64,000 bases of DNA. It comes from an uncultured Candidatus Actinomarina sp. (lineage in GTDB: Bacteria; Actinomycetota; Acidimicrobiia; Actinomarinales; Actinomarinaceae). The notes below the pieces were generated by a model. That model saw only the letters and a list, made by a program, of their open reading frames with translations, had not been told where the DNA came from and did not search any database. This document shows, piece after piece, positions 1 through 64,000 of the stretch (positions within the stretch are counted from its first letter, which is position 1; each line of letters begins with the position of its first letter). The stretch lies in the NCBI GenBank assembly GCA_902634185.1, contig CACPJC010000001.1, positions 1-64,000 on the forward strand, read 5' to 3'. The position numbers were made by a program, and so were the translations under genes.

Positions 1-2
1 AT

Positions 3-572
3 AATATGGATGGACTTGCCGTAGTTGTCTCTTCAGCTATATGTATACAGATTGCGGTCTTAACAAATTATTTAAACCAGTATAAGTTAACAGATATTTC
101 TATTCTTCTACTTTGTGCAATTGGAGGTTTTTTATTTTTCAATTTCCCACCTGCAAAACTATACTTTGGGGATTCTGGAAGTTTATTTATAGGTTTTTGT
201 CTAGGATTTATGAGTATTATTTATAATTGGGTCCCAGAAGATGTTACTGTTTATTCAACTACACTCAGCCCAATATTGTTAGTATTTTCAGTTCCCTTGA
301 TAGATTTTCTTGTTGTTGTTACCTACAGAATTAGTATTGGTAAATCACCTACTATCGGTGGAACAGACCATATCTCACATAGATTACTTGCAAAAGGATT
401 TTCTGAAAAAACCGTTCTTGCAATATTTCTAATTTATAGTCTTGGAACATTTTTATTAATTTATCTATCAATTTTTACTTCAACCCAATTATCTCTTTTA
501 ATTATTGGAGTTTTATTTACTGTTTATTTTCTAACTTACTTAATTTCGATAAGATTGAAGGTTTTAACTTAA
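3..572 (+). CDS. MraY/WecA-family glycosyltransferase (GT family 4 membrane phosphotransferase), 5'-truncated by window edge
   Basis: NMDGL, FNFPPAKLYFGDSGS and DHISHRL motifs; multi-TM; frame open to window start. Confidence 0.9.
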   Translation, partial: NMDGLAVVVSSAICIQIAVLTNYLNQYKLTDISILLLCAIGGFLFFNFPPAKLYFGDSGSLFIGFCLGFMSIIYNWVPEDVTVYSTTLSPILLVFSVPLIDFLVVVTYRISIGKSPTIGGTDHISHRLLAKGFSEKTVLAIFLIYSLGTFLLIYLSIFTSTQLSLLIIGVLFTVYFLTYLISIRLKVLT

Positions 573-1295
573 CTTTTCTTCGAGTTCAATAATTCTTTCA
601 GGAGTTCCTGCATCGATCCACCAGCCATTTATATTTAAGTTCATACATTTATTTTCTGAAACAAAAATATTGCATAAATCTGTAATTTCATATTCTCCCC
701 TGGCAGATGGCTCTAAAGTATCAATCTTATTAAAAACAGAATTATCAAACATGTATAAACCCACAACGGCATCATTCGATTTAGGATTTGTTGGCTTTTC
801 CTCAATTGAAAGAACCTTTCCGTCAATATCCATCTCAGCTACTCCAAATTCCTCTGGGTTTTCTACTTCAGTTGTGAATATACATGCCCCTTCATGAAAA
901 TTTTTGAAATCAAAATTATTAAATGGACTATTTTCAAAAAAGTTATCGCCTAAAACAAAAAATATTTTCTCATTTTCATCTACATAATCTTTTGCTTGAT
1001 ATAAAGCATGTGATATCCCTTTTGGTTCATCTTGAATAGTAAATTCTATTTCTAAATCTTTAAATTCACCAAGAGTAACTTCTTGTATCATATTGAAGTA
1101 TTCCGGGTTAGTTATAATTACAAATTTTCTCATTCCCCAGTTAACAAGTTGAGAAATCTGTCGATTTATCATGGGGGTTCCATTTACATCTAAAAGTATT
1201 TTTGTAGATTTATTTCCTCTAAATTCTTGCAATCTTGTTCCAAGGCCACCTGCGGCAATAATACATTTGATATTTTCCACAACTAAAGAATACAT
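564..1295 (-). CDS. Sugar-phosphate nucleotidyltransferase (RmlA-like glucose-1-phosphate thymidylyltransferase)
   Basis: AAGGLGTRL, LGDN, EEKP, SARGEYEITD, WIDAGT motifs. Confidence 0.88.
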   Translation of the reverse strand: MYSLVVENIKCIIAAGGLGTRLQEFRGNKSTKILLDVNGTPMINRQISQLVNWGMRKFVIITNPEYFNMIQEVTLGEFKDLEIEFTIQDEPKGISHALYQAKDYVDENEKIFFVLGDNFFENSPFNNFDFKNFHEGACIFTTEVENPEEFGVAEMDIDGKVLSIEEKPTNPKSNDAVVGLYMFDNSVFNKIDTLEPSARGEYEITDLCNIFVSENKCMNLNINGWWIDAGTPERIIELEEKLS

Positions 1296-1321
1296 AGTTA
1301 TATTATGTAATTTGGTATTGT

Positions 1322-2443
1322 ATGAAAATTTTTAATAAATATACTTATCTATTTCTAGGAATACTTGTTATCGCAACAATAGTAATTTTAAATTTTATCC
1401 CAAATCTAGAGACTGAAGAATTTGATCAAGAAGTCATTGATGACATTATAGAGGGTGTTACCACTACAACAATTGAGGAAAATAGTGAACAAAATACTCA
1501 AGAGTCTATTTCATCCTTAGATGAATTAGTTTTGACAGAGGAAGAAATATCAGATATTGATAAAGTTCTCGTATTTAATGAGTTTGAAAAGGAAATAACT
1601 AATTTTGATGTGTATCTATTGATTGGATCAGATGAAAGATCTGCAGAGATTGCCTTAACAAGGGGTGAAGTAACAGGAAAGCGAGCAGATGTAATTATTC
1701 TTGGGCTTGTTGATAAATCATCAAAAGAAATTACTCTACTTTCTTTTCCACGTGATCTACTAATAAAAAATAATTGTACAGGGAAATTAGAGAGGATTAA
1801 TGCAGCGTATAGTAAAAATGGATGTGGGGGCAGAGCAGAAAATTTAGCTGCAGCCATATATAGCATTTCTGGAATACGAGTTACAAATTTTGCAAGCTTT
1901 GACTTTGAAGGCTTTGAGGAAATTATTGACTCAGTAGATGGTATCGAAATTTGTGTTGATAAGACTCAACGTGAGGGATTTAGCTTTGAATTACAAGAAG
2001 GATGTCAGACAGTTAATGGACTTACTACTTTGAACTGGGTTGTTTCACGATCAACTGAAGAATTAGTAGGTGAAAAAATTATTGATAATGAAGGAAATGA
2101 TATATCTGAGTGGAAACCTATGCCTGGAGTTAGTGATCTTACAAGAATTGATAGGCAGCAATATGTTGTAATGCAACTAATCAATGAGCTAAAAGAATTT
2201 GAATCAGTAAATGAACTCAATTCTTTTATAAAAGCGTTGGAAAACTCATTTATTATCGATGAAAATTTATCGATAAATAAAGCAGTCGAACTTCTATGGA
2301 CTTTCAGAAATATTGATTTAAGTAATGTCCAAAAATTTACAACACCTGTCGATTACTTAACATTAAATGATGGAAGGCAAGTATTAGTTCTAAACGATAC
2401 AATTCACAATTTTTTGAAAAAAAATTCAGTTATTGACTCTTAG
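1322..2443 (+). CDS. LCP (LytR-CpsA-Psr) family glycopolymer ligase
   Basis: N-terminal TM; GSDER, RADVIIL, SFPRDL, RINAAY, DLTRIDRQQ motifs. Confidence 0.92.
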   Translation: MKIFNKYTYLFLGILVIATIVILNFIPNLETEEFDQEVIDDIIEGVTTTTIEENSEQNTQESISSLDELVLTEEEISDIDKVLVFNEFEKEITNFDVYLLIGSDERSAEIALTRGEVTGKRADVIILGLVDKSSKEITLLSFPRDLLIKNNCTGKLERINAAYSKNGCGGRAENLAAAIYSISGIRVTNFASFDFEGFEEIIDSVDGIEICVDKTQREGFSFELQEGCQTVNGLTTLNWVVSRSTEELVGEKIIDNEGNDISEWKPMPGVSDLTRIDRQQYVVMQLINELKEFESVNELNSFIKALENSFIIDENLSINKAVELLWTFRNIDLSNVQKFTTPVDYLTLNDGRQVLVLNDTIHNFLKKNSVIDS

Positions 2444-4411
2444 AGAATTGGAAATGAAATAAATCGGAATTAACCAAAAGTAAATTCCAACATCTGGTGC
2501 ATATACGAGGTCATTTGTAAGGTTTTGTGCAATTAGCATTAATAACAAAGCAATTTCGAATCCAAATATTCTTTTAAAGTTTTTAATTAAAGAATATGCA
2601 ATTAAAAATATAATTATCAAAACTGGGAATAGGCCATATTCAACAGACATAGTTAAAAAGCCATTATGCGAGGTTGTAATCTCATCATATTGGGATAATG
2701 AGAAATCAGAAATTACAGAATCAAATACTCCATTTTTTGAAATTAGTTTTCCAGATCTCAGACTCTGTCCCCCTACAAAATTTGAGTATCCGGATGTTAC
2801 ATTTTCAATCCAAAAAAAATACATCCTACCATCAATAATTGACCACTTCCAAGACTGATCATTAAATTCCTCATTAAGTCTTAAGATTGAACTTTGACTA
2901 AATAATGTTTCATGACCCTTTGGAACTGATTGAAGATTTAATTCAAGAGTTACCTCAAAATCTTTTCCAGATAAATTCACTTCATTTGGCAAAGCAACCC
3001 AATAACTTCTTGGTCTTTCAAGTCTTATAGAACTACCATTGTATTCAACTTGACTTTCATACTGATTTTTATTTAATGGAGTGAGTAATAAATAATCAAT
3101 ATCTCTGTTTTCTTTTGTAAAGTTATATTCTCTTTTATAATTATCTGTCTGAATAATTGTCCTTTTAACAAATCCACTAAGGTATTGATCCCCAGGAGAT
3201 TGACCATCTCCCCATCCACCAACCTCAAAAAAAGAATCATTTTCAATTAAATCAATTATTACCCCACTTGTATGATCGGAACCTAATTGATTCCAATTTG
3301 AACCATCGTTTGAGTAATAAAAAGAAATGATTGATCTTGGTAACAAATTATCTTGATAATCAAACCTTAATTTAAGAAAGCCTTCAACAGGCATTGAAAT
3401 TTCATTTCCTGTAGAATCTAAAAATCTTGACCTTTCTTCTTCTGAATAGGTAATATTGAATTCATCAAAAAGTATATCCTCATCCAAAGTAACTAAATAT
3501 TCTTCATAAACGCTTTTAATATAGTTTCCACCTCCTGCGCCGACAAAACTTTCTGTATTTTTTGCTCCGAGGGAGTTAAGAAAAGACCTATTGGTTTCCT
3601 TAAGAAATATTCCTGGAAATGTGTAAATTGAAAAGATTACGATAAGACTAAGACTTGTCACAAAATAAGTTTTAATAGCCTTATCAATTTTTTCAGAAAA
3701 CATAATTAAAGTTAGTAAGCCAATAAATAATGCAAGATATGATCCTCTAGAAAATGTAAAAATTAGATTAATCAGGGATATAAAAAGCAAAGACGCGTTG
3801 AGTCTATCTTCAAGTAAAAAAGTTTTTATACTGCCAGAATTAATTAATTTGTGAACACATAGTAAACAATAAATTGCGCATATTATACCTATTACATTAG
3901 GGCCTCCTCCTTGAAAACCACCTAGTCTGCCAGATGCAAATGGATTTATACTATCAATATTGTTCAACACCCACCCATCAATTGTTCCAGGTAGTTGAAT
4001 TTGAAAAATTATAACTATGAAATTAGCCAACATCACAATACCTAAAGGTTCAAAAAGGTCGATAATTCGATTTTCATTTTTTTGAAGAAAATCTACACAC
4101 AAATAAGAGAGCATAAAATAAAAATAAAATCTTAAGTTAGTTTGATTAAATAATTTAAATTCGCTGACCAAAAAAGTTGTATAAATTACAAAGATTCCTA
4201 AAAAAGATAAAAATAAGATGTCAAATTTTTGTAAAGTAAAATTCTGTATTTTTAAAGTCAACAATACAAGAAAAATGACTATTAATGGGATATCTTCAAA
4301 GTTGATTCCAAGAAGATTAATACCAATGTTTTGTGGAATTAAAAGAGAAATTGCAAATACTGAACCTATTGTGCGAGAACTTAATTTACTCAATTTTTTG
4401 TTTTCACTCAC
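2426..4411 (-). CDS. O-antigen ligase/Wzy-like membrane protein with large extracellular insertion
   Basis: Multi-TM; GRLGG..GPN, TFSRGSYL and SHNGFL...EYG motifs; ~290 aa soluble insert; GTG start. Confidence 0.8.
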   Translation of the reverse strand: MSENKKLSKLSSRTIGSVFAISLLIPQNIGINLLGINFEDIPLIVIFLVLLTLKIQNFTLQKFDILFLSFLGIFVIYTTFLVSEFKLFNQTNLRFYFYFMLSYLCVDFLQKNENRIIDLFEPLGIVMLANFIVIIFQIQLPGTIDGWVLNNIDSINPFASGRLGGFQGGGPNVIGIICAIYCLLCVHKLINSGSIKTFLLEDRLNASLLFISLINLIFTFSRGSYLALFIGLLTLIMFSEKIDKAIKTYFVTSLSLIVIFSIYTFPGIFLKETNRSFLNSLGAKNTESFVGAGGGNYIKSVYEEYLVTLDEDILFDEFNITYSEEERSRFLDSTGNEISMPVEGFLKLRFDYQDNLLPRSIISFYYSNDGSNWNQLGSDHTSGVIIDLIENDSFFEVGGWGDGQSPGDQYLSGFVKRTIIQTDNYKREYNFTKENRDIDYLLLTPLNKNQYESQVEYNGSSIRLERPRSYWVALPNEVNLSGKDFEVTLELNLQSVPKGHETLFSQSSILRLNEEFNDQSWKWSIIDGRMYFFWIENVTSGYSNFVGGQSLRSGKLISKNGVFDSVISDFSLSQYDEITTSHNGFLTMSVEYGLFPVLIIIFLIAYSLIKNFKRIFGFEIALLLMLIAQNLTNDLVYAPDVGIYFWLIPIYFISNSLRVNN

Positions 4412-4413
4412 TG

Positions 4414-4487
4414 TGGGCCCGGCAGGACTCGAACCTGCGACCGACGGATTATGAGTCCGTTGCTCTAACCAACTGAGCTACAGGCCC
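4414..4487 (-). tRNA. tRNA-Ile2/Met (CAT), most likely lysidine-type Ile2
   Basis: GGGCCTGTAGCTCAG...ACGGA-CTCATAA-TCCGT...GGTTCGAGTCC...GGGCCCA cloverleaf; not initiator-like. Confidence 0.92.
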
Positions 4488-4492
4488 AAATG

Positions 4493-4783
4493 TTAATTTA
4501 TTACTGATTGAAGCTTGAGTGCTATTCCCATATCACCCTCTACTTTTAACTTACCTGTCATGAAAGCTGCTTGAGGACTTACGGATTTATCGTACATTCC
4601 TTTAAAAGTTTCCATATCGGTAGTTATTGTGCAGGCTGCTTCAGCGTCATCATCAGTTATTTCACCATTATCTGGATTCATAAATACTATTTGTGAATCT
4701 ACAACCCATTTAATTGATCCTGGCAGAACACTAAGATCTTTTCCTTCAGCATTTTGTTTTACAAAATCTAAAGCTTCTGACAT
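4493..4783 (-). CDS. SCP2 sterol/lipid-binding domain protein
   Basis: PQAAFMTGKLKVEGDMGIALKL motif; GAGGAGG RBS before ATG at 4783. Confidence 0.88.
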   Translation of the reverse strand: MSEALDFVKQNAEGKDLSVLPGSIKWVVDSQIVFMNPDNGEITDDDAEAACTITTDMETFKGMYDKSVSPQAAFMTGKLKVEGDMGIALKLQSVIN

Positions 4784-4842
4784 ATTCCTCCTCTTCAAAG
4801 GTAATTATAGACTAGTTATTGATAGATACTTAGAAAATTTTG

Positions 4843-4915
4843 CTCCGAGGGTGGGACTTGAACCCACAACCAACGGATTAACAGTCCGCTGCTCTGCCAA
4901 TTGAGCTACCTCGGA
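4843..4915 (-). tRNA. tRNA-Asn (GTT)
   Basis: TCCGAGG acceptor stem, CTGTTAA loop, GGTTCAAGTCC T-arm. Confidence 0.95.
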
Positions 4916-4938
4916 TAGCAAATTAATAATAGTATGTA

Positions 4939-6570
4939 TTAAAGAGTATTCTGATAAAATTCTATTTTCTTTTTGAGACCTTCTAGGTCCTCTAACAGGG
5001 TTAAGTCATTAGACTCATCCATTTCTTTAATTAAATTTTCAATTTTTATATCTGAGTAATAAATATAAAGCCTGGCTACAGACTCTTTAAGTTGGGTATC
5101 AGAATAAGAAATATTTTCATACTTTTCGAATTCATTACTATTTTTATTAGCTTTAAGCTCATCAATTAATGTTTTAAATTCAAGATTTAAATTAATTAAA
5201 AAGTCAAGATCCTCTTCAATATCAAAATCTTTTTTTATTATTTCCGCAATTAAAATATCTTGGAACGTTTCAATATGTCTTGTTTGTCTTGAAGAATTTT
5301 CATTTTGGGATAATGGCTCATTGTCTGACTGATAATTTAATTCATTAATTAATACCTCTTTAGTAATACCTATTTTTTTACTCAGATATCCAATAGCTAG
5401 ATCTTTCTCTAATGGACTTAGGAAACTTGATATATGTTTAAATTCTTGAAAAGTTTTTTTTGTATTGTCTGTATCAATTATTTTATTGATACAAAATTCA
5501 ACTAGATCTTCCTTTTCATTGATAATTTTATTGATATCACTAGGACCACTCTCATAAAGCTCTGAGATATCTTTAAACTCTTTAGGAAGATTTAATTTGA
5601 AAAAATTAATTTCTGATGGCTGATTATTTTTAATTTCAAGAACCCTTTTCGTGGCAGTATCTCCTGCTTCATCATTATCAAAACACAGGTAAATTTCTTT
5701 TGTATATCTAGAAAGTAAATTAATTTGTTGAACAGTTAAAGCAGTACCCGACGGTGATGCAACATTGTTAAACCCAAGTTTATTAAATGCAATTACATCA
5801 AAATATCCTTCAACTAAAATAACAAACTTTTTCTTTTTCAAATCCGATAAAAACTCACTTGTGAAATAGAGTGATCTGTTTTTTCGATAAATTGAAGATT
5901 CAGCTGTATTTATATATTTTGGACCAAAATCATCTAATGCTCTTCCACCAAAACCAACTGTTTCATTCCTTAAATTTGTTATTGGAAAAATTATTCTATT
6001 TTTAAATAAAAAATTCCCTCTTTCACTCAATAATCCAAGATTTTTTAGATCAGTTTTTGTTAGATTGTTTTTTTTAAAAAACTCATTTGTACTTTTTTCA
6101 TCTTTTTCTGCATAGCCAATTCTAAATTCTTTTATATCTGTTCCATCTAAAGTTCTCGACTTTAAATAATCTATTGACTCAGAGCTTTTACCTTCTTTCA
6201 TATTGTTAATAAAAAAATTATGAATTTTACTCATTGATCCAATAAGATTTTTTTGGTCACTCTCGAACTTTGAATCGGTGTATGTGAGATTAAATCCATA
6301 CTTTTCAGCAGCAATCTCAACTGATTCTTGAAATTCAACATTATTTATCAATTGAATGTATTTATAAATATCTCCACCCTCTTTACAGCCAAAACAATGA
6401 AACAAATTTTCTTCATCTGTAAAACTCATGCTTGCAGTTTTTTCACCATGAAAAGGGCAAAGAGCCATACCTTTATTACCTCTTAATTTTCCAGTTGTAG
6501 AACTGAGAATAAAATCACTTATTTTAGATCTATTTCTTAAGTCGTCGATTGATTGTTTTGAGATTCCCAT
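4939..6570 (-). CDS. dnaG: DNA primase
   Basis: CPFH...CFGC zinc finger, GFGGR, PKYIN, EGYFD, DNDEAG TOPRIM. Confidence 0.97.
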   Translation of the reverse strand: MGISKQSIDDLRNRSKISDFILSSTTGKLRGNKGMALCPFHGEKTASMSFTDEENLFHCFGCKEGGDIYKYIQLINNVEFQESVEIAAEKYGFNLTYTDSKFESDQKNLIGSMSKIHNFFINNMKEGKSSESIDYLKSRTLDGTDIKEFRIGYAEKDEKSTNEFFKKNNLTKTDLKNLGLLSERGNFLFKNRIIFPITNLRNETVGFGGRALDDFGPKYINTAESSIYRKNRSLYFTSEFLSDLKKKKFVILVEGYFDVIAFNKLGFNNVASPSGTALTVQQINLLSRYTKEIYLCFDNDEAGDTATKRVLEIKNNQPSEINFFKLNLPKEFKDISELYESGPSDINKIINEKEDLVEFCINKIIDTDNTKKTFQEFKHISSFLSPLEKDLAIGYLSKKIGITKEVLINELNYQSDNEPLSQNENSSRQTRHIETFQDILIAEIIKKDFDIEEDLDFLINLNLEFKTLIDELKANKNSNEFEKYENISYSDTQLKESVARLYIYYSDIKIENLIKEMDESNDLTLLEDLEGLKKKIEFYQNTL

Positions 6571-7859
6571 TACATATTGTCAAAATAGCTTTTTATATCT
6601 TCGATTTTAATTCTCTCTTGTGACATACTATCTCTATCTCGTACAGTTACAGCCTTGTCTTCTAATGTGTCAAAATCTACAGTTATACAATAAGGAGTCC
6701 CAATTTCATCCTGTCTTCTATAGCGTTTCCCAATAGATTGAGTTACATCAATTTCTGTTCTGAAATATGGACCCAGTTCAGATTTAATAGAATTACATAC
6801 TTCGATTAATTCATCTTTTTTACTTAATGGCAGAATCCCAATTTGAATTGGAGCGAGGTCAAATTTAAATTTAAATAGAGTTCTTACCTCTTTTTCTAGT
6901 TCTTCTTCTTCATACAATGAAAGTAAAACCGCAAATAAAGTACGAGTAAGGCCTCCAGCAGGCTCGATAACAGATGGAGTAAATTTGTTATCACTATTTG
7001 GATCAAAATATCTCAAATCCTTACCACTACTTTCTTGATGAGCATTCAAATCGTAATTACCTCTATTGGCAATTCCTTCAAGTTCACCCCATCCCCAAGG
7101 ATATTCAAACTCAATATCTGATGTTTTCTTCGCATAATGAGCTAGTTCAGATACATCATGTTCTCTTATTCTTAATTTATTTTCAGGAATACCCAGGTTT
7201 TTGTACCAATTAAGTCTATTTTCAATCCAATAATCAAACCATTTGTCCTCTTCACTCTCATCACAAAAGAATTCAATCTCCATTTGTTCAAACTCTCTTG
7301 TCCTAAAAATAAATTGTCCAGGTGTAATTTCGTTTCTAAATGACTTTCCAATATTTCCAATTCCAAAAGGTATTTTTGCTCTCATTGTTCTCAAAACATT
7401 TTCAAAATTTACAAATATACCTTGTGCAGTTTCTGGTCTTAAATAAACAGTTGAGTTTTCATTTTCAACCGGGCCAATGTTAGTCTGAAACATCAAGTTG
7501 AATTGACGTGGTTCCGTTAAGTCCTCCTTCTTAATATGATCTGGTACCTGATCAGCTCTAAATCTTTCACCTGTAGGTTTATGGTCAACCATTGGATCGG
7601 TAAATTCACCTACGTGACCCGATGCTTTCCAAACATCGCTTGATTGTATAATCGCAGTATCTATTGGATAAATTTCAACTTCTAAATTGCTGATACTTTT
7701 CCACCACATCTTTTCTATGTTATTTTTAAGAAGTACTCCTAATGGGCCGTAATCATAAGAACTTCTTAATCCTCCATAAATAGATGAAGCATTAAATACA
7801 AATCCTCTTGATTGAGCAATTTTTACAACCTTATCAAATATTTCTTCAGGCATTTCCAT
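6570..7859 (-). CDS. glyQS: Glycine--tRNA ligase (alpha2 type)
   Basis: LRPETAQG, FRNEITP, FRTREFEQME, IGKRYRRQDEIGTP. Confidence 0.97.
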   Translation of the reverse strand: MEMPEEIFDKVVKIAQSRGFVFNASSIYGGLRSSYDYGPLGVLLKNNIEKMWWKSISNLEVEIYPIDTAIIQSSDVWKASGHVGEFTDPMVDHKPTGERFRADQVPDHIKKEDLTEPRQFNLMFQTNIGPVENENSTVYLRPETAQGIFVNFENVLRTMRAKIPFGIGNIGKSFRNEITPGQFIFRTREFEQMEIEFFCDESEEDKWFDYWIENRLNWYKNLGIPENKLRIREHDVSELAHYAKKTSDIEFEYPWGWGELEGIANRGNYDLNAHQESSGKDLRYFDPNSDNKFTPSVIEPAGGLTRTLFAVLLSLYEEEELEKEVRTLFKFKFDLAPIQIGILPLSKKDELIEVCNSIKSELGPYFRTEIDVTQSIGKRYRRQDEIGTPYCITVDFDTLEDKAVTVRDRDSMSQERIKIEDIKSYFDNM

Positions 7860-8544
7860 ACTTTCTTACTCTATTCTGAAATTCATCAACGGCCGAATCT
7901 AATTCTTTTTCATCAAAATCAGGCCATAGAGTATCCACAAACATAAGCTCAGTGTAGCTTAATTGATAGAGAAGAAAATTACTTACTCTCTTCTCCCCTG
8001 CTGTGCGTATTAATAAATCTGGGTCTGGCATTTCAGGTAATAATAAATTAGCTCGAAATGATTCTTCGTCTAATTGATCAATAGAATTTTTATTTAATTT
8101 TGTATAAGCATCATGAATTTCTTTTCTTGAACCATAGTTAAATGCAAATACAAGATTCAACTTTTTATTATTCTTGGTCAATTGTTCAGTTTCATTCATC
8201 AGAAATTTATTTTCATCAGGAATTCTATTGTCTTCTAAATCACCAATAAAATGAAATCGAACACCCTTATCATTAAATTCTTGTCTTCTCCTGATTAAAA
8301 TATCACGATTAAAAAACATTAAAAAATCAACTTCATCTTCAGACCTTGACCAATTTTCAGTTGAAAAAGCATAAACTGTCAGCCATTGCAGATTGTTTTT
8401 AAGTGCCCAATCAATTGAACGTGAAAGGGAGAATTCACCAGCAGCATGTCCTGCTGTTCTCTCTAATCCCTGGTTGGTTGCCCATCTACCATTACCATCC
8501 ATAATTATGGCAATGTGATTAAGATTTATATCTTTAAGATTCAT
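7846..8544 (-). CDS. uppS: Polyprenyl diphosphate synthase (cis-prenyltransferase)
   Basis: HIAIIMDGNGRWA, FSTENWSR, PDLLIRTAGEKRVSNF. Confidence 0.96.
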   Translation of the reverse strand: MNLKDINLNHIAIIMDGNGRWATNQGLERTAGHAAGEFSLSRSIDWALKNNLQWLTVYAFSTENWSRSEDEVDFLMFFNRDILIRRRQEFNDKGVRFHFIGDLEDNRIPDENKFLMNETEQLTKNNKKLNLVFAFNYGSRKEIHDAYTKLNKNSIDQLDEESFRANLLLPEMPDPDLLIRTAGEKRVSNFLLYQLSYTELMFVDTLWPDFDEKELDSAVDEFQNRVRKYGNA

Positions 8545-8977
8545 TCCAAATTTTCTTCATAAGTTTTGATTCATACGTCTTTAATTTGTCATTTTTTTCA
8601 TGTGAGTAACCAATTAAATGTAAAAGCCCATGAATTACAATATATTGTAGTTCTTCAACAAAATCTTTATCGTAGATTTCTGCATTCTTTTTAATAACAT
8701 TTCGACAAATGAACATGTCACCCATATCTTCATGCATACTTTCATCTAATTGATTTATAGCTTCAATGTCGTTGTATAAAGGAAAAGACAAAACATCTGT
8801 TGGCTTGTTTGTATTAAACGTTTTTTGATTTAATTTTTTTGATTCACTTTCATTTAGAGAATGAACCGTAAAATGAAAATTTCTTGATATTTTGAAATTC
8901 TCGGAAAAAATTTTTACAGCCTGGGTTACTTTTAATTTTTCATTTTTATAAAAATAACCGTTAAAAACAATTTTCAA
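8534..8977 (-). CDS. ybeY: rRNA maturation RNase YbeY
   Basis: PTDVLSFP and HGLLHLIGYSH. Confidence 0.95.
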   Translation of the reverse strand: MKIVFNGYFYKNEKLKVTQAVKIFSENFKISRNFHFTVHSLNESESKKLNQKTFNTNKPTDVLSFPLYNDIEAINQLDESMHEDMGDMFICRNVIKKNAEIYDKDFVEELQYIVIHGLLHLIGYSHEKNDKLKTYESKLMKKIWNES

Positions 8978-8980
8978 TAT

Positions 8981-11155
8981 TTATTCTTCTTCATCTTTTG
9001 TAAATTCTGGGTACAAAACTCTTTGATGATAAAGTCCTTCCAAGCTTGCTTGAAATGACTGTTTAATTTTTTCAAGATCTTGGAAAGTTATAGGCGCATT
9101 TAGTAATTGACCATCGTTGATCTTTTCTTCAAAAATTTCATTTACTAAATTAGATATTTTTTCTTCATCGGCATCTTCATATTGAAATCTTGCTCTACAT
9201 GCTGCCTCCAGAGCGTCTGCAAACATTAAAATAACAGTTTCTTTTGAACTTGGCTTTTCTCCAAGGTGTCTAAAATCATCTTTTGTGACTTCTGGGTTTG
9301 TAAGTTTTTCTTTTTCATAAAAATATCTCATCACTGAATCACCGTGATGTTCGATTATCCCTCTGTAAACTGCTTCAGGGATTTTGAATTTTTTCGCTAA
9401 TTTCACACCATCTGTCACGTGTGATCTGATAATTTCTACTGATTCATTTGAAGATAAATTATCATGTGGATTGCTTGAACCAAACTGATTTTCTACAAAC
9501 ATTGAAGGGTTTTCAGTTTTTCCTAAATCGTGAAAGTAGGCCATAGCTCTTACTAGTTGTGAATTTGCACCTATGAGGTTTGCTGCTCTATCCCCAAGCG
9601 TTCCAACGACAAGAGAGTGATTGAATGTCCCTAAAGCTTTTTCTTCTAAATATCTCAGTCCTGGATGGTTTCTATCTGCAATTTCTGAAAGTCTAAAATT
9701 TGTAGTTAATCTAAATGCCAATTCAATATAATTTATTAGTGAAAATGCTGCTAAATTACCGACTAACCCTCCTAGTAAAGAAGATACAAAAATTTCAACA
9801 AAACTGAAATTTTCTCTTAGGAAAAAGAATATTCCAAAAGCAACCAGTGGTTGAGATAAAGTAATATATATTATTCTTTGCCTCAAAGTAATTCTGTCTA
9901 TATCCTCTGAGAGAAATATTGAGGGTACAACTGTAAGTACAGCTCCCATAGCAACAAGACCTATATTTCCTCCACCAGCGAGAGCTAACAATGAACTTGA
10001 AAGTGACAAAATAAGTGTTGCTCTTAAATTTAGTAAAACAGCTGAAACTACACCTACAAAAGAAATTGGAACAGCATATTTCAAATAATTTAAATCTAAA
10101 CTTTGAGAAAAATATGAAATACCTCTCAAAAATATTGATGAAATAAGAATCAGTGTTAATAACAATAAGAATTCATTGTTATTGTTCCACATAGAATCTT
10201 TAAATCTCCATAATAAGAAATAAATTAGAACAAAAACTGAAAAGATTATTGGTATTGCTGCAGTTTGTATACTTCTTGACTCCCCTGATAAATATCCAAA
10301 ATTATCTAATGCGTTGTATTGGACAGGGTTAATTTTTTCACCCTCACTAACTACTATGTCTTCTTCAAAATATTTAATAATTACAGGATCAATTGAATCT
10401 GCAACTTTTTGTTTTTGCTCATCCCATAGTTCTTGTTCAAGTTTTTGATTGACTGTTAAATTTTCTGCTATTAATTCTGCAACAGAAGATCTTAATCTAC
10501 TTTCTGGGATTAATGCGAATAACTCACTTGATAGATCTAAATATGGTGGATTTGATACAAGATTCTGTCTTGTTTGGTTTAAATTATCATTGTTGATACC
10601 AACTTGGAGAATGTCACTTGCTAAGCTTTTTGCTTCAAGTTCTAACTGAGAAAGATATCCTGTTTTGTTTAATAAATCATAATTTGATATCTCAACAAGG
10701 ACTTCGATATTCGCCGTTGAAATTGTTGAGAACAATAATGAACTTGCAATTTTTTCTATCTGCTGAATTTTATTTAACCCAACAACCTCAACTACTGGTT
10801 CCGTACTCTCACCAACTGTATCTTGATCACTTGATACTAGGACTTCTTCTGTTCTTGCCTCAATGACTGTCAAAAACATACTTGTAATTCCATTTAAAAC
10901 CGTTTGATTAAGATCTGTATTTATTGAATATATTGGATTAACTGAATCAACAGCTTTGGCGATATTTTCATCAGTTTGCTCTTCATCCACAATTTCTATA
11001 TATTTTGGAGCAACAAATGTTGAAGGTGATTCCTCTCCAATACTAATTTTTATTACTTGATTTTCAGGAAATATTGAGAATGAAATAAACCACACTAAAC
11101 CACCAAAAATTGCAATGTATAAAAGTTTTACACCAAAAGAAAAGTAATTTCTCAT
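8981..11155 (-). CDS. 7TM-HD phosphohydrolase (PgpH-like cyclic-di-AMP phosphodiesterase family)
   Basis: Extracellular domain plus 7TM; GTFNHS, YFHDLGK, IIEHHG, ADALEAA; phoH-HD-ybeY synteny. Confidence 0.88.
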   Translation of the reverse strand: MRNYFSFGVKLLYIAIFGGLVWFISFSIFPENQVIKISIGEESPSTFVAPKYIEIVDEEQTDENIAKAVDSVNPIYSINTDLNQTVLNGITSMFLTVIEARTEEVLVSSDQDTVGESTEPVVEVVGLNKIQQIEKIASSLLFSTISTANIEVLVEISNYDLLNKTGYLSQLELEAKSLASDILQVGINNDNLNQTRQNLVSNPPYLDLSSELFALIPESRLRSSVAELIAENLTVNQKLEQELWDEQKQKVADSIDPVIIKYFEEDIVVSEGEKINPVQYNALDNFGYLSGESRSIQTAAIPIIFSVFVLIYFLLWRFKDSMWNNNNEFLLLLTLILISSIFLRGISYFSQSLDLNYLKYAVPISFVGVVSAVLLNLRATLILSLSSSLLALAGGGNIGLVAMGAVLTVVPSIFLSEDIDRITLRQRIIYITLSQPLVAFGIFFFLRENFSFVEIFVSSLLGGLVGNLAAFSLINYIELAFRLTTNFRLSEIADRNHPGLRYLEEKALGTFNHSLVVGTLGDRAANLIGANSQLVRAMAYFHDLGKTENPSMFVENQFGSSNPHDNLSSNESVEIIRSHVTDGVKLAKKFKIPEAVYRGIIEHHGDSVMRYFYEKEKLTNPEVTKDDFRHLGEKPSSKETVILMFADALEAACRARFQYEDADEEKISNLVNEIFEEKINDGQLLNAPITFQDLEKIKQSFQASLEGLYHQRVLYPEFTKDEEE

Positions 11156-12087
11156 TATTTCTTAGGAAATACCTCTAATATTTTTGAAACAATAGGATTT
11201 CTGACAATATCAGCATTATCAAATTCCATGACAGATATTTCATCAATATTAGAAAGTGCTTTTCTTGTTCTTTTTAGACCTGAGTTGTCAGTATTATAAA
11301 GATCTATTTGTGATTCATCACCGGTGATAATTACTTTAGAATTCTCTCCTAGTCTTGTTAGAAACATTTTTATTTGTCCTGAGGTAGCATTTTGTGCTTC
11401 ATCAAGAATAATACATGCGTTGTTTAAAGTTCTACCTCTCATGTAAGCGAGTGGAACGATTTCAATATTTCTTTTTTCGATTAAATACTCCAGGTTTTCA
11501 TTTCCAAAAAAGTACTCTAAAGAATCAAATAATGGTACCAAGTAGGGATCAATTTTTTGAGATAAGTCACCTGGTAAAAATCCTAATTTTTCTCCTGCTT
11601 CTACTGCTGGCCTAGTAAGAACAATTTTCTTTATCTCGTCTTCAGAGTACATTTTTACTGCACTAGCAACTGCTAAAAATGTTTTTCCTGTTCCAGCAGG
11701 TCCAACCCCAAATGTGACAGTTGAATTCATAATTGTATCTATATATTTGTATTGACTCACATTTTTAACTTTTATGGACTTATTATTTGTAATGCTTATT
11801 GTGCTTAATTTTTTTCCATTACCATTTAATGTCCCATTCATATTCATCAAAAGTTCGATATCAGGTATGTCGACAGTCTGATTATTTTGATTTAGAGCAA
11901 CCATTTCATCGATTAAACTGACTAGTTTTTCTACCCTATCCTTGTTTCCCTCTATATATAAAATGTTGCCCCTCGCATTAATTTTTAATGCCGGAAAAAT
12001 TTTTTTTATATATTTTAAATTATTGTCATTAATTCCAAACAAATTAATTAATTCAATATTATTCGGTATGACTTTTTCAACAACCAT
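11155..12087 (-). CDS. phoH: PhoH family ATPase
   Basis: GPAGTGKT, RPAVEAGEKLGFLPG, YMRGRT, DEAQN. Confidence 0.96.
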   Translation of the reverse strand: MVVEKVIPNNIELINLFGINDNNLKYIKKIFPALKINARGNILYIEGNKDRVEKLVSLIDEMVALNQNNQTVDIPDIELLMNMNGTLNGNGKKLSTISITNNKSIKVKNVSQYKYIDTIMNSTVTFGVGPAGTGKTFLAVASAVKMYSEDEIKKIVLTRPAVEAGEKLGFLPGDLSQKIDPYLVPLFDSLEYFFGNENLEYLIEKRNIEIVPLAYMRGRTLNNACIILDEAQNATSGQIKMFLTRLGENSKVIITGDESQIDLYNTDNSGLKRTRKALSNIDEISVMEFDNADIVRNPIVSKILEVFPKK

Positions 12088-12428
12088 TAGAAAGCCTTCA
12101 ATTTTTCTCCTCCAATTAAATGGAGATGTATATGATAAACAGTCTGTCCACCATCATCATTAGTGTTAAATATTAATCTATAGCCACTCTCATCTATTTC
12201 ATATTTTTTTGCTAAATCTTTAGCTACTTGTATCATCTTTCCTACTAACAATGTGTCCTCATCAGATAAATTATTTATTGTATTTATTCTTTTTTTGGGA
12301 ATTATTAGAAGATGAATTCTAGCAACAGGATTTATGTCTTGAATTGAAAATATATCGTCATCTTCGTAAATTATTTCTGATTCTATTTCTTTATTTAGAA
12401 TCATCTCAAATACTGATTTTTCTACCAT
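12087..12428 (-). CDS. HIT family nucleotide-binding protein
   Basis: GQTVYHIHLHLIGG histidine triad. Confidence 0.95.
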   Translation of the reverse strand: MVEKSVFEMILNKEIESEIIYEDDDIFSIQDINPVARIHLLIIPKKRINTINNLSDEDTLLVGKMIQVAKDLAKKYEIDESGYRLIFNTNDDGGQTVYHIHLHLIGGEKLKAF

Positions 12429-12436
12429 ATTATATT

Positions 12437-13069
12437 TTACATCAATAAGGATACACCAAGTATTGAGGCTGTCTCTGTTCTTAAGGTAAAATCACCAATA
12501 TTTGATAGGTATTTAAATTTATCTTTCTCGCTATTAGACCAGCCACCTTCAGGGCCAATAGCTATGTTTTTCATACTGTTGTTTTCTTTAATATGTTTAC
12601 CAGTAATATCTAGACCGTGATTAAATTTTTCAAAATCCAAATTATTTGAAATAAATATATCTGGCTTAAATGCGTTTCCTGATTGCTCTACTGCTGAGAT
12701 AGACCACATATTAAACTTATCTAAATCACCTTTTATTTTTTGTGAATGATCTGTAGGGCCGAAACTAATTGAACTTACAGATAGCTCCGTTAATTTCTCA
12801 ACAATAAAACGAAGCCTATCTTTATCTTGAATGAAAGAAATAAATACATCAATATCATTTTTTCTTTCAAATTCTTGATTAGATTTTAATGAAACAACAT
12901 TTCCTTCTAAGTTTCCAAAATAAATTTTTCCTTTCCCATTTGATATCTTTATTTCATCCATATCTTTAATCCTCAAAACATTTTTTAAATGATGTAATTT
13001 TTCATCAGAAAGTTGTAACTCTTTGAAAGTATCTAATATATTTGAATCAAAAACTGTAGGGGTATGCAT
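12437..13069 (-). CDS. rsmE: 16S rRNA m3U1498 methyltransferase (compact)
   Basis: HHLKNVLR, EKLTEL, IGPEGGW, LRTETA. Confidence 0.93.
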   Translation of the reverse strand: MHTPTVFDSNILDTFKELQLSDEKLHHLKNVLRIKDMDEIKISNGKGKIYFGNLEGNVVSLKSNQEFERKNDIDVFISFIQDKDRLRFIVEKLTELSVSSISFGPTDHSQKIKGDLDKFNMWSISAVEQSGNAFKPDIFISNNLDFEKFNHGLDITGKHIKENNSMKNIAIGPEGGWSNSEKDKFKYLSNIGDFTLRTETASILGVSLLM

Positions 13070-13070
13070 A

Positions 13071-14849
13071 CTATTGTTTTAAAAACTCTTTAAAAGCCTC
13101 TTTGGGTACTTCTACCCTTCCAATGCTTCTCATCTTTTTCTTACCTTCTTTTTGCTTTTCTAAAAGTTTTCTCTTTCTAGAAACATCTCCTCCATAAAGT
13201 TTTGCAGTAACATCCTTTCGAAGGGCTTTTACAGTTTCTCTAGATATAATTCTTGAACCTATCGCAGCTTGAATTGGTATATCAAATTGTTGACGTGGGA
13301 TTAGATCAGCTAATTTTTTTACCCTATTTCTCCCAACATATTCTGCGCTGTCTTTTGAAAGAATCGAACTAAATGAATCTACCACCATACCATTAACAAG
13401 AATATCTAGTTTGACCAAACTTCCGTCTTCAAATCCTAAAATTTTATAGTCAATTGATGCAAAACCCTGTGAGATCGATTTAAGTGAATCATAAAATCCT
13501 GAGACTAGTTCTAGCAGAGGAAGCTTATATTTAAGCTTGACCATTGTCGTACTTAGGTAAGTTAGATCTTCCTGTATGCCTCTTTTATCATTTAAGAGCG
13601 TCAAAATTGCACCAAGATACTCTTTTGGAAATAATAAATCTACTTCACAAATTCTCTCTTGTAATTTTTTTATATCAGTATATTCATCAAGAATAGATGG
13701 GTTTCTTATAACTCTTTCTTCGTCGTTATTCCTTATAAGCTTAAACTCAACTGATGGTGGGGTCACAATCAAAGATAAGTCGAATTCTCTCTCTAATCGT
13801 TCAATAACAATCTCTAAATGCAAAAGGCCCAAAAATCCACATCTAAATCCAAATCCGAAGGCAGAAGAAGTTTCTGGTTCAAAAACAAAGCTTGCATCAT
13901 TCAATACATATTTATCCAACGATTCCCTTAGTTTTGTAAAATCATCAGAGTCTGAAGGAAATATACTCGAAAAAACTGTAGGTTGAGATTCTTCATATTC
14001 TGACAATATTATTGGCTTCTCATCTTCTCCAGTGACTAAAGTGTCTCCAACTCTTATTTGAGATAAATCTTTAGCACCAGTAACGATGTATCCGACTTCG
14101 CCAAAGTTTAAACTATCAGATTTCTGTAAGTTCAAATCAAAATATCCGATATCATTTGCGTCAAATTTAAATCCTGAATTAACAAGCTTTAAATTCATAT
14201 CTTTTTTAATCTCGCCACCAAATACCCTTACTGAAGCTACAACTCCTTTGTAAGAATCAAAGTATGAATCAAAAATTAGTGCATTTACCTTATCGGATTT
14301 CTCAATTGGAGCAGTTATTAAGTTTGGAATTTCTGATATAAGTTCTGAAACTCCATCTCCAGTTTTTGCAGAAATATTAAAAATTTCTTCATCCTTAGAG
14401 CCAATTAGATTGTGTATTTGTTGAGATACATTTGATATATCAGCATCAACAGAATCTATTTTGTTAATGACAGGAATAATATCTAATCCAGCTTCAATAG
14501 CTGCATAGGAATGTGCAAAAGTCTGAGCTTGTACACCTTTTGTTCCATCTACAAGTAATAATGCTCCATCACAAGCAATTAAAGCTCTGGAAACTTCATA
14601 AGAAAAATCTACGTGTCCAGGTGTATCAATTAAGTTTATAATTAAATCATCAAAGATTAATCTGATCGGTTGCGATTTAATGGTAATACCTCTTTCTCTC
14701 TCAAGATCCATGTTGTCCAGAATTTGGTCATTATGATCACCAGGAGTAATCAATCCAGATAATTCGATAAGCCTGTCAGCTAAAGTAGATTTACCATGAT
14801 CAACATGTGCAATAATCGAAATATTTCTTATATTTTTATTTGTTAACAT
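13071..14849 (-). CDS. lepA: Elongation factor 4
   Basis: AHVDHGKSTLAD, RGITIK, DTPGH, GFRCGFLGLLH, LEKQKEGKKKM. Confidence 0.98.
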   Translation of the reverse strand: MLTNKNIRNISIIAHVDHGKSTLADRLIELSGLITPGDHNDQILDNMDLERERGITIKSQPIRLIFDDLIINLIDTPGHVDFSYEVSRALIACDGALLLVDGTKGVQAQTFAHSYAAIEAGLDIIPVINKIDSVDADISNVSQQIHNLIGSKDEEIFNISAKTGDGVSELISEIPNLITAPIEKSDKVNALIFDSYFDSYKGVVASVRVFGGEIKKDMNLKLVNSGFKFDANDIGYFDLNLQKSDSLNFGEVGYIVTGAKDLSQIRVGDTLVTGEDEKPIILSEYEESQPTVFSSIFPSDSDDFTKLRESLDKYVLNDASFVFEPETSSAFGFGFRCGFLGLLHLEIVIERLEREFDLSLIVTPPSVEFKLIRNNDEERVIRNPSILDEYTDIKKLQERICEVDLLFPKEYLGAILTLLNDKRGIQEDLTYLSTTMVKLKYKLPLLELVSGFYDSLKSISQGFASIDYKILGFEDGSLVKLDILVNGMVVDSFSSILSKDSAEYVGRNRVKKLADLIPRQQFDIPIQAAIGSRIISRETVKALRKDVTAKLYGGDVSRKRKLLEKQKEGKKKMRSIGRVEVPKEAFKEFLKQ

Positions 14850-14888
14850 CTTTAATAAGTTATTATCTTATATACCAAGAGGTTTTAG

Positions 14889-15125
14889 ATGGCAAATATT
14901 AAATCCCAAAAAAAGAGAATAAGACAAGACGAGAAGAAAAATCTTAGAAATAAGGACAAAAAAACAGCTCTAAGAACATCAATTAAAGCTATATTAAATT
15001 CAGAAAGTGATGTTGAAAAAGAACAGAAAGATACTGTAATCAAAAATTTAGATAGAGCTTATTCCAATGGAATAATAACTAAAAATTATAGAGATAGAAA
15101 TAAATCCCGAATTTCAAAACTGTAA
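14889..15125 (+). CDS. rpsT: 30S ribosomal protein S20
   Basis: MANIKSQKKR start; position between lepA and holA. Confidence 0.95.
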   Translation: MANIKSQKKRIRQDEKKNLRNKDKKTALRTSIKAILNSESDVEKEQKDTVIKNLDRAYSNGIITKNYRDRNKSRISKL

Positions 15126-15791
15126 TAGATTTTTTATAGAAACCACAAAACGTTTCGCATTTTCTTGATTAAATGAAGAATTAGTATTTAATTTTTCAAT
15201 CTTATAAATCATACTTAAAGAATTTTCTAAATGAATGACATTTAACTTGTCTCTTCTTTTTTGAGCAAGCTCATACTTATAATCTACTTTTTCAGAAAGT
15301 ACTTCTGCGACTTTTTTTTCATCATATTTATAAATTAATAACAATCTTTGAAGCTCTTTGTTGAAGTACGACAAGAATTGTCTAAATACTGTCTCGTCAT
15401 TACAGAATTTATCAATAATTTCATTTGTTAATTTTTTTTGCTTTGAAAAAATAATATTTACCAAGTCCCAAGGGTAAATCTCAGTACTTTTTTTGTTTTC
15501 TGGATAATGTGTTTCAATTAATTCAGCAACAGCTGAGAATGTTTTTAAATTATTTTTTTTAACTTGAAAAATATACTTCTCATTAAAATCATAATTCATT
15601 TTTTTTAAATCACTGTATGTTACGAAACTATCTGATACAAATTGGAAATTATCACTTTGGAATAATGCTGCAGTATTGTTAGCGGTAAATTCTTCTTGAG
15701 AAATTGATACAATACTTTCATCGATATTTATTTCAGATTTTATTTGGTTGATATCTGAAATTAAGTTTTCTGTAATTATTAATTTTGTCAC
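15114..15791 (-). CDS. Highly divergent protein at the DNA polymerase III delta (HolA) locus
   Basis: Synteny (leuS - X - rpsT convergent); PWDLVN and helical C-terminus weakly recall HolA; no strong motif. Confidence 0.5.
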   Translation of the reverse strand: MTKLIITENLISDINQIKSEINIDESIVSISQEEFTANNTAALFQSDNFQFVSDSFVTYSDLKKMNYDFNEKYIFQVKKNNLKTFSAVAELIETHYPENKKSTEIYPWDLVNIIFSKQKKLTNEIIDKFCNDETVFRQFLSYFNKELQRLLLIYKYDEKKVAEVLSEKVDYKYELAQKRRDKLNVIHLENSLSMIYKIEKLNTNSSFNQENAKRFVVSIKNLLQF

Positions 15792-18230
15792 TTATTGAAC
15801 TATATTAATTAATTTATCTTTAATAAATATTACTTTTTTGGCATTTGAAAAATCAATATCAAAATTAGTAGTACAAATTTCTTTAACTTCATCTTCTTCA
15901 ATTCCTGTGTTAACGATTAATGCGTGCCTCTTCTTTCCATTTATTTGAATCACAAGTTCATAAACAGGATTCTCTAGTTTTGTTTCATCAAAAGTTGGCC
16001 ATTTCTCCTGACTTATATCACTATCAAAATAATCTTGGAATATTTCCGAAGCAATATGTGGGGACATTGGGTATAAAAGGATTAATATATTTCGTAAAAT
16101 TGAATCTTTTAGATCTATCTGAATCGTATTATCTTCCTTGAGATAATCGCTTAAGTCATTGTTTAATTTCATAAGATCAGATACCGCTGTATTAAACTCA
16201 AATTTCTCAAGATGTTGAGTAATAGATTTTATTGTTTGATTAATTTTTCTCTCAATTTCTTCATCTTTTGAACTAAAAGTATCAGAGGTGTCTTTTTGAT
16301 CAATAATTTTGACCATATTATCCCAGAACTTATTTAAGAATCTCTTAGTTCCTTCTATACCACCATCATTCCATTCAACCCCATCGCTAGGAGGTGCCAT
16401 AAAAAGAATATATAATCTTAATGCGTCAGCCCCATGAGTTGCAAAATATGATTCTGGATCAACAATATTTCCCTTTGATTTTGACATCTTTGCCCCACCA
16501 AAGTTAATCATCCCCTGAGAGAAAAGATTATGAAATGGTTCATCAATTTTCATAAAACCAAGATCCCTCAAGGCTCTTACAAAAAACCTTGAATAAAGAA
16601 GGTGAAGAATAGCATGTTCGACACCACCTATATATTGATCAACAGGTAACCATTCATTTATAAAATCAGATTCGAAAGGTTCATTATCGTTCTTTGGGTC
16701 TAAGAATCTCATGTAATACCAGGATGAATCTACAAAAGTATCCATGGTGTCAGTTTCACGTAGAGCTTTCTTAGAACATTTTGGGCAATCAGTTTCAACA
16801 AATTCTTTGCTCTTGGACAAAGGAGATCCATCTGTATTTATATAATCTTGAATTTCTGGAAGTAATACTGGTAAATTTTCATATTTTTCTGGTAATAATC
16901 CACAGTCTTCACAATTGATTAATGGAATTGGACAGCCCCAATACCTCTGTCTACTGATTAACCAATCTCTCAAACGATATGTTGTTTTTTCATCACCAAT
17001 CTTATTTTTTACTAAAAAGTCATTTATCTTTTTACTTGCCTCTTCGTGAGAGCCTAAGTCATTGAACTTTTCAGAATTGATAAGGACTCCATTACCTGTA
17101 AAGGCTTCATTGTCTACATTTATTGTTTTTTCTTTATCTATAATTACCTGTCTAATTTCAATATCATATTTTTTTGCGAATTCATAATCTCTTTCATCGT
17201 GAGCTGGAACTGCCATAATCGCACCAGTTCCATAATTCACAAGAACATAGTCAGCTATCCATAAAGGTACTTCCTCATTTGTGATTGGATTCATAACTTT
17301 CAAAGTGGTATCTACTCCAGTTTTTTCTTTTGTAATAGACATTCTCTCGAATTCTGACTTATTTACAATTGAGTCTAAATAATTTTGTATCTCATCTTTT
17401 TTATCAGATTGCTTCATAATTTCATTAATTAATTCGTGCTCTGGAGATATGACAGCAAAAGTCATCCCAAACAATGTATCAGGTCTTGTTGTGAAAACAT
17501 CAAAAGTAAGGTCTGTTCCAATTATGTTTAATTCAAATTGAGAGCCTTCAGATTTTCCAATCCAGTTTCTTTGCATCGTCTTCACGTTTTCTGGCCAATC
17601 ACCAATCTCATCAAGGCCTTGTAATAATTCTTCAGAATATTCGGATATCTTCAGAAACCATTGGTTTAAATTTTTTGGCTCTACAGCTGTATCACATCGC
17701 TCACAAGAGCCCTCTATAACTTGTTCATTAGCTAGAACTGTTCTGCATGAATTACACCAATTTACTGGTGCGTCCTCCTTGTAAGCCAAATCATTTTCAA
17801 ACAACTTTATAAATAGATATTGAGTCCATTTGTAATAATCAACAGAGTGGGCTGCAACTTCCCTATCCCAATCATATAAAGAACCTAATCTAATAATTTG
17901 AGATTTCATATTAGTAATTCTCTCTTCCGTAAATTCTCTTGGATGAATACCAGTTTTAATTGCTGCATTTTCGGCAGGAAGGCCAAATGAGTCCCAGCCC
18001 ATAGGAGATAAAACATTGAAGCCATTCATTTGTTTATATCTAGTAATAACATCACCAATCGTATAGTTCCTTATATGTCCCATATGCAGATCTCCAGAGG
18101 GATATGGGTACATACAAAGGTTGTAAAATTTTGGTTTGTCAGATTTTAAATCACACTTAACAGTTTCACTATTTTCCCAGTGATCCTGCCATTTCTTTTC
18201 TATTTTTTTATATTCAAATTGACTGTTCAT
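15792..18230 (-). CDS. leuS: Leucine--tRNA ligase
   Basis: [33 protein letters not shown]. Confidence 0.98.
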
Positions 18231-19320
18231 ATACTTTTACTAATTCTGGAAATATATTTTCCTTACTTGATTTTTCTAATTTCTTTTCAATATTAAACAA
18301 TTTTTTCTGTATTAATTCAATATTGTTTTCTAAATCTTGAATAGATGAAGCTATTGAATGCGATAATCCATTCACATCATCAAATAAATAACCTGTGTCT
18401 TCGTCAATATAATTTGTCATTGGCAAAATATTTCTTGTTATGCAAATCTTTGAGAAACTCATGGCTTCGAGTAGTACCAAACCTAAACCCTCTGAAAATG
18501 ATGGAAATACAAAAATGTCTATATTATTAAAAAATTCTTCCCTGTTTTCTATATATCCAAGAAAATTAACGTTTTCAATATTGTCTTTTTCAATCATATT
18601 TCTTAATTTCTCTAAATACTCATCGGTCCCACTTCCAGCAATCATTAATTTAAAATCAAGTGATTTAAGCTCGTCTGAATTAAGCGCATCAATTAAGTCT
18701 TCTATCCCTTTATTTACATTTAGTCTTCCAAGAAATCCAAGGGTTATTCTATCTTTTTTTACAATGGTTCCAGAATTTTTGATGTCTATCCAGTAAGGTA
18801 TAACAACAACATTCAGTTCATGATTAAGATTTTCAATCCAACTTTTTACTTCCTCAGAAATCGCGATTATCGAAAAAGCAGATTGCCAATGTTTAGAGAG
18901 TCTCTTCATAAAGTATTTTCTTAGGTTATTACTTAAACTACCTTTTTCTAAATAGGTATCATATTTTCCATGAACACTTACAATCCATTTAATTTTTTTG
19001 GATAAATATTTTTTTGTTCTGTAAACCATATAATCGCTACGAGGTTGATGTGAATGAATAATATCAAATTTTTCATTTTTGAATTTTGAATACATAGAAA
19101 AATATGAAAATATATTAAACATTCTAGGACCATTAAGTCTTGTAATGTTAATGCCACTTTTAAGTAGTTCGCTTTCTATTGAATATGATTCAGTGCTATC
19201 TTCACCAATAACAGTTACATGGACATCCATCCCATCATTTAGCTGTGCATTGATTAGGTCCAACAAATGCGATTCAGCACCTCCCCTATTTAAAGAATTG
19301 ATAACATGACAAATTTTCAT
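18214..19320 (-). CDS. Glycosyltransferase family 4 (GT-B)
   Basis: GGAE N-terminus, [23 protein letters not shown]; ATGA overlap with upstream stop favours start at 19320. Confidence 0.92.
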
Positions 19321-19964
19321 AATCTTGGAGTTATCCATGTAGATTTTGGAGGAAACAGAGAGTCGTTTTCTACAATTTCAGATACTTTTATGGGGGTAAA
19401 ATTTACAATTATTTCATCATTAGTTTTATTTTCATCCACCGCTGAGCTTATATACTCGTTAACGTAACAGAAATTTTTAAATTCATAAAGTTGATAAATG
19501 TCCAAAATTTCCTCATTGAAAAACTTAACATCATCTACTGAAACATAGAATTTTGAAGAGACATTGTTTGAAAAATTATAATTCTCAAGAATTTCCTCAA
19601 ATTCTTTTTTTCTAATTATTAAACGTGATGGGTAAGAAAGAATTTCTACATCATCAATTGAAATAAGTACTAATTCAATTGATTTGTCAATATCATTTCT
19701 TTTCAAGTATTCATATCGATGATGTCCATCTAACAAAATCATTTTCTTTCCTTTTAAATCATTTATATTTCTGATATTTGTTATATTCATATCAATTCCA
19801 AATAAAAGTGGTTCAAAAGATTCTTCCATGTTTTCAATTGGGAAATTTATTTCTTCATGGGTCTTTATCTCGATAAAGTCAGTATTTGAAAAATTAATTT
19901 CAAGTTTTAGACCTTCAACATCGTAGTTTTCAAATTGATAAACTGTGAAGTTATTATTTTCCAT
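19317..19964 (-). CDS. Short DUF1015/ParB-Srx-fold protein
   Basis: LLDGHHRYE and C-terminal [12 protein letters not shown]; follows serC. Confidence 0.75.
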   Translation of the reverse strand: MENNNFTVYQFENYDVEGLKLEINFSNTDFIEIKTHEEINFPIENMEESFEPLLFGIDMNITNIRNINDLKGKKMILLDGHHRYEYLKRNDIDKSIELVLISIDDVEILSYPSRLIIRKKEFEEILENYNFSNNVSSKFYVSVDDVKFFNEEILDIYQLYEFKNFCYVNEYISSAVDENKTNDEIIVNFTPIKVSEIVENDSLFPPKSTWITPRL

Positions 19965-21024
19965 TATCTGCAAAAAATCTGTCAATATATTCTGACAAGT
20001 AGTCAACCATCTCGTCTGTAATTGAATTATAAAGACTAATTCTTATTCCCCCCTGGCTTCTATGTCCATTCAGACCAAGAATTCCTTTTTCAGTTGCTTC
20101 TATAAGAAATTTCTTTTCCAAATCCTCATTTTTGAATTTAAAAATTATATTGGATCTACTTTTTGAATAGTCACTGACAGGTATTATTACAAAATCACCA
20201 TAACTCTCTAATTGTTCATATAGTCTTGATGATTGTCTAATTGATTTTTCTTCAAAATGGTTTATACCCCCCATTGCAATCATCCAATCGGTTACCAGCT
20301 TTAGGACGTATATCGAAAAAGTAGGAGGTGTGTTCAACAAAGAATTCTTTTCCACCAATTGTCCAAGGTTGAGGTATCTAGAATTATCTTCTGAATTTAA
20401 ATATTTTTCATCACCAATACATATTGAGACTCCTGGAATACCCATATTTTTTTGAGCTCCTGCATAAACATAAGCTAAATTGTCCCATTCAAAACTATAA
20501 GAACCAATATCTGAGGACATATCAATGAGTAATGAATCATGTTCAATTTTATTGAATTCCCTTAATTGGACACCATTTATTGTCTCGTTTGAAGTTAGGT
20601 GCAAATAATCAACACCTTCGAGGTCCCAAGGTGTTTGAATATAATTTTCAATTTCATTATCGCTTACTTCAATTATTTTCGTATCTCTAATTTTTGAGAA
20701 ATCTTCAACTGAGTACCTCCCCCATGTTCCTGTGACTAGACATCCTAAAAGTTTATTTTCTTTATCAAAGTTATTAGCGATAAAGGTATTCTGATATGTT
20801 GCTCCCCCTTGCAAGAGAAGAGTGAAATAATTAGATGGAATATTAAAAATATTTATCATATTCTCTTGAAGAGCGTTTATTAATGTTTCAAAATCTTTAG
20901 ATCTGTGTCCAATCTCTAGAATTGACAAACCAGTTTTTTGATAATTAGCTATTGCCTCTTGGGACTTACTGATAATAGAAGGATCTAATCTTGCTGGACC
21001 CGGTGAAAAATTATGTATTTGCAT
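19954..21024 (-). CDS. serC: Phosphoserine aminotransferase
   Basis: NFSPGP, GHRS, QGGA, NETINGV, DMSS, GAQKN, NTPP, GHRSQGGIRISLYN. Confidence 0.96.
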   Translation of the reverse strand: MQIHNFSPGPARLDPSIISKSQEAIANYQKTGLSILEIGHRSKDFETLINALQENMINIFNIPSNYFTLLLQGGATYQNTFIANNFDKENKLLGCLVTGTWGRYSVEDFSKIRDTKIIEVSDNEIENYIQTPWDLEGVDYLHLTSNETINGVQLREFNKIEHDSLLIDMSSDIGSYSFEWDNLAYVYAGAQKNMGIPGVSICIGDEKYLNSEDNSRYLNLGQLVEKNSLLNTPPTFSIYVLKLVTDWMIAMGGINHFEEKSIRQSSRLYEQLESYGDFVIIPVSDYSKSRSNIIFKFKNEDLEKKFLIEATEKGILGLNGHRSQGGIRISLYNSITDEMVDYLSEYIDRFFADNGK

Positions 21025-22396
21025 TTATATCATCTTTCATAAAAATCAAATTATACGCTGCACCAATGATTAAGCCATAGAACGCATTGACTTCTTCAAC
21101 TGGACTAACAAAGAAAAATAAAATAAAACTGGAAAAGAAAAACAATTTAAGTAACTCTTTTTTTTGAACAATAATGTTCAGGAATATTAAAAACAGTATT
21201 AGAGGAAAAATAATTCCGAAAGCTTGAGTATAAAACACAAACAAATTTTGAACATTTAGATCATATTTAAGTAGTGAATAATTACCAGTACCAAAATTTT
21301 GGGTGCTATATCTTTGGAGAAGATATTTAGGTAATGTCCTATTCGTAAAATACATTTCTTCATTAACTCTTACTGAAGAATAATCTTGATAATCAGAGTT
21401 AATATTGATAATGCTTTTAGGTGTAATATCTCTCAATGAGTTAATGAAAAAATTCAATACATTTAATCTGTCATTACCCAGGCCCAATTCTTCAGTGTCT
21501 GAATTTACATCAATTTTTAATTCACCAGAAGCATTCATTTTTTGAACATCTTCTTCATATTCAATACATTGCCTACTATCTGAATTTAAATTACATTCAA
21601 AAACTCCAAAATTAGACATTACAAGTGAAATAGCCAAGAACAATAAAAGCGATTTATTTAACTCTTTTGTTTTTAGATAGTTAAATAAGACGAACGTAAG
21701 AAAAAGTATACAAAATAACCGCAAATAATTACTTCTTGATAAACCTAATGCAACTCCAGAAATTATGGATAACAAATAATTACTACTTTTATATTTGTAA
21801 AGATACAAAACAACGAGTGGCATTAAAAAAGATATTAATAAAACTGGCTCTCTAAATGTACCCATTGCTCTGTGTGGTTCTGATAACCAAAAAGTAGATT
21901 GGTCGGAGTCTCCAAAAAGATTAGTGTTTGATCTATTTCTTATAAATTCACTTAAGTCATAGATTTGGGCGATAAATATATAGATTGTCAAAGCTGACAT
22001 TACTCCAATTAAATATTTCCAAGTGTCAAAAAAGGACATTATTTTTTCATTTCTAAAGTAAGTCAATGAAAATAAAAGAACTATAACAAATGAGAATATG
22101 TTAAGTAATCGTAAAAAGAGGTATTGTATTTCTCCACGTGAAACTTCATTGAAGAAAATATATATTATCTGTGGAATCATGACGACTGCAATCAATATTG
22201 AAACAATTACAAGATTTTTTGAGTCATAGAATAATTTGTATTTAGTTAAAGCAAACAAAAACAATAAGGTCATACCTAACCATGGAATTGGTATGCCAAA
22301 AATTTGATAAGCATCCAAAAAAACGAGCAAAACAGAAACCATTAAAAACATAATTTCGTAAGTGTTTTGGCTAGATTGTTTATTTATCTGCATCAT
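21011..22396 (-). CDS. Wzy/O-antigen ligase-like membrane protein
   Basis: Multi-TM; RAMGTFREP motif; next to flippase and glycosyltransferase. Confidence 0.7.
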   Translation of the reverse strand: MMQINKQSSQNTYEIMFLMVSVLLVFLDAYQIFGIPIPWLGMTLLFLFALTKYKLFYDSKNLVIVSILIAVVMIPQIIYIFFNEVSRGEIQYLFLRLLNIFSFVIVLLFSLTYFRNEKIMSFFDTWKYLIGVMSALTIYIFIAQIYDLSEFIRNRSNTNLFGDSDQSTFWLSEPHRAMGTFREPVLLISFLMPLVVLYLYKYKSSNYLLSIISGVALGLSRSNYLRLFCILFLTFVLFNYLKTKELNKSLLLFLAISLVMSNFGVFECNLNSDSRQCIEYEEDVQKMNASGELKIDVNSDTEELGLGNDRLNVLNFFINSLRDITPKSIININSDYQDYSSVRVNEEMYFTNRTLPKYLLQRYSTQNFGTGNYSLLKYDLNVQNLFVFYTQAFGIIFPLILFLIFLNIIVQKKELLKLFFFSSFILFFFVSPVEEVNAFYGLIIGAAYNLIFMKDDINANT

Positions 22397-22420
22397 TCTT
22401 ATGTTAATGTTGAGATTTAT

Positions 22421-23671
22421 TCAATTTGATTTTATTTTTATCAAATATATGGTGTATTCAAATAATTTTTGTAAAACCATTGCAGAGCTTAAAGCAATAG
22501 CGACTCCTAGAGAGGAAAAAGAATCAGATAATAAGACTGCTAAAACGAGAAATACAAAAGAGTAAACAATTCGTCCATAAGCATGAAACTGGATTAAATC
22601 AGCAAATAATAGATACTGTCTTATCCAGAAACTTAACAAATAAGTAGTGAATCCTATTAACAACACCATCATTGGCTCAAATGAATTAATAAATTCCTCG
22701 TTACCAATAAATAAAATAAGATTTCGTCCAAAAATGAAATATATTCCAAATAACAATATTGAAATTGGTAACAAAATCCGCTTTAAGAAAGAAGTTATAT
22801 TGAAATCTTTGTCCTCAGACTTTAATTTGTTTTGTAGCCAAGGATTAAATGTAACAACAAGATAATTTATAGGTTCAACTAATCTTTTTGCAAATTGATA
22901 GATTCCAACAGTCTGTATATCAACGACTATAGCTAGTAGAATTACATCAAAATGTTGTGGTATAAGACCAATAATTTGGTCATATCTAATTTTTCCATAA
23001 GAAGATCTGATGGATTTTGAATATGCTTTGAAATGTCGAATCTTGAAATCTGAGGAATCACGATATTTATTTGAGAGATATAAACCAAAAAGCCCAAAGG
23101 TAATTCCATAGATTGATTGTGCAATTAGATAGTTTTCTACACTTGGATCATTTAAAAGTAAAAATACTAATGCAATAAACCTAACTACTACACTGCTAAT
23201 TTCAAGTATTGAGTATCTTCTTAAATCATTATGAAAAATCAGTATAGATTTACTTGTTTCTGAAAAAGTCTGAATAATTCTTGTAAGTAAATAAATTAAT
23301 AGAACATTTGATAATGTTTCAATGCCAAAATAATCACCCAAAGATGAATTAATAATTATTGGATTTGTAAAAATTACAATACAAAGTAAAAAACTACCAA
23401 TTCCGGTTATGAAGTTGAAAAAGATAGATTCAAAATAAAAGTTTTTTCCATCCTTAAGAACAAGAAGATTTACATCACTATTTCTTGCATGTGAAGCACG
23501 AAAGATAAGGCTTGGTACTGCAATTAAAAGTACTACTGCACCATATTTGGCAGGTCCGAGTTGGTTAACAACAAACGAGACTTGGATTACAGAGATTATT
23601 GCAATGGCAGATTGTGAACCAATCAAATCTTTTGTTTGATTAAATATTTCTCTTATATATTTTAAGTTCAT
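22421..23671 (-). CDS. Wzx-like oligosaccharide flippase
   Basis: About 12 TM; LGPAKYG and VGIYQFAKR motifs; start moved to 23671 to avoid tRNA overlap. Confidence 0.8.
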   Translation of the reverse strand: MNLKYIREIFNQTKDLIGSQSAIAIISVIQVSFVVNQLGPAKYGAVVLLIAVPSLIFRASHARNSDVNLLVLKDGKNFYFESIFFNFITGIGSFLLCIVIFTNPIIINSSLGDYFGIETLSNVLLIYLLTRIIQTFSETSKSILIFHNDLRRYSILEISSVVVRFIALVFLLLNDPSVENYLIAQSIYGITFGLFGLYLSNKYRDSSDFKIRHFKAYSKSIRSSYGKIRYDQIIGLIPQHFDVILLAIVVDIQTVGIYQFAKRLVEPINYLVVTFNPWLQNKLKSEDKDFNITSFLKRILLPISILLFGIYFIFGRNLILFIGNEEFINSFEPMMVLLIGFTTYLLSFWIRQYLLFADLIQFHAYGRIVYSFVFLVLAVLLSDSFSSLGVAIALSSAMVLQKLFEYTIYLIKIKSN

Positions 23672-23680
23672 ATTTGTTTG

Positions 23681-23753
23681 TGGAGCTGAGGGGATTTGAA
23701 CCCCTGACCCCGTGCATGCCATGCACGTGCTCTGCCAACTGAGCTACAGCCCC
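23681..23753 (-). tRNA. tRNA-Ala (GGC)
   Basis: GGGGCTG acceptor with G3:U70; CGTGC-ATGGCAT-GCACG anticodon arm. Confidence 0.96.
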
Positions 23754-23766
23754 AATACAATTAAGG

Positions 23767-24123
23767 TTACCCGTATTGAAGCATTAGATTACTATCAAAA
23801 AATAAATCCTCTAGATTGTAATATTCTCTTGCTTCCTCTGTGAAAAAGTGTATTCCGACACCTTCGAACTCAACTAATGCCCAAGACGAATCAATACCCT
23901 CAGAGAAAAAGTTTTTATTTTTTGATTTCACAAGATTTTTTAATTTTTTAACAGACGATACCATTTGAGTATTTGATGTAACATTACACATTATCACCAC
24001 ATCAAAAAAACTATTTTTTTCTACCTTAAATGCTTTTATGTTTGTACATTTTTGAGTGAGTAAAATATCTATGACGTTATCAAAGAAAAAATTGTTCGTA
24101 AATTCTGTTTTTCTTTCAGTCAC
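23767..24123 (-). CDS. rsfS: Ribosome silencing factor (divergent)
   Basis: EG..SSWALVEFEGVGIHFFTEEAREYYNLEDL; nadD-rsfS-tRNA-Ala synteny. Confidence 0.88.
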   Translation of the reverse strand: MTERKTEFTNNFFFDNVIDILLTQKCTNIKAFKVEKNSFFDVVIMCNVTSNTQMVSSVKKLKNLVKSKNKNFFSEGIDSSWALVEFEGVGIHFFTEEAREYYNLEDLFFDSNLMLQYG

Positions 24124-24169
24124 TTATAAATATGTTACCATGTAAAAAATAAAGACACTATTCTAAATA

Positions 24170-24580
24170 GTGAGGAGAGAGTTGACAAGAATTAGAAACC
24201 TTTTTGGCTTATTAGAGACACTTTTTAACAGCAGGCGATTGAGAACCATACTTGCTGCATTATTATTTTTTATTTTCCTATTTGGCTATCTTTTTTATGC
24301 TTCAGAACCTGATGTAAGAAACTTAGGTGATGGTATATGGTGGGCTCTAGTAACTATTACAACTGTTGGCTATGGAGATATCACACCAGTAACAACTTTA
24401 GGAAGAGTTGTGGCAAGTTCTCTTATGTTGCTTGGATTAGGATTAATTGCTACGATAACAGCAATTGTTTCAGCCAAATTTATTCAAAATTTTGTTGATC
24501 ATCACACGAATGATGATGTTCTGGAAAAACTTGATGAAATGCAACTTGAATTGGATGATATTAAGAAAAAACTTCAATAA
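24170..24580 (+). CDS. Two-TM KcsA-like potassium channel
   Basis: WWALVTITTVGYGD selectivity filter; short C-terminal coiled coil. Confidence 0.93.
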   Translation: MRRELTRIRNLFGLLETLFNSRRLRTILAALLFFIFLFGYLFYASEPDVRNLGDGIWWALVTITTVGYGDITPVTTLGRVVASSLMLLGLGLIATITAIVSAKFIQNFVDHHTNDDVLEKLDEMQLELDDIKKKLQ

Positions 24581-25140
24581 AGATTGTTATCTTTAATATA
24601 ATTTAAAATCTCTTTTGATAAATCGTCATCATTAAACTCATTTCTTTTAAGCTTATTTCTTATAGTGCTTGAACTTAAGTCAACTTTTTCGCCATCAATA
24701 AGTGAGTATTCAAATGGAAAGTACTCTTCTAAAGTCTTATTACTGTCTTTCCTTCTAAGTGCAATTAAAAAGTTAGTAAGCTCAGGTAATTTACTGTGGT
24801 TTTTCCAAGTTTTTATATTCATTGCCGTGTCAGAACCTAAGATAAAATACAAATCTTCCTTTGGATGGTCTAGTCGAAGTAGTGTTTCGTATGTATAAGA
24901 AGGATTTTCCTCAGATTTTTCTATATCGCTAATTTCAAAAAATTCAGATTCATTGATTAATATTTTTGTCATTTCAAACCTATGAAGAAATGATGTAGAA
25001 TCTTTTTTTTGCCATGGATTTCCTGAAGGAATAAAAATTACCTTGTTCAGACCAAATTGAGATATTGACCTTCTGGCTATTTCTAAATGGGCACCATGAG
25101 GAGGGTCAAAGGTTCCCCCAAGTACACCAATCTTATTCAC
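24574..25140 (-). CDS. nadD: Nicotinate-nucleotide adenylyltransferase
   Basis: GGTFDPPHGAH, SYTYET, ILGSD, SSSTIR. Confidence 0.95.
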   Translation of the reverse strand: MNKIGVLGGTFDPPHGAHLEIARRSISQFGLNKVIFIPSGNPWQKKDSTSFLHRFEMTKILINESEFFEISDIEKSEENPSYTYETLLRLDHPKEDLYFILGSDTAMNIKTWKNHSKLPELTNFLIALRRKDSNKTLEEYFPFEYSLIDGEKVDLSSSTIRNKLKRNEFNDDDLSKEILNYIKDNNLY

Positions 25141-26510
25141 TTTAGATCTCTTTTAAAATCAATTGAGTTAACAAAGGCTTTCATTTGGTTATAGTTTCTA
25201 ACTTCTGATGTATTGTTGGTAACTCTATCAAATTTTCTAATTAAACTATCACCCGTGTTCCAGTACTTAAGTCTTTCAGGATTCAACCAATAAATATTTT
25301 TGAAAGATTTACCAACCTCATTTACAAGTTCTTCGTCTATATCACGATAATTATTTCTGGCATCTCCAATGACTATCAGACATTTATAGTTAGCATTACT
25401 TTTCTTTACCTCATCAACTAGCTCTTCAAAAGTTCTTGAATAGTCAGAATGACCATCTTGTTTTACAAAGTTATTCCAATTCTTTAAGAATGATTCTATC
25501 TCGGTTTTTTTTAGCTTTTTGATATCTTTTGTTACTTCAGTAATTCCATCAATGAAAACAAAAGACTTTATTGAATTGAATCTGCTTACCATTCCATAGA
25601 GTAATGTAAGTCCAAAAAGTGAATATAGTGCCATTGAACCGCTGATATCACATAAAATTACAAGCTTTGGTTTTTTCTTATTCTTGGGTTTATAAATAAT
25701 ATTTTGGAGGACCCCACCAGACTGGATCGACTTTCTTATGGTTTTTCTTAAGTTAAGATTTCCTTTGTTTGAGAATTTTATCTGCTTTTTAAATTTTATA
25801 GCTAGTTTGTTTCCAAGTGCATACGTTTGTTCAAGTAGTTTTTTTCTTTCTTCACTATTTGTATAAAGATAATCTAACTCATTTAATTGATCTTTATTAT
25901 CTAATTCAGAAGGTTGATAGGCATCTCTTGTTTTATTTCTCTCTTCTTTTAATAGCTCTAACAACTTTAAATCGAGAAAGTTTGAGAAGTTTTCTCTATT
26001 TAAATTATTAATTATATTCTTAAAAGAATCCTCAAATTGAACATCAAAAAGACTCAATATATCTTCATAGGCTTTCGTTTTCTTTAACTGATTTAACCAA
26101 TAAGCATTAGAAACGGGTCTAGAAAAGTCTAGATTTTCAAAATCTTGTATTATTTCTATTGCAATTTTAGAAAAGTCAATATCTCTGCTCTCGTTATTGA
26201 TGAGAACATCTTGAAAATTTTCATTGAGATCATATTCATCAAAAAAATTAAACTCGAAGGATGTGCTTTCCTCAAATTTAAAATTGAAATATTCTGAGAT
26301 TAAATGTTTAAGTTTTTCTTTTTCATCTTTGTCTTTTGGAATTAAGAAAAAGAGATACCTAATCTTTTCTTCAAAGGATTGGATTTTTTTTGATTCTATG
26401 TATCCAAAATAAGTTTGGAGTTTATCAATAGATATAAAAAATTGTTGTTCTTTACAAAACTGTGAAAAAGAAACTATTTCATTCTTGAATGAGCTCATTT
26501 GCATTTTCAA
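25137..26510 (-). CDS. VWA domain protein (CoxE-like)
   Basis: LCDISGSM MIDAS, GDARNN, YWLNPE..W.TGDS. Confidence 0.9.
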   Translation of the reverse strand: MKMQMSSFKNEIVSFSQFCKEQQFFISIDKLQTYFGYIESKKIQSFEEKIRYLFFLIPKDKDEKEKLKHLISEYFNFKFEESTSFEFNFFDEYDLNENFQDVLINNESRDIDFSKIAIEIIQDFENLDFSRPVSNAYWLNQLKKTKAYEDILSLFDVQFEDSFKNIINNLNRENFSNFLDLKLLELLKEERNKTRDAYQPSELDNKDQLNELDYLYTNSEERKKLLEQTYALGNKLAIKFKKQIKFSNKGNLNLRKTIRKSIQSGGVLQNIIYKPKNKKKPKLVILCDISGSMALYSLFGLTLLYGMVSRFNSIKSFVFIDGITEVTKDIKKLKKTEIESFLKNWNNFVKQDGHSDYSRTFEELVDEVKKSNANYKCLIVIGDARNNYRDIDEELVNEVGKSFKNIYWLNPERLKYWNTGDSLIRKFDRVTNNTSEVRNYNQMKAFVNSIDFKRDLK

Positions 26511-27309
26511 TTTGTTCTTTGTACTTCTCTTGATCAGACTTATCCTTTAAAAGTACACCTAAGTTATCTATTGTGGACTTGTTTTTATTTAAAAAGTTAT
26601 ATTTTACCCACTCTACAGACTCGATTAATGATGGGATTTTGTTTAAGTTGAGTTTCCTTACAAAAGATATAAAAGAAGCATAGCTTTTTGCTTGAGCCTC
26701 TGATATTTCTTCGATACTGTTCATTAAAACTTTAGATTCAATATCAATTGAAGGGAAATCAAGATAGAAATAAATACATCTTCTCTTCAGGGCATCTGAT
26801 AACTCTCTTGTTCCATTTGATGTGAGGATGGTAATTCTATTATCATTTCCGTTAATTGTTCCAAACTCAGGTATAGTGACTTGATTTTCTGCAAGAATCT
26901 CAAGTAACAATGCTTCGAATTCTTCATCTGACCTATCTATTTCATCAATAAGAAATAGACTATCTTTTTCAGCTGTTAATGCATTGAGAATAGGTCGCTT
27001 GATAAGATATTTTTCATCAAAAAGATTTTCTGCATTTTTATCTTGTTGAATACTTAAAAGTTGCTTTTTATAATTCCATTCATAAACTGCCTTATCTTCG
27101 TCAATTCCTTCATGACACTGAAGTCTTATCAACTCTAGATTGAAAAGTGATGAAATTGCTTTTGCCAAAAATGTTTTACCAGTTCCAGCAGGACCTTCAA
27201 TCAATAATGGCTTTTTAAGAAATATTGCTGCGTTAACGACATCTACAAGATCTTCATTAGAAAAGTAACTTACACTTTCCAAATCTTTAATGCTTACCTC
27301 TTTATTCAT
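26479..27309 (-). CDS. MoxR/CoxD-like AAA+ ATPase
   Basis: EGPAGTGKT, RLQCHEG, YEWNY, LIDEIDR, TRELSDALKRRC. Confidence 0.93.
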   Translation of the reverse strand: MNKEVSIKDLESVSYFSNEDLVDVVNAAIFLKKPLLIEGPAGTGKTFLAKAISSLFNLELIRLQCHEGIDEDKAVYEWNYKKQLLSIQQDKNAENLFDEKYLIKRPILNALTAEKDSLFLIDEIDRSDEEFEALLLEILAENQVTIPEFGTINGNDNRITILTSNGTRELSDALKRRCIYFYLDFPSIDIESKVLMNSIEEISEAQAKSYASFISFVRKLNLNKIPSLIESVEWVKYNFLNKNKSTIDNLGVLLKDKSDQEKYKEQIENANELIQE

Positions 27310-28547
27310 CCTCTGACAGTTCCTTTTCCATTAATTACGTATCTTTCTGTTGTCAATGCTTCTAAGCCCATAGGTCCTCTTACATGTAATTTTTGAGTAC
27401 TTATTCCTATCTCAGCTCCAAAACCAAACATTTCTCCATCTGTAAATCTTGTCGAGGCATTTATAAATATCACAGATGAATCAATTGAGCTAGAGAATTT
27501 TTCGGCTATTTGTTCAGATTCAGTAAGAACACCCTCTGTATGGCCAGAAGAAAATTTATTGACATGCTTTATTGCCTCATTTTCATTTTCAACTATTTTT
27601 ATTGCTATTTTGAGATCCAAAAATTCGGTAGAATAATGCTCATCATTAGCAATTTCTAAATCTGGAAAATCATTGCTGGCTTTTTCATCGATAAAAACTT
27701 CAACCGAATTTTCTTTAAGGGCATTTATAATCACTTCACCATTTTTGTTATAAACATCCTTATGCAATATTAAAGTTTCTAAAGCATTACAAACTCCTGG
27801 TCTTTGGACCTTTGAATTGATAACTATAGGAACCATATACTCTTCTTTTGCATCTTCATGTATATAAAGGTGTACGTTTCCATCACCATCTAAAATAAAT
27901 GGAACTTTTGAGTTATTTACCAATGTATCAATTAATCCTCTACCGCCTCGTGGAACAATCAAATCAATATACTCAGTCATATTCATAAATTCGATTGTAT
28001 CTTCTCTGTCTTTGCTCTCTATAAGCTGTATGCAATTCTTGGACAAATTATTTTTTTCTAAAGCTTTTTGTAACGTATTTAATATTTTTAGATTTGAATC
28101 CAAACAATAACTTGAGCCACGAAGGATAGATGCATTTCCTGATTTTAAACATAGACCTGAGACATCACTTGTAACATTTGGTCTTGCTTCATAAATAATC
28201 CCTATTACTCCAAAAGGTGATCTTACTTTATTTATGTTCAATCCATCATCGGATGTCCAAGATTCTGTTATCTTACCAACTGGATCTTCGAGAGGTATTA
28301 TCTTTTTTAAGCCATCTGACATACCTTGAATTCTCTCTTTATTTAGAGTTAATCTATCGGTTAAAGCAGCGGTTAACTCTAATTGTTTAGCATTTTCTAA
28401 ATCAATTTTGTTTGCCTCAATAATTTCGTCAGCATCATTGACTAGTTCTGACGCCATGTCATTTAATACTTTATTTTTAGTATCTGTATCGATTGTTTTT
28501 AGCTCTTCGGCTGCCAGAAGAGCTTTTTTACCTATTTCTTTAAGCAC
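27306..28547 (-). CDS. proA: Glutamate-5-semialdehyde dehydrogenase
   Basis: IYEARPNVT, PRGG, CNALET, NASTRFTDG, STQKLHVRGPMG. Confidence 0.97.
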   Translation of the reverse strand: MLKEIGKKALLAAEELKTIDTDTKNKVLNDMASELVNDADEIIEANKIDLENAKQLELTAALTDRLTLNKERIQGMSDGLKKIIPLEDPVGKITESWTSDDGLNINKVRSPFGVIGIIYEARPNVTSDVSGLCLKSGNASILRGSSYCLDSNLKILNTLQKALEKNNLSKNCIQLIESKDREDTIEFMNMTEYIDLIVPRGGRGLIDTLVNNSKVPFILDGDGNVHLYIHEDAKEEYMVPIVINSKVQRPGVCNALETLILHKDVYNKNGEVIINALKENSVEVFIDEKASNDFPDLEIANDEHYSTEFLDLKIAIKIVENENEAIKHVNKFSSGHTEGVLTESEQIAEKFSSSIDSSVIFINASTRFTDGEMFGFGAEIGISTQKLHVRGPMGLEALTTERYVINGKGTVRG

Positions 28548-28586
28548 ATTACAAGAATAATTTGATTTGATGGAAAGTAAAATTTT

Positions 28587-29645
28587 TTAAAGAATTAATA
28601 GATTGTCTTTATGAATTACTACAGTGTTTTCAGTCTCTTTTAAATCTTGAATTTCTTTACTTGAAAAATTGACCACTCCCCTCGCAATTAATTCATTTTC
28701 TGAACTTTTCACTTCAACACCGGAGTTTTCATCAAAACTTTTATTTACATTTATTACACCTTTTGAAAGAAGTGATGCATCAGCTTTAAGTGCTTCAATA
28801 GCACCATCATCTATTACAATCTCGCCATCAATCGTCATACCAAAGGCAATCCAAAGTTTTTTTAATTTAATATTTTTCTTTGATGGCTTAATGATTGTGC
28901 CAATTTTTGAATCTTTTACAACCTCATTTATACAATTCGGAGACCATGAAATAATCTGTGTTTCGATTCCAGAAAAACCTGCCATCTGTGCTGCCATAAT
29001 TTTTGTTGAAAAACCCCCCATACCTTTTCCAGATGACGATTTAGGAATAAGATCATTTAATTCCTCAGAGTTATATTCAATATTTTCTATTTTTTTTGCT
29101 TCCTCAATCTTTTCAGGATCAGAATCAAATAAGCCTTCTTTATCTGTAATTACCACCAATTTGTCAGCTTTAAGTAAAATTGAGACAATTGCTGAAAGCC
29201 TATCGTTATCTCCAAATTTTAACTCTTCCGTTGCAACTACATCATTTTCATTAATCACTGGAATAATATTCTTTGATATGAGACCATTCAAAGCCTCTGT
29301 AGTGTTAATGAACTGGTTTCTGTCTTCCAGTACATTTTTTGAGATGAGAACCTGAGCAATATTTAATTGATGAGAATTAAATAACTCCTTGTATTTGTTA
29401 ATAAGACTGACTTGACCAACTGCAGATGCTACCTGTAACTCCTTTAGGTTTTTTGGTCGTTCTGATAGATTTAACTCATTTGCGCCAGATTGTACTGCAC
29501 CTGATGTGACAATAGCAAAATTGATACCTTCTTTTCTCAATTCATTTACTGAAACAGCTAGTGAATCAATAACATCATCTCGAAGAACGTCTTCTTTAAA
29601 CAAGGTGTTTGTGCCAATTTTTATTACTATAGTTTTGTTACTCAT
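28587..29645 (-). CDS. proB: Glutamate 5-kinase
   Basis: VIKIGT, TSGAV, INENDVV, FGDNDRLSA, PUA domain. Confidence 0.97.
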   Translation of the reverse strand: MSNKTIVIKIGTNTLFKEDVLRDDVIDSLAVSVNELRKEGINFAIVTSGAVQSGANELNLSERPKNLKELQVASAVGQVSLINKYKELFNSHQLNIAQVLISKNVLEDRNQFINTTEALNGLISKNIIPVINENDVVATEELKFGDNDRLSAIVSILLKADKLVVITDKEGLFDSDPEKIEEAKKIENIEYNSEELNDLIPKSSSGKGMGGFSTKIMAAQMAGFSGIETQIISWSPNCINEVVKDSKIGTIIKPSKKNIKLKKLWIAFGMTIDGEIVIDDGAIEALKADASLLSKGVINVNKSFDENSGVEVKSSENELIARGVVNFSSKEIQDLKETENTVVIHKDNLLIL

Positions 29646-30831
29646 AAGAAAATTCGTGTCCGTTTAAATCTACTATATCCCCTTTCTTAATTCCTTGATT
29701 TATTAATTCTTGAGATATGGAAGACTTTTCAAATCGGTATGATATCTCATTTAATATTTCATGAGAATTTCCTTTAAGATTAGTAATTTTTTCTGCTTTT
29801 CTTCCTCTAATTTTCCAAATATTTTCATCCGCTTCAATGTTGAATTCATCAGCTTCAACAAAAATCTTCTCATAGCTTTTGTTCACCCTATTAAGTTCTC
29901 TAAATGAGATTTCATCAAGTTGCTGAAGCAATTCATTTATTCCTTCTTCAGTAACAGTAGAAATGTTTAAATAGTTTTTTTCAGTCTTATCTAAATCTGA
30001 TTTATTAACTACTTTTAAATTTTTAATATTTCTAAATTCTGGATTATATGTTTCAATTTCATTTTCTAATAGCTTAATTTGTTCTTCAATGTTGTATTCG
30101 GAATTATCTGGATCTAGAAGAAAAATAATGAATTTTGTATTTTTTAGATGTCTAAGTACTGATTTACCTAAACCTGTTCCCTCAGCTGCTCCCTCAATGA
30201 GACCAGGTAGGTCACAGATTGTAACTATTTCTTTATTATTCTCATATACTCCAAGACTTGGACTGACTGTTGTGAATGGATAGCTGTCGATTTTAGAATT
30301 TGAATTTGTTATTGTCTGGATTAAAGAACTCTTACCAGCATTTGGTAGTCCAATTAAAGCTACATCAGTTAAAAGACTTAACTCGAGATCTAAAGTAATT
30401 TTTCTTCTTTTTTCACCAGATTCACATATTTCTGGGTTTGGATTTCTTTTTGATATTAAATCTTTATTGCCTCTACCGCCCATTCCACCTTGACATATTT
30501 TGTATTCAACTTTTTCATCAATTATTTCAGCTAACAATTCTCCATCCGAGATAATAGATGTCCCAATAGGTATTTTTAAATACATATCTTTTCCATTGGG
30601 ACCATTTTGTAAATTTTTTGACGCATCTCCGCCGTTTTCTGCTTTAAATGATCCTTTTGACTTCAAGTTTGAGTAATCAAATACTCCAGAATCAGAAACA
30701 AAAATAATTGATCCACCGTTACCGCCATTTGCACCATTTGGAGAGGTTTTACTACTCTTAGAACTAAAACTTACAGAGCCTGAACCGCCACTACCTGATA
30801 ACAGATTAATTTGAATTGTGTCAACAAACAT
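29638..30831 (-). CDS. obgE: Obg family GTPase (divergent N-terminal domain)
   Basis: Gly-rich N-terminus, GLPNAGKS, YPFTT, DLPG, NKSD; follows rpmA. Confidence 0.93.
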   Translation of the reverse strand: MFVDTIQINLLSGSGGSGSVSFSSKSSKTSPNGANGGNGGSIIFVSDSGVFDYSNLKSKGSFKAENGGDASKNLQNGPNGKDMYLKIPIGTSIISDGELLAEIIDEKVEYKICQGGMGGRGNKDLISKRNPNPEICESGEKRRKITLDLELSLLTDVALIGLPNAGKSSLIQTITNSNSKIDSYPFTTVSPSLGVYENNKEIVTICDLPGLIEGAAEGTGLGKSVLRHLKNTKFIIFLLDPDNSEYNIEEQIKLLENEIETYNPEFRNIKNLKVVNKSDLDKTEKNYLNISTVTEEGINELLQQLDEISFRELNRVNKSYEKIFVEADEFNIEADENIWKIRGRKAEKITNLKGNSHEILNEISYRFEKSSISQELINQGIKKGDIVDLNGHEFSYE

Positions 30832-30835
30832 GACA

Positions 30836-31084
30836 TTACGGGATTATATTTACTAGTTTTCTTCCGTTTCGGGTTGAATATTTTACGGTTCCATTTACTT
30901 TGGCATAAAGAGTATCATCTCCACCTTTTTGCACATTGTTTCCTGGATGAATTTTTGTTCCTCTTTGCCTAACAACGATAGAACCAGCAGAGATTTTTTG
31001 GCCATCAAAAACCTTTGTACCAAGTCGTTTAGACTCTGAATCTCTTCCGTTCCTAGTTGAACCACCTGCTTTTGTTTTTGACAT
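30836..31084 (-). CDS. rpmA: 50S ribosomal protein L27
   Basis: [21 protein letters not shown]. Confidence 0.98.
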
Positions 31085-31411
31085 TTATTCTTCTTCCTCA
31101 CCTTTACCGGTTGAGATTGATTTTACTTTTACAATTTTTATATCTTCACGATATCCTAATTTTCTTCTTATTCCAGATTTGTTTTTATAGGTAAAGATAT
31201 TTAGTTTCTTAGACTTTTTTTCATCCAAAAGTTCAAAATTAACAGAATACTTTGAAAGCTTTTTTTCGTCTGTTATCAATGAGCCTTTTCTAGCACTCAT
31301 TAGTATTGGTGTTTTAGATTCTATTTTAAAGTTAGCTGGCACAGTTAAAACATCACCAACACTTACCTTCTCTTGAGAAGATCCTATTTTTACAACTGCA
31401 TATTTACTCAT
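31085..31411 (-). CDS. rplU: 50S ribosomal protein L21
   Basis: YAVVKIG..Q.KV..GD, YKNKSG.RRKLG; upstream of rpmA. Confidence 0.92.
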   Translation of the reverse strand: MSKYAVVKIGSSQEKVSVGDVLTVPANFKIESKTPILMSARKGSLITDEKKLSKYSVNFELLDEKKSKKLNIFTYKNKSGIRRKLGYREDIKIVKVKSISTGKGEEEE

Positions 31412-31418
31412 GACTCAA

Positions 31419-32888
31419 TTACTCTACTACGGCTTCAGATTCAAGTAAATCAGTATCAACTGAATTATTGGAAAATATGTCACCAATGATTAGCCCTCTA
31501 CCATTACATTCTTCACATTCATCAGAAAAGCTTTCAATAAGTCCTGCTGAAACATTTTTTCTAGTCATTTCAACTAACCCTAATCTAGAAATATCAAATA
31601 CTTGTGTTCTAGTTTTATCCTTCGCTAATTCCTGTTTGAATTTGCTGAGGAGTTCTTGTTGTCTCTTCTGTGTTTCCATATCAATAAAATCAATAACAAT
31701 TATTCCACCAATATCTCTGAGTCTTAATTGTCTTGCAATCTCTTCAGCTGCTTCAAGGTTATTTTCAAAAACAGTTTGCTCAAGACTGTCTTTACCAACA
31801 AACTTTCCTGTATTCACATCAATAACTGTTAGCGCCTCTGTTCTATCAATAATTAAATGACCGCCGGATGGAAGCCATACCTTCCTATCTAGGGCTTTCT
31901 TAATTTGATCTTCGATATGATATCTTTCAAAAAGATCTAGATCATCAGAGTATTTCTCAACTATTTCATTGAGTTCAGGTGAAGTATCTGAAATATAGCT
32001 CTTTATGTCATCAAATTTTTCATTATTTTCAATCAATAATTTTTTAAAGTTTGAGCTCAAATGTTCTCTTATAACTTTTATTGATATATCTGGTTCTTCA
32101 TGGATTAAAACTGGAGAACTACCAGAGTCTTTTGAAGAAGTCTTTTCCCATTCACTTATTAATTTATCTATATCGTTCTTAAGTGATTCTTCGCTTACTC
32201 CCTCAGCTGCAGTCCTAACAATTACACCAAATCCTTCTGGCTTAATTTTTCGTATTATTTTATCTAATCTATTGCGTTCCTCATCCGGCAATCTTCTTGA
32301 TATACCTTTTGTGTTTGAATTAGGAATTAGCACTAAATATCTACCGGGAAATGAAATTTGTCCGGTTAATCTTGCACCTTTTTCACCCATTGCATCTTTT
32401 ACAACTTGAACTAAAATCTCTTGTTCTTGCTTTAAAAGATTCTCTATTTTTGAATTACGCTTTGCATTAGATACATCTGCGACATATAACACACCATTTT
32501 TCTCTTCACCTATAGATACAAATGCAGCTTCCATCCCAGGAAGTATATTTTTAACCTTTCCAAGATAAATATTTCCAACAAGGGATTTTGACTTTGCCTC
32601 AGCTGTATAATATTCAACTAATGTTGCTCCTTCCAAAATTGCAATCTTAGAGGAACCGCCTTTAAAACTTATAAGCATTTGTTTTTTATCGACAAAAGGG
32701 ACTGGTAAAGGAGTCTCTCTAAACCAAGTTTGACGATTAGATTTTCTGTAATCTTCTCTTTTATTTCTGGACTTTGAAGTACCAGATTTAATTTTTACTT
32801 TTTGTCCGTTATACCATTTTGTTTCGGTATTACTAAACTTATCTTCGCTCTTTCGTACTACCTTCGATTTTTTGAAAATACCAAACAT
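31419..32888 (-). CDS. rne: Ribonuclease E/G family
   Basis: S1 domain GNIYLGKV, LPSGG, TEALTVIDVNTG, DFIDM, CxxC Zn-link; GGAGG RBS before ATG at 32888. Confidence 0.94.
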   Translation of the reverse strand: MFGIFKKSKVVRKSEDKFSNTETKWYNGQKVKIKSGTSKSRNKREDYRKSNRQTWFRETPLPVPFVDKKQMLISFKGGSSKIAILEGATLVEYYTAEAKSKSLVGNIYLGKVKNILPGMEAAFVSIGEEKNGVLYVADVSNAKRNSKIENLLKQEQEILVQVVKDAMGEKGARLTGQISFPGRYLVLIPNSNTKGISRRLPDEERNRLDKIIRKIKPEGFGVIVRTAAEGVSEESLKNDIDKLISEWEKTSSKDSGSSPVLIHEEPDISIKVIREHLSSNFKKLLIENNEKFDDIKSYISDTSPELNEIVEKYSDDLDLFERYHIEDQIKKALDRKVWLPSGGHLIIDRTEALTVIDVNTGKFVGKDSLEQTVFENNLEAAEEIARQLRLRDIGGIIVIDFIDMETQKRQQELLSKFKQELAKDKTRTQVFDISRLGLVEMTRKNVSAGLIESFSDECEECNGRGLIIGDIFSNNSVDTDLLESEAVVE

Positions 32889-32960
32889 TAAAACCTCCAT
32901 AATTATGATGTGAAAATATACTTAAAAACTTCATAATCAGAGAATAATACGCTTTAAATA

Positions 32961-34061
32961 TTAAATTGTGATGTTATTTTCTATAAATATTCTGTTTGTA
33001 ATCCCAAAAATTACAGCTATTGAGACCATAGATGATCCTCCTAAGCTTAACAAAGGAAAGGGTAAGCCAGTAACAGGGATTAAGCCAACGACAGTTGATA
33101 TATTTATAATTATTTGAAAAGATAGTAGTGCAATAAATCCAGCAATCACAAACTTGTCAAAATCTGAGTCAGAGACTGTCAAGATTCTTCTAAGCCTACT
33201 AAATAATAAACCCCAGAGAGCAAGTAAGAATAAAATTCCAAAAAAACCAAAATTGTACGCGTATGCTGCAAAGATAAAATCTGTTGTCTCAACTGGAACA
33301 AATATTTTTTCAATATTTTCGGCTGCAAAATATTGTCCAAATAGTCCACCACTAGAAATTAATAGACGACTTTGAGATTGAGAGAAATCAAGCTCAGCAG
33401 AAAAAAACTCATTCAAGCGGCTGATTTGGTATTGAGTGACAATGTTTATATTGTCAACTCTTGACCCTATTTCTAAAAATATAAAAAATAGAGATACTCC
33501 TGTTAATAAAAGGAGTGACATATATCGTAACTTTATATTTGATAGAAGCAACATTGATAAAAAGACAAAAGAAATAATTAAAGCAGTTCCTAAATCTGGC
33601 TGAAAGTTTATAAGAAGTACTGTTCCAAATATTAAAGCTATCAAAATTCCTTTATTTAAGTTTCTTGAAAGGTAGTTAGCAACAAAAATAACAATGATTA
33701 CTTTTGCAAATTCAGATGGCTGTATGTCAATTGGACCAAGATCGAACCATCTACGTACTCCTAATCTTGGTTGTGTGAAATATAAAGAACCTAATAAACC
33801 TACAACTATAAAAAATAAAATATTGGCATAAGTTTGTAGATTATCAATTGATAAATATGTAAGGAGAAAAAATACAATAATTGAGGCTACTGAAAAAACT
33901 ACTTGTCTAGTCAAAATATTATCTACATCAAATTCAAGACCTTCAAAATCTGTAAGTGTATAAAGAGTAAACCATGATATAAATATAAAAAAAAGGAATA
34001 TCAATAAAATAAATATGTTTGTTCCCTGAGGTCCTAAAAGAGTAATTTTTCTTGTATTCAT
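32961..34061 (-). CDS. rodA: SEDS peptidoglycan polymerase RodA
   Basis: QPSEFAK, QPDLGT, TDFIF, PVTGLPFPLLSLGGSS; follows PBP2. Confidence 0.93.
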   Translation of the reverse strand: MNTRKITLLGPQGTNIFILLIFLFFIFISWFTLYTLTDFEGLEFDVDNILTRQVVFSVASIIVFFLLTYLSIDNLQTYANILFFIVVGLLGSLYFTQPRLGVRRWFDLGPIDIQPSEFAKVIIVIFVANYLSRNLNKGILIALIFGTVLLINFQPDLGTALIISFVFLSMLLLSNIKLRYMSLLLLTGVSLFFIFLEIGSRVDNINIVTQYQISRLNEFFSAELDFSQSQSRLLISSGGLFGQYFAAENIEKIFVPVETTDFIFAAYAYNFGFFGILFLLALWGLLFSRLRRILTVSDSDFDKFVIAGFIALLSFQIIINISTVVGLIPVTGLPFPLLSLGGSSMVSIAVIFGITNRIFIENNITI

Positions 34062-35896
34062 TCGGTAATCTCTCCATATCTTACAGGAGTTAGTTCACTG
34101 CCTATTAAATGTTGAATTATTCTTCTACTAATTGGTGCTGCGATTGCACTTCCTGAACCCCCCTCTTCTACTACGGTGACAACAACATGCTGAGGATTGC
34201 TAACAGAGTCAATACCAACAAACCAAGAAGTATTATTTTTTTCTCCTGGATTTTGAGCAGTACCTGTCTTCCCACCAACATCACTTGCTTTTCTTCCCAT
34301 TACTTCAAATGCTGCATATGCCGTTCCATTTTTGTTTGTTACCAAATTTAAATCATTTTTTAAAAAATCAATAAATTCGTCAGACACATTGTATTTTCTT
34401 AACTTAAAGTTATCAGAAGCTTCAAGATTGAGATAAGGACTAGATGAAGTTGAGGTAAGTAATGTTTTATAGGCATTTGCTACTTGAATAGGTGTCACAG
34501 TTATTGCACCCTGACCAATAATTAAGTTCATAAGGTCACCACCCAGCCACCCCTCGGGTCTAACTAAATCAGGACGTGAGACTGTCCATTCTTCAAAAAC
34601 TTCTCTATCAGGTATTATTCCATTTCTCTCAAACGGAAGATCTATATTTGTGAGTTCACCAAAACCTAGGTCTTTTGCATAATTTTGTAAGATGGATTCA
34701 TTTTGTGTACCTTCATAGGTTCTCCAGATATTTAGCGCTATGTCCCAAAAATATACATTGCATGATTGTTGCATCGCCGAACTTAAATTTACTCTTCCAT
34801 GACCGTCTTCTTTCCAGTCTTGATAAACCTGTTGAGAACCATCATCAAATCCAAATGATAAACTTCCCTTGCAATCGACTCTTCCTCTCCTTGAATTTAA
34901 GCCTTCTGGAAAAAGTCCTTCATTTTCTGCTAGCCAATAGGATACAACTTTAAATACCGAACCAGGTGGATAGAGGCCCTGAATAGCAAAATTATTAAAT
35001 GCTTGTACACGATTAAGTTGTTCGAAATCTTGATTTGAAATTCCATCAATGAACTGATTTGGATTGAAATCTGGTAAAGATACCATGGAAACTATTGCAC
35101 CTGTATTTACATCAATAACAATTGATGCACTTCTAATCACTTCATCCTTTGTATCTTCATTTTCATTTGCAAGTTCTATTCCTTGTAAAAGAGATTCTTT
35201 TACGACCTTTTGGGTTTCAATATTTAGTGATATAGATATATCATTACCTTTTTGTGGAGGTGTGAACTCTAATATTTCACTTTCCTTAAAAATAATTTCC
35301 CCTGGAATACCGGTTAATGTATTTTCGTAATATTTTTCAAGACCGTTTTTACCAACTTGTAATGAATTTTTGGTATGTGGAAATTCTTCAAAATCATCAG
35401 AGGTAGGCTTTCCAACATATCCAATAACATGAGATGTTAAATTGTCATAATTATATTTTCTGATTGGAAAATCAAAGATTTCAAATGCATCCAGCTCTAA
35501 AAGTTTCTGTCGCTCAAGTGCAGAAAAGGTAGATATATTTCCAACAATTTCAAGATTATTCCTGTTTATAAATAGTTTGTTAAAGTCATCTTGATCTAAA
35601 TCAGGAAAATTATATTGTATAAACTGTTCATAAATCTCAATATTATTGTCATCAATTTTCCTTAAATTTAGAAAAAGATGAGGTTCCATAGAAGAAGTCG
35701 CTAATCTTTCATTTTGGTCATCAAAAATATCTCCTCTTGGTGCTGTTATATAAAATGTATCAGTAGTTTGGTTGTCTATTGCACTTAATGCCGTATCCCT
35801 TGATAAAACTTGTAAATCAAAAAGAAAAGAAACTATGTATATAAAGAAACCAATTAAAAATAGTGCAAAGAGGTTATATCTTTTGTTTAAGAACAT
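34058..35896 (-). CDS. mrdA: Penicillin-binding protein 2
   Basis: PRG.I.D, SVFK, SCN, KTGTAQ. Confidence 0.93.
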   Translation of the reverse strand: MFLNKRYNLFALFLIGFFIYIVSFLFDLQVLSRDTALSAIDNQTTDTFYITAPRGDIFDDQNERLATSSMEPHLFLNLRKIDDNNIEIYEQFIQYNFPDLDQDDFNKLFINRNNLEIVGNISTFSALERQKLLELDAFEIFDFPIRKYNYDNLTSHVIGYVGKPTSDDFEEFPHTKNSLQVGKNGLEKYYENTLTGIPGEIIFKESEILEFTPPQKGNDISISLNIETQKVVKESLLQGIELANENEDTKDEVIRSASIVIDVNTGAIVSMVSLPDFNPNQFIDGISNQDFEQLNRVQAFNNFAIQGLYPPGSVFKVVSYWLAENEGLFPEGLNSRRGRVDCKGSLSFGFDDGSQQVYQDWKEDGHGRVNLSSAMQQSCNVYFWDIALNIWRTYEGTQNESILQNYAKDLGFGELTNIDLPFERNGIIPDREVFEEWTVSRPDLVRPEGWLGGDLMNLIIGQGAITVTPIQVANAYKTLLTSTSSSPYLNLEASDNFKLRKYNVSDEFIDFLKNDLNLVTNKNGTAYAAFEVMGRKASDVGGKTGTAQNPGEKNNTSWFVGIDSVSNPQHVVVTVVEEGGSGSAIAAPISRRIIQHLIGSELTPVRYGEITE

Positions 35897-36344
35897 TTTT
35901 ACCTATGGTAATGTTCAAAATTCTAAATAAAAAGTAATTGACCAAAGATGAAATCAATATTTGATATAAAAACTCAGGGTTTAGATATTCCAATGAATAT
36001 GTAAATTTATAAATAAAGATTCCTACCGTGAATGTAGCAAGGTCTAGATATGTATTATTTTGTTGGTTTGCAACTATGAAGTTCATCAAAATAATTGTTA
36101 TTAAAAATTTAGCACTTGAAAATCCTAGAAAATTTGAAGAATATAGTGCGTCGTAATAAATACCAGCAACCAAAAATACAGATATGTAAAAATTAGAAAA
36201 TCTTCGAGTTGAAATTACAAACATTCCAATGAAAAATGGCATTATTAAAAAATAATCAAAATTTAAAATTGTATTAATTAATAACTCGATAAACAAGAAG
36301 AAAACAAAAGCAATTATTGACAGTAGATTTCTAAGGTAAATCAT
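35874..36344 (-). CDS. mreD: Rod shape-determining protein MreD (divergent)
   Basis: Small multi-TM protein, AGIYYD....LG pattern, between mreC and mrdA. Confidence 0.75.
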   Translation of the reverse strand: MIYLRNLLSIIAFVFFLFIELLINTILNFDYFLIMPFFIGMFVISTRRFSNFYISVFLVAGIYYDALYSSNFLGFSSAKFLITIILMNFIVANQQNNTYLDLATFTVGIFIYKFTYSLEYLNPEFLYQILISSLVNYFLFRILNITIGKNVLKQKI

Positions 36345-37134
36345 TGGTCTTAACTATATATATATCAGTAAAGGAAAAACTTATTTCTTCTATATCTATA
36401 TTTGTAGATATTTTATTATCATCAACTGTGATTTTTGCATCTGAAAGAGATACAATGGGGAATCTTCCTGGCTGATCAAATATAGAAGCCGTAAATATGA
36501 AGTCAATATTTGCGGTTAATTCATTTACTGATGTTGTGTATACCGACAATTGGCTTCCATTGTTTTGTATTAAATATTCATTTCCAAACCTATCTAAACC
36601 TGGCATTGAAAAATCGACATCGTTTAAAAAAACAATTTCAGAGTGATTTTGAAAAATTTTATCTACGAATCCGACTACAAAGCCCTCTTCATTGATAACA
36701 ATGTCGTTCTTTTCAAAGTTTTTATCATAACCTCCTGATACGAGATATTTATTTTCATTATTTTTAATGAATGCTGTAGTTTTTATATAAAAATAATTTG
36801 TGGAATCAACAGATTCGATAAGATTTTTGTTAGCATCTAATTCCTCTTTCAAGAGATCATTTTCTATTTTCAGTTTTCTTAACTCTAAAACTTCATTCTT
36901 TAGACGTATGTTTTCATTTATCAAATTATTTCTTGTTTGGAACAATTCAGTATCAAAAAATTCCAAATAATCTGGAAAATTTACGCTTGAAGGAATCAGA
37001 AAATTCATTCTTTTTGATATAGTTGAGGATATTTCTTGGTTTGAAAAAAAGTCCAGAACCATGATAGAAAAGGAAAACAATATAAAAATAACGTAAATAA
37101 TGTAATTTCTTACTCTTAGATTGCCATCTTTCAT
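36331..37134 (-). CDS. mreC: Rod shape-determining protein MreC (divergent)
   Basis: TM plus coiled coil (ENIRLK, ENDLLK) plus VINEEGFVVG; follows mreB. Confidence 0.82.
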   Translation of the reverse strand: MKDGNLRVRNYIIYVIFILFSFSIMVLDFFSNQEISSTISKRMNFLIPSSVNFPDYLEFFDTELFQTRNNLINENIRLKNEVLELRKLKIENDLLKEELDANKNLIESVDSTNYFYIKTTAFIKNNENKYLVSGGYDKNFEKNDIVINEEGFVVGFVDKIFQNHSEIVFLNDVDFSMPGLDRFGNEYLIQNNGSQLSVYTTSVNELTANIDFIFTASIFDQPGRFPIVSLSDAKITVDDNKISTNIDIEEISFSFTDIYIVKTNDLP

Positions 37135-37136
37135 AT

Positions 37137-38180
37137 TTAGTTAGGTTTTGGAGATGATTTGAGTACGGAATTGTAATCATCAAATCTCTCTAAACATATA
37201 CCTGAACCAACAACGACTGTACTTAATGGATCTTCTGTCATATTAATTGGAATACCAAGTTCTTCTGCTATCTTCCTGTCCAATTGCTTTAAGAGAGAGC
37301 CTCCCCCAGTTAACCATGCACCATATTTATCTATATCTGAAACTAACGCAGGTGGAGTTTGCGAAAGAGACATTCTTACTGCCTCAATAATATCTTGAAC
37401 CACTGGACTCAGTGCATTTCTGACATCTGAGGCCTCTAATAGAACTTGTTTTGGGACACCTTTTACAATATCTCGACCCGTTACTGTAACTTGTGGCTCT
37501 TTGTCGTATTGATAAGCAGATCCGATTGCATGCTTTAGAGATTCTGCAATTCCCTCATCTACCAACATAGAATGTTCTGTTCTTAACCACTCAATGAGTC
37601 TATCAGTCATATCCTCTCCACCAACTCTTACCGAGTTAGCATTTACTATGTCACCCATTGAAATAACAGCAATTTCTGTTGTTCCTCCACCAATGTCAAT
37701 TACCATATTTCCAAAAGGTTCATAAATTTGTAGACCTGCACCTATTGCAGCTGCCATTGGCTCTTCAACGGTATAAACTTCAGACGCACCTGTAGCGTGA
37801 GCAGCAGTTTCTATGGATCTTTGTTCAACGCTGGTAACACCATTTGGAACACACATAACAATTCTTGGTCTTGAATAGGACCTTCCTATTGCTCGTGTTA
37901 GTAAGGTTTTTACAAGTTCTTCTGCCATTTCGATTTCTGAAATCACACCATCTCTTAGAGGTTTAATTAATTTTATTGAATCGGGGACCCGACCCACTAA
38001 GTTTTTTGCCTCTTCACCAACAGTAAGGATTGAGCCATCCTCTTTATTTACAGCAATCAACGTAGGTTCATCAACCATCACTCCAACGCCTTTGACGTAT
38101 ATCAAAGTGTTGGCAGTTCCTAGATCAATAGCAATATCGTTGCCACCAAAAAGCGATCTTCTTAAATTAATTCCAGCCAT
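37137..38180 (-). CDS. mreB: Actin-like MreB
   Basis: IDLGTANT, PLRDGVI, EPMAAAIGAG, DIGGGTTE, LTGGG. Confidence 0.98.
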   Translation of the reverse strand: MAGINLRRSLFGGNDIAIDLGTANTLIYVKGVGVMVDEPTLIAVNKEDGSILTVGEEAKNLVGRVPDSIKLIKPLRDGVISEIEMAEELVKTLLTRAIGRSYSRPRIVMCVPNGVTSVEQRSIETAAHATGASEVYTVEEPMAAAIGAGLQIYEPFGNMVIDIGGGTTEIAVISMGDIVNANSVRVGGEDMTDRLIEWLRTEHSMLVDEGIAESLKHAIGSAYQYDKEPQVTVTGRDIVKGVPKQVLLEASDVRNALSPVVQDIIEAVRMSLSQTPPALVSDIDKYGAWLTGGGSLLKQLDRKIAEELGIPINMTEDPLSTVVVGSGICLERFDDYNSVLKSSPKPN

Positions 38181-38224
38181 GTATATCTAGATTAATAGAC
38201 TGAATAATCAAATTAAATAGAAAT

Positions 38225-38623
38225 TTAATTGTTAAAGAAAAGGCCTAATTCTCTCTCAGCACTCTCTTCTGAATCAGAACCATGCACTACATTTTCTTCT
38301 AGTTTGGTAGCAAAATCTGCTCTTATTGTGCCAGGGTCTGCGTCAGCTGGATTTGTGGCGCCCATTATTCTACGAACTTCACTTACAGCATTTTCACCTT
38401 CAACTTCCATGGCTACAACTGGGCCACTTGTTATGAAGGAAACTAAATCTTGGAAGAAAGGTTTATCTTTGTGTTCACCATAGTGTTGCTCAGCAAGCTC
38501 TGTAGTTATAGTCATCATTTTCATTTTTGTTATTTTAAATCCCTCTTGCTCAACGCGGTCAATTACTTGTCCAACAATATTTCTTTTTACACCATCTGGT
38601 TTTACCATAAAGAAAGTTTTCAT
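38225..38623 (-). CDS. ndk: Nucleoside-diphosphate kinase
   Basis: KPDGV, PGTIR, NVVHGSDS. Confidence 0.98.
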   Translation of the reverse strand: MKTFFMVKPDGVKRNIVGQVIDRVEQEGFKITKMKMMTITTELAEQHYGEHKDKPFFQDLVSFITSGPVVAMEVEGENAVSEVRRIMGATNPADADPGTIRADFATKLEENVVHGSDSEESAERELGLFFNN

Positions 38624-39774
38624 GAATATTCCTTTTTGTATTTACCAACTAAATATAAACTTCCCGTCAATATAGATGGATTCTTTGAAGTATAAAAATC
38701 ACCGATAGTTGCTACCTTATAGGTAAGTCCATTTTCATTAAAGCATTTCTCAAAATCTGATGTTTTAGTTTGTTCAAAGAATGAATCATTTTCAATAAGA
38801 TAAATTTGATTAAATTTCTTTATAAAAATTTTATTCATAAATTCGATAATATTTTTTCCCTTTTTCATTCCAATGTATATATCAAAATCACCTGTTGTAT
38901 GGTTCTCCTCTATAAAACTAACTAATGTCTCTAAGCTTGAAGAATTATGGGCTCCATCAATAATTTTTAAGGGGTTTTTTGAGACTTCTTCAAACCTCCC
39001 TGGAACTTTGGGATAGCTTTCTACAGTACTGGTTTTGTCTTCATCAAAATTTGTAATGATTGATTCAAATATTTTTAATGCTGTTCCAAAATTAAGATTC
39101 ATCTTGTTTTGGCTTTCTAAATCATTCAAATATATATCTTTATCAGTTAAATCAAACTTATCATGCACATAAGTTTTATGAACTTCATATAAATTAGGAT
39201 CACCAAAAATAATACGTTTTGGATTGTCTGATATTTGGATTTTTTGATAGAAAATCTCTTCTAACGATTCACCTAACAAATCCATATGGTCGTAATTAAC
39301 GTTAGTAATACAGACTGTATCTACATTTAGTATCGAGGTCGTGTCATATAATCCACCAATACCTGCCTCCACAATAAAATAATCAGCTTTACTTTCTAAA
39401 AATAATTTACAACTTGTAAGAAAAAGTGTCTCGAAATATGCTAGTTCCATGTTATTTTCAGATTCAAATTGTTTTAAATCATCCGTGTACAATGAAATCT
39501 TTTCATCTGAAATTATTTCATTGTTTATCTTTATTCGCTCATTTACGTCAACCAAATGAGGAGAAGTAAATAAAACAGATGAGATATCATTTTTTGTGAA
39601 AATTTCATTTAAATAAAATGCGGAGGATGTTTTGCCATTAGTACCAACAATAGATATTGACTTTTCCTTTAAAATTTGAAGTTCATTACTTTCGAAAAAA
39701 GAAGCTAGGACTTCTAAATTTTTATTTCTTTTTCCTATTTTTGAATTTAGATATATCTTGAATTCATCAGACAC
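38620..39774 (-). CDS. folC: Folylpolyglutamate synthase/dihydrofolate synthase
   Basis: GTNGKTS, FTSPHL...NERI, EAGIGG..DTT, PGRFE, DGAHN, TGSLYLVG. Confidence 0.93.
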   Translation of the reverse strand: MSDEFKIYLNSKIGKRNKNLEVLASFFESNELQILKEKSISIVGTNGKTSSAFYLNEIFTKNDISSVLFTSPHLVDVNERIKINNEIISDEKISLYTDDLKQFESENNMELAYFETLFLTSCKLFLESKADYFIVEAGIGGLYDTTSILNVDTVCITNVNYDHMDLLGESLEEIFYQKIQISDNPKRIIFGDPNLYEVHKTYVHDKFDLTDKDIYLNDLESQNKMNLNFGTALKIFESIITNFDEDKTSTVESYPKVPGRFEEVSKNPLKIIDGAHNSSSLETLVSFIEENHTTGDFDIYIGMKKGKNIIEFMNKIFIKKFNQIYLIENDSFFEQTKTSDFEKCFNENGLTYKVATIGDFYTSKNPSILTGSLYLVGKYKKEYS

Positions 39775-42364
39775 TGAATTGATCCCGTGTCTGTTTTAGT
39801 AGCTCTATCTCGTTTTCAACTTCAATAACATTTTGTTTTTCTTTTTCAATTAATTCTTCTTTTGCATTTTTGATAAATTTTTCATTTTCTAATCTCGATC
39901 TAGAGACTGCTAGTGTTTTAGAGAGAACTTCAATTTTCTTGTCTAGCTTTTTAATTTCTACATCAATATCGATATAGTCTTCGGCTAGAAGATAAAATTC
40001 ATAGTTTCCTGATTGAAAAACTACTTGTTTTTTTACTTTATCCTCTGGTGAATTAAGATTTAATTCTACATTGCCAATGTTTTCAAGCTGTTTTGTAAAC
40101 CAAGGACCAACATCTTTACTTGAATTAAGTTTTAATATTTCTTTATTTTTTAATTGATAGGTAGCTTTGAAATTTCTTATTTGAGAAATAACTTCTTTCA
40201 AATTTTCAACGTCGTTAGCCTCGGGGTTCAACTCTTTGCCTTCAACTTCAGGCCAAGTGTTGTTTATTAAAAGATCATCTTCAAAGGTTGACCAAATTTC
40301 TTCAGTTATGTGAGGCATTGCAGGATTCAATATTTTTATGCTTTTTAAAAATGTAGTTCTAAGTACAAACATAGTCTCATCTTTTGTTTTATCATCATCA
40401 ATTAGGTTTTTGGAAAACTCAAAATACCAATCAAACAAATCTGACCAGACAAAATTGTAAATTAGCTTATATGCATCTGATATTTTATATTTTTCAAATA
40501 ATTCGTTAAATTCAGCTAGGACTTCATCAAATCTAGAGGCAATCCATACGTTTTCGGGACAAGTTATTTCTTTAATTTCATCAGTTCTTTTTTCTTCTGG
40601 GGAGTACAAGTGAACAAACTTTGCAGCATTCCATAGTTTGTTTCCAAATTTCTTTGCAGCAATTGTCCACTCTTCGTCAAAAGGAACATCTTGTCCTGGA
40701 GCTGCTTTCTCTATTAATGAGAAGCGCAATGCATCTGCACCATGTTTTTCAGATAGCTCCAATGGATCAATTGTATTTTTTAAACTCTTAGACATTTTTC
40801 TACCTTTAGAATCTCTTACCAGCCCATGAATCAATATATCCTTGAACGGGACATCGTCATTAAAATTCAGACCCATCATTATCATTCTGGCTACCCAAAA
40901 AAAGATTATGTCAAAACCTGTTACTAATAATGAGGTTGGATAGTATTTCTTTAAATCCGTACTTTCCTCAGGCCAACCTAGAGTGGAGAATGGCCATAAT
41001 GCTGATGAAAACCAAGTATCCAAAACATCTTTATCTTGCGATAGTTTCAAGTCATCTGAGAGTTTATATTTTTCTCTAACCTCTGATTCAGTCGTAGCTA
41101 CATAGATGTTTCCATCCTCGTCATACCATGCCGGAATCTGATGACCCCACCAAATTTGTCTAGAAATACACCAATCTTGTATGTTGTACATCCACTCAAA
41201 ATAAGTTTTCTCCCAATTTTTTGGAATAAACTTCATATTTTCATTCTCAACTTCAGCGATACCTCTATCAGCCAACTCTTTTGTTTTTACAAACCATTGG
41301 TCGGTGATCATTGGTTCAAGTATGCTTTTTGACCTATCTCCTTTTGGTAATTGGATTACGTGATCATCAGCAGAGACAAGGAAGCCTAATTCAGATAACT
41401 CATTCACTATCTGGTCTCTTGCTTCAAATCTATCTAAATTTTTATAATTTTCTGGCATAAAATCATCGTCAGACATTGTTCCATCTAACTTCATGCAAGA
41501 TATGACTTCTAGATCATGTTTCAAGCCGATCTCATAATCATTAAAATCATGTGCAGGTGTTATCTTTACACATCCAGAACCAAATTCTTTATCTACATAC
41601 TCATCAGCGATAATCGGAACCTCTCTATTTACGATTGGGATAATTGCTGTTTTTCCAATAAAGCTCTTATATCTTTCATCATCAGGGTTAACTGCAACGG
41701 CTGTATCAGCAAGAATAGTCTCTGGTCTAGTAGTAGCGATTGTGATAAATTCATCACCACATTTATATTTAACACTCCAGAGTTTGCCTGTTTGTTCCTC
41801 AAGATTGACCTCAAGGTCTGAGACTGCAGACATTAGTTTTGTATCCCAATTAACCATTCTTGAACCTTTATAAATAAACCCAGAGTCATAGAGGGTTACA
41901 AAAACTTGTCTAACAGCTGCTGATAAACCTTCATCCATTGTGAATCTCTCCCTTGACCAATCACAACTCATACCAAGTTTTTTCATTTGTCCTGATATAT
42001 TTTCACCTGATTTTTCTTTCCACTCCCATACTTTTGAAATGAAATTCTCACGACCAACATCTTCTTTCGATAGACCCTTCTCTAATAACTCATTTTCGAC
42101 AAGTAGTTGTGTAATTATCCCTGCATGATCGGTTCCAGGAACCCACAATGTTTCAAATCCCTGAAGTCTTTTTATTCGAACAATTACATCAATGATAGAA
42201 TGCTCTAAGGCATGACCCATATGTAATGAACCAGTTACGTTTGGCGGCGGTATTACAATCGAAAACTGCTTATGTGATTCAACTGGTTTGAATTGATTTT
42301 TTAATTCCCACTCTGATTGCCATTTTTGTTCAGTGCTTAATGGCTCATATGAATCTTCAAGCAT
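39767..42364 (-). CDS. valS: Valine--tRNA ligase
   Basis: PPPNVTGSLHMGH, DWCISRQ, DTWFSS, KMSKS, C-terminal coiled coil. Confidence 0.98.
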   Translation of the reverse strand: MLEDSYEPLSTEQKWQSEWELKNQFKPVESHKQFSIVIPPPNVTGSLHMGHALEHSIIDVIVRIKRLQGFETLWVPGTDHAGIITQLLVENELLEKGLSKEDVGRENFISKVWEWKEKSGENISGQMKKLGMSCDWSRERFTMDEGLSAAVRQVFVTLYDSGFIYKGSRMVNWDTKLMSAVSDLEVNLEEQTGKLWSVKYKCGDEFITIATTRPETILADTAVAVNPDDERYKSFIGKTAIIPIVNREVPIIADEYVDKEFGSGCVKITPAHDFNDYEIGLKHDLEVISCMKLDGTMSDDDFMPENYKNLDRFEARDQIVNELSELGFLVSADDHVIQLPKGDRSKSILEPMITDQWFVKTKELADRGIAEVENENMKFIPKNWEKTYFEWMYNIQDWCISRQIWWGHQIPAWYDEDGNIYVATTESEVREKYKLSDDLKLSQDKDVLDTWFSSALWPFSTLGWPEESTDLKKYYPTSLLVTGFDIIFFWVARMIMMGLNFNDDVPFKDILIHGLVRDSKGRKMSKSLKNTIDPLELSEKHGADALRFSLIEKAAPGQDVPFDEEWTIAAKKFGNKLWNAAKFVHLYSPEEKRTDEIKEITCPENVWIASRFDEVLAEFNELFEKYKISDAYKLIYNFVWSDLFDWYFEFSKNLIDDDKTKDETMFVLRTTFLKSIKILNPAMPHITEEIWSTFEDDLLINNTWPEVEGKELNPEANDVENLKEVISQIRNFKATYQLKNKEILKLNSSKDVGPWFTKQLENIGNVELNLNSPEDKVKKQVVFQSGNYEFYLLAEDYIDIDVEIKKLDKKIEVLSKTLAVSRSRLENEKFIKNAKEELIEKEKQNVIEVENEIELLKQTRDQFSV

Positions 42365-42368
42365 AGAT

Positions 42369-43637
42369 TCAGGCTGGTTTGGAGTCTTTTTTGTCTTTAC
42401 TTTGTTTTAAAACCATTTTTGGTTGGATATCATCAATTACATTTTCTTTATCAATTATGATTTTTTCAATATCTTTCCTTGAAGGTGCTTCAAACATTTC
42501 ATCAAGAAGTAATTTCTCGATTATTGACCTTAATCCCCTAGCTCCAGTTTTTCGTTCAAGAGCAAGTTCGGCCATTGCCTCAAGAGCACCGTCTGTAAAC
42601 GTAAGCTCAACATCGTCCAACTCAAAGATTTTCTTAAATTGTTTAGTAATTGCATTTTTTGGTTCAACAAGTATTTTGATTAATGCTTCTTTGTCTAATT
42701 CATTAACACTTGTTACAACTGGCAGTCTTCCGATGAACTCTGGGATCAATCCATATCTTCTCAGATCTTTTGGTTCAACATTATCAAATATTTTGCTTTG
42801 ATTAACTTTATCAATAATATTCAGGCTTGTATTGAACCCAATTGAGTTATCTCCAAGTCTTTTTCCAATTATTTGATCAAGACCATCAAATGCTCCACCA
42901 ACAATAAATAAAATATTTGTTGTATCTATTTGTAAATATTCTTGTTGTGGATGCTTTCTTCCACCTTGAGGAGGTACTTGCGCTGTAGTGCCTTCTAAGA
43001 TTTTAAGTAATGCTTGCTGAACACCTTCTCCTGAGACATCTCTTGTAATTGATGGATTATCAGACTTTCTAGTAATTTTATCAATTTCATCAATGTAGAT
43101 TATTCCCTTTTCAGCCTTCTTGATATCAAAGTCTGCAGCTTGTATCAAAGTTAAAAGAATATTTTCAACATCTTCACCTACGTAACCAGCTTCAGTCAAT
43201 GTTGTAGCATCTGCTATGGCAAAAGGTACTTGTAGTATCTTTGCCAAAGTTTGAGCTAATAACGTTTTACCGCTTCCAGTTGGTCCAAGTATTAAAACGT
43301 TAGATTTTTGGATTTCAAGATCATCATTTTTTGCGTCATCTTTATATATTCTCTTGTAGTGGTTATAAACAGCTACAGATAAAGTCTTTTTTGCTTCGGT
43401 TTGACCAATAACGAATTCGTTTAAAGCATGATCTATTTCTTTTGGAAGAGGAAGATGAGTTTCACTTGTAGCCTCTAGTGTTTCGACCTTTTCCTCTTCA
43501 ATAATTTCAACACATAGTTCAATACATTCATCACAAATGTAAACGCCTGGCCCAGCGATGAGCTTTATAACTTGTTTTTGTGATTTTCCACAAAAACTAC
43601 ATTTTAACGGATCAGTTGATGATTCTTTACTAGCCAT
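42369..43637 (-). CDS. clpX: ATP-dependent Clp protease ATPase subunit
   Basis: CSFCGK zinc finger, [21 protein letters not shown] loop. Confidence 0.98.
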
Positions 43638-43652
43638 AACCTTACCCTGTTG

Positions 43653-44270
43653 TTATTTTTTGTCTGCTAACTCCCTTTGAGTTAGTACTTCATCTACTAT
43701 ACCGTATTCCAACGCTTCTTGCGCGGTCATCCAAAAATCTCTATCTGTATCGACTGAAATTTGCTCAATGTCTTTCTTAGTAAAATCTGCCAAAAGACCA
43801 TTAATTTGATTCCTCATGTCTGTAATCAATTTTGCTTGAATTTCAATGTCTTTAGAGGTTCCTTCAGCCCCTCCTGCTGGTTGGTGCAACATAATTCTTG
43901 CATGAGGAAGTGAGTATCTTTTACCTGGGGTTCCACCAGCTAAAATAACAGCACCAGCTGATGCAGCAAGTCCCATACAGACTGTTGCAACGTCTGGCTT
44001 AATGTATTTCATTGTGTCATAAATTGCAAACAAGGATGTAATTGAGCCACCTGGAGAGTTTATATATACGTAGATATCTTTATCAGGATCTTCTGACTCT
44101 AGGTGTAAAAGCTGTGCCATAATTAGGTTTGCGACTCCATCATCAATAGGAGTACCAAGAAATATTATTCTATCTTTTAAAAGCCTTGAATAAATATCGA
44201 AAGCTCTTTCGCCTCTATTTGTGTTCTCAATAACTGTAGGTACAACATAATTTGAAGGCTCTTTTTTCAT
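43653..44270 (-). CDS. clpP: Clp protease proteolytic subunit
   Basis: DIYSRLL, YINSPGG, AAS, MLHQP; start at MKKEPSN directly after tig stop. Confidence 0.97.
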
Positions 44271-44271
44271 G

Positions 44272-45588
44272 TTATTCTTCCTCTCTTGTATCTGTATCTT
44301 GATTGTACACATCTTGAAGATATACTTTTTCACCATTTTGGTCAACTGAGCTTCCTGACTTCAAAACATGCAACATAGCCTTATTTCTCAGTGATTCAGC
44401 CTCTAAATTTAATCTACGAGTAGTAATTTCAACTTCATCATCACTTTCCAGAGTCTTTAAATGTTCCTCGATAAGATCGGTGTCTTCTTTTTCCAATTTG
44501 AGATCTAAATCCTCAATAACCTTATCCAATATAACTACCATTGTTAAATTTCTTGTTGCCTGCTTGTTCAAATCATCCCTTAAAGCTTCTTCAGTTAAGC
44601 CAGTGACTTGAAAATAGTCTTCCATTTTTATATTATTTTGAGCTAACTCAGCAATAAAATTTTGAAGAATACTGTCCATTTCAGCAATCACTAATTGTTC
44701 GGGTAAGGCTATTTTGGCCTCTTCAATCAATTTATTTGTTAGTTCGGCTTGATACTGAGAAGCAACTTGTCTTTTTTTTATCATCTCAATATTTTTTTCT
44801 AGTTCTTCCCTTAAGTGTTTAATATCATCAAATTCTGTCGTGTCAGAAACCCATTCATCGGTAAATTCAGGAAGAATCTTTTCCCTTACTTCTTTCACTA
44901 AAACTGTTATCTCAACATCTTCTAGCTGTAATTGTGGAATATTATCGTTAAATTTAACAATTGCTCCTGGCGAAACGCCAATCAACTTTGAATCAAGCTG
45001 TTGGGTAAGCATATTTGTACCAACTTCGTATAGGTAATCGTTGTATACAAAGTCTTTTACCTCTTCTCCATTTTTACTTCCTGAAATATTGACCAATCCA
45101 TAATCTCCATTATCTAAAGACCTTTCAACTTTTGATACTTCAGCAAATTGTGATCGGACTCTATCAATCTGATCATCCATTTCTTCATCTGTAGGTTTTA
45201 TGGATTCAACTTCAACTTCTTGATCTAATTTAGGAAGTTTTGATAGTACAGGCCAAAGAGTAATTAGTACCTCAATCTCATAATTTTTATCTTTCTTCTC
45301 TATCTTTTTAATAACCGGTCTTGTAGCTGGATTTATTTCTTCATCTTTTAAAATCGTGAAGAGATTTTCTGGAAGATACATCTCAATTGCCTCTTCATTG
45401 ATTGCATCTTCCCCAACCTCTCTGGTAACTATATTTGCTGGTATTTTTCCAGGTCTGAACCCTTTAATATTTAAATTTTTTGATATTTTATTAATTGCTT
45501 CATTCTTGTACTGTTCAAGATCTTGGAAATCAACTTTTATATCAAGTTGTTTTTCAAAATCGCCGGCATTCTTTACTTTATATTTCAA
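44272..45588 (-). CDS. tig: Trigger factor
   Basis: GFRPGKIP signature; TTG start at 45588 preceded by AGGAG. Confidence 0.94.
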
Positions 45589-45606
45589 TTGTTCTCCTAA
45601 ATAAGG

Positions 45607-45685
45607 TGGGGTGACCGACGGGATTCGAACCCGCGACCTCCTGGACCACAACCAGGCGCTCTAACCAAACTGAGCTACGATCACC
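45607..45685 (-). tRNA. tRNA-His (GTG), G-1 and CCA encoded
   Basis: GGTGATCG...TTGTGGT loop...CGGTCACC-CCA. Confidence 0.96.
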
Positions 45686-45689
45686 ACGG

Positions 45690-45763
45690 CGCTCTCGATA
45701 GGACTCGAACCTATAACCTACAGATTAGAAGTCTGTTGCTCTATCCATTTGAGCTACGAGAGC
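45690..45763 (-). tRNA. tRNA-Arg (TCT)
   Basis: GCTCTCG stem; ACAGA-CTTCTAA-TCTGT. Confidence 0.96.
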
Positions 45764-45769
45764 CTCTCG

Positions 45770-45840
45770 AGCGGGTGAAGGGAATCGAACCCTCATAGCC
45801 AGCTTGGAAGGCTGGAGCTTTGCCATTAAGCTACACCCGC
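45770..45840 (-). tRNA. tRNA-Gly (TCC)
   Basis: GCGGGTG stem; CCAGC-CTTCCAA-GCTGG. Confidence 0.96.
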
Positions 45841-45845
45841 GCTAG

Positions 45846-45920
45846 TCGGGCTGGTGAGATTCGAACTCACGACCTCCTGCTCCCAAAGCAGGCGCTCTAG
45901 CCAAGCTGAGCCACAGCCCG
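45846..45920 (-). tRNA. tRNA-Pro (TGG)
   Basis: CGGGCTG stem; CCTGC-TTTGGGA-GCAGG. Confidence 0.96.
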
Positions 45921-46015
45921 CACGTCTAATTATTGTTCCATGATAACGCTTTTATGGAAACAATAAATCAAAAAATTTATAGTTAAGTATTATGAGTTAA
46001 GTTAATCTGTAAAAA

Positions 46016-46088
46016 GGGTCGCTAGCTCAATTGGCAGAGCAACGGACTCTTAATCCGCAGGTTCGGGGTTCAAGTCCCCGGCGACCCA
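46016..46088 (+). tRNA. tRNA-Lys (CTT)
   Basis: GGGTCGC stem; CTCTTAA loop. Confidence 0.95.
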
Positions 46089-46099
46089 CGCGACATTTA

Positions 46100-46182
46100 G
46101 CGGATGTGGCGGAACTGGTAGACGCGCTAGATTTAGGATCTAGTGAGCTTTGCTCGTGGAGGTTCGAGTCCTCTCATCCGCA
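46100..46182 (+). tRNA. tRNA-Leu (TAG)
   Basis: GCGGATG stem; CTAGA-TTTAGGA-TCTAG; long variable arm. Confidence 0.96.
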
Positions 46183-46186
46183 CAAA

Positions 46187-46675
46187 TTATGAGATTGCTA
46201 CAACAAGTTCAGTTGACGTAGCAGTAGCTAGAAGCTTTCCATTCATATCACGAAGTTCACCCGTTAAAAAAATTACTTTTCTTCCTAATTTATCAATCTT
46301 CCCCCGAGCTACAATCTCACCGGTGTCGGCACTTATCTGGCTTAAATAATTTACTTTTATATCAGTTGTTAATGCAATAAAACCCTTATCTAAATTACAT
46401 TGGGCAGAAATACTATTGCAAGAATCCAGAAGAGTAGCTGCTAATCCCCCATGAACACTACCAATTGGGTTGTAATGAAACTCTTCGGGTACGCAGTAAA
46501 ATGATGCCTGCCCTTTTTCATCGATTTCAATCTTGGTAAAACCCATTAATGAACCAATTCCAAAAGAATCTGGTTTTAATTCAGTGAATAATTTTCGCCG
46601 ATCTTCTTTATCTAAATTAAGCAGTTTTTCTGCGATATCTAATGGTGGATCCCAGGAGTGTGTTCTCTCATTCAT
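46187..46675 (-). CDS. PaaI family hotdog thioesterase
   Basis: NPIGSVHGGLAATLLD. Confidence 0.92.
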   Translation of the reverse strand: MNERTHSWDPPLDIAEKLLNLDKEDRRKLFTELKPDSFGIGSLMGFTKIEIDEKGQASFYCVPEEFHYNPIGSVHGGLAATLLDSCNSISAQCNLDKGFIALTTDIKVNYLSQISADTGEIVARGKIDKLGRKVIFLTGELRDMNGKLLATATSTELVVAIS

Positions 46676-48614
46676 CGCTTGACTCAGATGATCTTGTTTG
46701 TAACTCAGAAACTATATCAGCATTTGCCAATGTGGTTACATCTCCTAATTTTCTTTCTTCAGAAATATCTTTCAACAATCTTCTCATAATTTTTCCACTT
46801 CTTGTTTTTGGAAGATCGTTTGTAATAACAATACTTTTAGGTTTAGCAATCGGACCAATTTTATCGCTCACATGTTGTCTTAGGGTGGATATAAGATCTT
46901 CATTCCCCTCAAAACCACCAATTAATGTTACGAATGCAGCAATAGCTTCACCAGATATCTCATCAGCTCTACCTATCACGGCTGCCTCAGCAACAGATTC
47001 ATGTGCAACAAGTGCGCTTTCTACTTCAGCGGTTGAAATTCTATGACCGGATATATTCATAACATCATCAACTCTTCCGAGAAGCCAAAAATATCCATCA
47101 TTATCATATTTTGCTCCATCTCCTGCAAAATACATACCATCATATTTTGACCAATAGGTGTCAATATATCTCTTCTCATCTCCAAACACTGTTCTAAGCA
47201 TTGATGGCCAAGGTGTTTTGATTGCTAAATATCCCCCTTCACCTTTTGAGACCTCATTTCCATTTTCATCAACAACAACTGCATCTATGCCTGGCATTGG
47301 ACCACATGCTGACCCTGGTTTTGTACTTGTAATGCCTGGCAGAGGTGTAATCATTATTGAACCAGTCTCCGTCTGCCACCATGTATCTACAATTGCACAT
47401 GATTCATTACCTATGTTTTCGTGGTACCACATCCAGGCTTCTGGATTAATTGGCTCCCCAACAGTACCTAACAATCTAAGTGAAGTTAAGTCATGTGCTT
47501 GGGGATGTTCAACTCCCCACTTCATGAAAGCTCTAATTGCAGTAGGGGCAGTGTAAAAAATATTTACTTTATATTTTTCAACTATGCTCCAAAGTCTTTT
47601 CTCATCTGGTGCGTTTGGTGCACCCTCATACATAACGCTTGTTGTTTTGTTTGCTAAAGGTCCATACACAATATAACTATGACCTGTTACCCAACCACAG
47701 TCTGCAGCACACCAATAGATATCATCTTCCTTTACGTCAAATACTGCGGAATGTGTTGTAGTTACACCAGTAAGATATCCAGCCTGTGTGTGGACGATTC
47801 CTTTTGGCTTAGCTGTTGTACCTGACGTGTAGAGGATATATAACATGTCCTCTGCATTCATTACTTCTGGTTCACAATCAGCTTCCTGCTTATCTACAAG
47901 TTCGCTATACCAATAATCTCTACCATCAACCATGGTTACTTCATTCTCAGTTCGCTTTACAACTATTACGCTCTCTATGTGATCGGTAAGCTTTAGGGAG
48001 TCATCCACATTTTGTTTTAAAGGAACTATATCTCCCCTTCTCCAAGCACCATCTGCTGTAATTACAACTTTTGCTTCAGCATCATTGATTCTGTCAGCGA
48101 GAGCTTCTGCGGAAAAACCTCCGAATACCACAGAATGGACGGCACCTATTCTTGCGCAGGCGAGCATAGAGATCACAATTTCAGGCGTCATACCAAGGTA
48201 AATTGCGATTCTATCACCTTTCTTAACACCAAGCTCTTTAAGGCCGTTTGAAAGCTTACAGACCCTCTCATAAAGATCTTGATATGTTATTTCTTGAGAG
48301 TCTCCTGGTTCTCCCTCCCAGTAAAAAGCAATTCTGTCTGCATCAGTTTCTAAATGACGGTCAAGACAATTGTAAGAAAGGTTGAGTTCTCCATCCTTAA
48401 ACCACTTATAGAAAGGTGCATCTGAGTCGTCCAAAATCTCTTTGGGTTCTTTATACCAGGTGATTCTCTCTAAAGCTTGTTTCTGCCAGTAAGCAAGTCT
48501 GTCTTCATTGGCTAGGTCAAACCATTCTTGTGTAGCGTTTGCATTCTCTACAATGCTCGTTGGAGGGTCAAAAGTTCTATCTTCTCCAAGTAAATTTTCA
48601 ATTTTTTCAGACAT
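46668..48614 (-). CDS. acs: Acetyl-CoA synthetase
   Basis: YTSGTTAKPKG, DTWWQTETG, PKTRSGKIMRR. Confidence 0.97.
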   Translation of the reverse strand: MSEKIENLLGEDRTFDPPTSIVENANATQEWFDLANEDRLAYWQKQALERITWYKEPKEILDDSDAPFYKWFKDGELNLSYNCLDRHLETDADRIAFYWEGEPGDSQEITYQDLYERVCKLSNGLKELGVKKGDRIAIYLGMTPEIVISMLACARIGAVHSVVFGGFSAEALADRINDAEAKVVITADGAWRRGDIVPLKQNVDDSLKLTDHIESVIVVKRTENEVTMVDGRDYWYSELVDKQEADCEPEVMNAEDMLYILYTSGTTAKPKGIVHTQAGYLTGVTTTHSAVFDVKEDDIYWCAADCGWVTGHSYIVYGPLANKTTSVMYEGAPNAPDEKRLWSIVEKYKVNIFYTAPTAIRAFMKWGVEHPQAHDLTSLRLLGTVGEPINPEAWMWYHENIGNESCAIVDTWWQTETGSIMITPLPGITSTKPGSACGPMPGIDAVVVDENGNEVSKGEGGYLAIKTPWPSMLRTVFGDEKRYIDTYWSKYDGMYFAGDGAKYDNDGYFWLLGRVDDVMNISGHRISTAEVESALVAHESVAEAAVIGRADEISGEAIAAFVTLIGGFEGNEDLISTLRQHVSDKIGPIAKPKSIVITNDLPKTRSGKIMRRLLKDISEERKLGDVTTLANADIVSELQTRSSESSDE

Positions 48615-48645
48615 TTTTTAATTACCTAACGTAATTATAAAAATT

Positions 48646-50208
48646 TTATGATGAACTTTCCATAAAATAATAATTAAAGCCATCACATAAAGCATTCCAA
48701 GATGCATTAATTATATTTTCGTGAACACCAATAGTGCTCCAATTTATCTCCCCATCTGTAAATTCAACAAGGACTCTTGTTCTTGCCTCAGTTCCATCTG
48801 AAGAGTCAATGATTCTCACTTTATAGTCAGTTAATTTAATCTTGTCTACATCCGGATAGTTCTTATTCAAGGCAGATTTCAAAGCTTTATTTAAAGCATC
48901 GACAGGACCAACTCCCTCTCCTGTTGTTACGAATCTTTCTTCACCTACAGATATTTTACAAACAGCTTCTGAAACAACATTTTCAGAGTTTCTTCTTTCC
49001 GAATACACTCTGAAGCTTTCAAAATCAAAAAAAGATGGCTCTTCTCCTTTGATCTTTTTCATTAATAAATATAGAGAACCATCAGCAGCCTCAAACTGAA
49101 ACCCTTGATATTCAAGATCTTGTACTTGCTCAATAAGATTTTTTGCATCATCATTTGTAAGTTCTATTCCAAATTCTTTTGCTTTAGTAATTACACTTGC
49201 TCTTCCAGCTAACTCAGAAACAGTAGTTCTGGTGTAATTTCCTACTTGACTTGCGTTTATGTGCTCATAGAGAGTATTGTCTTTTGACATACCAGAAGCA
49301 TGAAGTCCTGCCTTATGTGTGAAGGCAGATGAACCAACATAAGGATGTCTTGAGTCAATAGCGATATTTACTAATTCCGCAATGTGATTTGCTATAGGAG
49401 TCAGTTTTTCAAGTGACTCTTCAGGCACTGTCTCAAAGTCCATTTTTAAAGAGAGGTTAGGAATAAGAGTACAAAGATCTGCATTACCAGTACGCTCGCC
49501 ATAACCATTCATAGTCCCTTGAACATGTTCAACCCCAAGGTTCACTGCAGCTAGAGAGTTTGTAACTGCACAACCATTGTCATTTTGAAAGTGAACGCCA
49601 AATGATTGATTGGGGTACTCTTCCACAATTGGAGTTAAAAGATCGGTGACCTCATGAGGAAGTGTTCCTCCGTTGGTGTCACAAAAAATAAAACAATCAA
49701 CGCCTTCTTGTATTACTGCATCTAAAATTTTCAAAGTAGTCTCCGAATCCTCTTTCAAACCATCAAAGAAATGTTCTGCATCAAAAAATACTTTTCGTCC
49801 ATTATCTTTTAGATATTTAACGGTATCAGTAGCCATTAAAATCGCACTGTCTACATCAGTCTCTAGAGCCTTTGTAATGTGAAGATTTGATGATTTACCT
49901 ACGATGCAGACGTACTCTGTTTCAGAATCAATAAGTGCCTGTACTTGTGGATCGTCTTCAACTTTTACATTTAATTTTCTTGTAGAACCAAAACTAACTA
50001 ATTTTGCATTCTCTAGCTTTAAATCTTTTTTTGCTTTGTCAAAAAACTCTTTTTCCTTAGGTGATGCTCCAGGCCATCCACCTTCAATATAATCAACACC
50101 CAACTCGTCAATTAACTTAGCAATAGCTAATTTATCCTTTACTGATGGGGAGATTCCCTCCTGTTGAAACCCATCTCTAAGTGTCGTATCAAATATGTCT
50201 ATCTTCAT
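48646..50208 (-). CDS. cimA: Citramalate synthase (CimA/LeuA-like)
   Basis: DTTLRDG, EGGWPG, FDAEHFFDG, CDTNGG, GYGERTGNA, HKAGLH, FEAADGS; start MKIDIF. Confidence 0.92.
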   Translation of the reverse strand: MKIDIFDTTLRDGFQQEGISPSVKDKLAIAKLIDELGVDYIEGGWPGASPKEKEFFDKAKKDLKLENAKLVSFGSTRKLNVKVEDDPQVQALIDSETEYVCIVGKSSNLHITKALETDVDSAILMATDTVKYLKDNGRKVFFDAEHFFDGLKEDSETTLKILDAVIQEGVDCFIFCDTNGGTLPHEVTDLLTPIVEEYPNQSFGVHFQNDNGCAVTNSLAAVNLGVEHVQGTMNGYGERTGNADLCTLIPNLSLKMDFETVPEESLEKLTPIANHIAELVNIAIDSRHPYVGSSAFTHKAGLHASGMSKDNTLYEHINASQVGNYTRTTVSELAGRASVITKAKEFGIELTNDDAKNLIEQVQDLEYQGFQFEAADGSLYLLMKKIKGEEPSFFDFESFRVYSERRNSENVVSEAVCKISVGEERFVTTGEGVGPVDALNKALKSALNKNYPDVDKIKLTDYKVRIIDSSDGTEARTRVLVEFTDGEINWSTIGVHENIINASWNALCDGFNYYFMESSS

Positions 50209-50220
50209 TCGTCTTCTTCC

Positions 50221-50247
50221 AAAAAAAAACCCCTGCAACGCAAGGGT
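50221..50247 (-). terminator. Intrinsic terminator (attenuator) in cimA leader
   Basis: ACCCTTGC-GTT-GCAGGGGT stem-loop followed by a T run (9 T), 12 nt upstream of cimA ATG. Confidence 0.85.
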
Positions 50248-50269
50248 AACAACGATAAGTTCGTTGTTC

Positions 50270-50296
50270 TTAAATAATAATTATGAAATTAATCAT
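50270..50296 (-). CDS. Putative Ile-rich leader peptide MINFIIII
   Basis: ATG ATT AAT TTC ATA ATT ATT ATT TAA; upstream of a terminator and of an Ile-pathway gene. Confidence 0.75.
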   Translation of the reverse strand: MINFIIII

Positions 50297-50302
50297 GAAT
50301 TC

Positions 50303-50330
50303 ATAATAGTTTCGATAATTTGCTTGTCTA
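50303..50330 (-). promoter_or_regulatory. Putative sigma70-type promoter for leaderless leader-peptide transcript
   Basis: TAGACA-N16-TATTAT-N6-ATG. Confidence 0.55.
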
Positions 50331-50342
50331 CAAAAAATATAT

Positions 50343-50915
50343 TTATTCTTTAAATGTCTCACTCAATAGCGTGAACATTTTCTCTGTTGCAATTTTCCTG
50401 TGACTGATCTTTGTCTTCTCCTCAAAACTTAGCTCAGCAAGAGTTTTACCATCTACTTCAAAAACTGGATCATAGCCAAATCCATTATCTCCTCTTGGTA
50501 ATGTCGTAATGGTACCTGGTAGAATTCCCTCAGTATCTAGACGATTGTTCCCATCAAAAAAATACAACACTGTTTGAAAAAAGGCATTTCTATTGTCTTC
50601 ATTTTCCAAATTATTAAGCAGTTTTTGAATATTGTCTTCGGCAGTTGCAGTTTCGCCTGCATATCTTGCTGTTTTTACTCCAGGCTCATTATTTAGAGCC
50701 TCTACAAATAATCCTGAGTCATCTGAGATAACAGGGACATTATGTTTTTCAAAAATCTCTTCTGATTTTTTCTGAGCATTACCAATGATCGTATCTCTAT
50801 CCTCGACAACATCTTCCAAACTATCATCGAAAATAATTTCAAAATCTGAATCTGAAAAGATTTCTTTGATTTCTTGGAATTTGTTTTTATTTTTACTGGC
50901 GAATAAAATTTTCAT
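50343..50915 (-). CDS. rdgB: dITP/XTP pyrophosphatase
   Basis: ASKNKNK, SDDSGL, PGVKTARY, GFGYDPVF, SHR. Confidence 0.96.
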   Translation of the reverse strand: MKILFASKNKNKFQEIKEIFSDSDFEIIFDDSLEDVVEDRDTIIGNAQKKSEEIFEKHNVPVISDDSGLFVEALNNEPGVKTARYAGETATAEDNIQKLLNNLENEDNRNAFFQTVLYFFDGNNRLDTEGILPGTITTLPRGDNGFGYDPVFEVDGKTLAELSFEEKTKISHRKIATEKMFTLLSETFKE

Positions 50916-51580
50916 ACATTTTTCTGTACGTCGAAAATTTTATTTACCTCATCTTTAGTCATCTCAAAAAGCTTGTCTAAGTCTTCCTTTGAGAATGGTT
51001 TCTGTTCAGCAGTTCCTTGAATTTCTAGAATTTCGAAATTGTCATTAAGAACCAAGTTTAAATCTACTTCAGCACTTGAATCTTTTTCATAATCCAGATC
51101 TGCGATGAACTCTCCATCGACAATCCCTACTGACAAAGCTGCAATCTGGTTCGTTAGTGGATTCTGGACTAATTTCTTTTGTTCAACGAGATTATTGAAT
51201 GTTTCATTAAGAGCGATCCAAGCACCATTAATTGAGGCAGTTCTTGTACCTCCATCAGCATCTAACACATCACAATCAACGGTTACTAAATAACCATTGA
51301 GTATTGCTAGGTCGCAAACTGATCTGAGTGACCTACCAATTAATCTTGAGATTTCTTTTGATCTTCCGCCTTCAAATGATTTCCTTGATATTCTCTGATC
51401 TGAAGATCCAGGCAACATATTGTATTCTGCTGTTAACCAACCCCTATCTGAGTTTTCAAGCCATCTTGGGACCTTATCCGCAATGGAAACTGTAATCAAA
51501 ACTTTTGTGTTACCAGACTCATAGAGCACTGAAGTGTTTTCTGAATTAATAAAATCTTTGGTTACTTTTATATCTCGCAT
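50912..51580 (-). CDS. rph: Ribonuclease PH
   Basis: GWLTAEYNMLP, EISRLIGRSLR, DGGTRTASING. Confidence 0.97.
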   Translation of the reverse strand: MRDIKVTKDFINSENTSVLYESGNTKVLITVSIADKVPRWLENSDRGWLTAEYNMLPGSSDQRISRKSFEGGRSKEISRLIGRSLRSVCDLAILNGYLVTVDCDVLDADGGTRTASINGAWIALNETFNNLVEQKKLVQNPLTNQIAALSVGIVDGEFIADLDYEKDSSAEVDLNLVLNDNFEILEIQGTAEQKPFSKEDLDKLFEMTKDEVNKIFDVQKNV

Positions 51581-51591
51581 AAATCTATTTC

Positions 51592-52242
51592 TTAAGGTGA
51601 TAGTCTAGTTATTTCCCATGAATTATCATTTTTAACATAAATAAAGCGATCATGGGTTCTGCTTCTTCTACCCTGCCAAAACTCCCAGAAACTAATATCA
51701 ATTGTATAGCCACCCCAATTGTCGGGTCTTGGAATATCTTTTCCTTCAAATTCTATTTCCAACTCTTTAATCCTATCTTCAACCGTTTCTCTTCCTTCAA
51801 TTTCAGTGCTTTGACTTGATGCAATAGCACTTAGTTGTGCTCCCCTCGGTCTTGAAGCAAAGTAGTTATCAGATACCTCATCGGATGTTTTAGAAACTAC
51901 GCCCTCAAGTCGAATTTGACGATGTAACTCAGGCCAAAAGAATAATCCTGAAATATTTGGATTGTTTTCCATTTCCCGACCCTTGCTACTTTCATAATCT
52001 GAGTAGAAAACAAGTTTGTTATCGACAATATCCTTAAATAGTACGTACCTTGATCTTGGTGTTCCCTCTTCGCTGATAGTAGATATCGCCATTGCATTTG
52101 CTTCATTAACCTCTGCGTCAATAGCAATTTGAAACCATACATTAAATTGCTCTAAAGGATTAGTATCTAGATCTTCGATATTTAATGGCTTGTCTTCGTA
52201 TTCAACCCTAATTTTTTTAACTTTGTCAGATATACTGTCCAT
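51592..52242 (-). CDS. pdxH: Pyridoxamine 5'-phosphate oxidase
   Basis: SRYVLFK, RQIRLEG, YFASRP, EFWQGR..RTHDR, RLSP. Confidence 0.96.
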   Translation of the reverse strand: MDSISDKVKKIRVEYEDKPLNIEDLDTNPLEQFNVWFQIAIDAEVNEANAMAISTISEEGTPRSRYVLFKDIVDNKLVFYSDYESSKGREMENNPNISGLFFWPELHRQIRLEGVVSKTSDEVSDNYFASRPRGAQLSAIASSQSTEIEGRETVEDRIKELEIEFEGKDIPRPDNWGGYTIDISFWEFWQGRRSRTHDRFIYVKNDNSWEITRLSP

Positions 52243-54504
52243 TTATTTTGATTTGATATAGTTCAAGGCAGAACCAGCAAAAAACCAAGCAATCTGATCC
52301 TCAGATAGAGAATGATTTGCTTTGATTGTCTCTGTTTCACCATTTTCTTTTTCGAGGATAATCTCAACAGGTGTGTCAACTGCAATGTCTTTCAGACTAC
52401 CGATAGTCATTTTGTCGAACTGTTCAATCTTTTCATAATCGTTTTTGTCTTCAAAGACTAGAGGTAAAATACCTTGCTTCTTTAAGTTTGCTTCATGTAT
52501 TCGTGCAAAACTTTTTACCAACACGACCTTACAGCCTCTAAATCTCGGCTCCATTGCTGCGTGCTCTCTTGATGAGCCCTCACCATAGTTTTCATCCCCA
52601 ACAGCTACCCAGCTAACATTCTTTTCGCTGTAATTCTTTGCTATGTTTGGTAATGTATCGACTTCCTTTGTGAGTATGTTTACACCATCACCTGCTTTTT
52701 CAGCAAATGCATTATTGACTCCATTGAACAAGTTTTGTGAAATATTTTCAAGATGACCTCGGAACTGTAACCATTTACCAGCAGGAGAAATATGGTCAGT
52801 TGTACATTTTCCTTCTGCCTTCATTAAGACGCTCATTGAAACATAGTCTTCTTCATTAGGTGGAAGAAATGGGGTAAGTTTTTGAAGTCTATTTGATTCT
52901 GGATCAATTATTACTTCAACATCATCGCCTGGTGTTGGTTGAATAAATCCCTCGAGTGTTTCTTCAAAGCCTTTATTAGGTAATTCATCTGCAACAGGTG
53001 GATTTAGTAAAATTTCTTCCCCATCTTGAGTAGTAAGAGTGTCACTTAAGAAGTTAAAATCTAATGTTCCGCCAAGTGCCAAACCTATAACTGATTCAGG
53101 TGAACCAATAAATGATAGTGTCTCTGCATTTCCATCATTTCTAGCAGGAAAGTTTCTATTAAACGATGAGACGATTGAGTTACTCTCTCCTTCTTTGATG
53201 TCATCTCTTTTCCATTGACCGATACAAGGACCGCATGCATTCGCAAGAACAGTAGCTCCAATCGATTCTAAATCTTTTAAGTATCCGTCACGTTCTATAG
53301 TTGCTCTGGTTTGTTCTGAGCCAGGAGTAACCATCAAAGGTACTTTTGCCTTAAGACCGTGCTTTGCAGCTTCTCTAGCAATAAAAGCAGCTCTACCAAT
53401 ATCCTCATATGATGAATTCGTACAAGATCCAATCAATGCACTTGAGATTTTTACAGGATACTCATTGTCATTTGCATCCTTTTTTAATCCAGAAATTGGT
53501 CTAGCTAAATCTGGCGTGTGTGGTCCAACAATATGAGGCTCTAGTTCATCTAAATTAATCTCTATTACTTGATTGAAAAATTCTTCTGGGTTTTCTAAAA
53601 CTTCATCATCAGCTGTGAGTAAATCCATTCTAGAGTCTGCTAATTCAGCTATTTCATCTCTGCCGGTAGCATTTAGATAAGCACTTCCCTTTTCATCATA
53701 TGGAAATATTGAGCAAGTTGCACCAATCTCAGCACCCATATTTGTTATAGTTGCTTTTCCAGTGGTTGAAATGGTTTTTGTACCCTCTCCAAAGTATTCA
53801 ACTATTGCATTCGTTGCACCTTTAACCGTCAAGATTTCTGCAACTTTTAAAATAATGTCTTTAGGAGATGACCAGCCGCTCAAAGAACCAGTTAGCTTTA
53901 CTCCAATTAAGCTAGGTATTTTTGTGTTGAAAGGCATACCAGCCATTACATCAACTGCATCTGCACCTCCTACACCAATTGCAATCATGGATAGGCCTCC
54001 AGCGTTTGGAGTATGACTATCCGTACCGATCATCATTCCTCCTGGAAATGCATATTGTTCTAAAACTACTTGATGGATGATTCCAGCCCCTGGTCCCCAA
54101 AAGCCTATTTCATATTTTTCGGAAGCAGTTCTAAGGAAGTCAAAAACCTCTTTATGTGTCTTGTTAGCTACTTGAAGATCACTAGCTGCTCCTTCATAAG
54201 CTTGAATTAAATGATCACAGTGGACAGTTGTTGGCACTGCTGTTTCTGGAAGGTCTGCTTGCATAAATTGTAAAAGAGCCATTTGTGCTGTTGCATCTTG
54301 CATTGCAACTCTATCGGGTGCAAAGTCTCCGTAGTCTTCGCCTTTATTTAGAGAAACAGAGTTGATATCTGTTGCATGTCCAAAGAGAAGTTTTTCAGCC
54401 AGAGTGAGAGGAGCATTTTTTCTCTCTCTTAATTTCTTAATATTCTCAGTTAGATTCTCATAAACTGAAGAAACTAAACTTGCTGGTGTTACTGATAAAT
54501 CCAT
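52243..54504 (-). CDS. Aconitate hydratase (compact, mitochondrial-like type)
   Basis: DRVAMQDATAQMA, DSHTPN, IGSCTNSS, ACGPCIG, TTDHISPAG, GSSREHAA; 753 aa. Confidence 0.93.
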   Translation of the reverse strand: MDLSVTPASLVSSVYENLTENIKKLRERKNAPLTLAEKLLFGHATDINSVSLNKGEDYGDFAPDRVAMQDATAQMALLQFMQADLPETAVPTTVHCDHLIQAYEGAASDLQVANKTHKEVFDFLRTASEKYEIGFWGPGAGIIHQVVLEQYAFPGGMMIGTDSHTPNAGGLSMIAIGVGGADAVDVMAGMPFNTKIPSLIGVKLTGSLSGWSSPKDIILKVAEILTVKGATNAIVEYFGEGTKTISTTGKATITNMGAEIGATCSIFPYDEKGSAYLNATGRDEIAELADSRMDLLTADDEVLENPEEFFNQVIEINLDELEPHIVGPHTPDLARPISGLKKDANDNEYPVKISSALIGSCTNSSYEDIGRAAFIAREAAKHGLKAKVPLMVTPGSEQTRATIERDGYLKDLESIGATVLANACGPCIGQWKRDDIKEGESNSIVSSFNRNFPARNDGNAETLSFIGSPESVIGLALGGTLDFNFLSDTLTTQDGEEILLNPPVADELPNKGFEETLEGFIQPTPGDDVEVIIDPESNRLQKLTPFLPPNEEDYVSMSVLMKAEGKCTTDHISPAGKWLQFRGHLENISQNLFNGVNNAFAEKAGDGVNILTKEVDTLPNIAKNYSEKNVSWVAVGDENYGEGSSREHAAMEPRFRGCKVVLVKSFARIHEANLKKQGILPLVFEDKNDYEKIEQFDKMTIGSLKDIAVDTPVEIILEKENGETETIKANHSLSEDQIAWFFAGSALNYIKSK

Positions 54505-54542
54505 CGTTTTAATTATATTCTCATATAGTTCTTACTAAAACC

Positions 54543-56000
54543 TTATCTGTACTCTGGACAAGTTATTTGATAATCACAATTTGAGCACCAATCACCAACA
54601 TTAAATGATGGTGATAGTGAATCATTAGGATTCCAATTAGCAATTCTCTGCGCTTTATCCTCGAATTTGTTGATGATTGAATCAAACTCACTTTCTCCAA
54701 ATTTTCTTTTCTTAAGTTTTCCACCATCTTTATTTGTATATATATGAAAGACGTAGACCTCATCCTCTTTGAGTAACAATTTTGCACCTAGTGCATATAA
54801 TTCAGCCTCTGTTAGGTCATCATTGCTTTCTTGTCCTGTTTTGAGTTCAATAACAAGACCTTTTCCTTTGTACCTTCCAACAAGATCAGCCTGGCCCATA
54901 AATGTTACTGCAACTTTATCTTCTCTTAACTCCATTTTTGAATTTGAGACTATTCCATCTTTTAATATCGAAAATCCAAGACCATACTCTGATAGTTTTA
55001 TTTCTAATTCGTTTTGATCTTCAACCTCATCATCTAAGGCTTGGATGAGTTCTTCATATTTTTTGAGTATCTGAGACGCAAATTTTTCCTCTTCATCTAC
55101 AAGCAGCTTTTTTAATCTCTCAATTTCTTTATCTCCAAAGATATCTTTATTTTTTTCAAGCATCTTTTGTGAATATGAGTGAAATTTTTGTCCAAGTTCA
55201 GCTTCAAATGATTCGTTTTCAATATCTTTTGGTATTGCATATTGCGCTCTCCAAGACGTCCATCGCTCACACGTCTCAAGATTTAACAAGTTTGACTTAC
55301 TAATTAAAATTCCTCTATTATTCGACTTTGCTTCTTGTCCATCAACTACAGGATATTGACCACACCTTGATGGTCGAGAACACATATAGCAATGGAGTCC
55401 AGGAGTTGCTTGTTTTCTATTTGTTTCAAATTCTTGAATAATATTGAAATAGTTATCAATAATTTCTTTTGAATTTTCTGGTTCCTTAATCTCATCAAAG
55501 TCATCGTGAATGAGTTGAGCTGTTAGAAATGTTTCACCCTCTAACTTAGTTTCTGCCACAATAGCCCTATCGATATCTTCAATATCAGACACTCCTGCCT
55601 TAAGCTTTATGTATTCAGTGTTGTCTTCATCTTCAAGTTGATACTGAAAGGATGTGTACATACCTTTCTCTTCACCATCAATCTCTTTGATGATTTCTTG
55701 TCTGTAAAAATCTATATTGACCTGAGGTAGTGGTTTGGGAACCAAACTTCTAAATCGCTCAAAAAGTTCAGACATTATTTTTTTTTGTAATGGGTCATAA
55801 AATTGAAAATTTTCTTCTGCAACCTTAATAGCAACCTCATCATCTGCTTCATTAAGTAACCAATCAGATATTGCGTTATTTATACCGCTCCATCGATCTA
55901 AGCGAGAATTTGGTGTGAGAGTTTTTGGACCAATAGATTGATGACACTCTGAAATTTTTTTAACATCGTGTGTTTTATAGAACTTAATGCCCTGGTTCAT
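54543..56000 (-). CDS. PD-(D/E)XK nuclease family protein (Cas4/AddB-like) with two tandem modules
   Basis: C-half: TCER, G..FH, GQADL, IELKTG, LYA, CSNCDYQITC; N-half ends in HCYMCSRPSRC. Confidence 0.8.
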   Translation of the reverse strand: MNQGIKFYKTHDVKKISECHQSIGPKTLTPNSRLDRWSGINNAISDWLLNEADDEVAIKVAEENFQFYDPLQKKIMSELFERFRSLVPKPLPQVNIDFYRQEIIKEIDGEEKGMYTSFQYQLEDEDNTEYIKLKAGVSDIEDIDRAIVAETKLEGETFLTAQLIHDDFDEIKEPENSKEIIDNYFNIIQEFETNRKQATPGLHCYMCSRPSRCGQYPVVDGQEAKSNNRGILISKSNLLNLETCERWTSWRAQYAIPKDIENESFEAELGQKFHSYSQKMLEKNKDIFGDKEIERLKKLLVDEEEKFASQILKKYEELIQALDDEVEDQNELEIKLSEYGLGFSILKDGIVSNSKMELREDKVAVTFMGQADLVGRYKGKGLVIELKTGQESNDDLTEAELYALGAKLLLKEDEVYVFHIYTNKDGGKLKKRKFGESEFDSIINKFEDKAQRIANWNPNDSLSPSFNVGDWCSNCDYQITCPEYR

Positions 56001-56043
56001 ACTCTAAAGATAATTGAAAGTTTCTTGAGATCATGTATTTCAA
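55953..56043. repeat. 91-bp direct repeat, copy 1 (promoter plus first 16 codons)
   Basis: 82/91 identical to 56371-56461 by manual alignment; 44-bp perfect core 55972-56015. Confidence 0.95.
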
Positions 56044-56103
56044 TATAATTGTCTGTTTTTACAGGATAGTTATTAAATGTAATTTGACGTGTAAAAAAGG
56101 CAA

Positions 56104-56418
56104 TTAGCAACAAACTTGAGAATCAGAATTCACTTCTTCTAAAATCTCAGCGTTAGGATAATAACCATCTGGATAGGTAGGACAAACAGCTTGAATTGAG
56201 CCATCTTCAAGTTTTAGTACCATACCATCTAATTTTTTATCATTCATATATGTAACAGCATCATTTTTTGACTCAAATGGTTTTGAACAACGCTCAACTA
56301 TCCAGTCTTTTGAATTTAATGATTCATTCATAGATTTTTTATTATACTGTCGTTTAAATTTAATATCCTTAATTTTTTTAACTTCATACGTTTTATAGAA
56401 CTTAATGCCCTGGTTCAT
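56104..56418 (-). CDS. Hypothetical protein sharing N-terminus MNQGIKFYKT with the adjacent nuclease
   Basis: 104-aa ORF; possible alternative internal start MNESLN. Confidence 0.65.
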   Translation of the reverse strand: MNQGIKFYKTYEVKKIKDIKFKRQYNKKSMNESLNSKDWIVERCSKPFESKNDAVTYMNDKKLDGMVLKLEDGSIQAVCPTYPDGYYPNAEILEEVNSDSQVCC

Positions 56419-56461
56419 ACTCTAAAGATAATTCAAATTTTCGTAAGAGCATGTATTTCAA
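56371..56461. repeat. 91-bp direct repeat, copy 2
   Basis: Perfect core 56390-56433; 418 bp from copy 1. Confidence 0.95.
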
Positions 56462-56468
56462 ACTTTAT

Positions 56469-56708
56469 TTAAATCATGTCTTGTATAGGGGGAATAATTA
56501 AAAATACACCATTTGTGTTTATTTTTTTAATTTTACATTTCTTACCAAGAGCAAGTCCTGTAACTACATCTATAATTCTCTGTCGATCTTCTTTCTTTGT
56601 AACTCCTCGTATATCAAGAGAAGTATTTTTTTCACCTATCTTTGAAGAATTTAATTTATAAATATCATCAATGGAGTTCATTATTAAAATTTCTAGTTCA
56701 TCATTCAT
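56469..56708 (-). CDS. SepF-like C-terminal domain protein
   Basis: RQRIIDVVTGLALG...IKKINTNGVFLIIP resembles the SepF core R..DF.SG......I.KV...VFLL.P. Confidence 0.65.
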   Translation of the reverse strand: MNDELEILIMNSIDDIYKLNSSKIGEKNTSLDIRGVTKKEDRQRIIDVVTGLALGKKCKIKKINTNGVFLIIPPIQDMI

Positions 56709-56770
56709 TATTGAATTATCTCACAAAATAAAAGTGAGCTTCATAGTGTAAAAATTTATATCAATAAAAT

Positions 56771-59209
56771 TTACTTTAAAGTTTCTATTTCATCCGGACA
56801 GAATTTTAAAGATTTTTGATTAGGAAGAGACAAGGTAATTGAGGATTTATCAACAAGTTCTTCAAATGTGGTTTTATTTTTTATTATGCCTACGGGATTA
56901 TCTGTATTAATAATTGTTTCAAGTGGTGTATATAAAAATTTTATGAGGGCTATCTCAAAATCTGTGAAGTTTACAGAATTATTTTTTGTTACGTTTTCTG
57001 TACTCATTAATCCACTTTTGATACATGATGAATGGTGCAGCCCTAGTGAGTGGCCTAGCTCATGAATTAAAACGTGATCTCTCTCCAAACCATATAGGTC
57101 AGCATCAATCCAAATGCTTTCCTCTATCAAGTTATAAAACCCTGTATAACCAGCACATGAGCCAGTCCCCCAAGCGTCACCATATGGTCTTCTGCTCAGA
57201 CATTCTCTAAGCTCAATAGGAATTGTTATTGCTTCACTGTTTGTTGAATAACTAAAGAAATCATAACCAATAATTTCGTTTATTACTCTGACGAACTCTT
57301 TTACAATTCTCTCATCTTTATCGGTAAAATCACCATCGAAACCGTACACAACAGGACTATCTTGCTTGAAAATGTCTCTATTTACATATCCGGAGTCTCG
57401 ACTGTATCCACCTGGATCGTATGTATGAGTTGAGCCAATTATAAGATCTTCAATGCTAAATTGTTTTACTAGTTCATCTGTGACTTCGGTTATATCCTCT
57501 TTGTAGTCATCGTGAATTATTGTATTTGGAAAAAACTCTTCTCTTTCTCTATTTTCCCAGTCACCCCAAATAAAGATATCCCAGAGATTTGCCCAACTAA
57601 TTGAGATTTCTGGCCAACCGTGAGCCCATCCTCTAACAACATATGGTTGGAATGAAAACGTTAATCCGTCATCATTTATCGATACAGCATTTAGATTTCT
57701 ATAACTCCAAGGCTGAGTTTTATCATCTTCTAAAGTGGGGATTTTTCCCTCATCTACTCTAAGAATATCTTCTAGCCTATTATCGAGTAATTCAAGCCAT
57801 AGTGGGTTATAACCATCTTTTTCAAAGCCTTGTTCATTTAAAAGCTTATCGGACATAATATCTTTGAGTTCAATTTTTGTACATGTAGAAAGATCATAAT
57901 TATAAGTTTTATAGAAATAGTCACCATGATTACCCCCTGTAAAAGTATGAATTTGGAAAATTACAGATATATAATTCATCCTTTCTTCAGGAACCATTCC
58001 ATATTCATATAAATAAAAACCATCCTCGGGTGGGTTGTTATGATGACCTAGATTTTTCCCATGGACTTCAAAAGAGGATTGACTACTGACTAAATAATTA
58101 AAAACAGAGTAAAAATCTGCCCATGTTGGGTGGTCCCAGGCGTTATCTGATATATCAAATCCAACAAGACGATAGTCGCCTGTTAAGCCTGAGGCCCAGT
58201 GGTCTCCCCACTCAAGATCATCATGAAAATTAAGAGTGGTTGATCGGGCATAGTCTTCAAATACAGTATTTATCTCTTCAAAACAGGATTCATACATGGA
58301 TGCATCGTCAATTGAGTTTTCGTATAGCTCGTTCCACACATTCAGATTCTCAATATTTAATACTGGATACCTAAATGTGTTATTCCAAGTTGTATTGGAA
58401 TCATAAGTCCCAACTTCACTTAAACAAAAAACGTCAGGCGTAAGTTCCTCTTCACCCTCTTCTTTTGAATATTCGTTCCAATCATCCACATGCCACTTTA
58501 AAATCCATTCATCTTCAAAACATTCCTCTGGAGAATCAAAATGTTGTTCCCAAATTAATCCAGATGGAGTCTTATACATTGTGATGTATCCATCTTCTAC
58601 CATTGGTGATCTAATGTGATCTCTTACGTAATCTCCTTCACCACTGATATTCATATTGAAAAGATTATTTTTACATGTAAATAAAGCCTCTTCGCCCTCG
58701 ACATCTTTTGCATATATTTCAATATTCAACATGTCTTTACCCTGTAGACCCTCTGCATAGGCATTGATTACAACTTCACCGTCCAATTTGTAACCAACAC
58801 CTTGATCTAATTCCATTCTTTTTTTGAGATTAATGTCTAAATCACCTGTGCTGTCGGTGAACTTGATATCAAATTTTTTAGGTCCATTTGGGAAAGAGTA
58901 TTGAATGACAAATTCATATGATTCATATAAACCAAGATTTTCATCACAAAGATTTAAATTAATGAGTGGTTTTTGATTTTCATCAAGAATAAACTCGTTT
59001 TGCTCTGCAGCAAGATCTGATAATTCGTTTATCATTTCATCTGCAAAATCTAAATCACTTTGTAATTGATAATTCTCTTCAATTAAATCTTCTATGATTT
59101 CATTTTCAAAAAGAGCAACTTGGACAATAAAAAAAATAAATAATGTGTAAAAAATAAATAATGATTTCCAAGAAGGTGGTCTTTTTAATGCATTAATAAA
59201 ACTATTCAT
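56771..59209 (-). CDS. Membrane-anchored protein with RsiV/DUF3298-like domain and C-terminal metzincin metalloprotease
   Basis: N-terminal TM; FTGGNHG..TYNYDL and DGLTFSFQPY...GWPEISISW; HELGHSLGLHH plus LM Met-turn. Confidence 0.75.
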   Translation of the reverse strand: MNSFINALKRPPSWKSLFIFYTLFIFFIVQVALFENEIIEDLIEENYQLQSDLDFADEMINELSDLAAEQNEFILDENQKPLINLNLCDENLGLYESYEFVIQYSFPNGPKKFDIKFTDSTGDLDINLKKRMELDQGVGYKLDGEVVINAYAEGLQGKDMLNIEIYAKDVEGEEALFTCKNNLFNMNISGEGDYVRDHIRSPMVEDGYITMYKTPSGLIWEQHFDSPEECFEDEWILKWHVDDWNEYSKEEGEEELTPDVFCLSEVGTYDSNTTWNNTFRYPVLNIENLNVWNELYENSIDDASMYESCFEEINTVFEDYARSTTLNFHDDLEWGDHWASGLTGDYRLVGFDISDNAWDHPTWADFYSVFNYLVSSQSSFEVHGKNLGHHNNPPEDGFYLYEYGMVPEERMNYISVIFQIHTFTGGNHGDYFYKTYNYDLSTCTKIELKDIMSDKLLNEQGFEKDGYNPLWLELLDNRLEDILRVDEGKIPTLEDDKTQPWSYRNLNAVSINDDGLTFSFQPYVVRGWAHGWPEISISWANLWDIFIWGDWENREREEFFPNTIIHDDYKEDITEVTDELVKQFSIEDLIIGSTHTYDPGGYSRDSGYVNRDIFKQDSPVVYGFDGDFTDKDERIVKEFVRVINEIIGYDFFSYSTNSEAITIPIELRECLSRRPYGDAWGTGSCAGYTGFYNLIEESIWIDADLYGLERDHVLIHELGHSLGLHHSSCIKSGLMSTENVTKNNSVNFTDFEIALIKFLYTPLETIINTDNPVGIIKNKTTFEELVDKSSITLSLPNQKSLKFCPDEIETLK

Positions 59210-59816
59210 TATTTACCCACCTAACAATCTCTTTTGCAAATTTTTGTCCACCTCTATGACTTGGTTCTATGGGGTTAGCATAATCTTCAGATGTGACAAA
59301 AATTTCTCTTAACTCAAGCACCTCTATGTTGTATTTGCTCCCGATCCTATAAATAGAGTCATTAAAAAATGAGACCATCGTTCTTGCTGATTCTGCAATA
59401 GAATCAAATTCCTCTGAACCAACTAAATCCCCTTCATATACTGTGCATAGAAGTGGAGTTGCCCTGTAGTCAGTTAGTTTCTGCACAATGGTCTCATAAT
59501 TATTATTTATCGGAAGTAACATTTGCCTTAATTGTTCAAGAACAAGGTTTGGCGAATACCTAAAATCCTGAGTCAAAAAGCTGATATTGTTAAGAAGATC
59601 ATTTCCACCAACAGACAATACTGTATGAGTATCCTCTTCAGATACATGTTTTAGCTGGCTACTTAAAACATGATCTGTGGTTGCTCCATCAAGTGCTATT
59701 TGTAAAAATTCATCATTAGAAATATGTTCTAAATGTTCCAGTACAGAGAGCTCATCAGATTCAACATAAACCTTATTGTCAATGATGGAATCGCCTAAGA
59801 GTGTAACTTTGTTCAT
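59202..59816 (-). CDS. SGNH/GDSL hydrolase
   Basis: LLGDSI, DGAT, SVGGND, DYANPIEPS..GG. Confidence 0.88.
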   Translation of the reverse strand: MNKVTLLGDSIIDNKVYVESDELSVLEHLEHISNDEFLQIALDGATTDHVLSSQLKHVSEEDTHTVLSVGGNDLLNNISFLTQDFRYSPNLVLEQLRQMLLPINNNYETIVQKLTDYRATPLLCTVYEGDLVGSEEFDSIAESARTMVSFFNDSIYRIGSKYNIEVLELREIFVTSEDYANPIEPSHRGGQKFAKEIVRWVNNE

Positions 59817-60046
59817 ATTCCTCTATGAACACGACCAATATGATAACCATCACAATATCTGCATTTGTAGTCTTTTATGAGTTCCTTAGCTCTAAAAGAA
59901 GCGAGTCTTGCAGATTGTAATGCGAGTAAAGGATTGTCGTATTTAGTTTTTCTTTTACAACTCCAACATTTATCACATAAACAATATGAATTTGAATACT
60001 CTGACCAGCAAATAGGTTGTTTTAGTGTGATACGTTGCCGGGGCAT
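59813..60046 (-). CDS. Small Cys-rich putative Zn-binding protein
   Basis: C.RK.KY...A......YKCRYCDGYHIG pattern; AAGGA RBS; ATGA overlap with the next gene. Confidence 0.7.
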   Translation of the reverse strand: MPRQRITLKQPICWSEYSNSYCLCDKCWSCKRKTKYDNPLLALQSARLASFRAKELIKDYKCRYCDGYHIGRVHRGI

Positions 60047-60055
60047 TTATTCCTT

Positions 60056-60139
60056 TTTTAGTAACTTTCACTATAAATATAGCGAATAATAGTGAAAAAC
60101 ACAATTAATAAATTATATTTTTAGTACTTTACACTATTA
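60056..60139. promoter_or_regulatory. Three putative NrtR operator boxes (60056-60076, 60087-60107, 60119-60139)
   Basis: TTTTAGT-AACTTTC-ACTATAA, TAATAGT-GAAAAAC-ACAATTA, TTTTAGT-ACTTTAC-ACTATTA: 21-bp GT-N7-AC pseudo-palindromes directly upstream of nrtR. Confidence 0.78.
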
Positions 60140-60157
60140 AGATAATTTTTCTATACT
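60128..60157 (+). promoter_or_regulatory. Putative nrtR promoter (leaderless)
   Basis: TTTACA-N18-TATACT-N6-ATG(60164); -35 lies inside operator 3. Confidence 0.6.
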
Positions 60158-60163
60158 TTGCAT

Positions 60164-60982
60164 ATGAGTAAAGGTTATCCCCTATCACTGAATGCAGTCA
60201 ACGTAGTCTGTTTTAAGATCGACTGGATTGAGATGGATTTAAAAGTTCTCTTAATCAAAAGAAGTATCTCCCCGCATAAAAACAAATGGTCTCTTCCTGG
60301 TGGTTTTGTGAATGAAAATGAAAGTATTGAAGAGGCAGCACATCGTAAATTTGTTGAGGAGACTGGCATTGCACCTGCATATATCAATCAGTTCAGAACG
60401 TATAGTGATGTTTCTCGTGATAAAAGACCAGTAAAAGGTCAAAAGGTTCGTGTTGTTACTACTGCATTTAATGCAATTTACACTAGTACTGACGATCCAG
60501 TACTTTCTGATGAAAGTTCAGATTATCGATGGTTTAAGATACCTAGAAGATTTATTGATAGATCAATTCCAAAATTGGCTTTTGATCATTACAAGATACT
60601 GACTGATGCAGCTAACCGACTAAGAGTTGATTTAGAATACAGTGGTCTTGCAACCAGATTTCTACCTCAACACTTTACATTAGGACAAATACAAGATGTC
60701 TATGAAATTATTTGGGAAGTTGAATTAGATCCAGCAAACTTTAGAGATAAATTAACAAATGTTGAGGGATGGATAAAAGAAACTAAATCTGGTCCAAAAG
60801 ACGCTGAACCTCGCAGAGGAAAACCTCCAACATGGTATAAAGAGCATGACATTCCAAAATTTGATAGGATGATATCTAATCCAAATGGAACTGTAATCAG
60901 AGAAAAAGAGTCTGAATATCAAAAAAACTTAGACAATTTAACTGGAGAAATCAAAATATCTGACATAAAATCGAAAGAGTAA
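60164..60982 (+). CDS. nrtR: NrtR family transcriptional regulator (Nudix plus winged HTH)
   Basis: VLLIKR, WSLPGGFV, RKFVEETG, LAFDH..I, FTL.QIQ.VYE, DPANFR, RGKPP. Confidence 0.88.
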   Translation: MSKGYPLSLNAVNVVCFKIDWIEMDLKVLLIKRSISPHKNKWSLPGGFVNENESIEEAAHRKFVEETGIAPAYINQFRTYSDVSRDKRPVKGQKVRVVTTAFNAIYTSTDDPVLSDESSDYRWFKIPRRFIDRSIPKLAFDHYKILTDAANRLRVDLEYSGLATRFLPQHFTLGQIQDVYEIIWEVELDPANFRDKLTNVEGWIKETKSGPKDAEPRRGKPPTWYKEHDIPKFDRMISNPNGTVIREKESEYQKNLDNLTGEIKISDIKSKE

Positions 60983-61221
60983 TGGAGATTATCCTTATTG
61001 CTTTAGTGATAACAATATATTTAATTAATTTTTCAAAAAATATAACTCCAGATACGAAGATAAAAAATACAAAAATAAAACAAAGACCTAAACCAAGGAC
61101 TTATAGACCAGGTCAATTAAAAAAGAAGCTCATAATAAGTCAAGAAAGCAAAGTTGAACCAATTACTTGGGAATCATTTGTTTTTTTGAATACTGTGGGT
61201 CCGAAAATCGTAAAGAAGTAA
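60982..61221 (+). CDS. Small basic protein with N-terminal TM/signal segment
   Basis: 79-aa ORF, start overlaps nrtR stop (TAATG). Confidence 0.55.
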   Translation: MEIILIALVITIYLINFSKNITPDTKIKNTKIKQRPKPRTYRPGQLKKKLIISQESKVEPITWESFVFLNTVGPKIVKK

Positions 61222-61231
61222 GGTGTTGTAA

Positions 61232-63751
61232 ATGACTGAAGAAGAGAAATTGACTAACCAAAAAATTAGAGAGTTTAGAAAGCGAATCTGTGATAGAGAG
61301 AATATACGGTTAATGAAGTTGTTAAATAATATAGATATTAAGAATATTTCTACAAAACCTTGGCCTACATCAGAAGAGGATTTGATATCAAAGATAGAAA
61401 ATTTAGAAATTATAAAACAGTTTTGGAATGAATTTCTACAAGAACTATCAGAAATATATGGTTATCAAATAAGTGGATCAAGCGACATCATACAAAACTT
61501 TGTTGAGGACTTAGATATTGATCAGGCTTCAGAATCAGAGGAAAAAATAAATTTAGAACTTGAAGGTTCTCCTGAGTTTTTAGAAGAAGATCTAGAGGAT
61601 ATTGATTATTCAGGAGAGATAGGTTTTGTTAATGATGAAACTATTACAGATGAATATGAATTTGAACCTATTAAGAAAATTTATAGCGGCAACATTGATA
61701 TCGACACAAAAAACGCAAGATATTTTAATATTTTTAGTTCTATTTTTTTCGTAAAAATATGGTGGAAACTTTGGAAGGAAAAAGCTTTCTTTAATGAATT
61801 TAGTAAAGACTACCCGCTCACAAAACAGCAAAAAGTTTCTGTATTGTCTAATGAAAATAGAAACTTAGTTGTAGCTGGTGCTGGCACAGGCAAAACACAT
61901 CTAATGATCGCCAAAGCTGGTTATCTTTTGAAGAAAATGGGGATAAAAGAACAGGATATTTTGCTGTTGGCTTTTAATAACGATGCAGCTGAACAGCTGA
62001 GAAATCGCGGTAAAGAGAGGTTGGATGCTAATTTACATGCATATACATTCCACTCATATGGAAACAAGCTAAGCAAAAGTTTAAGCCCAAATAAAAATTT
62101 AAACCCTGATGAAGAAGATCAGAAAATTAAAAAACCTAAGTGGATACAAACAACTCTTGATACTTTACCTCTAGATCATCCAATAATGAAAAAAGTTCTC
62201 CGTTATTTTTCTGAGTATTTAGTACCACCACCCTCACCAAATATGGACTACAAATCTCTGAATGAATATCAATCGTATGTTAAAAATATAGAGAAACGTT
62301 CTCTTTCTGGAGATAAAGTAAAAAGCTATGGTGAATTGTTAATTGCTAACTTTTTAACAATAAATGGTATTGACTTCGAATATGAGGCAAAATTTAATTC
62401 CGAGAACATTAGATATACTTACAGGCCCGATTTCACGATATACAAAGACAGGGAAAGATCTGAAGAAATAGTTGTAGAGTTTTTCGGGATTGATAGAGAT
62501 GGAAATGTTAAACCAGGGATTTTGCCTGATAGATATAAGAATCTTACAACAAAAAAAATAGAGCTCCATAAAAATGAAAAAACCGACTTTATCGATTTGT
62601 ACTACTACGAACAGCAAGAGGGGTTATTATTGAAAAAACTTGAAACGGAACTTAAAAATAGAGGAGTTACTTTCAAGAAATTGGACGATGAAGAGTTGTT
62701 AAAGCGTTTTAACGATAGTCAATATTTCACCATCTTTTCCCAGCTGTGTAGTGAGTTTCTTGAGCAATACAAATCTAACCAACACAACATCAAAGATTTA
62801 TTGATTAAGGCTGAGGAAGATGAAAGAAGTATCGCATTTCTACATATCTTTGAATGGATTAAAAATCAATACAATGCCTATTTGGATTCAAATGATCTTA
62901 AAGACTTTTCTGACATGATAAACGATGGTACAAAAGCTTTGTTGGAAGCTAAGTATCAAACTGAGTGGAAATGGATCATTGTTGATGAGTTTCAAGATAT
63001 CTCTGCAGGAAGACTTAGGTTTATTAATGCGATATTGGAACAAAATCCTGATGCAAAACTTATGGTAGTTGGAGATGATTGGCAGTCTATATATAGATTT
63101 GCAGGTAGTGATATTAATTTAGTAACTAAATTCGAAAAATATTTTGGAAGATCTGTTGAATTTAAATTAACAAAATCTTTCAGGTTTAACAGTCAGATAA
63201 AAGATTTAAGTCAAAAGTTTATCCAAGCAAATCCAATGCAGAAAAGAAAAAATATAACTGTTGATCGTACAGTTGAACCATATAGGAATTGGGTTCACTG
63301 GTCAGACCAAGGTCTTATTCCAGAAAAGAGAAGTAAGAAAATTGTAGAGATTGTTAAGAAAATGAAAGAAGAATTAAAACTTCAAGGAGAGTTGCTTATT
63401 TTGGCAAGATACAATCATAATCTACCTAAAGGTCCTCAATTAAAAGAAATTGGTGAGGTATGGGGTGAGAACTTTAGATATATGACTGTACATAGAGCTA
63501 AGGGACAAGAGGCTGATTATGTTTTGTTGGTTGATTTGATTTCAGGGGTTTTTGGTTTTCCAGCAATACAATCTGAAGATCCTATTTTAAATCTAGTATT
63601 AGCTTCTGCAGGGCCTGAAGATTTATTAATGTATGGAGAAGAAAGAAGACTTCTCTATGTTGCAATGACAAGAGCCCGAGAAGAATTTCATGTTATATCA
63701 GATGTCCCACAACCATCTATATTTGTAAACGAGATTTTAGAGTATGAGTAA
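61232..63751 (+). CDS. UvrD/helicase IV-like SF1 helicase with internal nuclease-like insertion
   Basis: AGAGTGKT, LAFN, TFHS, VDEFQD, VGDDWQSIYRF, TVHRAKGQE, EERRLLYVAMTRA; insert KSYGELLIANFL...YRPDF...VEFFG. Confidence 0.9.
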   Translation: MTEEEKLTNQKIREFRKRICDRENIRLMKLLNNIDIKNISTKPWPTSEEDLISKIENLEIIKQFWNEFLQELSEIYGYQISGSSDIIQNFVEDLDIDQASESEEKINLELEGSPEFLEEDLEDIDYSGEIGFVNDETITDEYEFEPIKKIYSGNIDIDTKNARYFNIFSSIFFVKIWWKLWKEKAFFNEFSKDYPLTKQQKVSVLSNENRNLVVAGAGTGKTHLMIAKAGYLLKKMGIKEQDILLLAFNNDAAEQLRNRGKERLDANLHAYTFHSYGNKLSKSLSPNKNLNPDEEDQKIKKPKWIQTTLDTLPLDHPIMKKVLRYFSEYLVPPPSPNMDYKSLNEYQSYVKNIEKRSLSGDKVKSYGELLIANFLTINGIDFEYEAKFNSENIRYTYRPDFTIYKDRERSEEIVVEFFGIDRDGNVKPGILPDRYKNLTTKKIELHKNEKTDFIDLYYYEQQEGLLLKKLETELKNRGVTFKKLDDEELLKRFNDSQYFTIFSQLCSEFLEQYKSNQHNIKDLLIKAEEDERSIAFLHIFEWIKNQYNAYLDSNDLKDFSDMINDGTKALLEAKYQTEWKWIIVDEFQDISAGRLRFINAILEQNPDAKLMVVGDDWQSIYRFAGSDINLVTKFEKYFGRSVEFKLTKSFRFNSQIKDLSQKFIQANPMQKRKNITVDRTVEPYRNWVHWSDQGLIPEKRSKKIVEIVKKMKEELKLQGELLILARYNHNLPKGPQLKEIGEVWGENFRYMTVHRAKGQEADYVLLVDLISGVFGFPAIQSEDPILNLVLASAGPEDLLMYGEERRLLYVAMTRAREEFHVISDVPQPSIFVNEILEYE

Positions 63752-64000
63752 CCGATTAGTTTCAGTTTGTCCATGTTGTTCAGAAAATGAACCAAAAAAA
63801 TGTCCTTCTTGTCATGATGGAAATATTAAAAAAGTTGATTTTGTTGAAAACATGTTTTTTTATGGTTGTTCAAATTATCCATTTTGTACTCATACTTACA
63901 AAGCATGTAACTATTGCAAAAAAGCTTTAAGTATTATTGACAGTAAAAAAAGTCTGTATTTATGTAGCGATGAAACCTGTAAAGGTAGCGTTGAAAAATG
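63744..64000 (+). CDS. Topoisomerase-type C4 zinc-ribbon protein, 3'-truncated by window edge (not in ORF track)
   Basis: MSNRLVSVCPCC...KCPSCHDG...FYGCSNYPFCTHT.KACNYC...LCSDETC; ATG overlaps helicase stop by 8 nt. Confidence 0.82.
   Translation, partial: MSNRLVSVCPCCSENEPKKCPSCHDGNIKKVDFVENMFFYGCSNYPFCTHTYKACNYCKKALSIIDSKKSLYLCSDETCKGSVEK

Follow-up and report, generated by a model that had tools for sequence, protein, structure and literature searches.

The question raised by this locus was whether the DNA just upstream of cimA in an uncultured Candidatus Actinomarina sp. contains an isoleucine-sensing attenuator. The sequence analyzed, referred to here as the window, was a stretch of 64,000 nucleotides (contig CACPJC010000001.1), and an initial annotation had proposed that a very short open reading frame (sORF) and two hairpins control cimA. 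We consider it likely that this element is a real, probably leaderless, Ile-responsive, ribosome-mediated leader-peptide transcription attenuator of cimA; its control probably extends to cimA-acs. The genes concerned are as follows:

48646 to 50208, minus strand: cimA, encoding (R)-citramalate synthase, the regulated gene; ATG at 50208-50206
46668 to 48614, minus strand: acs, encoding acetate-CoA ligase (NF001208, 1019 bits), 31 nt downstream of cimA

The element had been taken as an argument for CimA rather than LeuA as the product of the regulated gene, and the family models agreed. TIGR00977 scored 636.7 bits relative to a cut-off of 450, and all of the LeuA models fell below their cut-offs of 517–599, with scores of 245–275 bits (the best was 274.5 against 517). 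A search of 33 genomes of the genus gave no family match to ilvA (threonine deaminase), and for that reason the citramalate route appears to be the only isoleucine route in the genus. Because CimA is a true citramalate synthase and no ilvA was found, cimA is the entry to the Ile-specific branch. The acs gene was next after cimA in 25 of the 26 same-genus loci, and the 26th locus stops at the contig end; cimA and acs are probably co-transcribed.

The components of the leader in the window, all on the minus strand, are listed below in the order in which they would be transcribed.

50325 to 50330, minus strand: -35-like hexamer TAGACA (promoter role predicted only)
50303 to 50308, minus strand: -10-like hexamer TATTAT, 6 nt (GAATTC) before the sORF ATG
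50270 to 50296, minus strand: leader sORF MINFIIII plus TAA (ATG ATT AAT TTC ATA ATT ATT ATT TAA); ATG at 50296-50294
50273 to 50284, minus strand: run of four Ile codons, ATA ATT ATT ATT, the proposed sensing codons
50248 to 50268, minus strand: hairpin A, AACAACGA (50268-50261), loop ACTTA, TCGTTGTT (50255-50248); 8 perfect pairs
50229 to 50247, minus strand: terminator hairpin T, A-CCCTTGC / GTT / GCAGGGG-T (core 50246-50230); 8 pairs predicted
50221 to 50229, minus strand: U9 tract of terminator T
50209 to 50220, minus strand: spacer GGAAGAAGACGA, with a purine-rich, Shine-Dalgarno-like stretch, ahead of cimA

The predicted promoter-leader layout TAGACA-N16-TATTAT-N6-ATG matched the minus strand base for base, with a spacer of 16 nt between the two hexamers. 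The other components were likewise present as the initial annotation had described them: an 8-codon ORF with five Ile codons, four of them consecutive and one ATA; a perfect 8-bp hairpin with the loop ACTTA, 1 nt past the sORF stop; and a GC-rich stem-loop with a run of nine T, followed by cimA. A single G (50269, minus strand) separates the stop codon from hairpin A, whose first paired base lies 4 nt past the last Ile codon. Hairpin A abuts terminator T without a linker. The 76-nt leader RNA was predicted to form A and T and nothing else, with an energy of −21.5 kcal/mol (z = −4.96); none of 200 shuffles folded as well. T was the top terminator-like site; four such sites were found versus 5.2 expected. 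The spacer between T and cimA is variable in relatives (5–12 nt), and the interval would seem too short to accommodate a separate promoter.

The promoter match was the best of 18 listed in 10 kb, agreeing at 10 of 12 positions in a consensus scan. Because the scan yielded fewer sites than shuffled sequences did (18 versus a shuffle mean of 29.3), the match alone is no evidence for a promoter. The hexamers recur at constant positions in the genus: TAGACA was invariant in all 26 loci of the genus, where it lies at −34 to −37 relative to the start codon, and a −10-like hexamer ended 6–7 nt before the sORF ATG in 25 of the 26 (9 nt in L008). A Shine-Dalgarno-like motif in the last 16 nt before the sORF ATG was found in none of the 26 loci. 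This geometry, together with the missing Shine-Dalgarno motif, would fit a leaderless or nearly leaderless transcript. Of four metatranscriptome runs compared as contigs, two (X1 and X4) have contigs that span rdgB, the leader and cimA, such contigs being uninformative on starts, ends and levels; in a third (X2), positions 50210-50317 had no contig cover.

Runs of ATT arise easily in AT-rich DNA, as the initial annotation had cautioned, and the Ile run considered alone was indeed within the range of chance in the 64-kb window. Four Ile codons followed by TAA or TAG occurred once, as compared with 0.30 expected, and at least once in 23 of 100 shuffles; the run alone is therefore not beyond chance, and the verdict of an attenuator rests on conservation. 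In the 0.97-Mb assembly, scanned with a terminator criterion of a strict stem plus T6, ATG-initiated sORFs with a run of at least three of one residue no more than 45 nt before a terminator numbered two, including the cimA leader.

Conservation was examined at other cimA loci. The module, consisting of the Ile sORF and the hairpins, was present at 26 of 26 same-genus cimA loci, where the sORFs read MINFIIII, MMNIIIII, MNIIIII, MKKIIIII, MMNIIIIN, MKKIIIIV, MQKIIIIV or MINIKIIF. Both the Ile run and its frame were thus conserved throughout the genus, and they were found in GC-rich relatives as well, where base composition cannot explain a run of ATT codons. Among 22 GC-rich class relatives, the module lay directly upstream of cimA in seven and was missing from that position in 15, of which 12 had no module within 3.5 kb; in three more class relatives it lay ahead of a leuB-like/ilvE-like/cimA operon. 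A strict scan for III-containing sORFs up to 3.5 kb upstream of cimA in the 15 relatives that lack a proximal leader gave 0 of 15, and looser criteria, applied around the start of the leuB-like ORF in 11 of these 15, gave three leaders. In a wider set of genome contigs, 20 of 80 cimA loci had the module, among them loci labeled Amycolatopsis, Lentzea, Kutzneria, Actinophytocola, Nocardioidaceae and Micrococcales. The host belongs to the Actinomycetota, and the other carriers are labeled Acidimicrobiia or Actinomycetes.

The identity of the repeated residue was specific. Triple runs near the end of sORFs upstream of cimA in the 80 loci, where the mean upstream GC content is 61%, were of Ile in 20 cases, Leu in three, Arg in three, Thr in two, and Glu and Phe in one each; the other 14 residues gave none. 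Ile is the only enriched triple-residue run in sORFs upstream of cimA. The Ile runs of 26 GC-rich leaders were composed of 54 ATC, 35 ATT and no ATA codons.

These results bear on the simplest alternative, that the sORF is a chance ORF, an AT-rich ATT run beside the terminator of the rph-rdgB operon with no role in sensing. The frequency of such runs in the shuffles is in its favor, and in the window T does sit downstream of rdgB. Three observations argue against it: the Ile run is kept as ATC/ATT at 61% GC, with Ile alone enriched; all 26 same-genus loci have a promoter-like site in the interval from rdgB to the sORF; and the upstream gene is not constant. The possibility that the module is merely the rdgB terminator did not survive comparison of the loci, since rdgB is the direct neighbor in only six of the 26 and the other 20 have an additional ORF in between; in the class relatives neither rdgB nor acs is adjacent, and the module still precedes cimA. 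We therefore regard a chance ORF as extremely unlikely.

The hairpins were conserved as predicted structures and in their spacing. In the genus alignment, 97.0% of the cells of the A helix and 98.8% of those of the T helix were paired (97.9% for both together, as compared with 34–55% when the partners were slid), and one pair of A showed AU/UA/UG exchange. The nine T residues of the U tract were invariant across 21 distinct genus sequences. A terminator hairpin was predicted in 47 of 49 non-identical leaders; 21 of these 47 come from one genus, so that the counts below include related genomes that are not independent. The 47 leaders had 31 distinct 5′ arms for A and 20 for T, which indicates that the stem sequences change and the predicted structure is kept. 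Hairpin A began 4 nt past the Ile run in 16 of the 47 and 5 nt past it in 21 (37 together), independent of whether 0, 1, 5 or 6 codons followed the run. The linker between A and T was 0–5 nt in all 47. A simple hairpin of at least 6 bp starting no more than 9 nt past the Ile run was found in 39 of the 49 leaders and in 1292 of 9800 shuffles. With a looser helix criterion 48 of the 49 leaders passed, a result that does not discriminate because 2372 of 4900 shuffles also passed.

A fixed distance between the Ile codons and the U tract, which could act as a ruler from ribosome to polymerase, was considered and rejected: it was 46 nt in L001, the leader of the window, and approximately 63 nt in L029, and is not conserved. 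Abutting hairpins occurred at two of 31 strict terminators of the assembly and in four of 93 shifted control windows, a comparison that has no power to detect depletion at ordinary terminators because the assembly contains only 31 strict terminators. The second terminator with an abutting hairpin sits within a coding region.

An attenuator of the usual kind would contain an antiterminator that competes with T for the same bases. The initial annotation had seen no strong one, and our folding led to the same result: T was the minimum-energy structure at every modeled ribosome position in 14 representative leaders, and thus the thermodynamics of the free RNA predicts termination in all states. 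Ribosome-mask folding of these 14 leaders revealed no antiterminator sharing bases with T; the alternatives were of 2–5 bp at most and were not conserved. The 5-bp alternative CAACG:CGTTG suggested in the initial annotation is present in the window. It is not a conserved feature, as the T loop in relatives is variously GTT, TTT, ATG, ATT, TGC or CTT, and the pairing is lost in those with other loops.

A classical attenuator could still operate if a weak or cryptic antiterminator acted kinetically against T, through extension of A or through pairing of the spacer or the A arms with T. In some genus members A could grow into the 5′ arm of T: as long as the 3′ arm has yet to be transcribed, 2–5 additional pairs reaching into CCCUU are predicted in L009, L014, L021, L023 and L024. 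Small 4-bp alternatives are present in L027 and L041, and a Trp leader of the same genome, described below, is classical. The extension is not predicted for the window's own L001, nor for L007, L029, L035 or L045, and it is missing in most of the GC-rich leaders. The energy to be gained is at most 3 kcal/mol, as compared with −11 to −19 for T. Moreover, in 11 of the 47 leaders A and T cannot share bases, because 2–5 unpaired nt separate them. On balance a kinetic antiterminator of this kind seems quite unlikely.

Three other candidate interactions were rejected. In an alignment read by eye, only the closest relatives of the window could pair the 3′ arm of A with a GACGA ahead of the cimA start. 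Pairing of the A-run of the Lys codons with the U tract was restricted to leaders of the MKK type. A frameshift was considered because the window's +1 frame continues without a stop codon from the Ile codons into cimA (a 544-codon open frame); this frame is closed at 519–520 codons in L015 and in L019-L023, and the idea is thus not conserved.

The arrangement of sORF, A and T suggests the following switch. Transcription would start on the first base of the sORF ATG, or no more than a few nucleotides away, to produce a leaderless RNA, and a 70S ribosome would translate MINFIIII while RNA polymerase makes A and T. With ample Ile-tRNA, the ribosome would clear the Ile run, reach the stop codon and unwind the 5′ arm of A, which begins 1 nt past the stop; with A melted, T would form and transcription would stop in U9, giving an RNA of approximately 76 nt. 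With scarce Ile-tRNA, the ribosome would be expected to wait in the Ile run. When the last Ile codon occupied the ribosomal A site, the first pair of hairpin A would fall at +11 or +12, counting from the P-site codon's first base. Because hairpin A begins 4–5 nt past the Ile run, the waiting ribosome would leave it intact, and an intact A would presumably favor read-through into cimA.

How an intact A might prevent termination is a separate question. It is possible, though well short of probable, that A antagonizes T sterically: a rigid hairpin no more than 5 nt from the base of T may be unable to enter the RNA exit channel behind the 5′ strand of T, and the bottom pairs of T would have to wait until the ribosome had melted A. 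A somewhat bolder formulation, which we offer tentatively, is that A is an antiterminator with no nucleotide common to T: its first pair would sit right where mRNA enters a ribosome waiting on the last Ile codon, and only a ribosome past the Ile run would unwind A and license termination. If this is true, the leader would exemplify a context-dependent mutual exclusion that is invisible to free-RNA folding and conserved from streamlined marine Actinomarina to soil Actinomycetes. A difficulty for the steric idea comes from the Trp leader found elsewhere in this genome: its predicted fold leaves just 3 nt between the end of the 1:2 hairpin and the terminator.

The assignment of an intact A to starvation depends on the size of the ribosome footprint. 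The ribosomal helicase is positioned at approximately +11, and the assignment depends on this value because a larger footprint already opens A. With a footprint extending 12 nt past the first A-site base, a ribosome stalled at codon 7 or 8 of L001, the last two Ile codons, would remove 3–6 of the 8 pairs of A, and a ribosome at the stop would differ from one at the last Ile codons mainly in dwell time. The reverse logic could then apply: the ribosome at the last Ile codons would melt A, A would be needed for termination, and starvation would lead to read-through through loss of A. A could then be a pause hairpin or the upstream half of a tandem-hairpin terminator. A adjoins T in all 47 leaders, as this reading would expect, and hairpin clusters are claimed to act as terminators (PMC8355165). 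However, a starved ribosome would stall first at the first Ile codon, 13–16 nt before A, and would leave A intact with either footprint. The spacing of 4–5 nt would suit a hairpin that escapes the waiting ribosome, whereas melting would call for 0–2 nt. T alone, with 8 pairs plus U9, is a canonical strong terminator. We consider the reverse logic unlikely, and we retain, as a proposal, the assignment of intact A to starvation.

A different alternative is that the terminated short RNA or the hydrophobic octapeptide is itself the functional product, as a small RNA or micropeptide, and that control of cimA is secondary. Attenuator-derived small RNAs that act in trans are known (PMC6614838), and in MKK-type relatives the released RNA is predicted to fold with its A-rich Lys codons paired to the U tract. 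Neither possible product is conserved in sequence, however: outside the Ile run the peptide differs between lineages (MINF, MKK, MSAS, MTDSATTT and others), and neither stem, A or T, keeps its sequence at all. The conserved property is the location ahead of cimA or its operon, and we judge a product of this kind to be very improbable.

With this leader, isoleucine synthesis by way of citramalate gains a concrete regulatory element that is conserved, in an organism with one of the smallest free-living genomes, where amino-acid synthesis would be under the control of RNA devices of approximately 76 nt and not of proteins. It would be a natural minimal attenuator: 8 codons and a pair of abutting hairpins, very regularly spaced, with no overlapping antiterminator. 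If the spacing rules hold, an upstream structure together with the ribosome may control an intrinsic terminator without base-pair competition, and the leader may be a compact Ile-responsive part for actinobacterial engineering.

A literature search for a cimA leader found no paper describing the element, and one for upstream hairpins at terminators found general papers only. A preprint describes effects that nucleotides lying just upstream of a terminator stem have on its efficiency. Rfam searches gave no match to a T-box or any other family at 50208-50330 (E up to 10), and none at the leader in 20 related loci (E up to 1). Ile T-box leaders regulate cimA-like genes in some Deltaproteobacteria. 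In an Ile T-box (RF00230), as proposed for the cimA leader, the charging state of tRNA-Ile controls a terminator; the T-box binds the tRNA directly, whereas the cimA leader would sense it through translation.

The enterobacterial attenuators of trpL, hisL, leuL, thrL and ilvL/ivbL have a Shine-Dalgarno-led leader and overlapping 1:2, 2:3 and 3:4 hairpins. The cimA leader resembles them in having a peptide rich in the regulatory residue and an intrinsic terminator, and in that the position of the ribosome would decide the outcome. It differs from them in its predicted lack of a 5′ UTR and of a 2:3 pairing.

Closer counterparts are found in Actinobacteria, where leaderless leader peptides are followed by hairpins and U stretches; examples are ilvL, leuL and trpL of Streptomyces lividans (PMC8079986) and the ilvB leaders of Corynebacterium, Mycobacterium and Streptomyces (PMC1262725). 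As in the cimA leader, an end-product-rich ORF is at the 5′ end of the transcript (a predicted position for cimA), with hairpins and a U stretch, ahead of a biosynthetic gene. Those leaders stand ahead of ilvB, leuA, trpE or genes for tRNA ligases, with Ile, Val and Leu codons intermixed, whereas the cimA leader uses Ile alone; neither cimA nor citramalate is mentioned in the text of PMC8079986 or PMC1262725. A two-hairpin logic like that proposed here is described for ilvB1NC of Mycobacterium tuberculosis (PMC13236596): a ribosome at the stop of the upstream ORF (uORF) masks the next hairpin and a Rho-independent terminator forms, and a ribosome stalled at LVVI leaves the post-uORF hairpin intact. 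According to the same paper, the anti-terminator and terminator of ilvB1NC are mutually exclusive within a leader of 166 nt, whereas A and T of the cimA module have no common bases and occupy approximately 76 nt.

The nearest comparison comes from the same genome. A relaxed genome-wide leader scan gave 66 matches among 336 terminator-like sites, mostly noise, plus a Trp leader (MKNITSWNWWSTT; G000 contig C2; L145:214-305). This leader lies ahead of a TrpB-like gene, is predicted to be leaderless and was found at 12 of 12 genus loci. Like the cimA leader, it has a −10-like hexamer close to the ATG (7 nt before it), an sORF with codons for the regulatory residue (13 codons in all, with WNWW) and a terminator with a U tract (U7). 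Unlike the cimA leader, it has its Trp codons within a long 1:2 hairpin, and a GGUGCC directly past its stop complements a GGGCAC that spans the terminator's 5′ arm and loop, forming a predicted antiterminator. Because the Trp leader is classical and present at all 12 loci, ribosome-mediated attenuation is in use in the genus.

The minus strand of the window carries, in order, aconitase, pdxH, rph and rdgB, a 134-nt intergenic region, and then cimA, acs and a hotdog thioesterase gene. In the intergenic region the initial annotation had placed a promoter-like site, a short ORF (sORF) for an Ile-rich leader peptide, a first hairpin (A), and a terminator hairpin (T) with its U tract. Every element was found on the minus strand exactly as it had been laid out:

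50330–50325, minus strand: TAGACA, −35-like, followed by a 16-nt spacer
50308–50303, minus strand: TATTAT, −10-like, 6 nt before the ATG at 50296
50296–50270, minus strand: sORF, ATG ATT AAT TTC ATA ATT ATT ATT TAA, encoding MINFIIII
50268–50248, minus strand: hairpin A, AACAACGA / loop ACTTA / TCGTTGTT, with one G between the sORF stop and A
50246–50230, minus strand: terminator T, CCCTTGC / GTT / GCAGGGG, with a single A nucleotide between the two hairpins
50229–50221, minus strand: U tract of T, nine U
50208, minus strand: cimA ATG, twelve bases after the U tract

The predicted fold of the 76-nt leader RNA consisted of A plus T (−21.5 kcal/mol, z-score −4.96) and was equalled by none of 200 shuffles. 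The assignment of the downstream product as CimA rather than LeuA, also made at first inspection, was borne out: it scored 636.7 bits on the curated citramalate synthase equivalog model (cut-off 450), and each of its scores on LeuA models fell under that model's own cut-off. The cimA frame continues without a stop 5' of the ATG, across T and A and into the run of Ile codons (50238–50283, minus strand; a 544-codon open frame, with TTG at 50238); because it is closed immediately 5' of the ATG in several relatives, we took this to be chance.

Downstream, a gap of 31 nt separates cimA from acs (acetate-CoA ligase), and acs overlaps the thioesterase gene (46187–50208, minus strand). The cimA–acs order pairs an acetyl-CoA-using enzyme with an acetyl-CoA-making one. 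A cluster of six tRNA genes (45610–46182; four on the minus strand, two on the plus) adjoins the thioesterase gene. Positions 49400–51000 were found at 90–100% identity in marine or seawater metatranscriptome assemblies from several studies, and single contigs bridged rdgB, the leader and cimA in 2 of the 4 runs compared.

Taken alone, the cimA leader is not beyond chance. For this AT-rich window the expected number of four-Ile-codon runs ending in TAA or TAG is 0.30, and 23 of 100 shuffles contained at least one; promoter and terminator consensus scans gave no excess of sites over shuffles. Just two sORFs in the 0.97-Mb assembly start with ATG, contain at least three identical residues in a row, and end no more than 45 nt before a strict terminator. 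One is the cimA leader; the other, MQNLNASKVVVIYT, lies outside the window (contig C7 of the same assembly, G000; L129:4640–4800, minus strand). It has a −10-like TATATT 6 nt 5' of its ATG and a stem plus T8 terminator downstream, and precedes a 74-codon ORF without a family match, isocitrate lyase and malate synthase. One possible reading is a Val/Ile-type leader of a glyoxylate-shunt operon; the other is chance. Because the cimA leader alone does not exceed chance, the case for it rests on comparison with relatives.

A CimA search of 58 related genomes gave orthologues in 26 same-genus genomes with enough flanking sequence and in 22 GC-rich relatives within the class. The initial annotation had named the conservation of the Ile run and its frame as a check; the run, and the whole module of sORF, A and T, was kept at all 26 genus loci, and the run was also found in GC-rich class relatives. 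The genus sORFs were MINFIIII, MMNIIIII, MNIIIII, MKKIIIII, MMNIIIIN, MKKIIIIV, MQKIIIIV and MINIKIIF, each followed by A, T and nine U. The module was directly upstream of cimA in 7 of the 22 class relatives, in GC-rich DNA (MFDTTPTIIIN, MPDCSGRRTGIIIL, MSASIIIIA, ...STIIIID, ...AIIIIC, ...PLIISD and ...PFIIIP). In the remaining 15, cimA was preceded by another ORF, mostly ilvE-like, and a strict scan of 3.5 kb upstream of cimA found no leader; a less strict examination of where the leuB-like ORF begins, in 11 of these, revealed the same module in 3 (...RRVIIIP, ...SVVIIP and MKSSVIIVI).

The hairpin might instead serve merely as the terminator of the rdgB operon, rdgB being the gene immediately upstream in the window. 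This explanation is argued against by the finding that rdgB was the direct upstream neighbor at only 6 of the 26 genus loci; at the other 20, rdgB and the leader were separated by an additional ORF, about 250 codons long, whose 3' end overlaps TAGACA. At the four class loci compared, neither rdgB nor acs was adjacent. Within the genus, acs lay downstream of cimA at 25 of 26 loci, and the 26th ends at a contig end.

Beyond the class, one genome per species was scanned, giving 80 named cimA loci, the closest from an uncultured Candidatus Actinomarina sp. (CimA identity 90%). At 20 of the 80, an sORF no more than 300 nt from cimA had an Ile run among its nine C-terminal residues. Seven of these belong to the 17 loci labelled Acidimicrobiia; the other carriers are labelled Amycolatopsis (2), Lentzea, Kutzneria, Actinophytocola, Pseudonocardiaceae, Nocardioidaceae, Micrococcales, Ornithinibacter, unclassified Actinomycetota MAG, and three MAGs labelled Bifidobacterium breve, Acidobacteriota and Anaerolineae. 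As a control, each amino acid was counted identically across the same loci, whose upstream DNA averages 61% GC. Ile runs occurred at 20 loci (18 also with a T run after the stop), Leu at 3, Arg at 3, Thr at 2, Glu at 1, Phe at 1, and the remaining 14 residues at none. The cimA leader is a real, conserved regulatory element.

All 26 genus loci had a promoter-like site between the upstream gene and the sORF, with TAGACA at −34 to −37. The −10-like hexamer ended 6–7 nt 5' of the ATG except in one leader (L008), where the distance is 9 nt because the first ATG was lost and the next is used. No SD-like motif was found in the last 16 nt before the sORF at any of the 26. The seven class relatives had a NANNNT hexamer 4–11 nt before the chosen start, with GGAG in one. 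This geometry is that of leaderless transcripts, which are described for Streptomyces leader peptides (PMC8079986), and a leaderless start is predicted.

In 21 distinct genus sequences, 97.9% of cells held standard pairs in A plus T, versus 34–55% with the partners slid. One pair exchanges AU, UA and UG; covariation is otherwise scarce because the sequences are too close. Across lineages 54 leaders were collected, 49 of them non-identical, after exclusion of L049 (which duplicates a genus sequence) and L081 (without a clear terminator). Both hairpins could be delimited in 47 of the 49, L138 and L143 failing at U-tract detection, and in these the stems differ wholesale between lineages, the 5' arm taking 31 distinct forms in A and 20 in T. 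A simple hairpin of at least 6 bp starting no more than 9 nt past the Ile run was present in 39 of 49 leaders versus 1292 of 9800 shuffles; a looser criterion admitted 48 of 49 leaders but also 2372 of 4900 shuffles and did not discriminate.

Zero, one or two codons lay between the Ile run and the stop in 16, 24 and 1 leaders, respectively, with A at or just past the stop. The stop was UAG in 36 of 47, its G being part of A in many GC-rich leaders. In Pseudonocardiaceae-type leaders (...IIIAERAG, ...IIIDERVG, ...IIIAVRAG, ...IIIRERVDV) the 5–6 codons past the run are the 5' arm of A. This variant layout was carried by L060, L066, L070, L072, L086, L106 and L121, all named Actinomycetes loci; the GC-rich codons of its tails (AERAG, DERVG, DGRAG, AVRAG, RERVDV) build that arm, so that the stop falls inside A, and the A–T linker is 0–2 nt. 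In both layouts together, the distance from the end of the Ile run to the first paired base of A was 4 nt in 16 of 47 leaders and 5 nt in 21 (range 1–8). The gap between A and T was 0–5 nt in all 47 (0 nt in 29, 1 in 7, 2 in 1, 3 in 2, 4 in 6 and 5 in 2). In MKK-type leaders (L009–L026) the fold predicted for the leader RNA once released pairs the A7-8 tract of two Lys codons with U9, enclosing A and T; the MINF type carried by the window lacks this pairing.

Anatomy, specificity for Ile, conservation, and pathway logic (the Ile branch begins with cimA, and ilvA families were not found) together indicate that charged tRNA-Ile is probably sensed by a ribosome on the sORF, with read-through or termination at T before cimA as the outcome. 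The biosynthetic threonine deaminase (ilvA) families TIGR01127 and TIGR01124 were found in none of 33 genus genomes (60–90% complete), and both matched in 14 of 14 control genomes; the genus seems to reach 2-oxobutanoate by the citramalate route only. When the A site holds the last Ile codon, a spacing of 4–5 nt would put the first pair of A at +11/+12 from the first P-site base, which we take to be where the mRNA entrance and helicase site of the ribosome begin. From this spacing, a state of A can be tentatively assigned to each outcome: A would stay folded while a ribosome waits at any point of the Ile run, and a ribosome completing the run would have to open it. The reverse logic, in which termination requires A and the waiting ribosome melts it, is another candidate.

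The initial annotation had seen no strong antiterminator, and folding of 14 representative leaders, in which the 5' part was masked to mimic a ribosome waiting at the stop or at any one of the Ile codons, both with and without the 3' arm of T, agreed: none was found, T being the predicted minimum-energy structure in every case. The 5-bp alternative that it had noted is present in the window and is lost in relatives with a different T loop. In folds without the 3' arm of T, A gained 2–5 pairs with the T 5' arm in some genus members (L009, L014, L021, L023 and L024), with no such extension in the window's own sequence or most GC-rich leaders; a weak kinetic antiterminator is a further candidate. 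Our best guess for the link from folded A to read-through is steric: the A–T linker would be too short for the T stem to close in the exit channel, sparing the polymerase. Against this, the 1:2 hairpin of a Trp leader in the same genome ends, in its predicted fold, just 3 nt before its terminator; the assembly has only 31 strict terminators, too few to test avoidance of abutting hairpins.

That Trp leader (sORF MKNITSWNWWSTT; L145:214–305, contig C2 of G000, about 120813–120904, plus strand, outside the window) lies 57 nt upstream of a TrpB-like PLP enzyme (NF009057, 693.7 bits), found in 13 of 33 genus genomes; the WNWW leader was kept at 12 of 12 genus loci examined, one partial hit being left out. 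It is a four-segment classical attenuator, likewise of predicted leaderless layout, with a long 1:2 hairpin, a terminator with U7, and a GGUGCC right after the stop complementary to GGGCAC in the 5' arm and loop of the terminator. It thus has an overlapping antiterminator, whereas the cimA leader has none; the lineage can build the classical type, and the cimA leader is made differently.

No Rfam family matches the leader. A full-text literature search, covering the best 15 of 67 matches to cimA plus attenuator and journals outside subscription, found no paper on a cimA leader peptide or attenuator; cimA and citramalate have no occurrence in the main text of a comparative study of actinobacterial attenuators (PMC1262725) or of an S. 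lividans re-annotation (PMC8079986). Leaderless leader-peptide attenuators as a kind are already known in Actinobacteria. The new parts are the gene preceded, the sensing of Ile only, and the non-overlapping two-hairpin layout, and interest in the leader will be higher if this switch proves to work as proposed. The logic suggested here, with A folded while the ribosome waits and opened when it completes the run, is also proposed for the Mycobacterium ilvB1 leader (PMC13236596); unlike in that leader, A and T of the cimA leader have no bases in common.

What the first reader, a model, noticed from the sequence alone, without database searches (positions are those of the whole stretch)
56771..64000. 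NrtR with three phased operators controls a divergent non-NAD locus: candidate ADP-ribose-triggered defence or stress system
Seen: the 117-bp gap between divergent gene sets holds three 21-bp pseudo-palindromes with a GT-N7-AC core (starts 60056, 60087, 60119; spacing 31 and 32 bp, about 3 helical turns). Box 1 ends 9 nt before the leftward ATG and box 3 covers the putative -35 of nrtR. The Nudix box reads RK..EE instead of RE..EE. Established: NrtR repressors bind GT-N7-AC palindromes, often have degenerate Nudix boxes, are released by ADP-ribose, and usually control NAD synthesis/salvage or pentose genes. Here the linked genes are a small membrane protein, a helicase-nuclease and a Zn-ribbon protein (right), and a Cys-rich protein, SGNH hydrolase and RsiV-like/metzincin protein (left), mostly with overlapping start/stop codons. 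Inference: ADP-ribose from NAD+ breakdown (phage infection, toxins, DNA damage) may co-induce a DNA-processing arm and a cell-surface arm.
Basis: partly seen in the sequence, partly recalled or inferred. Interest (0 to 1): 0.82.

Follow-up and report, generated by a model that had tools for sequence, protein, structure and literature searches.

The report
NrtR repressor heading a variable defence island
A marine Actinomarina bacterium has an NrtR-type repressor with three conserved, evenly spaced binding sites that most likely control a conserved neighbouring operon and the first genes of a strain-variable anti-phage gene island.

Summary
The 117-bp gap (60047-60163) holds three 21-bp GT-N7-AC palindromes, starting 31 and 32 bp apart, next to a gene with Nudix and NrtR winged-helix domains and a degenerate Nudix box. 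The window comes from Candidatus Actinomarina. All 11 related loci that include the gap keep three boxes at the same spacing. A matrix trained only on other species ranks the window's boxes as its top three hits in 64 kb.

The two arms behave differently. The left arm (Cys-rich 77-aa protein, SGNH hydrolase, membrane metzincin) is conserved with nrtR. The right arm (small membrane protein, helicase-IV-like helicase, Zn-ribbon protein) occurs in 0 of 13 related loci. Similarity to the closest relatives stops at the nrtR stop codon. In relatives that position holds restriction-modification systems, DISARM, DarT-NADAR, a DarG-like macrodomain, Schlafen-like genes and helicases.

So nrtR borders a defence-island hot spot. 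The first island gene runs in the same direction as nrtR and abuts it in 9 of 10 annotated cases.

No NAD gene is linked to the boxes. The effector (ADP-ribose?) and co-transcription with the island are inferred, not shown. I rate this a new variant of a known kind, because Nudix-HTH regulators of conflict systems were predicted in 2022.

The parts
56771..59209 (-). 812-aa membrane-anchored protein with DUF3298 (RsiV/PdaC-like) and a metzincin HExxHxxGxxH domain. Last gene of the leftward operon.
   Evidence: Pfam DUF3298 26.8 bits and Peptidase_M10 29.6 bits, both just above their cut-offs. The C-terminal protease part is conserved in 10 of 13 loci at 25-29% identity, and at 97-98% in L001 and L012. 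The relatives are about 490 aa with DUF2927/M10.
59202..59816 (-). 204-aa SGNH/GDSL hydrolase with no signal peptide. Overlaps both of its neighbours.
   Evidence: Pfam Lipase_GDSL 8.2e-07. Found in 10 of 13 loci at 51-53% identity, and at 96-98% in L001 and L012.
59813..60046 (-). Cys77, a 77-aa Cys/His-rich small protein. It is the first gene of the leftward operon and the most constant partner of nrtR.
   Evidence: No Pfam, NCBIfam or PADLOC hit. Present in 11 of 13 loci. C13, C24, C27, C30, C62, C65 and H69 are invariant in the 10 genomic copies. All 46 clusters found carry no Pfam family or informative name, and their sources are metagenome collections. The AF2 model has pLDDT 74, with residues 31-70 at 86-95. 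It resembles small proteins, many from phages of actinobacteria: best BFVD E 3.3e-04, TM 0.57/0.62. No PDB match at E <= 0.001.
60056..60076 (.). Box 1, an NrtR-type 21-bp palindrome. It lies over the predicted leftward start and 5' leader.
   Evidence: A minus-strand -10 candidate, TATAGT, at 60075-60070 overlaps it.
60087..60107 (.). Box 2, an NrtR-type palindrome and the weakest of the three. It overlaps the -35 of the leftward promoter candidate.
   Evidence: Minus-strand TTTTCA at 60098-60093.
60119..60139 (.). Box 3, an NrtR-type palindrome covering the -35 of the nrtR promoter.
   Evidence: The -35 TTTACA at 60128-60133 lies inside it.
60128..60157 (+). Predicted nrtR promoter: TTTACA, 18 nt, TATACT, ending 6 nt before the ATG (leaderless type).
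   Evidence: 10 of 12 consensus matches. A TATACT or TATAAT lies 6-8 nt before the start in the related loci, read.
60164..60982 (+). nrtR, a Nudix plus winged-helix repressor of the NrtR family.
   Evidence: Pfam. Best PDB sequence matches are BtAraR 5bs6 at 1.4e-21 and S. oneidensis NrtR 3gz5 at 2.4e-21. NCBIfam NrtR equivalog scores 108.5 bits against a 400-bit cut-off. 1176 homologues found, the close ones all from marine data.
60951..60982 (.). Left border of the strain-variable island. Similarity to the closest genomes ends here.
   Evidence: blastn colinearity with L001 and L012 ends at 60951 and 60969. Identity per 50 bp falls from 98-100% to 70-88% after about 60400, then to 28-50% from 60950.
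60982..61221 (+). TM79, a 79-aa protein with one N-terminal hydrophobic segment and a basic tail. It is the first island gene, and its ATG overlaps the nrtR stop (TAATG).
   Evidence: No family hit. Absent from all 13 loci.
61232..63751 (+). 839-aa helicase-IV-like SF1 helicase with an inserted nuclease-like domain (about residues 290-500).
   Evidence: UvrD-helicase 2.7e-40. Helicase IV model scores 335.8 bits against a 543-bit cut-off. The insert matches PHROG nuclease families at 2e-05 and 3e-05. The family is large: 7258 proteins at E <= 0.001.
63744..64000 (+). Topoisomerase-type C4 Zn-ribbon protein, cut off by the end of the window. It overlaps the helicase stop by 8 nt.
   Evidence: Zn_ribbon_Top1 at 29.5 bits, below the 32-bit cut-off. 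37 of the 120 listed helicase homologues carry this domain fused (my count), so the pair looks like a split form of a common architecture.

Best explanation
This is the autoregulated divergent promoter region of an NrtR-family repressor in Candidatus Actinomarina.

Shown:
- The protein has Nudix and NrtR winged-helix domains.
- Three 21-bp GT-N7-AC palindromes, 31 and 32 bp apart (three helical turns, same DNA face), fill the 117-bp gap.
- Box number, position and spacing are conserved across the genus.

Inferred mechanism:
- NrtR dimers occupy the three sites cooperatively.
- Box 3 blocks the -35 of the leaderless nrtR promoter.
- Boxes 1 and 2 cover the -35 to +1 region of the leftward promoter.
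- A ribose-containing effector, most likely ADP-ribose, releases the repressor.

Leftward, this would de-repress a genus-conserved operon of unknown role. It encodes a phage-like Zn-binding 77-aa protein, a cytoplasmic SGNH hydrolase and a membrane-anchored extracellular metzincin. My guess is an envelope or surface response.

Rightward, it would de-repress nrtR and, by read-through, the gene or genes fused to its stop codon. That position is the first slot of a strain-variable defence island. In this window the slot holds a small membrane protein, a helicase-IV-like helicase with a nuclease-like insert, and a Zn-ribbon protein. These are most likely an accessory DNA-targeting defence or repair module, not a fixed partner of NrtR.
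For: Family: Pfam NUDIX plus NrtR_WHD; PDB sequence matches to NrtR and AraR.

Operators:
- 21-bp palindromes with a GT-N7-AC core are the published NrtR signature, and tandem sites are known (PMC2330246, passages).
- Three boxes at 31 and 32 bp occur in 11 of 11 loci with the gap, including L011 where NrtR is only 52% identical. GT and AC are fixed while the N7 varies.
- They are the only matrix hits in the 64-kb window and in each locus.
- The leave-clade-out matrix ranks them top three.
- They overlap the promoter candidates.

Left operon: conserved with nrtR, and its genes overlap one another.

Island:
- Homology stops at the nrtR stop.
- Nine unrelated cargo sets follow nrtR. Pfam and PADLOC identify type I, II and IIG restriction-modification, DrmA/DrmB/DrmE_C, Hhe/PDC-S37, PDC-M16A, PDC-M33, DarT plus NADAR, a DarG-like macrodomain and Schlafen AlbA_2.
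- The first island gene is co-directional in 9 of 10 annotated cases, against 17 of 52 for later island ORFs (binomial P = 3e-04, or 0.011 at p = 0.5).
- The gap between nrtR and that gene is -8 to +9 nt in 8 of 10.
- L005 and L010 add two more co-directional cases, but with the same cargo as L006.
- No terminator-like site lies on the + strand between 60164 and 64000.

Effector: the residues that hold the ribose and phosphate in solved relatives are invariant here. R35, R87, R90 and H144 correspond to SoNrtR R41 and R98 and to BtAraR R34, R86 and H131. This is my mapping from the alignments, the invariant list and the residue roles in PMC4666351 (passages).

Precedent: Nudix-HTH factors were predicted to sense ADP-ribose in conflict systems with variable Macro, NADAR, restriction-nuclease and helicase add-ons (PMC9503650, section 3.8, read whole).
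Against: - No binding, induction or transcript data exist. Everything beyond the sequence pattern is inference.
- The effector is open. The best PDB match is the arabinose sensor AraR, level with NrtR. The NrtR equivalog model scores 108.5 against a 400-bit cut-off. Two ADP-phosphate contacts of SoNrtR are changed (N43 to Ile37, K76 to Glu68), and Y10 has no counterpart (my mapping).
- Tight co-directional packing is the rule in this lineage, with a median spacer of 2 bp (PMC7771536, passages). Adjacency is therefore weak evidence of functional coupling.
- In L012 the first island gene converges on nrtR, and in L007 the gap is 63 nt.
- PADLOC names no system for the window's own cargo. It gives only generic GajB and RTasHel helicase hits, with no partner protein.
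- Helicase IV is a housekeeping-type helicase in E. coli (recalled).
- The loci are related genomes and the ORF calls are crude, so the binomial P overstates independence.
- The function of the left operon is a guess.
Confidence: 0.55

Rival explanations
1. NrtR controls only itself and the conserved leftward operon. The defence island sits after nrtR by accident of genome architecture, as a tolerated recombination hot spot at a strand switch. Its genes use their own promoters or are constitutive.
For: - Only the left arm co-occurs with nrtR.
- Island content is unrelated from genome to genome, and most island ORFs beyond the first lie on the other strand (35 of 52).
- One island begins with a convergent gene, in L012.
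- Dense packing is normal in this lineage (PMC7771536).
- Weak promoter-like matches lie inside the nrtR 3' end at 60846-60971.
Against: - The first island gene is co-directional in 9 of 10 cases against a 33% background.
- Its start overlaps or abuts the nrtR stop in 8 of 10.
- No terminator-like site follows nrtR.
- The promoter-like matches are fewer than in shuffles, 22 against 35.8.
Confidence: 0.3
2. One reading: a fixed, two-armed, ADP-ribose-triggered system in which the helicase arm and the surface arm are dedicated partners of NrtR.
For: - Both arms flank the operators in this window, with overlapping genes.
- NrtR relatives respond to ADP-ribose (PMC2330246).
Against: - The helicase, TM79 and the Zn-ribbon protein are in 0 of 13 related loci. 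That includes genomes whose left-arm proteins are 96-100% identical.
- Homology ends at the nrtR stop.
- The helicase belongs to a very large family found in many phyla and on plasmids.
Confidence: 0.03
3. The regulator is NrtR-like in fold but senses another ligand, such as NAD as NdnR does, a free pentose as AraR does, or an unknown metabolite. The left operon would then be a metabolic or nutrient-scavenging unit (extracellular protease plus esterase) in a highly auxotrophic cell, with no link to NAD cleavage or phage attack.
For: - AraR is the top PDB match.
- Only the sugar-binding triad is fully conserved, and two phosphate contacts are changed.
- The equivalog cut-off is missed.
- Effectors differ within the family (PMC4666351).
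- Actinomarina is reported to be auxotrophic for Arg, His and Trp (preprint 10.64898/2026.04.03.716425, passages).
Against: - The canonical Nudix residues E55, R63 and E68, and basic residues facing the diphosphate site (R35, R90), are kept. AraR has filled that space with hydrophobic side chains (PMC4666351).
- No sugar-utilisation gene lies nearby.
- ADP-ribose enzymes occupy the slot directly after nrtR in 2 of 10 annotated cases, L004 and L013.
Confidence: 0.25
4. The boxes are not NrtR sites. They would be AT-rich promoter elements, sites for another factor, or replication-related repeats at a strand-switch point.
For: - The bare core is as common as chance in this AT-rich window.
- The box half-sites resemble -10 hexamers.
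- Gene strand and GC skew both flip at about 60 kb.
Against: - GT and AC are invariant with variable N7 across 12 sequences, at fixed 31 and 32 bp spacing.
- They have the 21-bp palindromic shape typical of the family.
- They lie in nrtR's own promoter region.
- No other site scores above 11.9 bits in 64 kb.
Confidence: 0.05

Closest known systems
NrtR repressors of NAD metabolism (Shewanella oneidensis, Synechocystis, Mycobacterium smegmatis)
   Same: - Nudix plus winged-helix architecture and a degenerate Nudix box.
- 21-bp palindromes with a GT-N7-AC core.
- Autoregulation from a divergent promoter region, with tandem sites (PMC2330246 and PMC6800001, passages).
   Different: - No NAD gene is linked. 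The nearest NAD-type gene is a CTP_transf_like ORF at 24574-25140, which I infer to be nadD from its obg-proB-proA context. It has no box.
- There are three phased sites rather than one or two.
- The NCBIfam equivalog cut-off is missed.
- The effector is untested.
Non-NAD NrtR regulons: Streptomyces nrtR1-draG-SCO1765, and nrtR2<>nrtX-nrtY of unknown function (Actinobacteria-2b, Proteus, Hahella)
   Same: An actinobacterial NrtR paralogue transcribed divergently from genes of unknown or ADP-ribose-related function (PMC2330246, Table 1 text).
   Different: - No ADP-ribosylglycohydrolase is present here.
Identity with Cys77 or the SGNH gene is neither shown nor excluded.
ARG-centred conflict systems with Nudix-HTH or WYL regulators (Iyer, Burroughs, Anantharaman, Aravind 2022)
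   Same: - A Nudix-HTH negative regulator predicted to sense ADP-ribose.
- A conserved core plus tightly coupled variable genes: Macro, NADAR, restriction-type nucleases and helicases (PMC9503650, section 3.8).
   Different: - No ARG domain, phosphatase or chaperone was detected in either arm.
- The conserved core here is Cys77, SGNH and a metzincin.
- The variable part is a whole chromosomal defence island containing complete restriction-modification and DISARM systems.
WYL-domain regulators BrxR and CapW at defence islands
   Same: A one-component repressor encoded at the head of diverse, swappable defence systems. Known from search listing and abstracts only: PMC9122601, PMC9122589, PMC11662680.
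   Different: - The sensor domain differs (Nudix, not WYL), so the presumed signal differs.
- Here the regulator is a fixed core gene at the island border. It does not travel with the system.
DNA helicase IV (HelD) family with a topoisomerase-type Zn ribbon
   Same: - SF1 UvrD-like core. The best NCBIfam model is helicase IV.
- 37 of the 120 listed homologues carry a fused PF01396 Zn ribbon.
- Homologues 35% identical lie on Acinetobacter plasmids, one beside a Lit exclusion gene.
   Different: - It scores below the equivalog cut-off, 335.8 against 543 bits.
- It has an inserted nuclease-like domain of about 200 aa.
- The Zn ribbon is a separate ORF, and a small membrane protein precedes the helicase.
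Bacteroides AraR (arabinose-sensing member of the NrtR family)
   Same: It is the best solved-structure match by sequence (1.4e-21). The sugar-binding Arg/Arg/His triad is conserved.
   Different: No pentose-utilisation genes are nearby. Nudix-box acidic and basic residues that AraR has lost are kept here.

Membership tests
NrtR family of Nudix-related transcriptional regulators | N-terminal Nudix-fold effector domain | tested here: met
   PF00293 at 2.8e-18, residues 27-128.
NrtR family of Nudix-related transcriptional regulators | C-terminal NrtR-type winged-helix DNA-binding domain | tested here: met
   PF21906 NrtR_WHD at 5.8e-11 (42.8 bits, cut-off 27), residues 167-227. Aligns to 3gz5 and 5bs6 through both domains.
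NrtR family of Nudix-related transcriptional regulators | 21-bp palindromic operators with a GT-N7-AC core near its own gene | tested here: met
   Three sites in the window and in 11 of 11 related loci with the gap. The signature is as stated in PMC2330246.
NrtR family of Nudix-related transcriptional regulators | Release from DNA by ADP-ribose | not testable with these tools
   Only an indirect residue check was possible. R35, R87, R90 and H144 are kept. The N43 and K76 equivalents are changed, and Y10 has no equivalent. That is inconclusive.
NrtR sensu stricto (NCBIfam equivalog NF050029, regulator of NAD metabolism) | Score above the curated equivalog cut-off | tested here: not met
   108.5 bits against a cut-off of 400.
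NrtR sensu stricto (NCBIfam equivalog NF050029, regulator of NAD metabolism) | Operators upstream of NAD synthesis or salvage genes | tested here: not met
   No site other than the three boxes in the 64-kb window or in the 11 scanned loci. No NAD gene in either arm. The rest of the genome was not available.
ARG-centred Nudix/WYL-regulated conflict systems (Iyer et al. 2022) | ADP-ribosylglycohydrolase (ARG) core gene, usually with a phosphatase | tested here: not met
   No ARG or phosphatase family appears in the Pfam scans of either arm or of the relatives' arms.
ARG-centred Nudix/WYL-regulated conflict systems (Iyer et al. 2022) | Nudix-HTH regulator with tightly coupled variable Macro, NADAR, restriction-nuclease and helicase genes | tested here: met
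   Directly after nrtR: DarT plus NADAR (L004), DarG-like macrodomain (L013), BglII-like nuclease (L006), helicases (window, L009).
Gabija (the PADLOC GajB hits of the helicase) | GajB helicase together with the GajA OLD-family nuclease | tested here: not met
   The helicase hits GajB models at up to 4.3e-33, but no GajA hit was found among the 10 window proteins scanned. The window ends at 64000, so genes further right are unseen.
DNA helicase IV (NF008276 equivalog) | Score above the curated cut-off | tested here: not met
   335.8 bits against 543. This is family-level similarity only.
Defence island (hot spot of variable anti-phage genes at a fixed chromosomal position) | Conserved flank, unrelated cargo between close genomes, and cargo enriched in known defence families | tested here: met
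   Flank homology ends at the nrtR stop. There are 9 unrelated first genes. Restriction-modification, DISARM, Hhe, DarT, PDC-M16A and PDC-M33 hits are present. The right border was not defined, and the window's own island is cut off at 64000.

The most novel reading that the evidence does not exclude
NrtR acts as an ADP-ribose-sensing master switch for a hot-swappable defence slot. Whatever gene lands on the nrtR stop codon (DarT-NADAR, a macrodomain, a restriction nuclease, a Schlafen-like protein, or here a membrane-protein/helicase-nuclease/Zn-ribbon module) comes under control of a signal made when NAD+ is cleaved or ADP-ribosyl marks are removed during phage attack. The same switch turns on a genus-wide, phage-derived Zn-ribbon protein with an esterase and a surface metzincin. 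That would give one of the ocean's most abundant and most streamlined bacteria an inducible immune and envelope response with a single regulator.
Probability: 0.15. Interest if true: 0.8.

Novelty: new variant of a known kind. Interest (0 to 1): 0.55.

Why it matters
How anti-phage genes are regulated is poorly known outside the WYL-type regulators. Almost nothing is known for the streamlined marine bacteria that dominate surface oceans. These bacteria were described as having very few regulators and no toxin-antitoxin systems (PMC7771536, passages).

If an ADP-ribose sensor gates the first slot of a defence island, NAD+ breakdown would be linked directly to transcriptional induction of immunity. 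The 2022 prediction of Nudix-HTH-regulated conflict systems would then gain a clean, testable example with a simple three-operator switch.

Even under the modest reading, two results stand:
- A conserved NrtR regulon that has no NAD genes.
- A previously undescribed defence hot spot in Actinomarina, with nrtR as its fixed left border.

Tried and rejected
- PADLOC on the window's 10 proteins gave only generic helicase, Cas4 and DruK domain hits, with no system.
- Pfam at E <= 0.5 on the helicase insert, the helicase N-terminus, TM79, Cys77 and the 482-aa ORF of relatives gave nothing useful.
- PHROGs gave nothing for TM79, the 104-aa ORF, the SepF-like ORF, SGNH or the 468-aa ORF.
- The first AF2 run on Cys77, with 10 sequences, was too weak to use (pLDDT 59.6). 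The second run, with 37 sequences, reached 74.2.
- Foldseek against the PDB found no match at E <= 0.001. The listed rows are noise.
- ESM Atlas: for Cys77, only unnamed viral clusters at 0.90-0.91, a lead only. For the 468-aa ORF of relatives, nothing at 0.9 or above.
- Rfam over 55500-64000 gave one sub-threshold hit inside the helicase gene (35 bits against 65.2), which I take as chance.
- The idea that the window's first 46 kb is the published glycosylation island was dropped. It is mostly core housekeeping.
- The idea that 60 kb is the replication origin was not pursued. GC skew cannot be separated from coding strand here, and no DnaA-box search was run.
- The bare core motif is not enriched, so the argument rests on the 21-bp pattern, clustering and conservation.

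Literature:
- A search for 'NrtR' with 'defense island' found 0 papers.
- The Actinomarina preprint has 0 mentions of Nudix or restriction.

Not run or not available:
I therefore could not scan whole Actinomarina genomes for further boxes or fetch contexts of more distant NrtR relatives.
- Huang et al. 2009 (the SoNrtR structure paper) is not held.

Full report
**What is in the sequence**

ORF listing and the raw sequence show a leftward gene set and a rightward gene set.
- Leftward: 59813-60046 (77 aa), 59202-59816 (204 aa) and 56771-59209 (812 aa).
- Rightward: nrtR at 60158/60164-60982, then 60982-61221 (79 aa), 61232-63751 (839 aa) and 63744 onward (cut off by the window end).
- Close homologues of the regulator begin at the position of the ATG at 60164.

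The gap holds three 21-bp boxes at 60056, 60087 and 60119. Their GT-N7-AC cores start at 60061, 60092 and 60124. Boxes 1 and 3 are also an 81% direct repeat 63 bp apart.

- NUDIX plus NrtR_WHD for the regulator.
- UvrD-type helicase.
- Topoisomerase-type Zn ribbon, just under its cut-off.
- GDSL/SGNH hydrolase.
- DUF3298 plus Peptidase_M10.

The 77-aa and 79-aa proteins match no family. The Nudix box reads RK..EE, and in 27 family members it is R[K/I]..xE.

**Is it more than chance?**

The bare core is not special. TAGT-N7-ACTA with one mismatch occurs 25 times in the window against 27.95 in shuffles.

The full pattern is special:
- A symmetrised matrix from the 17 distinct boxes of the window and its relatives finds only the three boxes at or above 16.5 bits in 64 kb, against 0.08 per shuffled window. 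It finds only the three boxes in each of the 11 loci scanned.
- To avoid circularity I retrained the matrix on 14 boxes from other species only. The window's three boxes still rank first to third (17.8-18.0 bits), and the next site scores 11.9.

**Source and relatives**

A pattern scan of one genome per species returned 13 loci (13 confirmed out of 57 pattern matches). Eight are titled Candidatus Actinomarina. Two more carry broader actinobacterial titles: L007 Acidimicrobiia and L008 Actinomycetota. L011 is a 52%-identical Actinomarina. Two short contigs sit in bins named Bdellovibrionota and Crocinitomicaceae.

All 11 loci that contain the upstream gap have three GT-N7-AC boxes starting 31 and 32 bp apart. 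GT and AC are invariant and the N7 varies. This is a clear phylogenetic footprint.

The promoter scan places a -35 (TTTACA, 60128-60133) inside box 3. The -10 (TATACT) ends 6 nt before the ATG. A TATACT or TATAAT lies at the same place in the relatives (read), so a leaderless nrtR mRNA is likely. On the other strand, -35 and -10 candidates overlap boxes 2 and 1. This layout fits repression of both promoters by one protein bound on one face of the DNA. That step is inferred.

**The two arms behave differently**

tblastn of the window's proteins against the 13 loci gives:

| Protein | Loci with a match |
|---|---|
| Cys77 | 11 of 13 |
| SGNH hydrolase | 10 of 13 |
| Metzincin C-terminus | 10 of 13 |
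| Helicase | 0 of 13 |
| TM79 | 0 of 13 |
| Zn-ribbon protein | 0 of 13 |

The loci that lack the left-arm genes also lack enough upstream sequence.

In seven loci a Pfam-less ORF of 461-487 aa sits between Cys77 and SGNH. It is absent from the window.

Against the two closest genomes (L001, L012), the left-arm proteins are 96-100% identical. Colinearity stops at 60951 and 60969. Identity inside nrtR falls from about 98% to 70-88% after 60400. That gradient is expected next to a frequently exchanged region.

**What follows nrtR elsewhere**

Pfam and PADLOC give the following:

| Locus | Genes after nrtR |
|---|---|
| L001 | Unknown 227-aa gene, Mrr-ResIII type IIG enzyme, two methylases |
| L012 | Convergent PDC-M16A helicase with HRDC, Schlafen AlbA_2, PDC-M33A/C, HNH |
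| L002 | Unknown 276-aa gene, MutH-like type II nuclease with C5 methylase, DUF6339, GmrSD_C |
| L003 | Unknown 279-aa gene, N4/N6 methylase |
| L004 | DarT (1.9e-13) and DarT1-type NADAR antitoxin (2.4e-78), Dam methylase, HATPase_c_3, PLD-SNF2 helicase |
| L006 | BglII-like nuclease, fused methylase |
| L007 | Schlafen AlbA_2, Hhe/PDC-S37, type I restriction-modification |
| L009 | RecD-like helicase, DrmB, DrmA, NERD-UvrD, DrmE_C |
| L013 | DarG-like macrodomain (5.9e-54) |

The first genes are unrelated to one another. L005 and L010 carry the same cargo as L006, at 97-98% identity. This is a defence-island hot spot whose left border is the nrtR stop codon.

The first island gene is co-directional with nrtR in 9 of 10 annotated cases. 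For later island ORFs the figure is 17 of 52 (P = 3e-04 against that background, or 0.011 against 0.5). The loci are not fully independent and the ORF calls are crude.

The gap between nrtR and that first gene is -8 to +9 nt in 8 of 10. Several are ATGA or TAATG overlaps. No terminator-like site follows nrtR on the + strand in the window. Co-transcription of the first island genes with nrtR is therefore plausible but not shown. The lineage packs genes with a median spacer of 2 bp (PMC7771536, passages).

**The window's own cargo**

- The helicase is helicase-IV-like, at 335.8 bits against a 543-bit cut-off.
- Its family is very large: 7258 proteins at E <= 0.001 among the candidates scored. 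Copies 75-98% identical occur in marine data.
- 37 of the 120 listed homologues carry a fused Zn_ribbon_Top1 domain. The separate Zn-ribbon ORF therefore looks like a split form of a common architecture.
- Plasmid homologues are 35% identical, and one lies beside a Lit exclusion gene.
- The insert of about 200 aa has no Pfam hit, but it matches PHROG nuclease families at 2e-05 and 3e-05.
- PADLOC gives only generic GajB and RTasHel hits and no partner protein.

**The conserved left operon**

- Cys77 is confined to this lineage, with 46 clusters and no names.
- With 37 sequences the AF2 model reaches pLDDT 74, and 86-95 for residues 31-70.
- It has no PDB match at E <= 0.001.
- It resembles small uncharacterised phage proteins, many from phages of actinobacteria. 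The best match has E 3.3e-04 and rmsd 1.0 over 46 columns, and two matches are fused to HTH domains. The Atlas points the same way, weakly.
- The metzincin has an N-terminal hydrophobic segment and an HExxHxxGxxH motif, read. The SGNH protein has no signal peptide.
- The function is unknown. I commit, at low confidence, to an envelope or surface response.

**Effector**

The best solved relatives by sequence are the arabinose sensor BtAraR and the ADP-ribose sensor SoNrtR, with nearly equal scores. The NrtR equivalog model is missed.

I mapped published contacts (PMC4666351, passages) through the alignments onto the invariant list. The chain index minus 3 reproduces the published numbering.
- The sugar and phosphate residues R35, R87 and H144 are invariant.
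- R90 is also invariant. It corresponds to SoNrtR R98 under my regapping; HMMER itself pairs R98 with a Lys.
- An aromatic residue stands where SoNrtR F15 stacks on adenine. This is extrapolated beyond the aligned block.
- The two alpha-phosphate contacts differ: N43 to Ile37, and K76 to Glu68, the canonical Nudix Glu.
- Y10 has no counterpart.

A ribose-containing nucleotide is likely, and ADP-ribose is the leading candidate, but this is open.

**NAD genes**

None lies in either arm. The only NAD-type gene I can see in the window is a CTP_transf_like ORF at 24574-25140, after obg, proB and proA. I infer it to be nadD. It has no box. The rest of the genome could not be scanned.

**Comparison with what is known**

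- NrtR sites and non-NAD regulons are in Rodionov et al. 2008: nrtR1-draG in Streptomyces, and nrtR2<>nrtX-nrtY of unknown function (passages).
- Iyer et al. 2022 proposed that Nudix-HTH factors sense ADP-ribose and gate conflict systems with variable Macro, NADAR, restriction-nuclease and helicase add-ons. Their systems are ARG-centred (section 3.8 read whole). No ARG is present here.
- WYL regulators at defence islands are the functional analogue (abstracts only).
- The 2020 Actinomarinales paper mentions a restriction-modification island in two genera and reports no toxin-antitoxin systems (passages).
- The 2026 preprint does not mention Nudix or restriction.
- A search for NrtR with 'defense island' found no paper.

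I therefore rate this a new variant of a known kind.

**Verdict**

Interest is 0.55.

Noticed in passing
window 55953-56043 and 56371-56461, with ORF 56104-56418: A 91-nt direct repeat (90% identical, 418 bp apart) brackets a 104-aa ORF. The first 18 residues of that ORF copy the N-terminus of the neighbouring 485-aa PD-(D/E)XK protein (54543-56000). The closest genomes, L001 and L012, lack this ORF. It looks like a small cassette insertion or duplication that copied the gene's 5' end and upstream region.
   Followed up: partly
window 564-60046 against 60164-64000: Every ORF of 120 aa or more that has a family hit lies on the minus strand for about 60 kb. The strand and the sign of the GC skew then both flip at the nrtR gap. 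This could be a replication-related boundary, or simply a coding-strand effect at the island border. No DnaA-box search was done.
   Followed up: no
window 52243-54504: A 753-aa ORF is a clear aconitase (PF00330 at 2.7e-133, PF00694 at 2e-35) and is 98-99% identical in L001 and L012. A 2026 preprint states that Actinomarina lacks aconitase at its strict detection threshold (10.64898/2026.04.03.716425, passage).
   Followed up: partly
L004 10821-12298; L013 10828-11571: A DarT plus DarT1-type NADAR antitoxin pair, and a DarG-like macrodomain, sit directly after nrtR in two Actinomarina genomes. The 2020 genome paper reported a total absence of toxin-antitoxin systems in the order (PMC7771536, passage).
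   Followed up: partly
L005 (whole contig) and L010 (whole contig): Two short contigs binned as Bdellovibrionota and Crocinitomicaceae carry an nrtR 74-78% identical to the window's. They also carry a BglII-like nuclease and methylase 95-98% identical to those of the Actinomarina locus L006. They are probably mis-binned Actinomarina contigs.
   Followed up: partly
window 54543-56000: A 485-aa PD-(D/E)XK protein (PF12705 at 1.3e-12) with a Cas4-like C-terminal Cys cluster and weak Cas4/DruK PADLOC hits lies between aconitase and the left arm. It is 97% identical in L001 and L012. Its role is unknown.
   Followed up: no
L002 8242-9690 and equivalents in L003, L004, L006, L009, L011, L013: A Cys/His-rich ORF of 461-487 aa with no Pfam, PHROG or Atlas match sits between Cys77 and the SGNH gene in seven loci. 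It is missing from the window, L001, L012, L007 and L008.
   Followed up: partly
window 23680-23753 against ORF 22421-23722: ARAGORN's tRNA-Ala(GGC) overlaps the first 43 nt of a 433-aa minus-strand ORF that has no Pfam hit. Either the ORF starts further in, or the tRNA call is spurious.
   Followed up: no
L011 1700-6000: The 1.01-Mb contig is broken into short ORFs after nrtR, and nrtR itself is split. This suggests long-read frameshift errors. Its island content could not be read, and it was left out of the counts.
   Followed up: no
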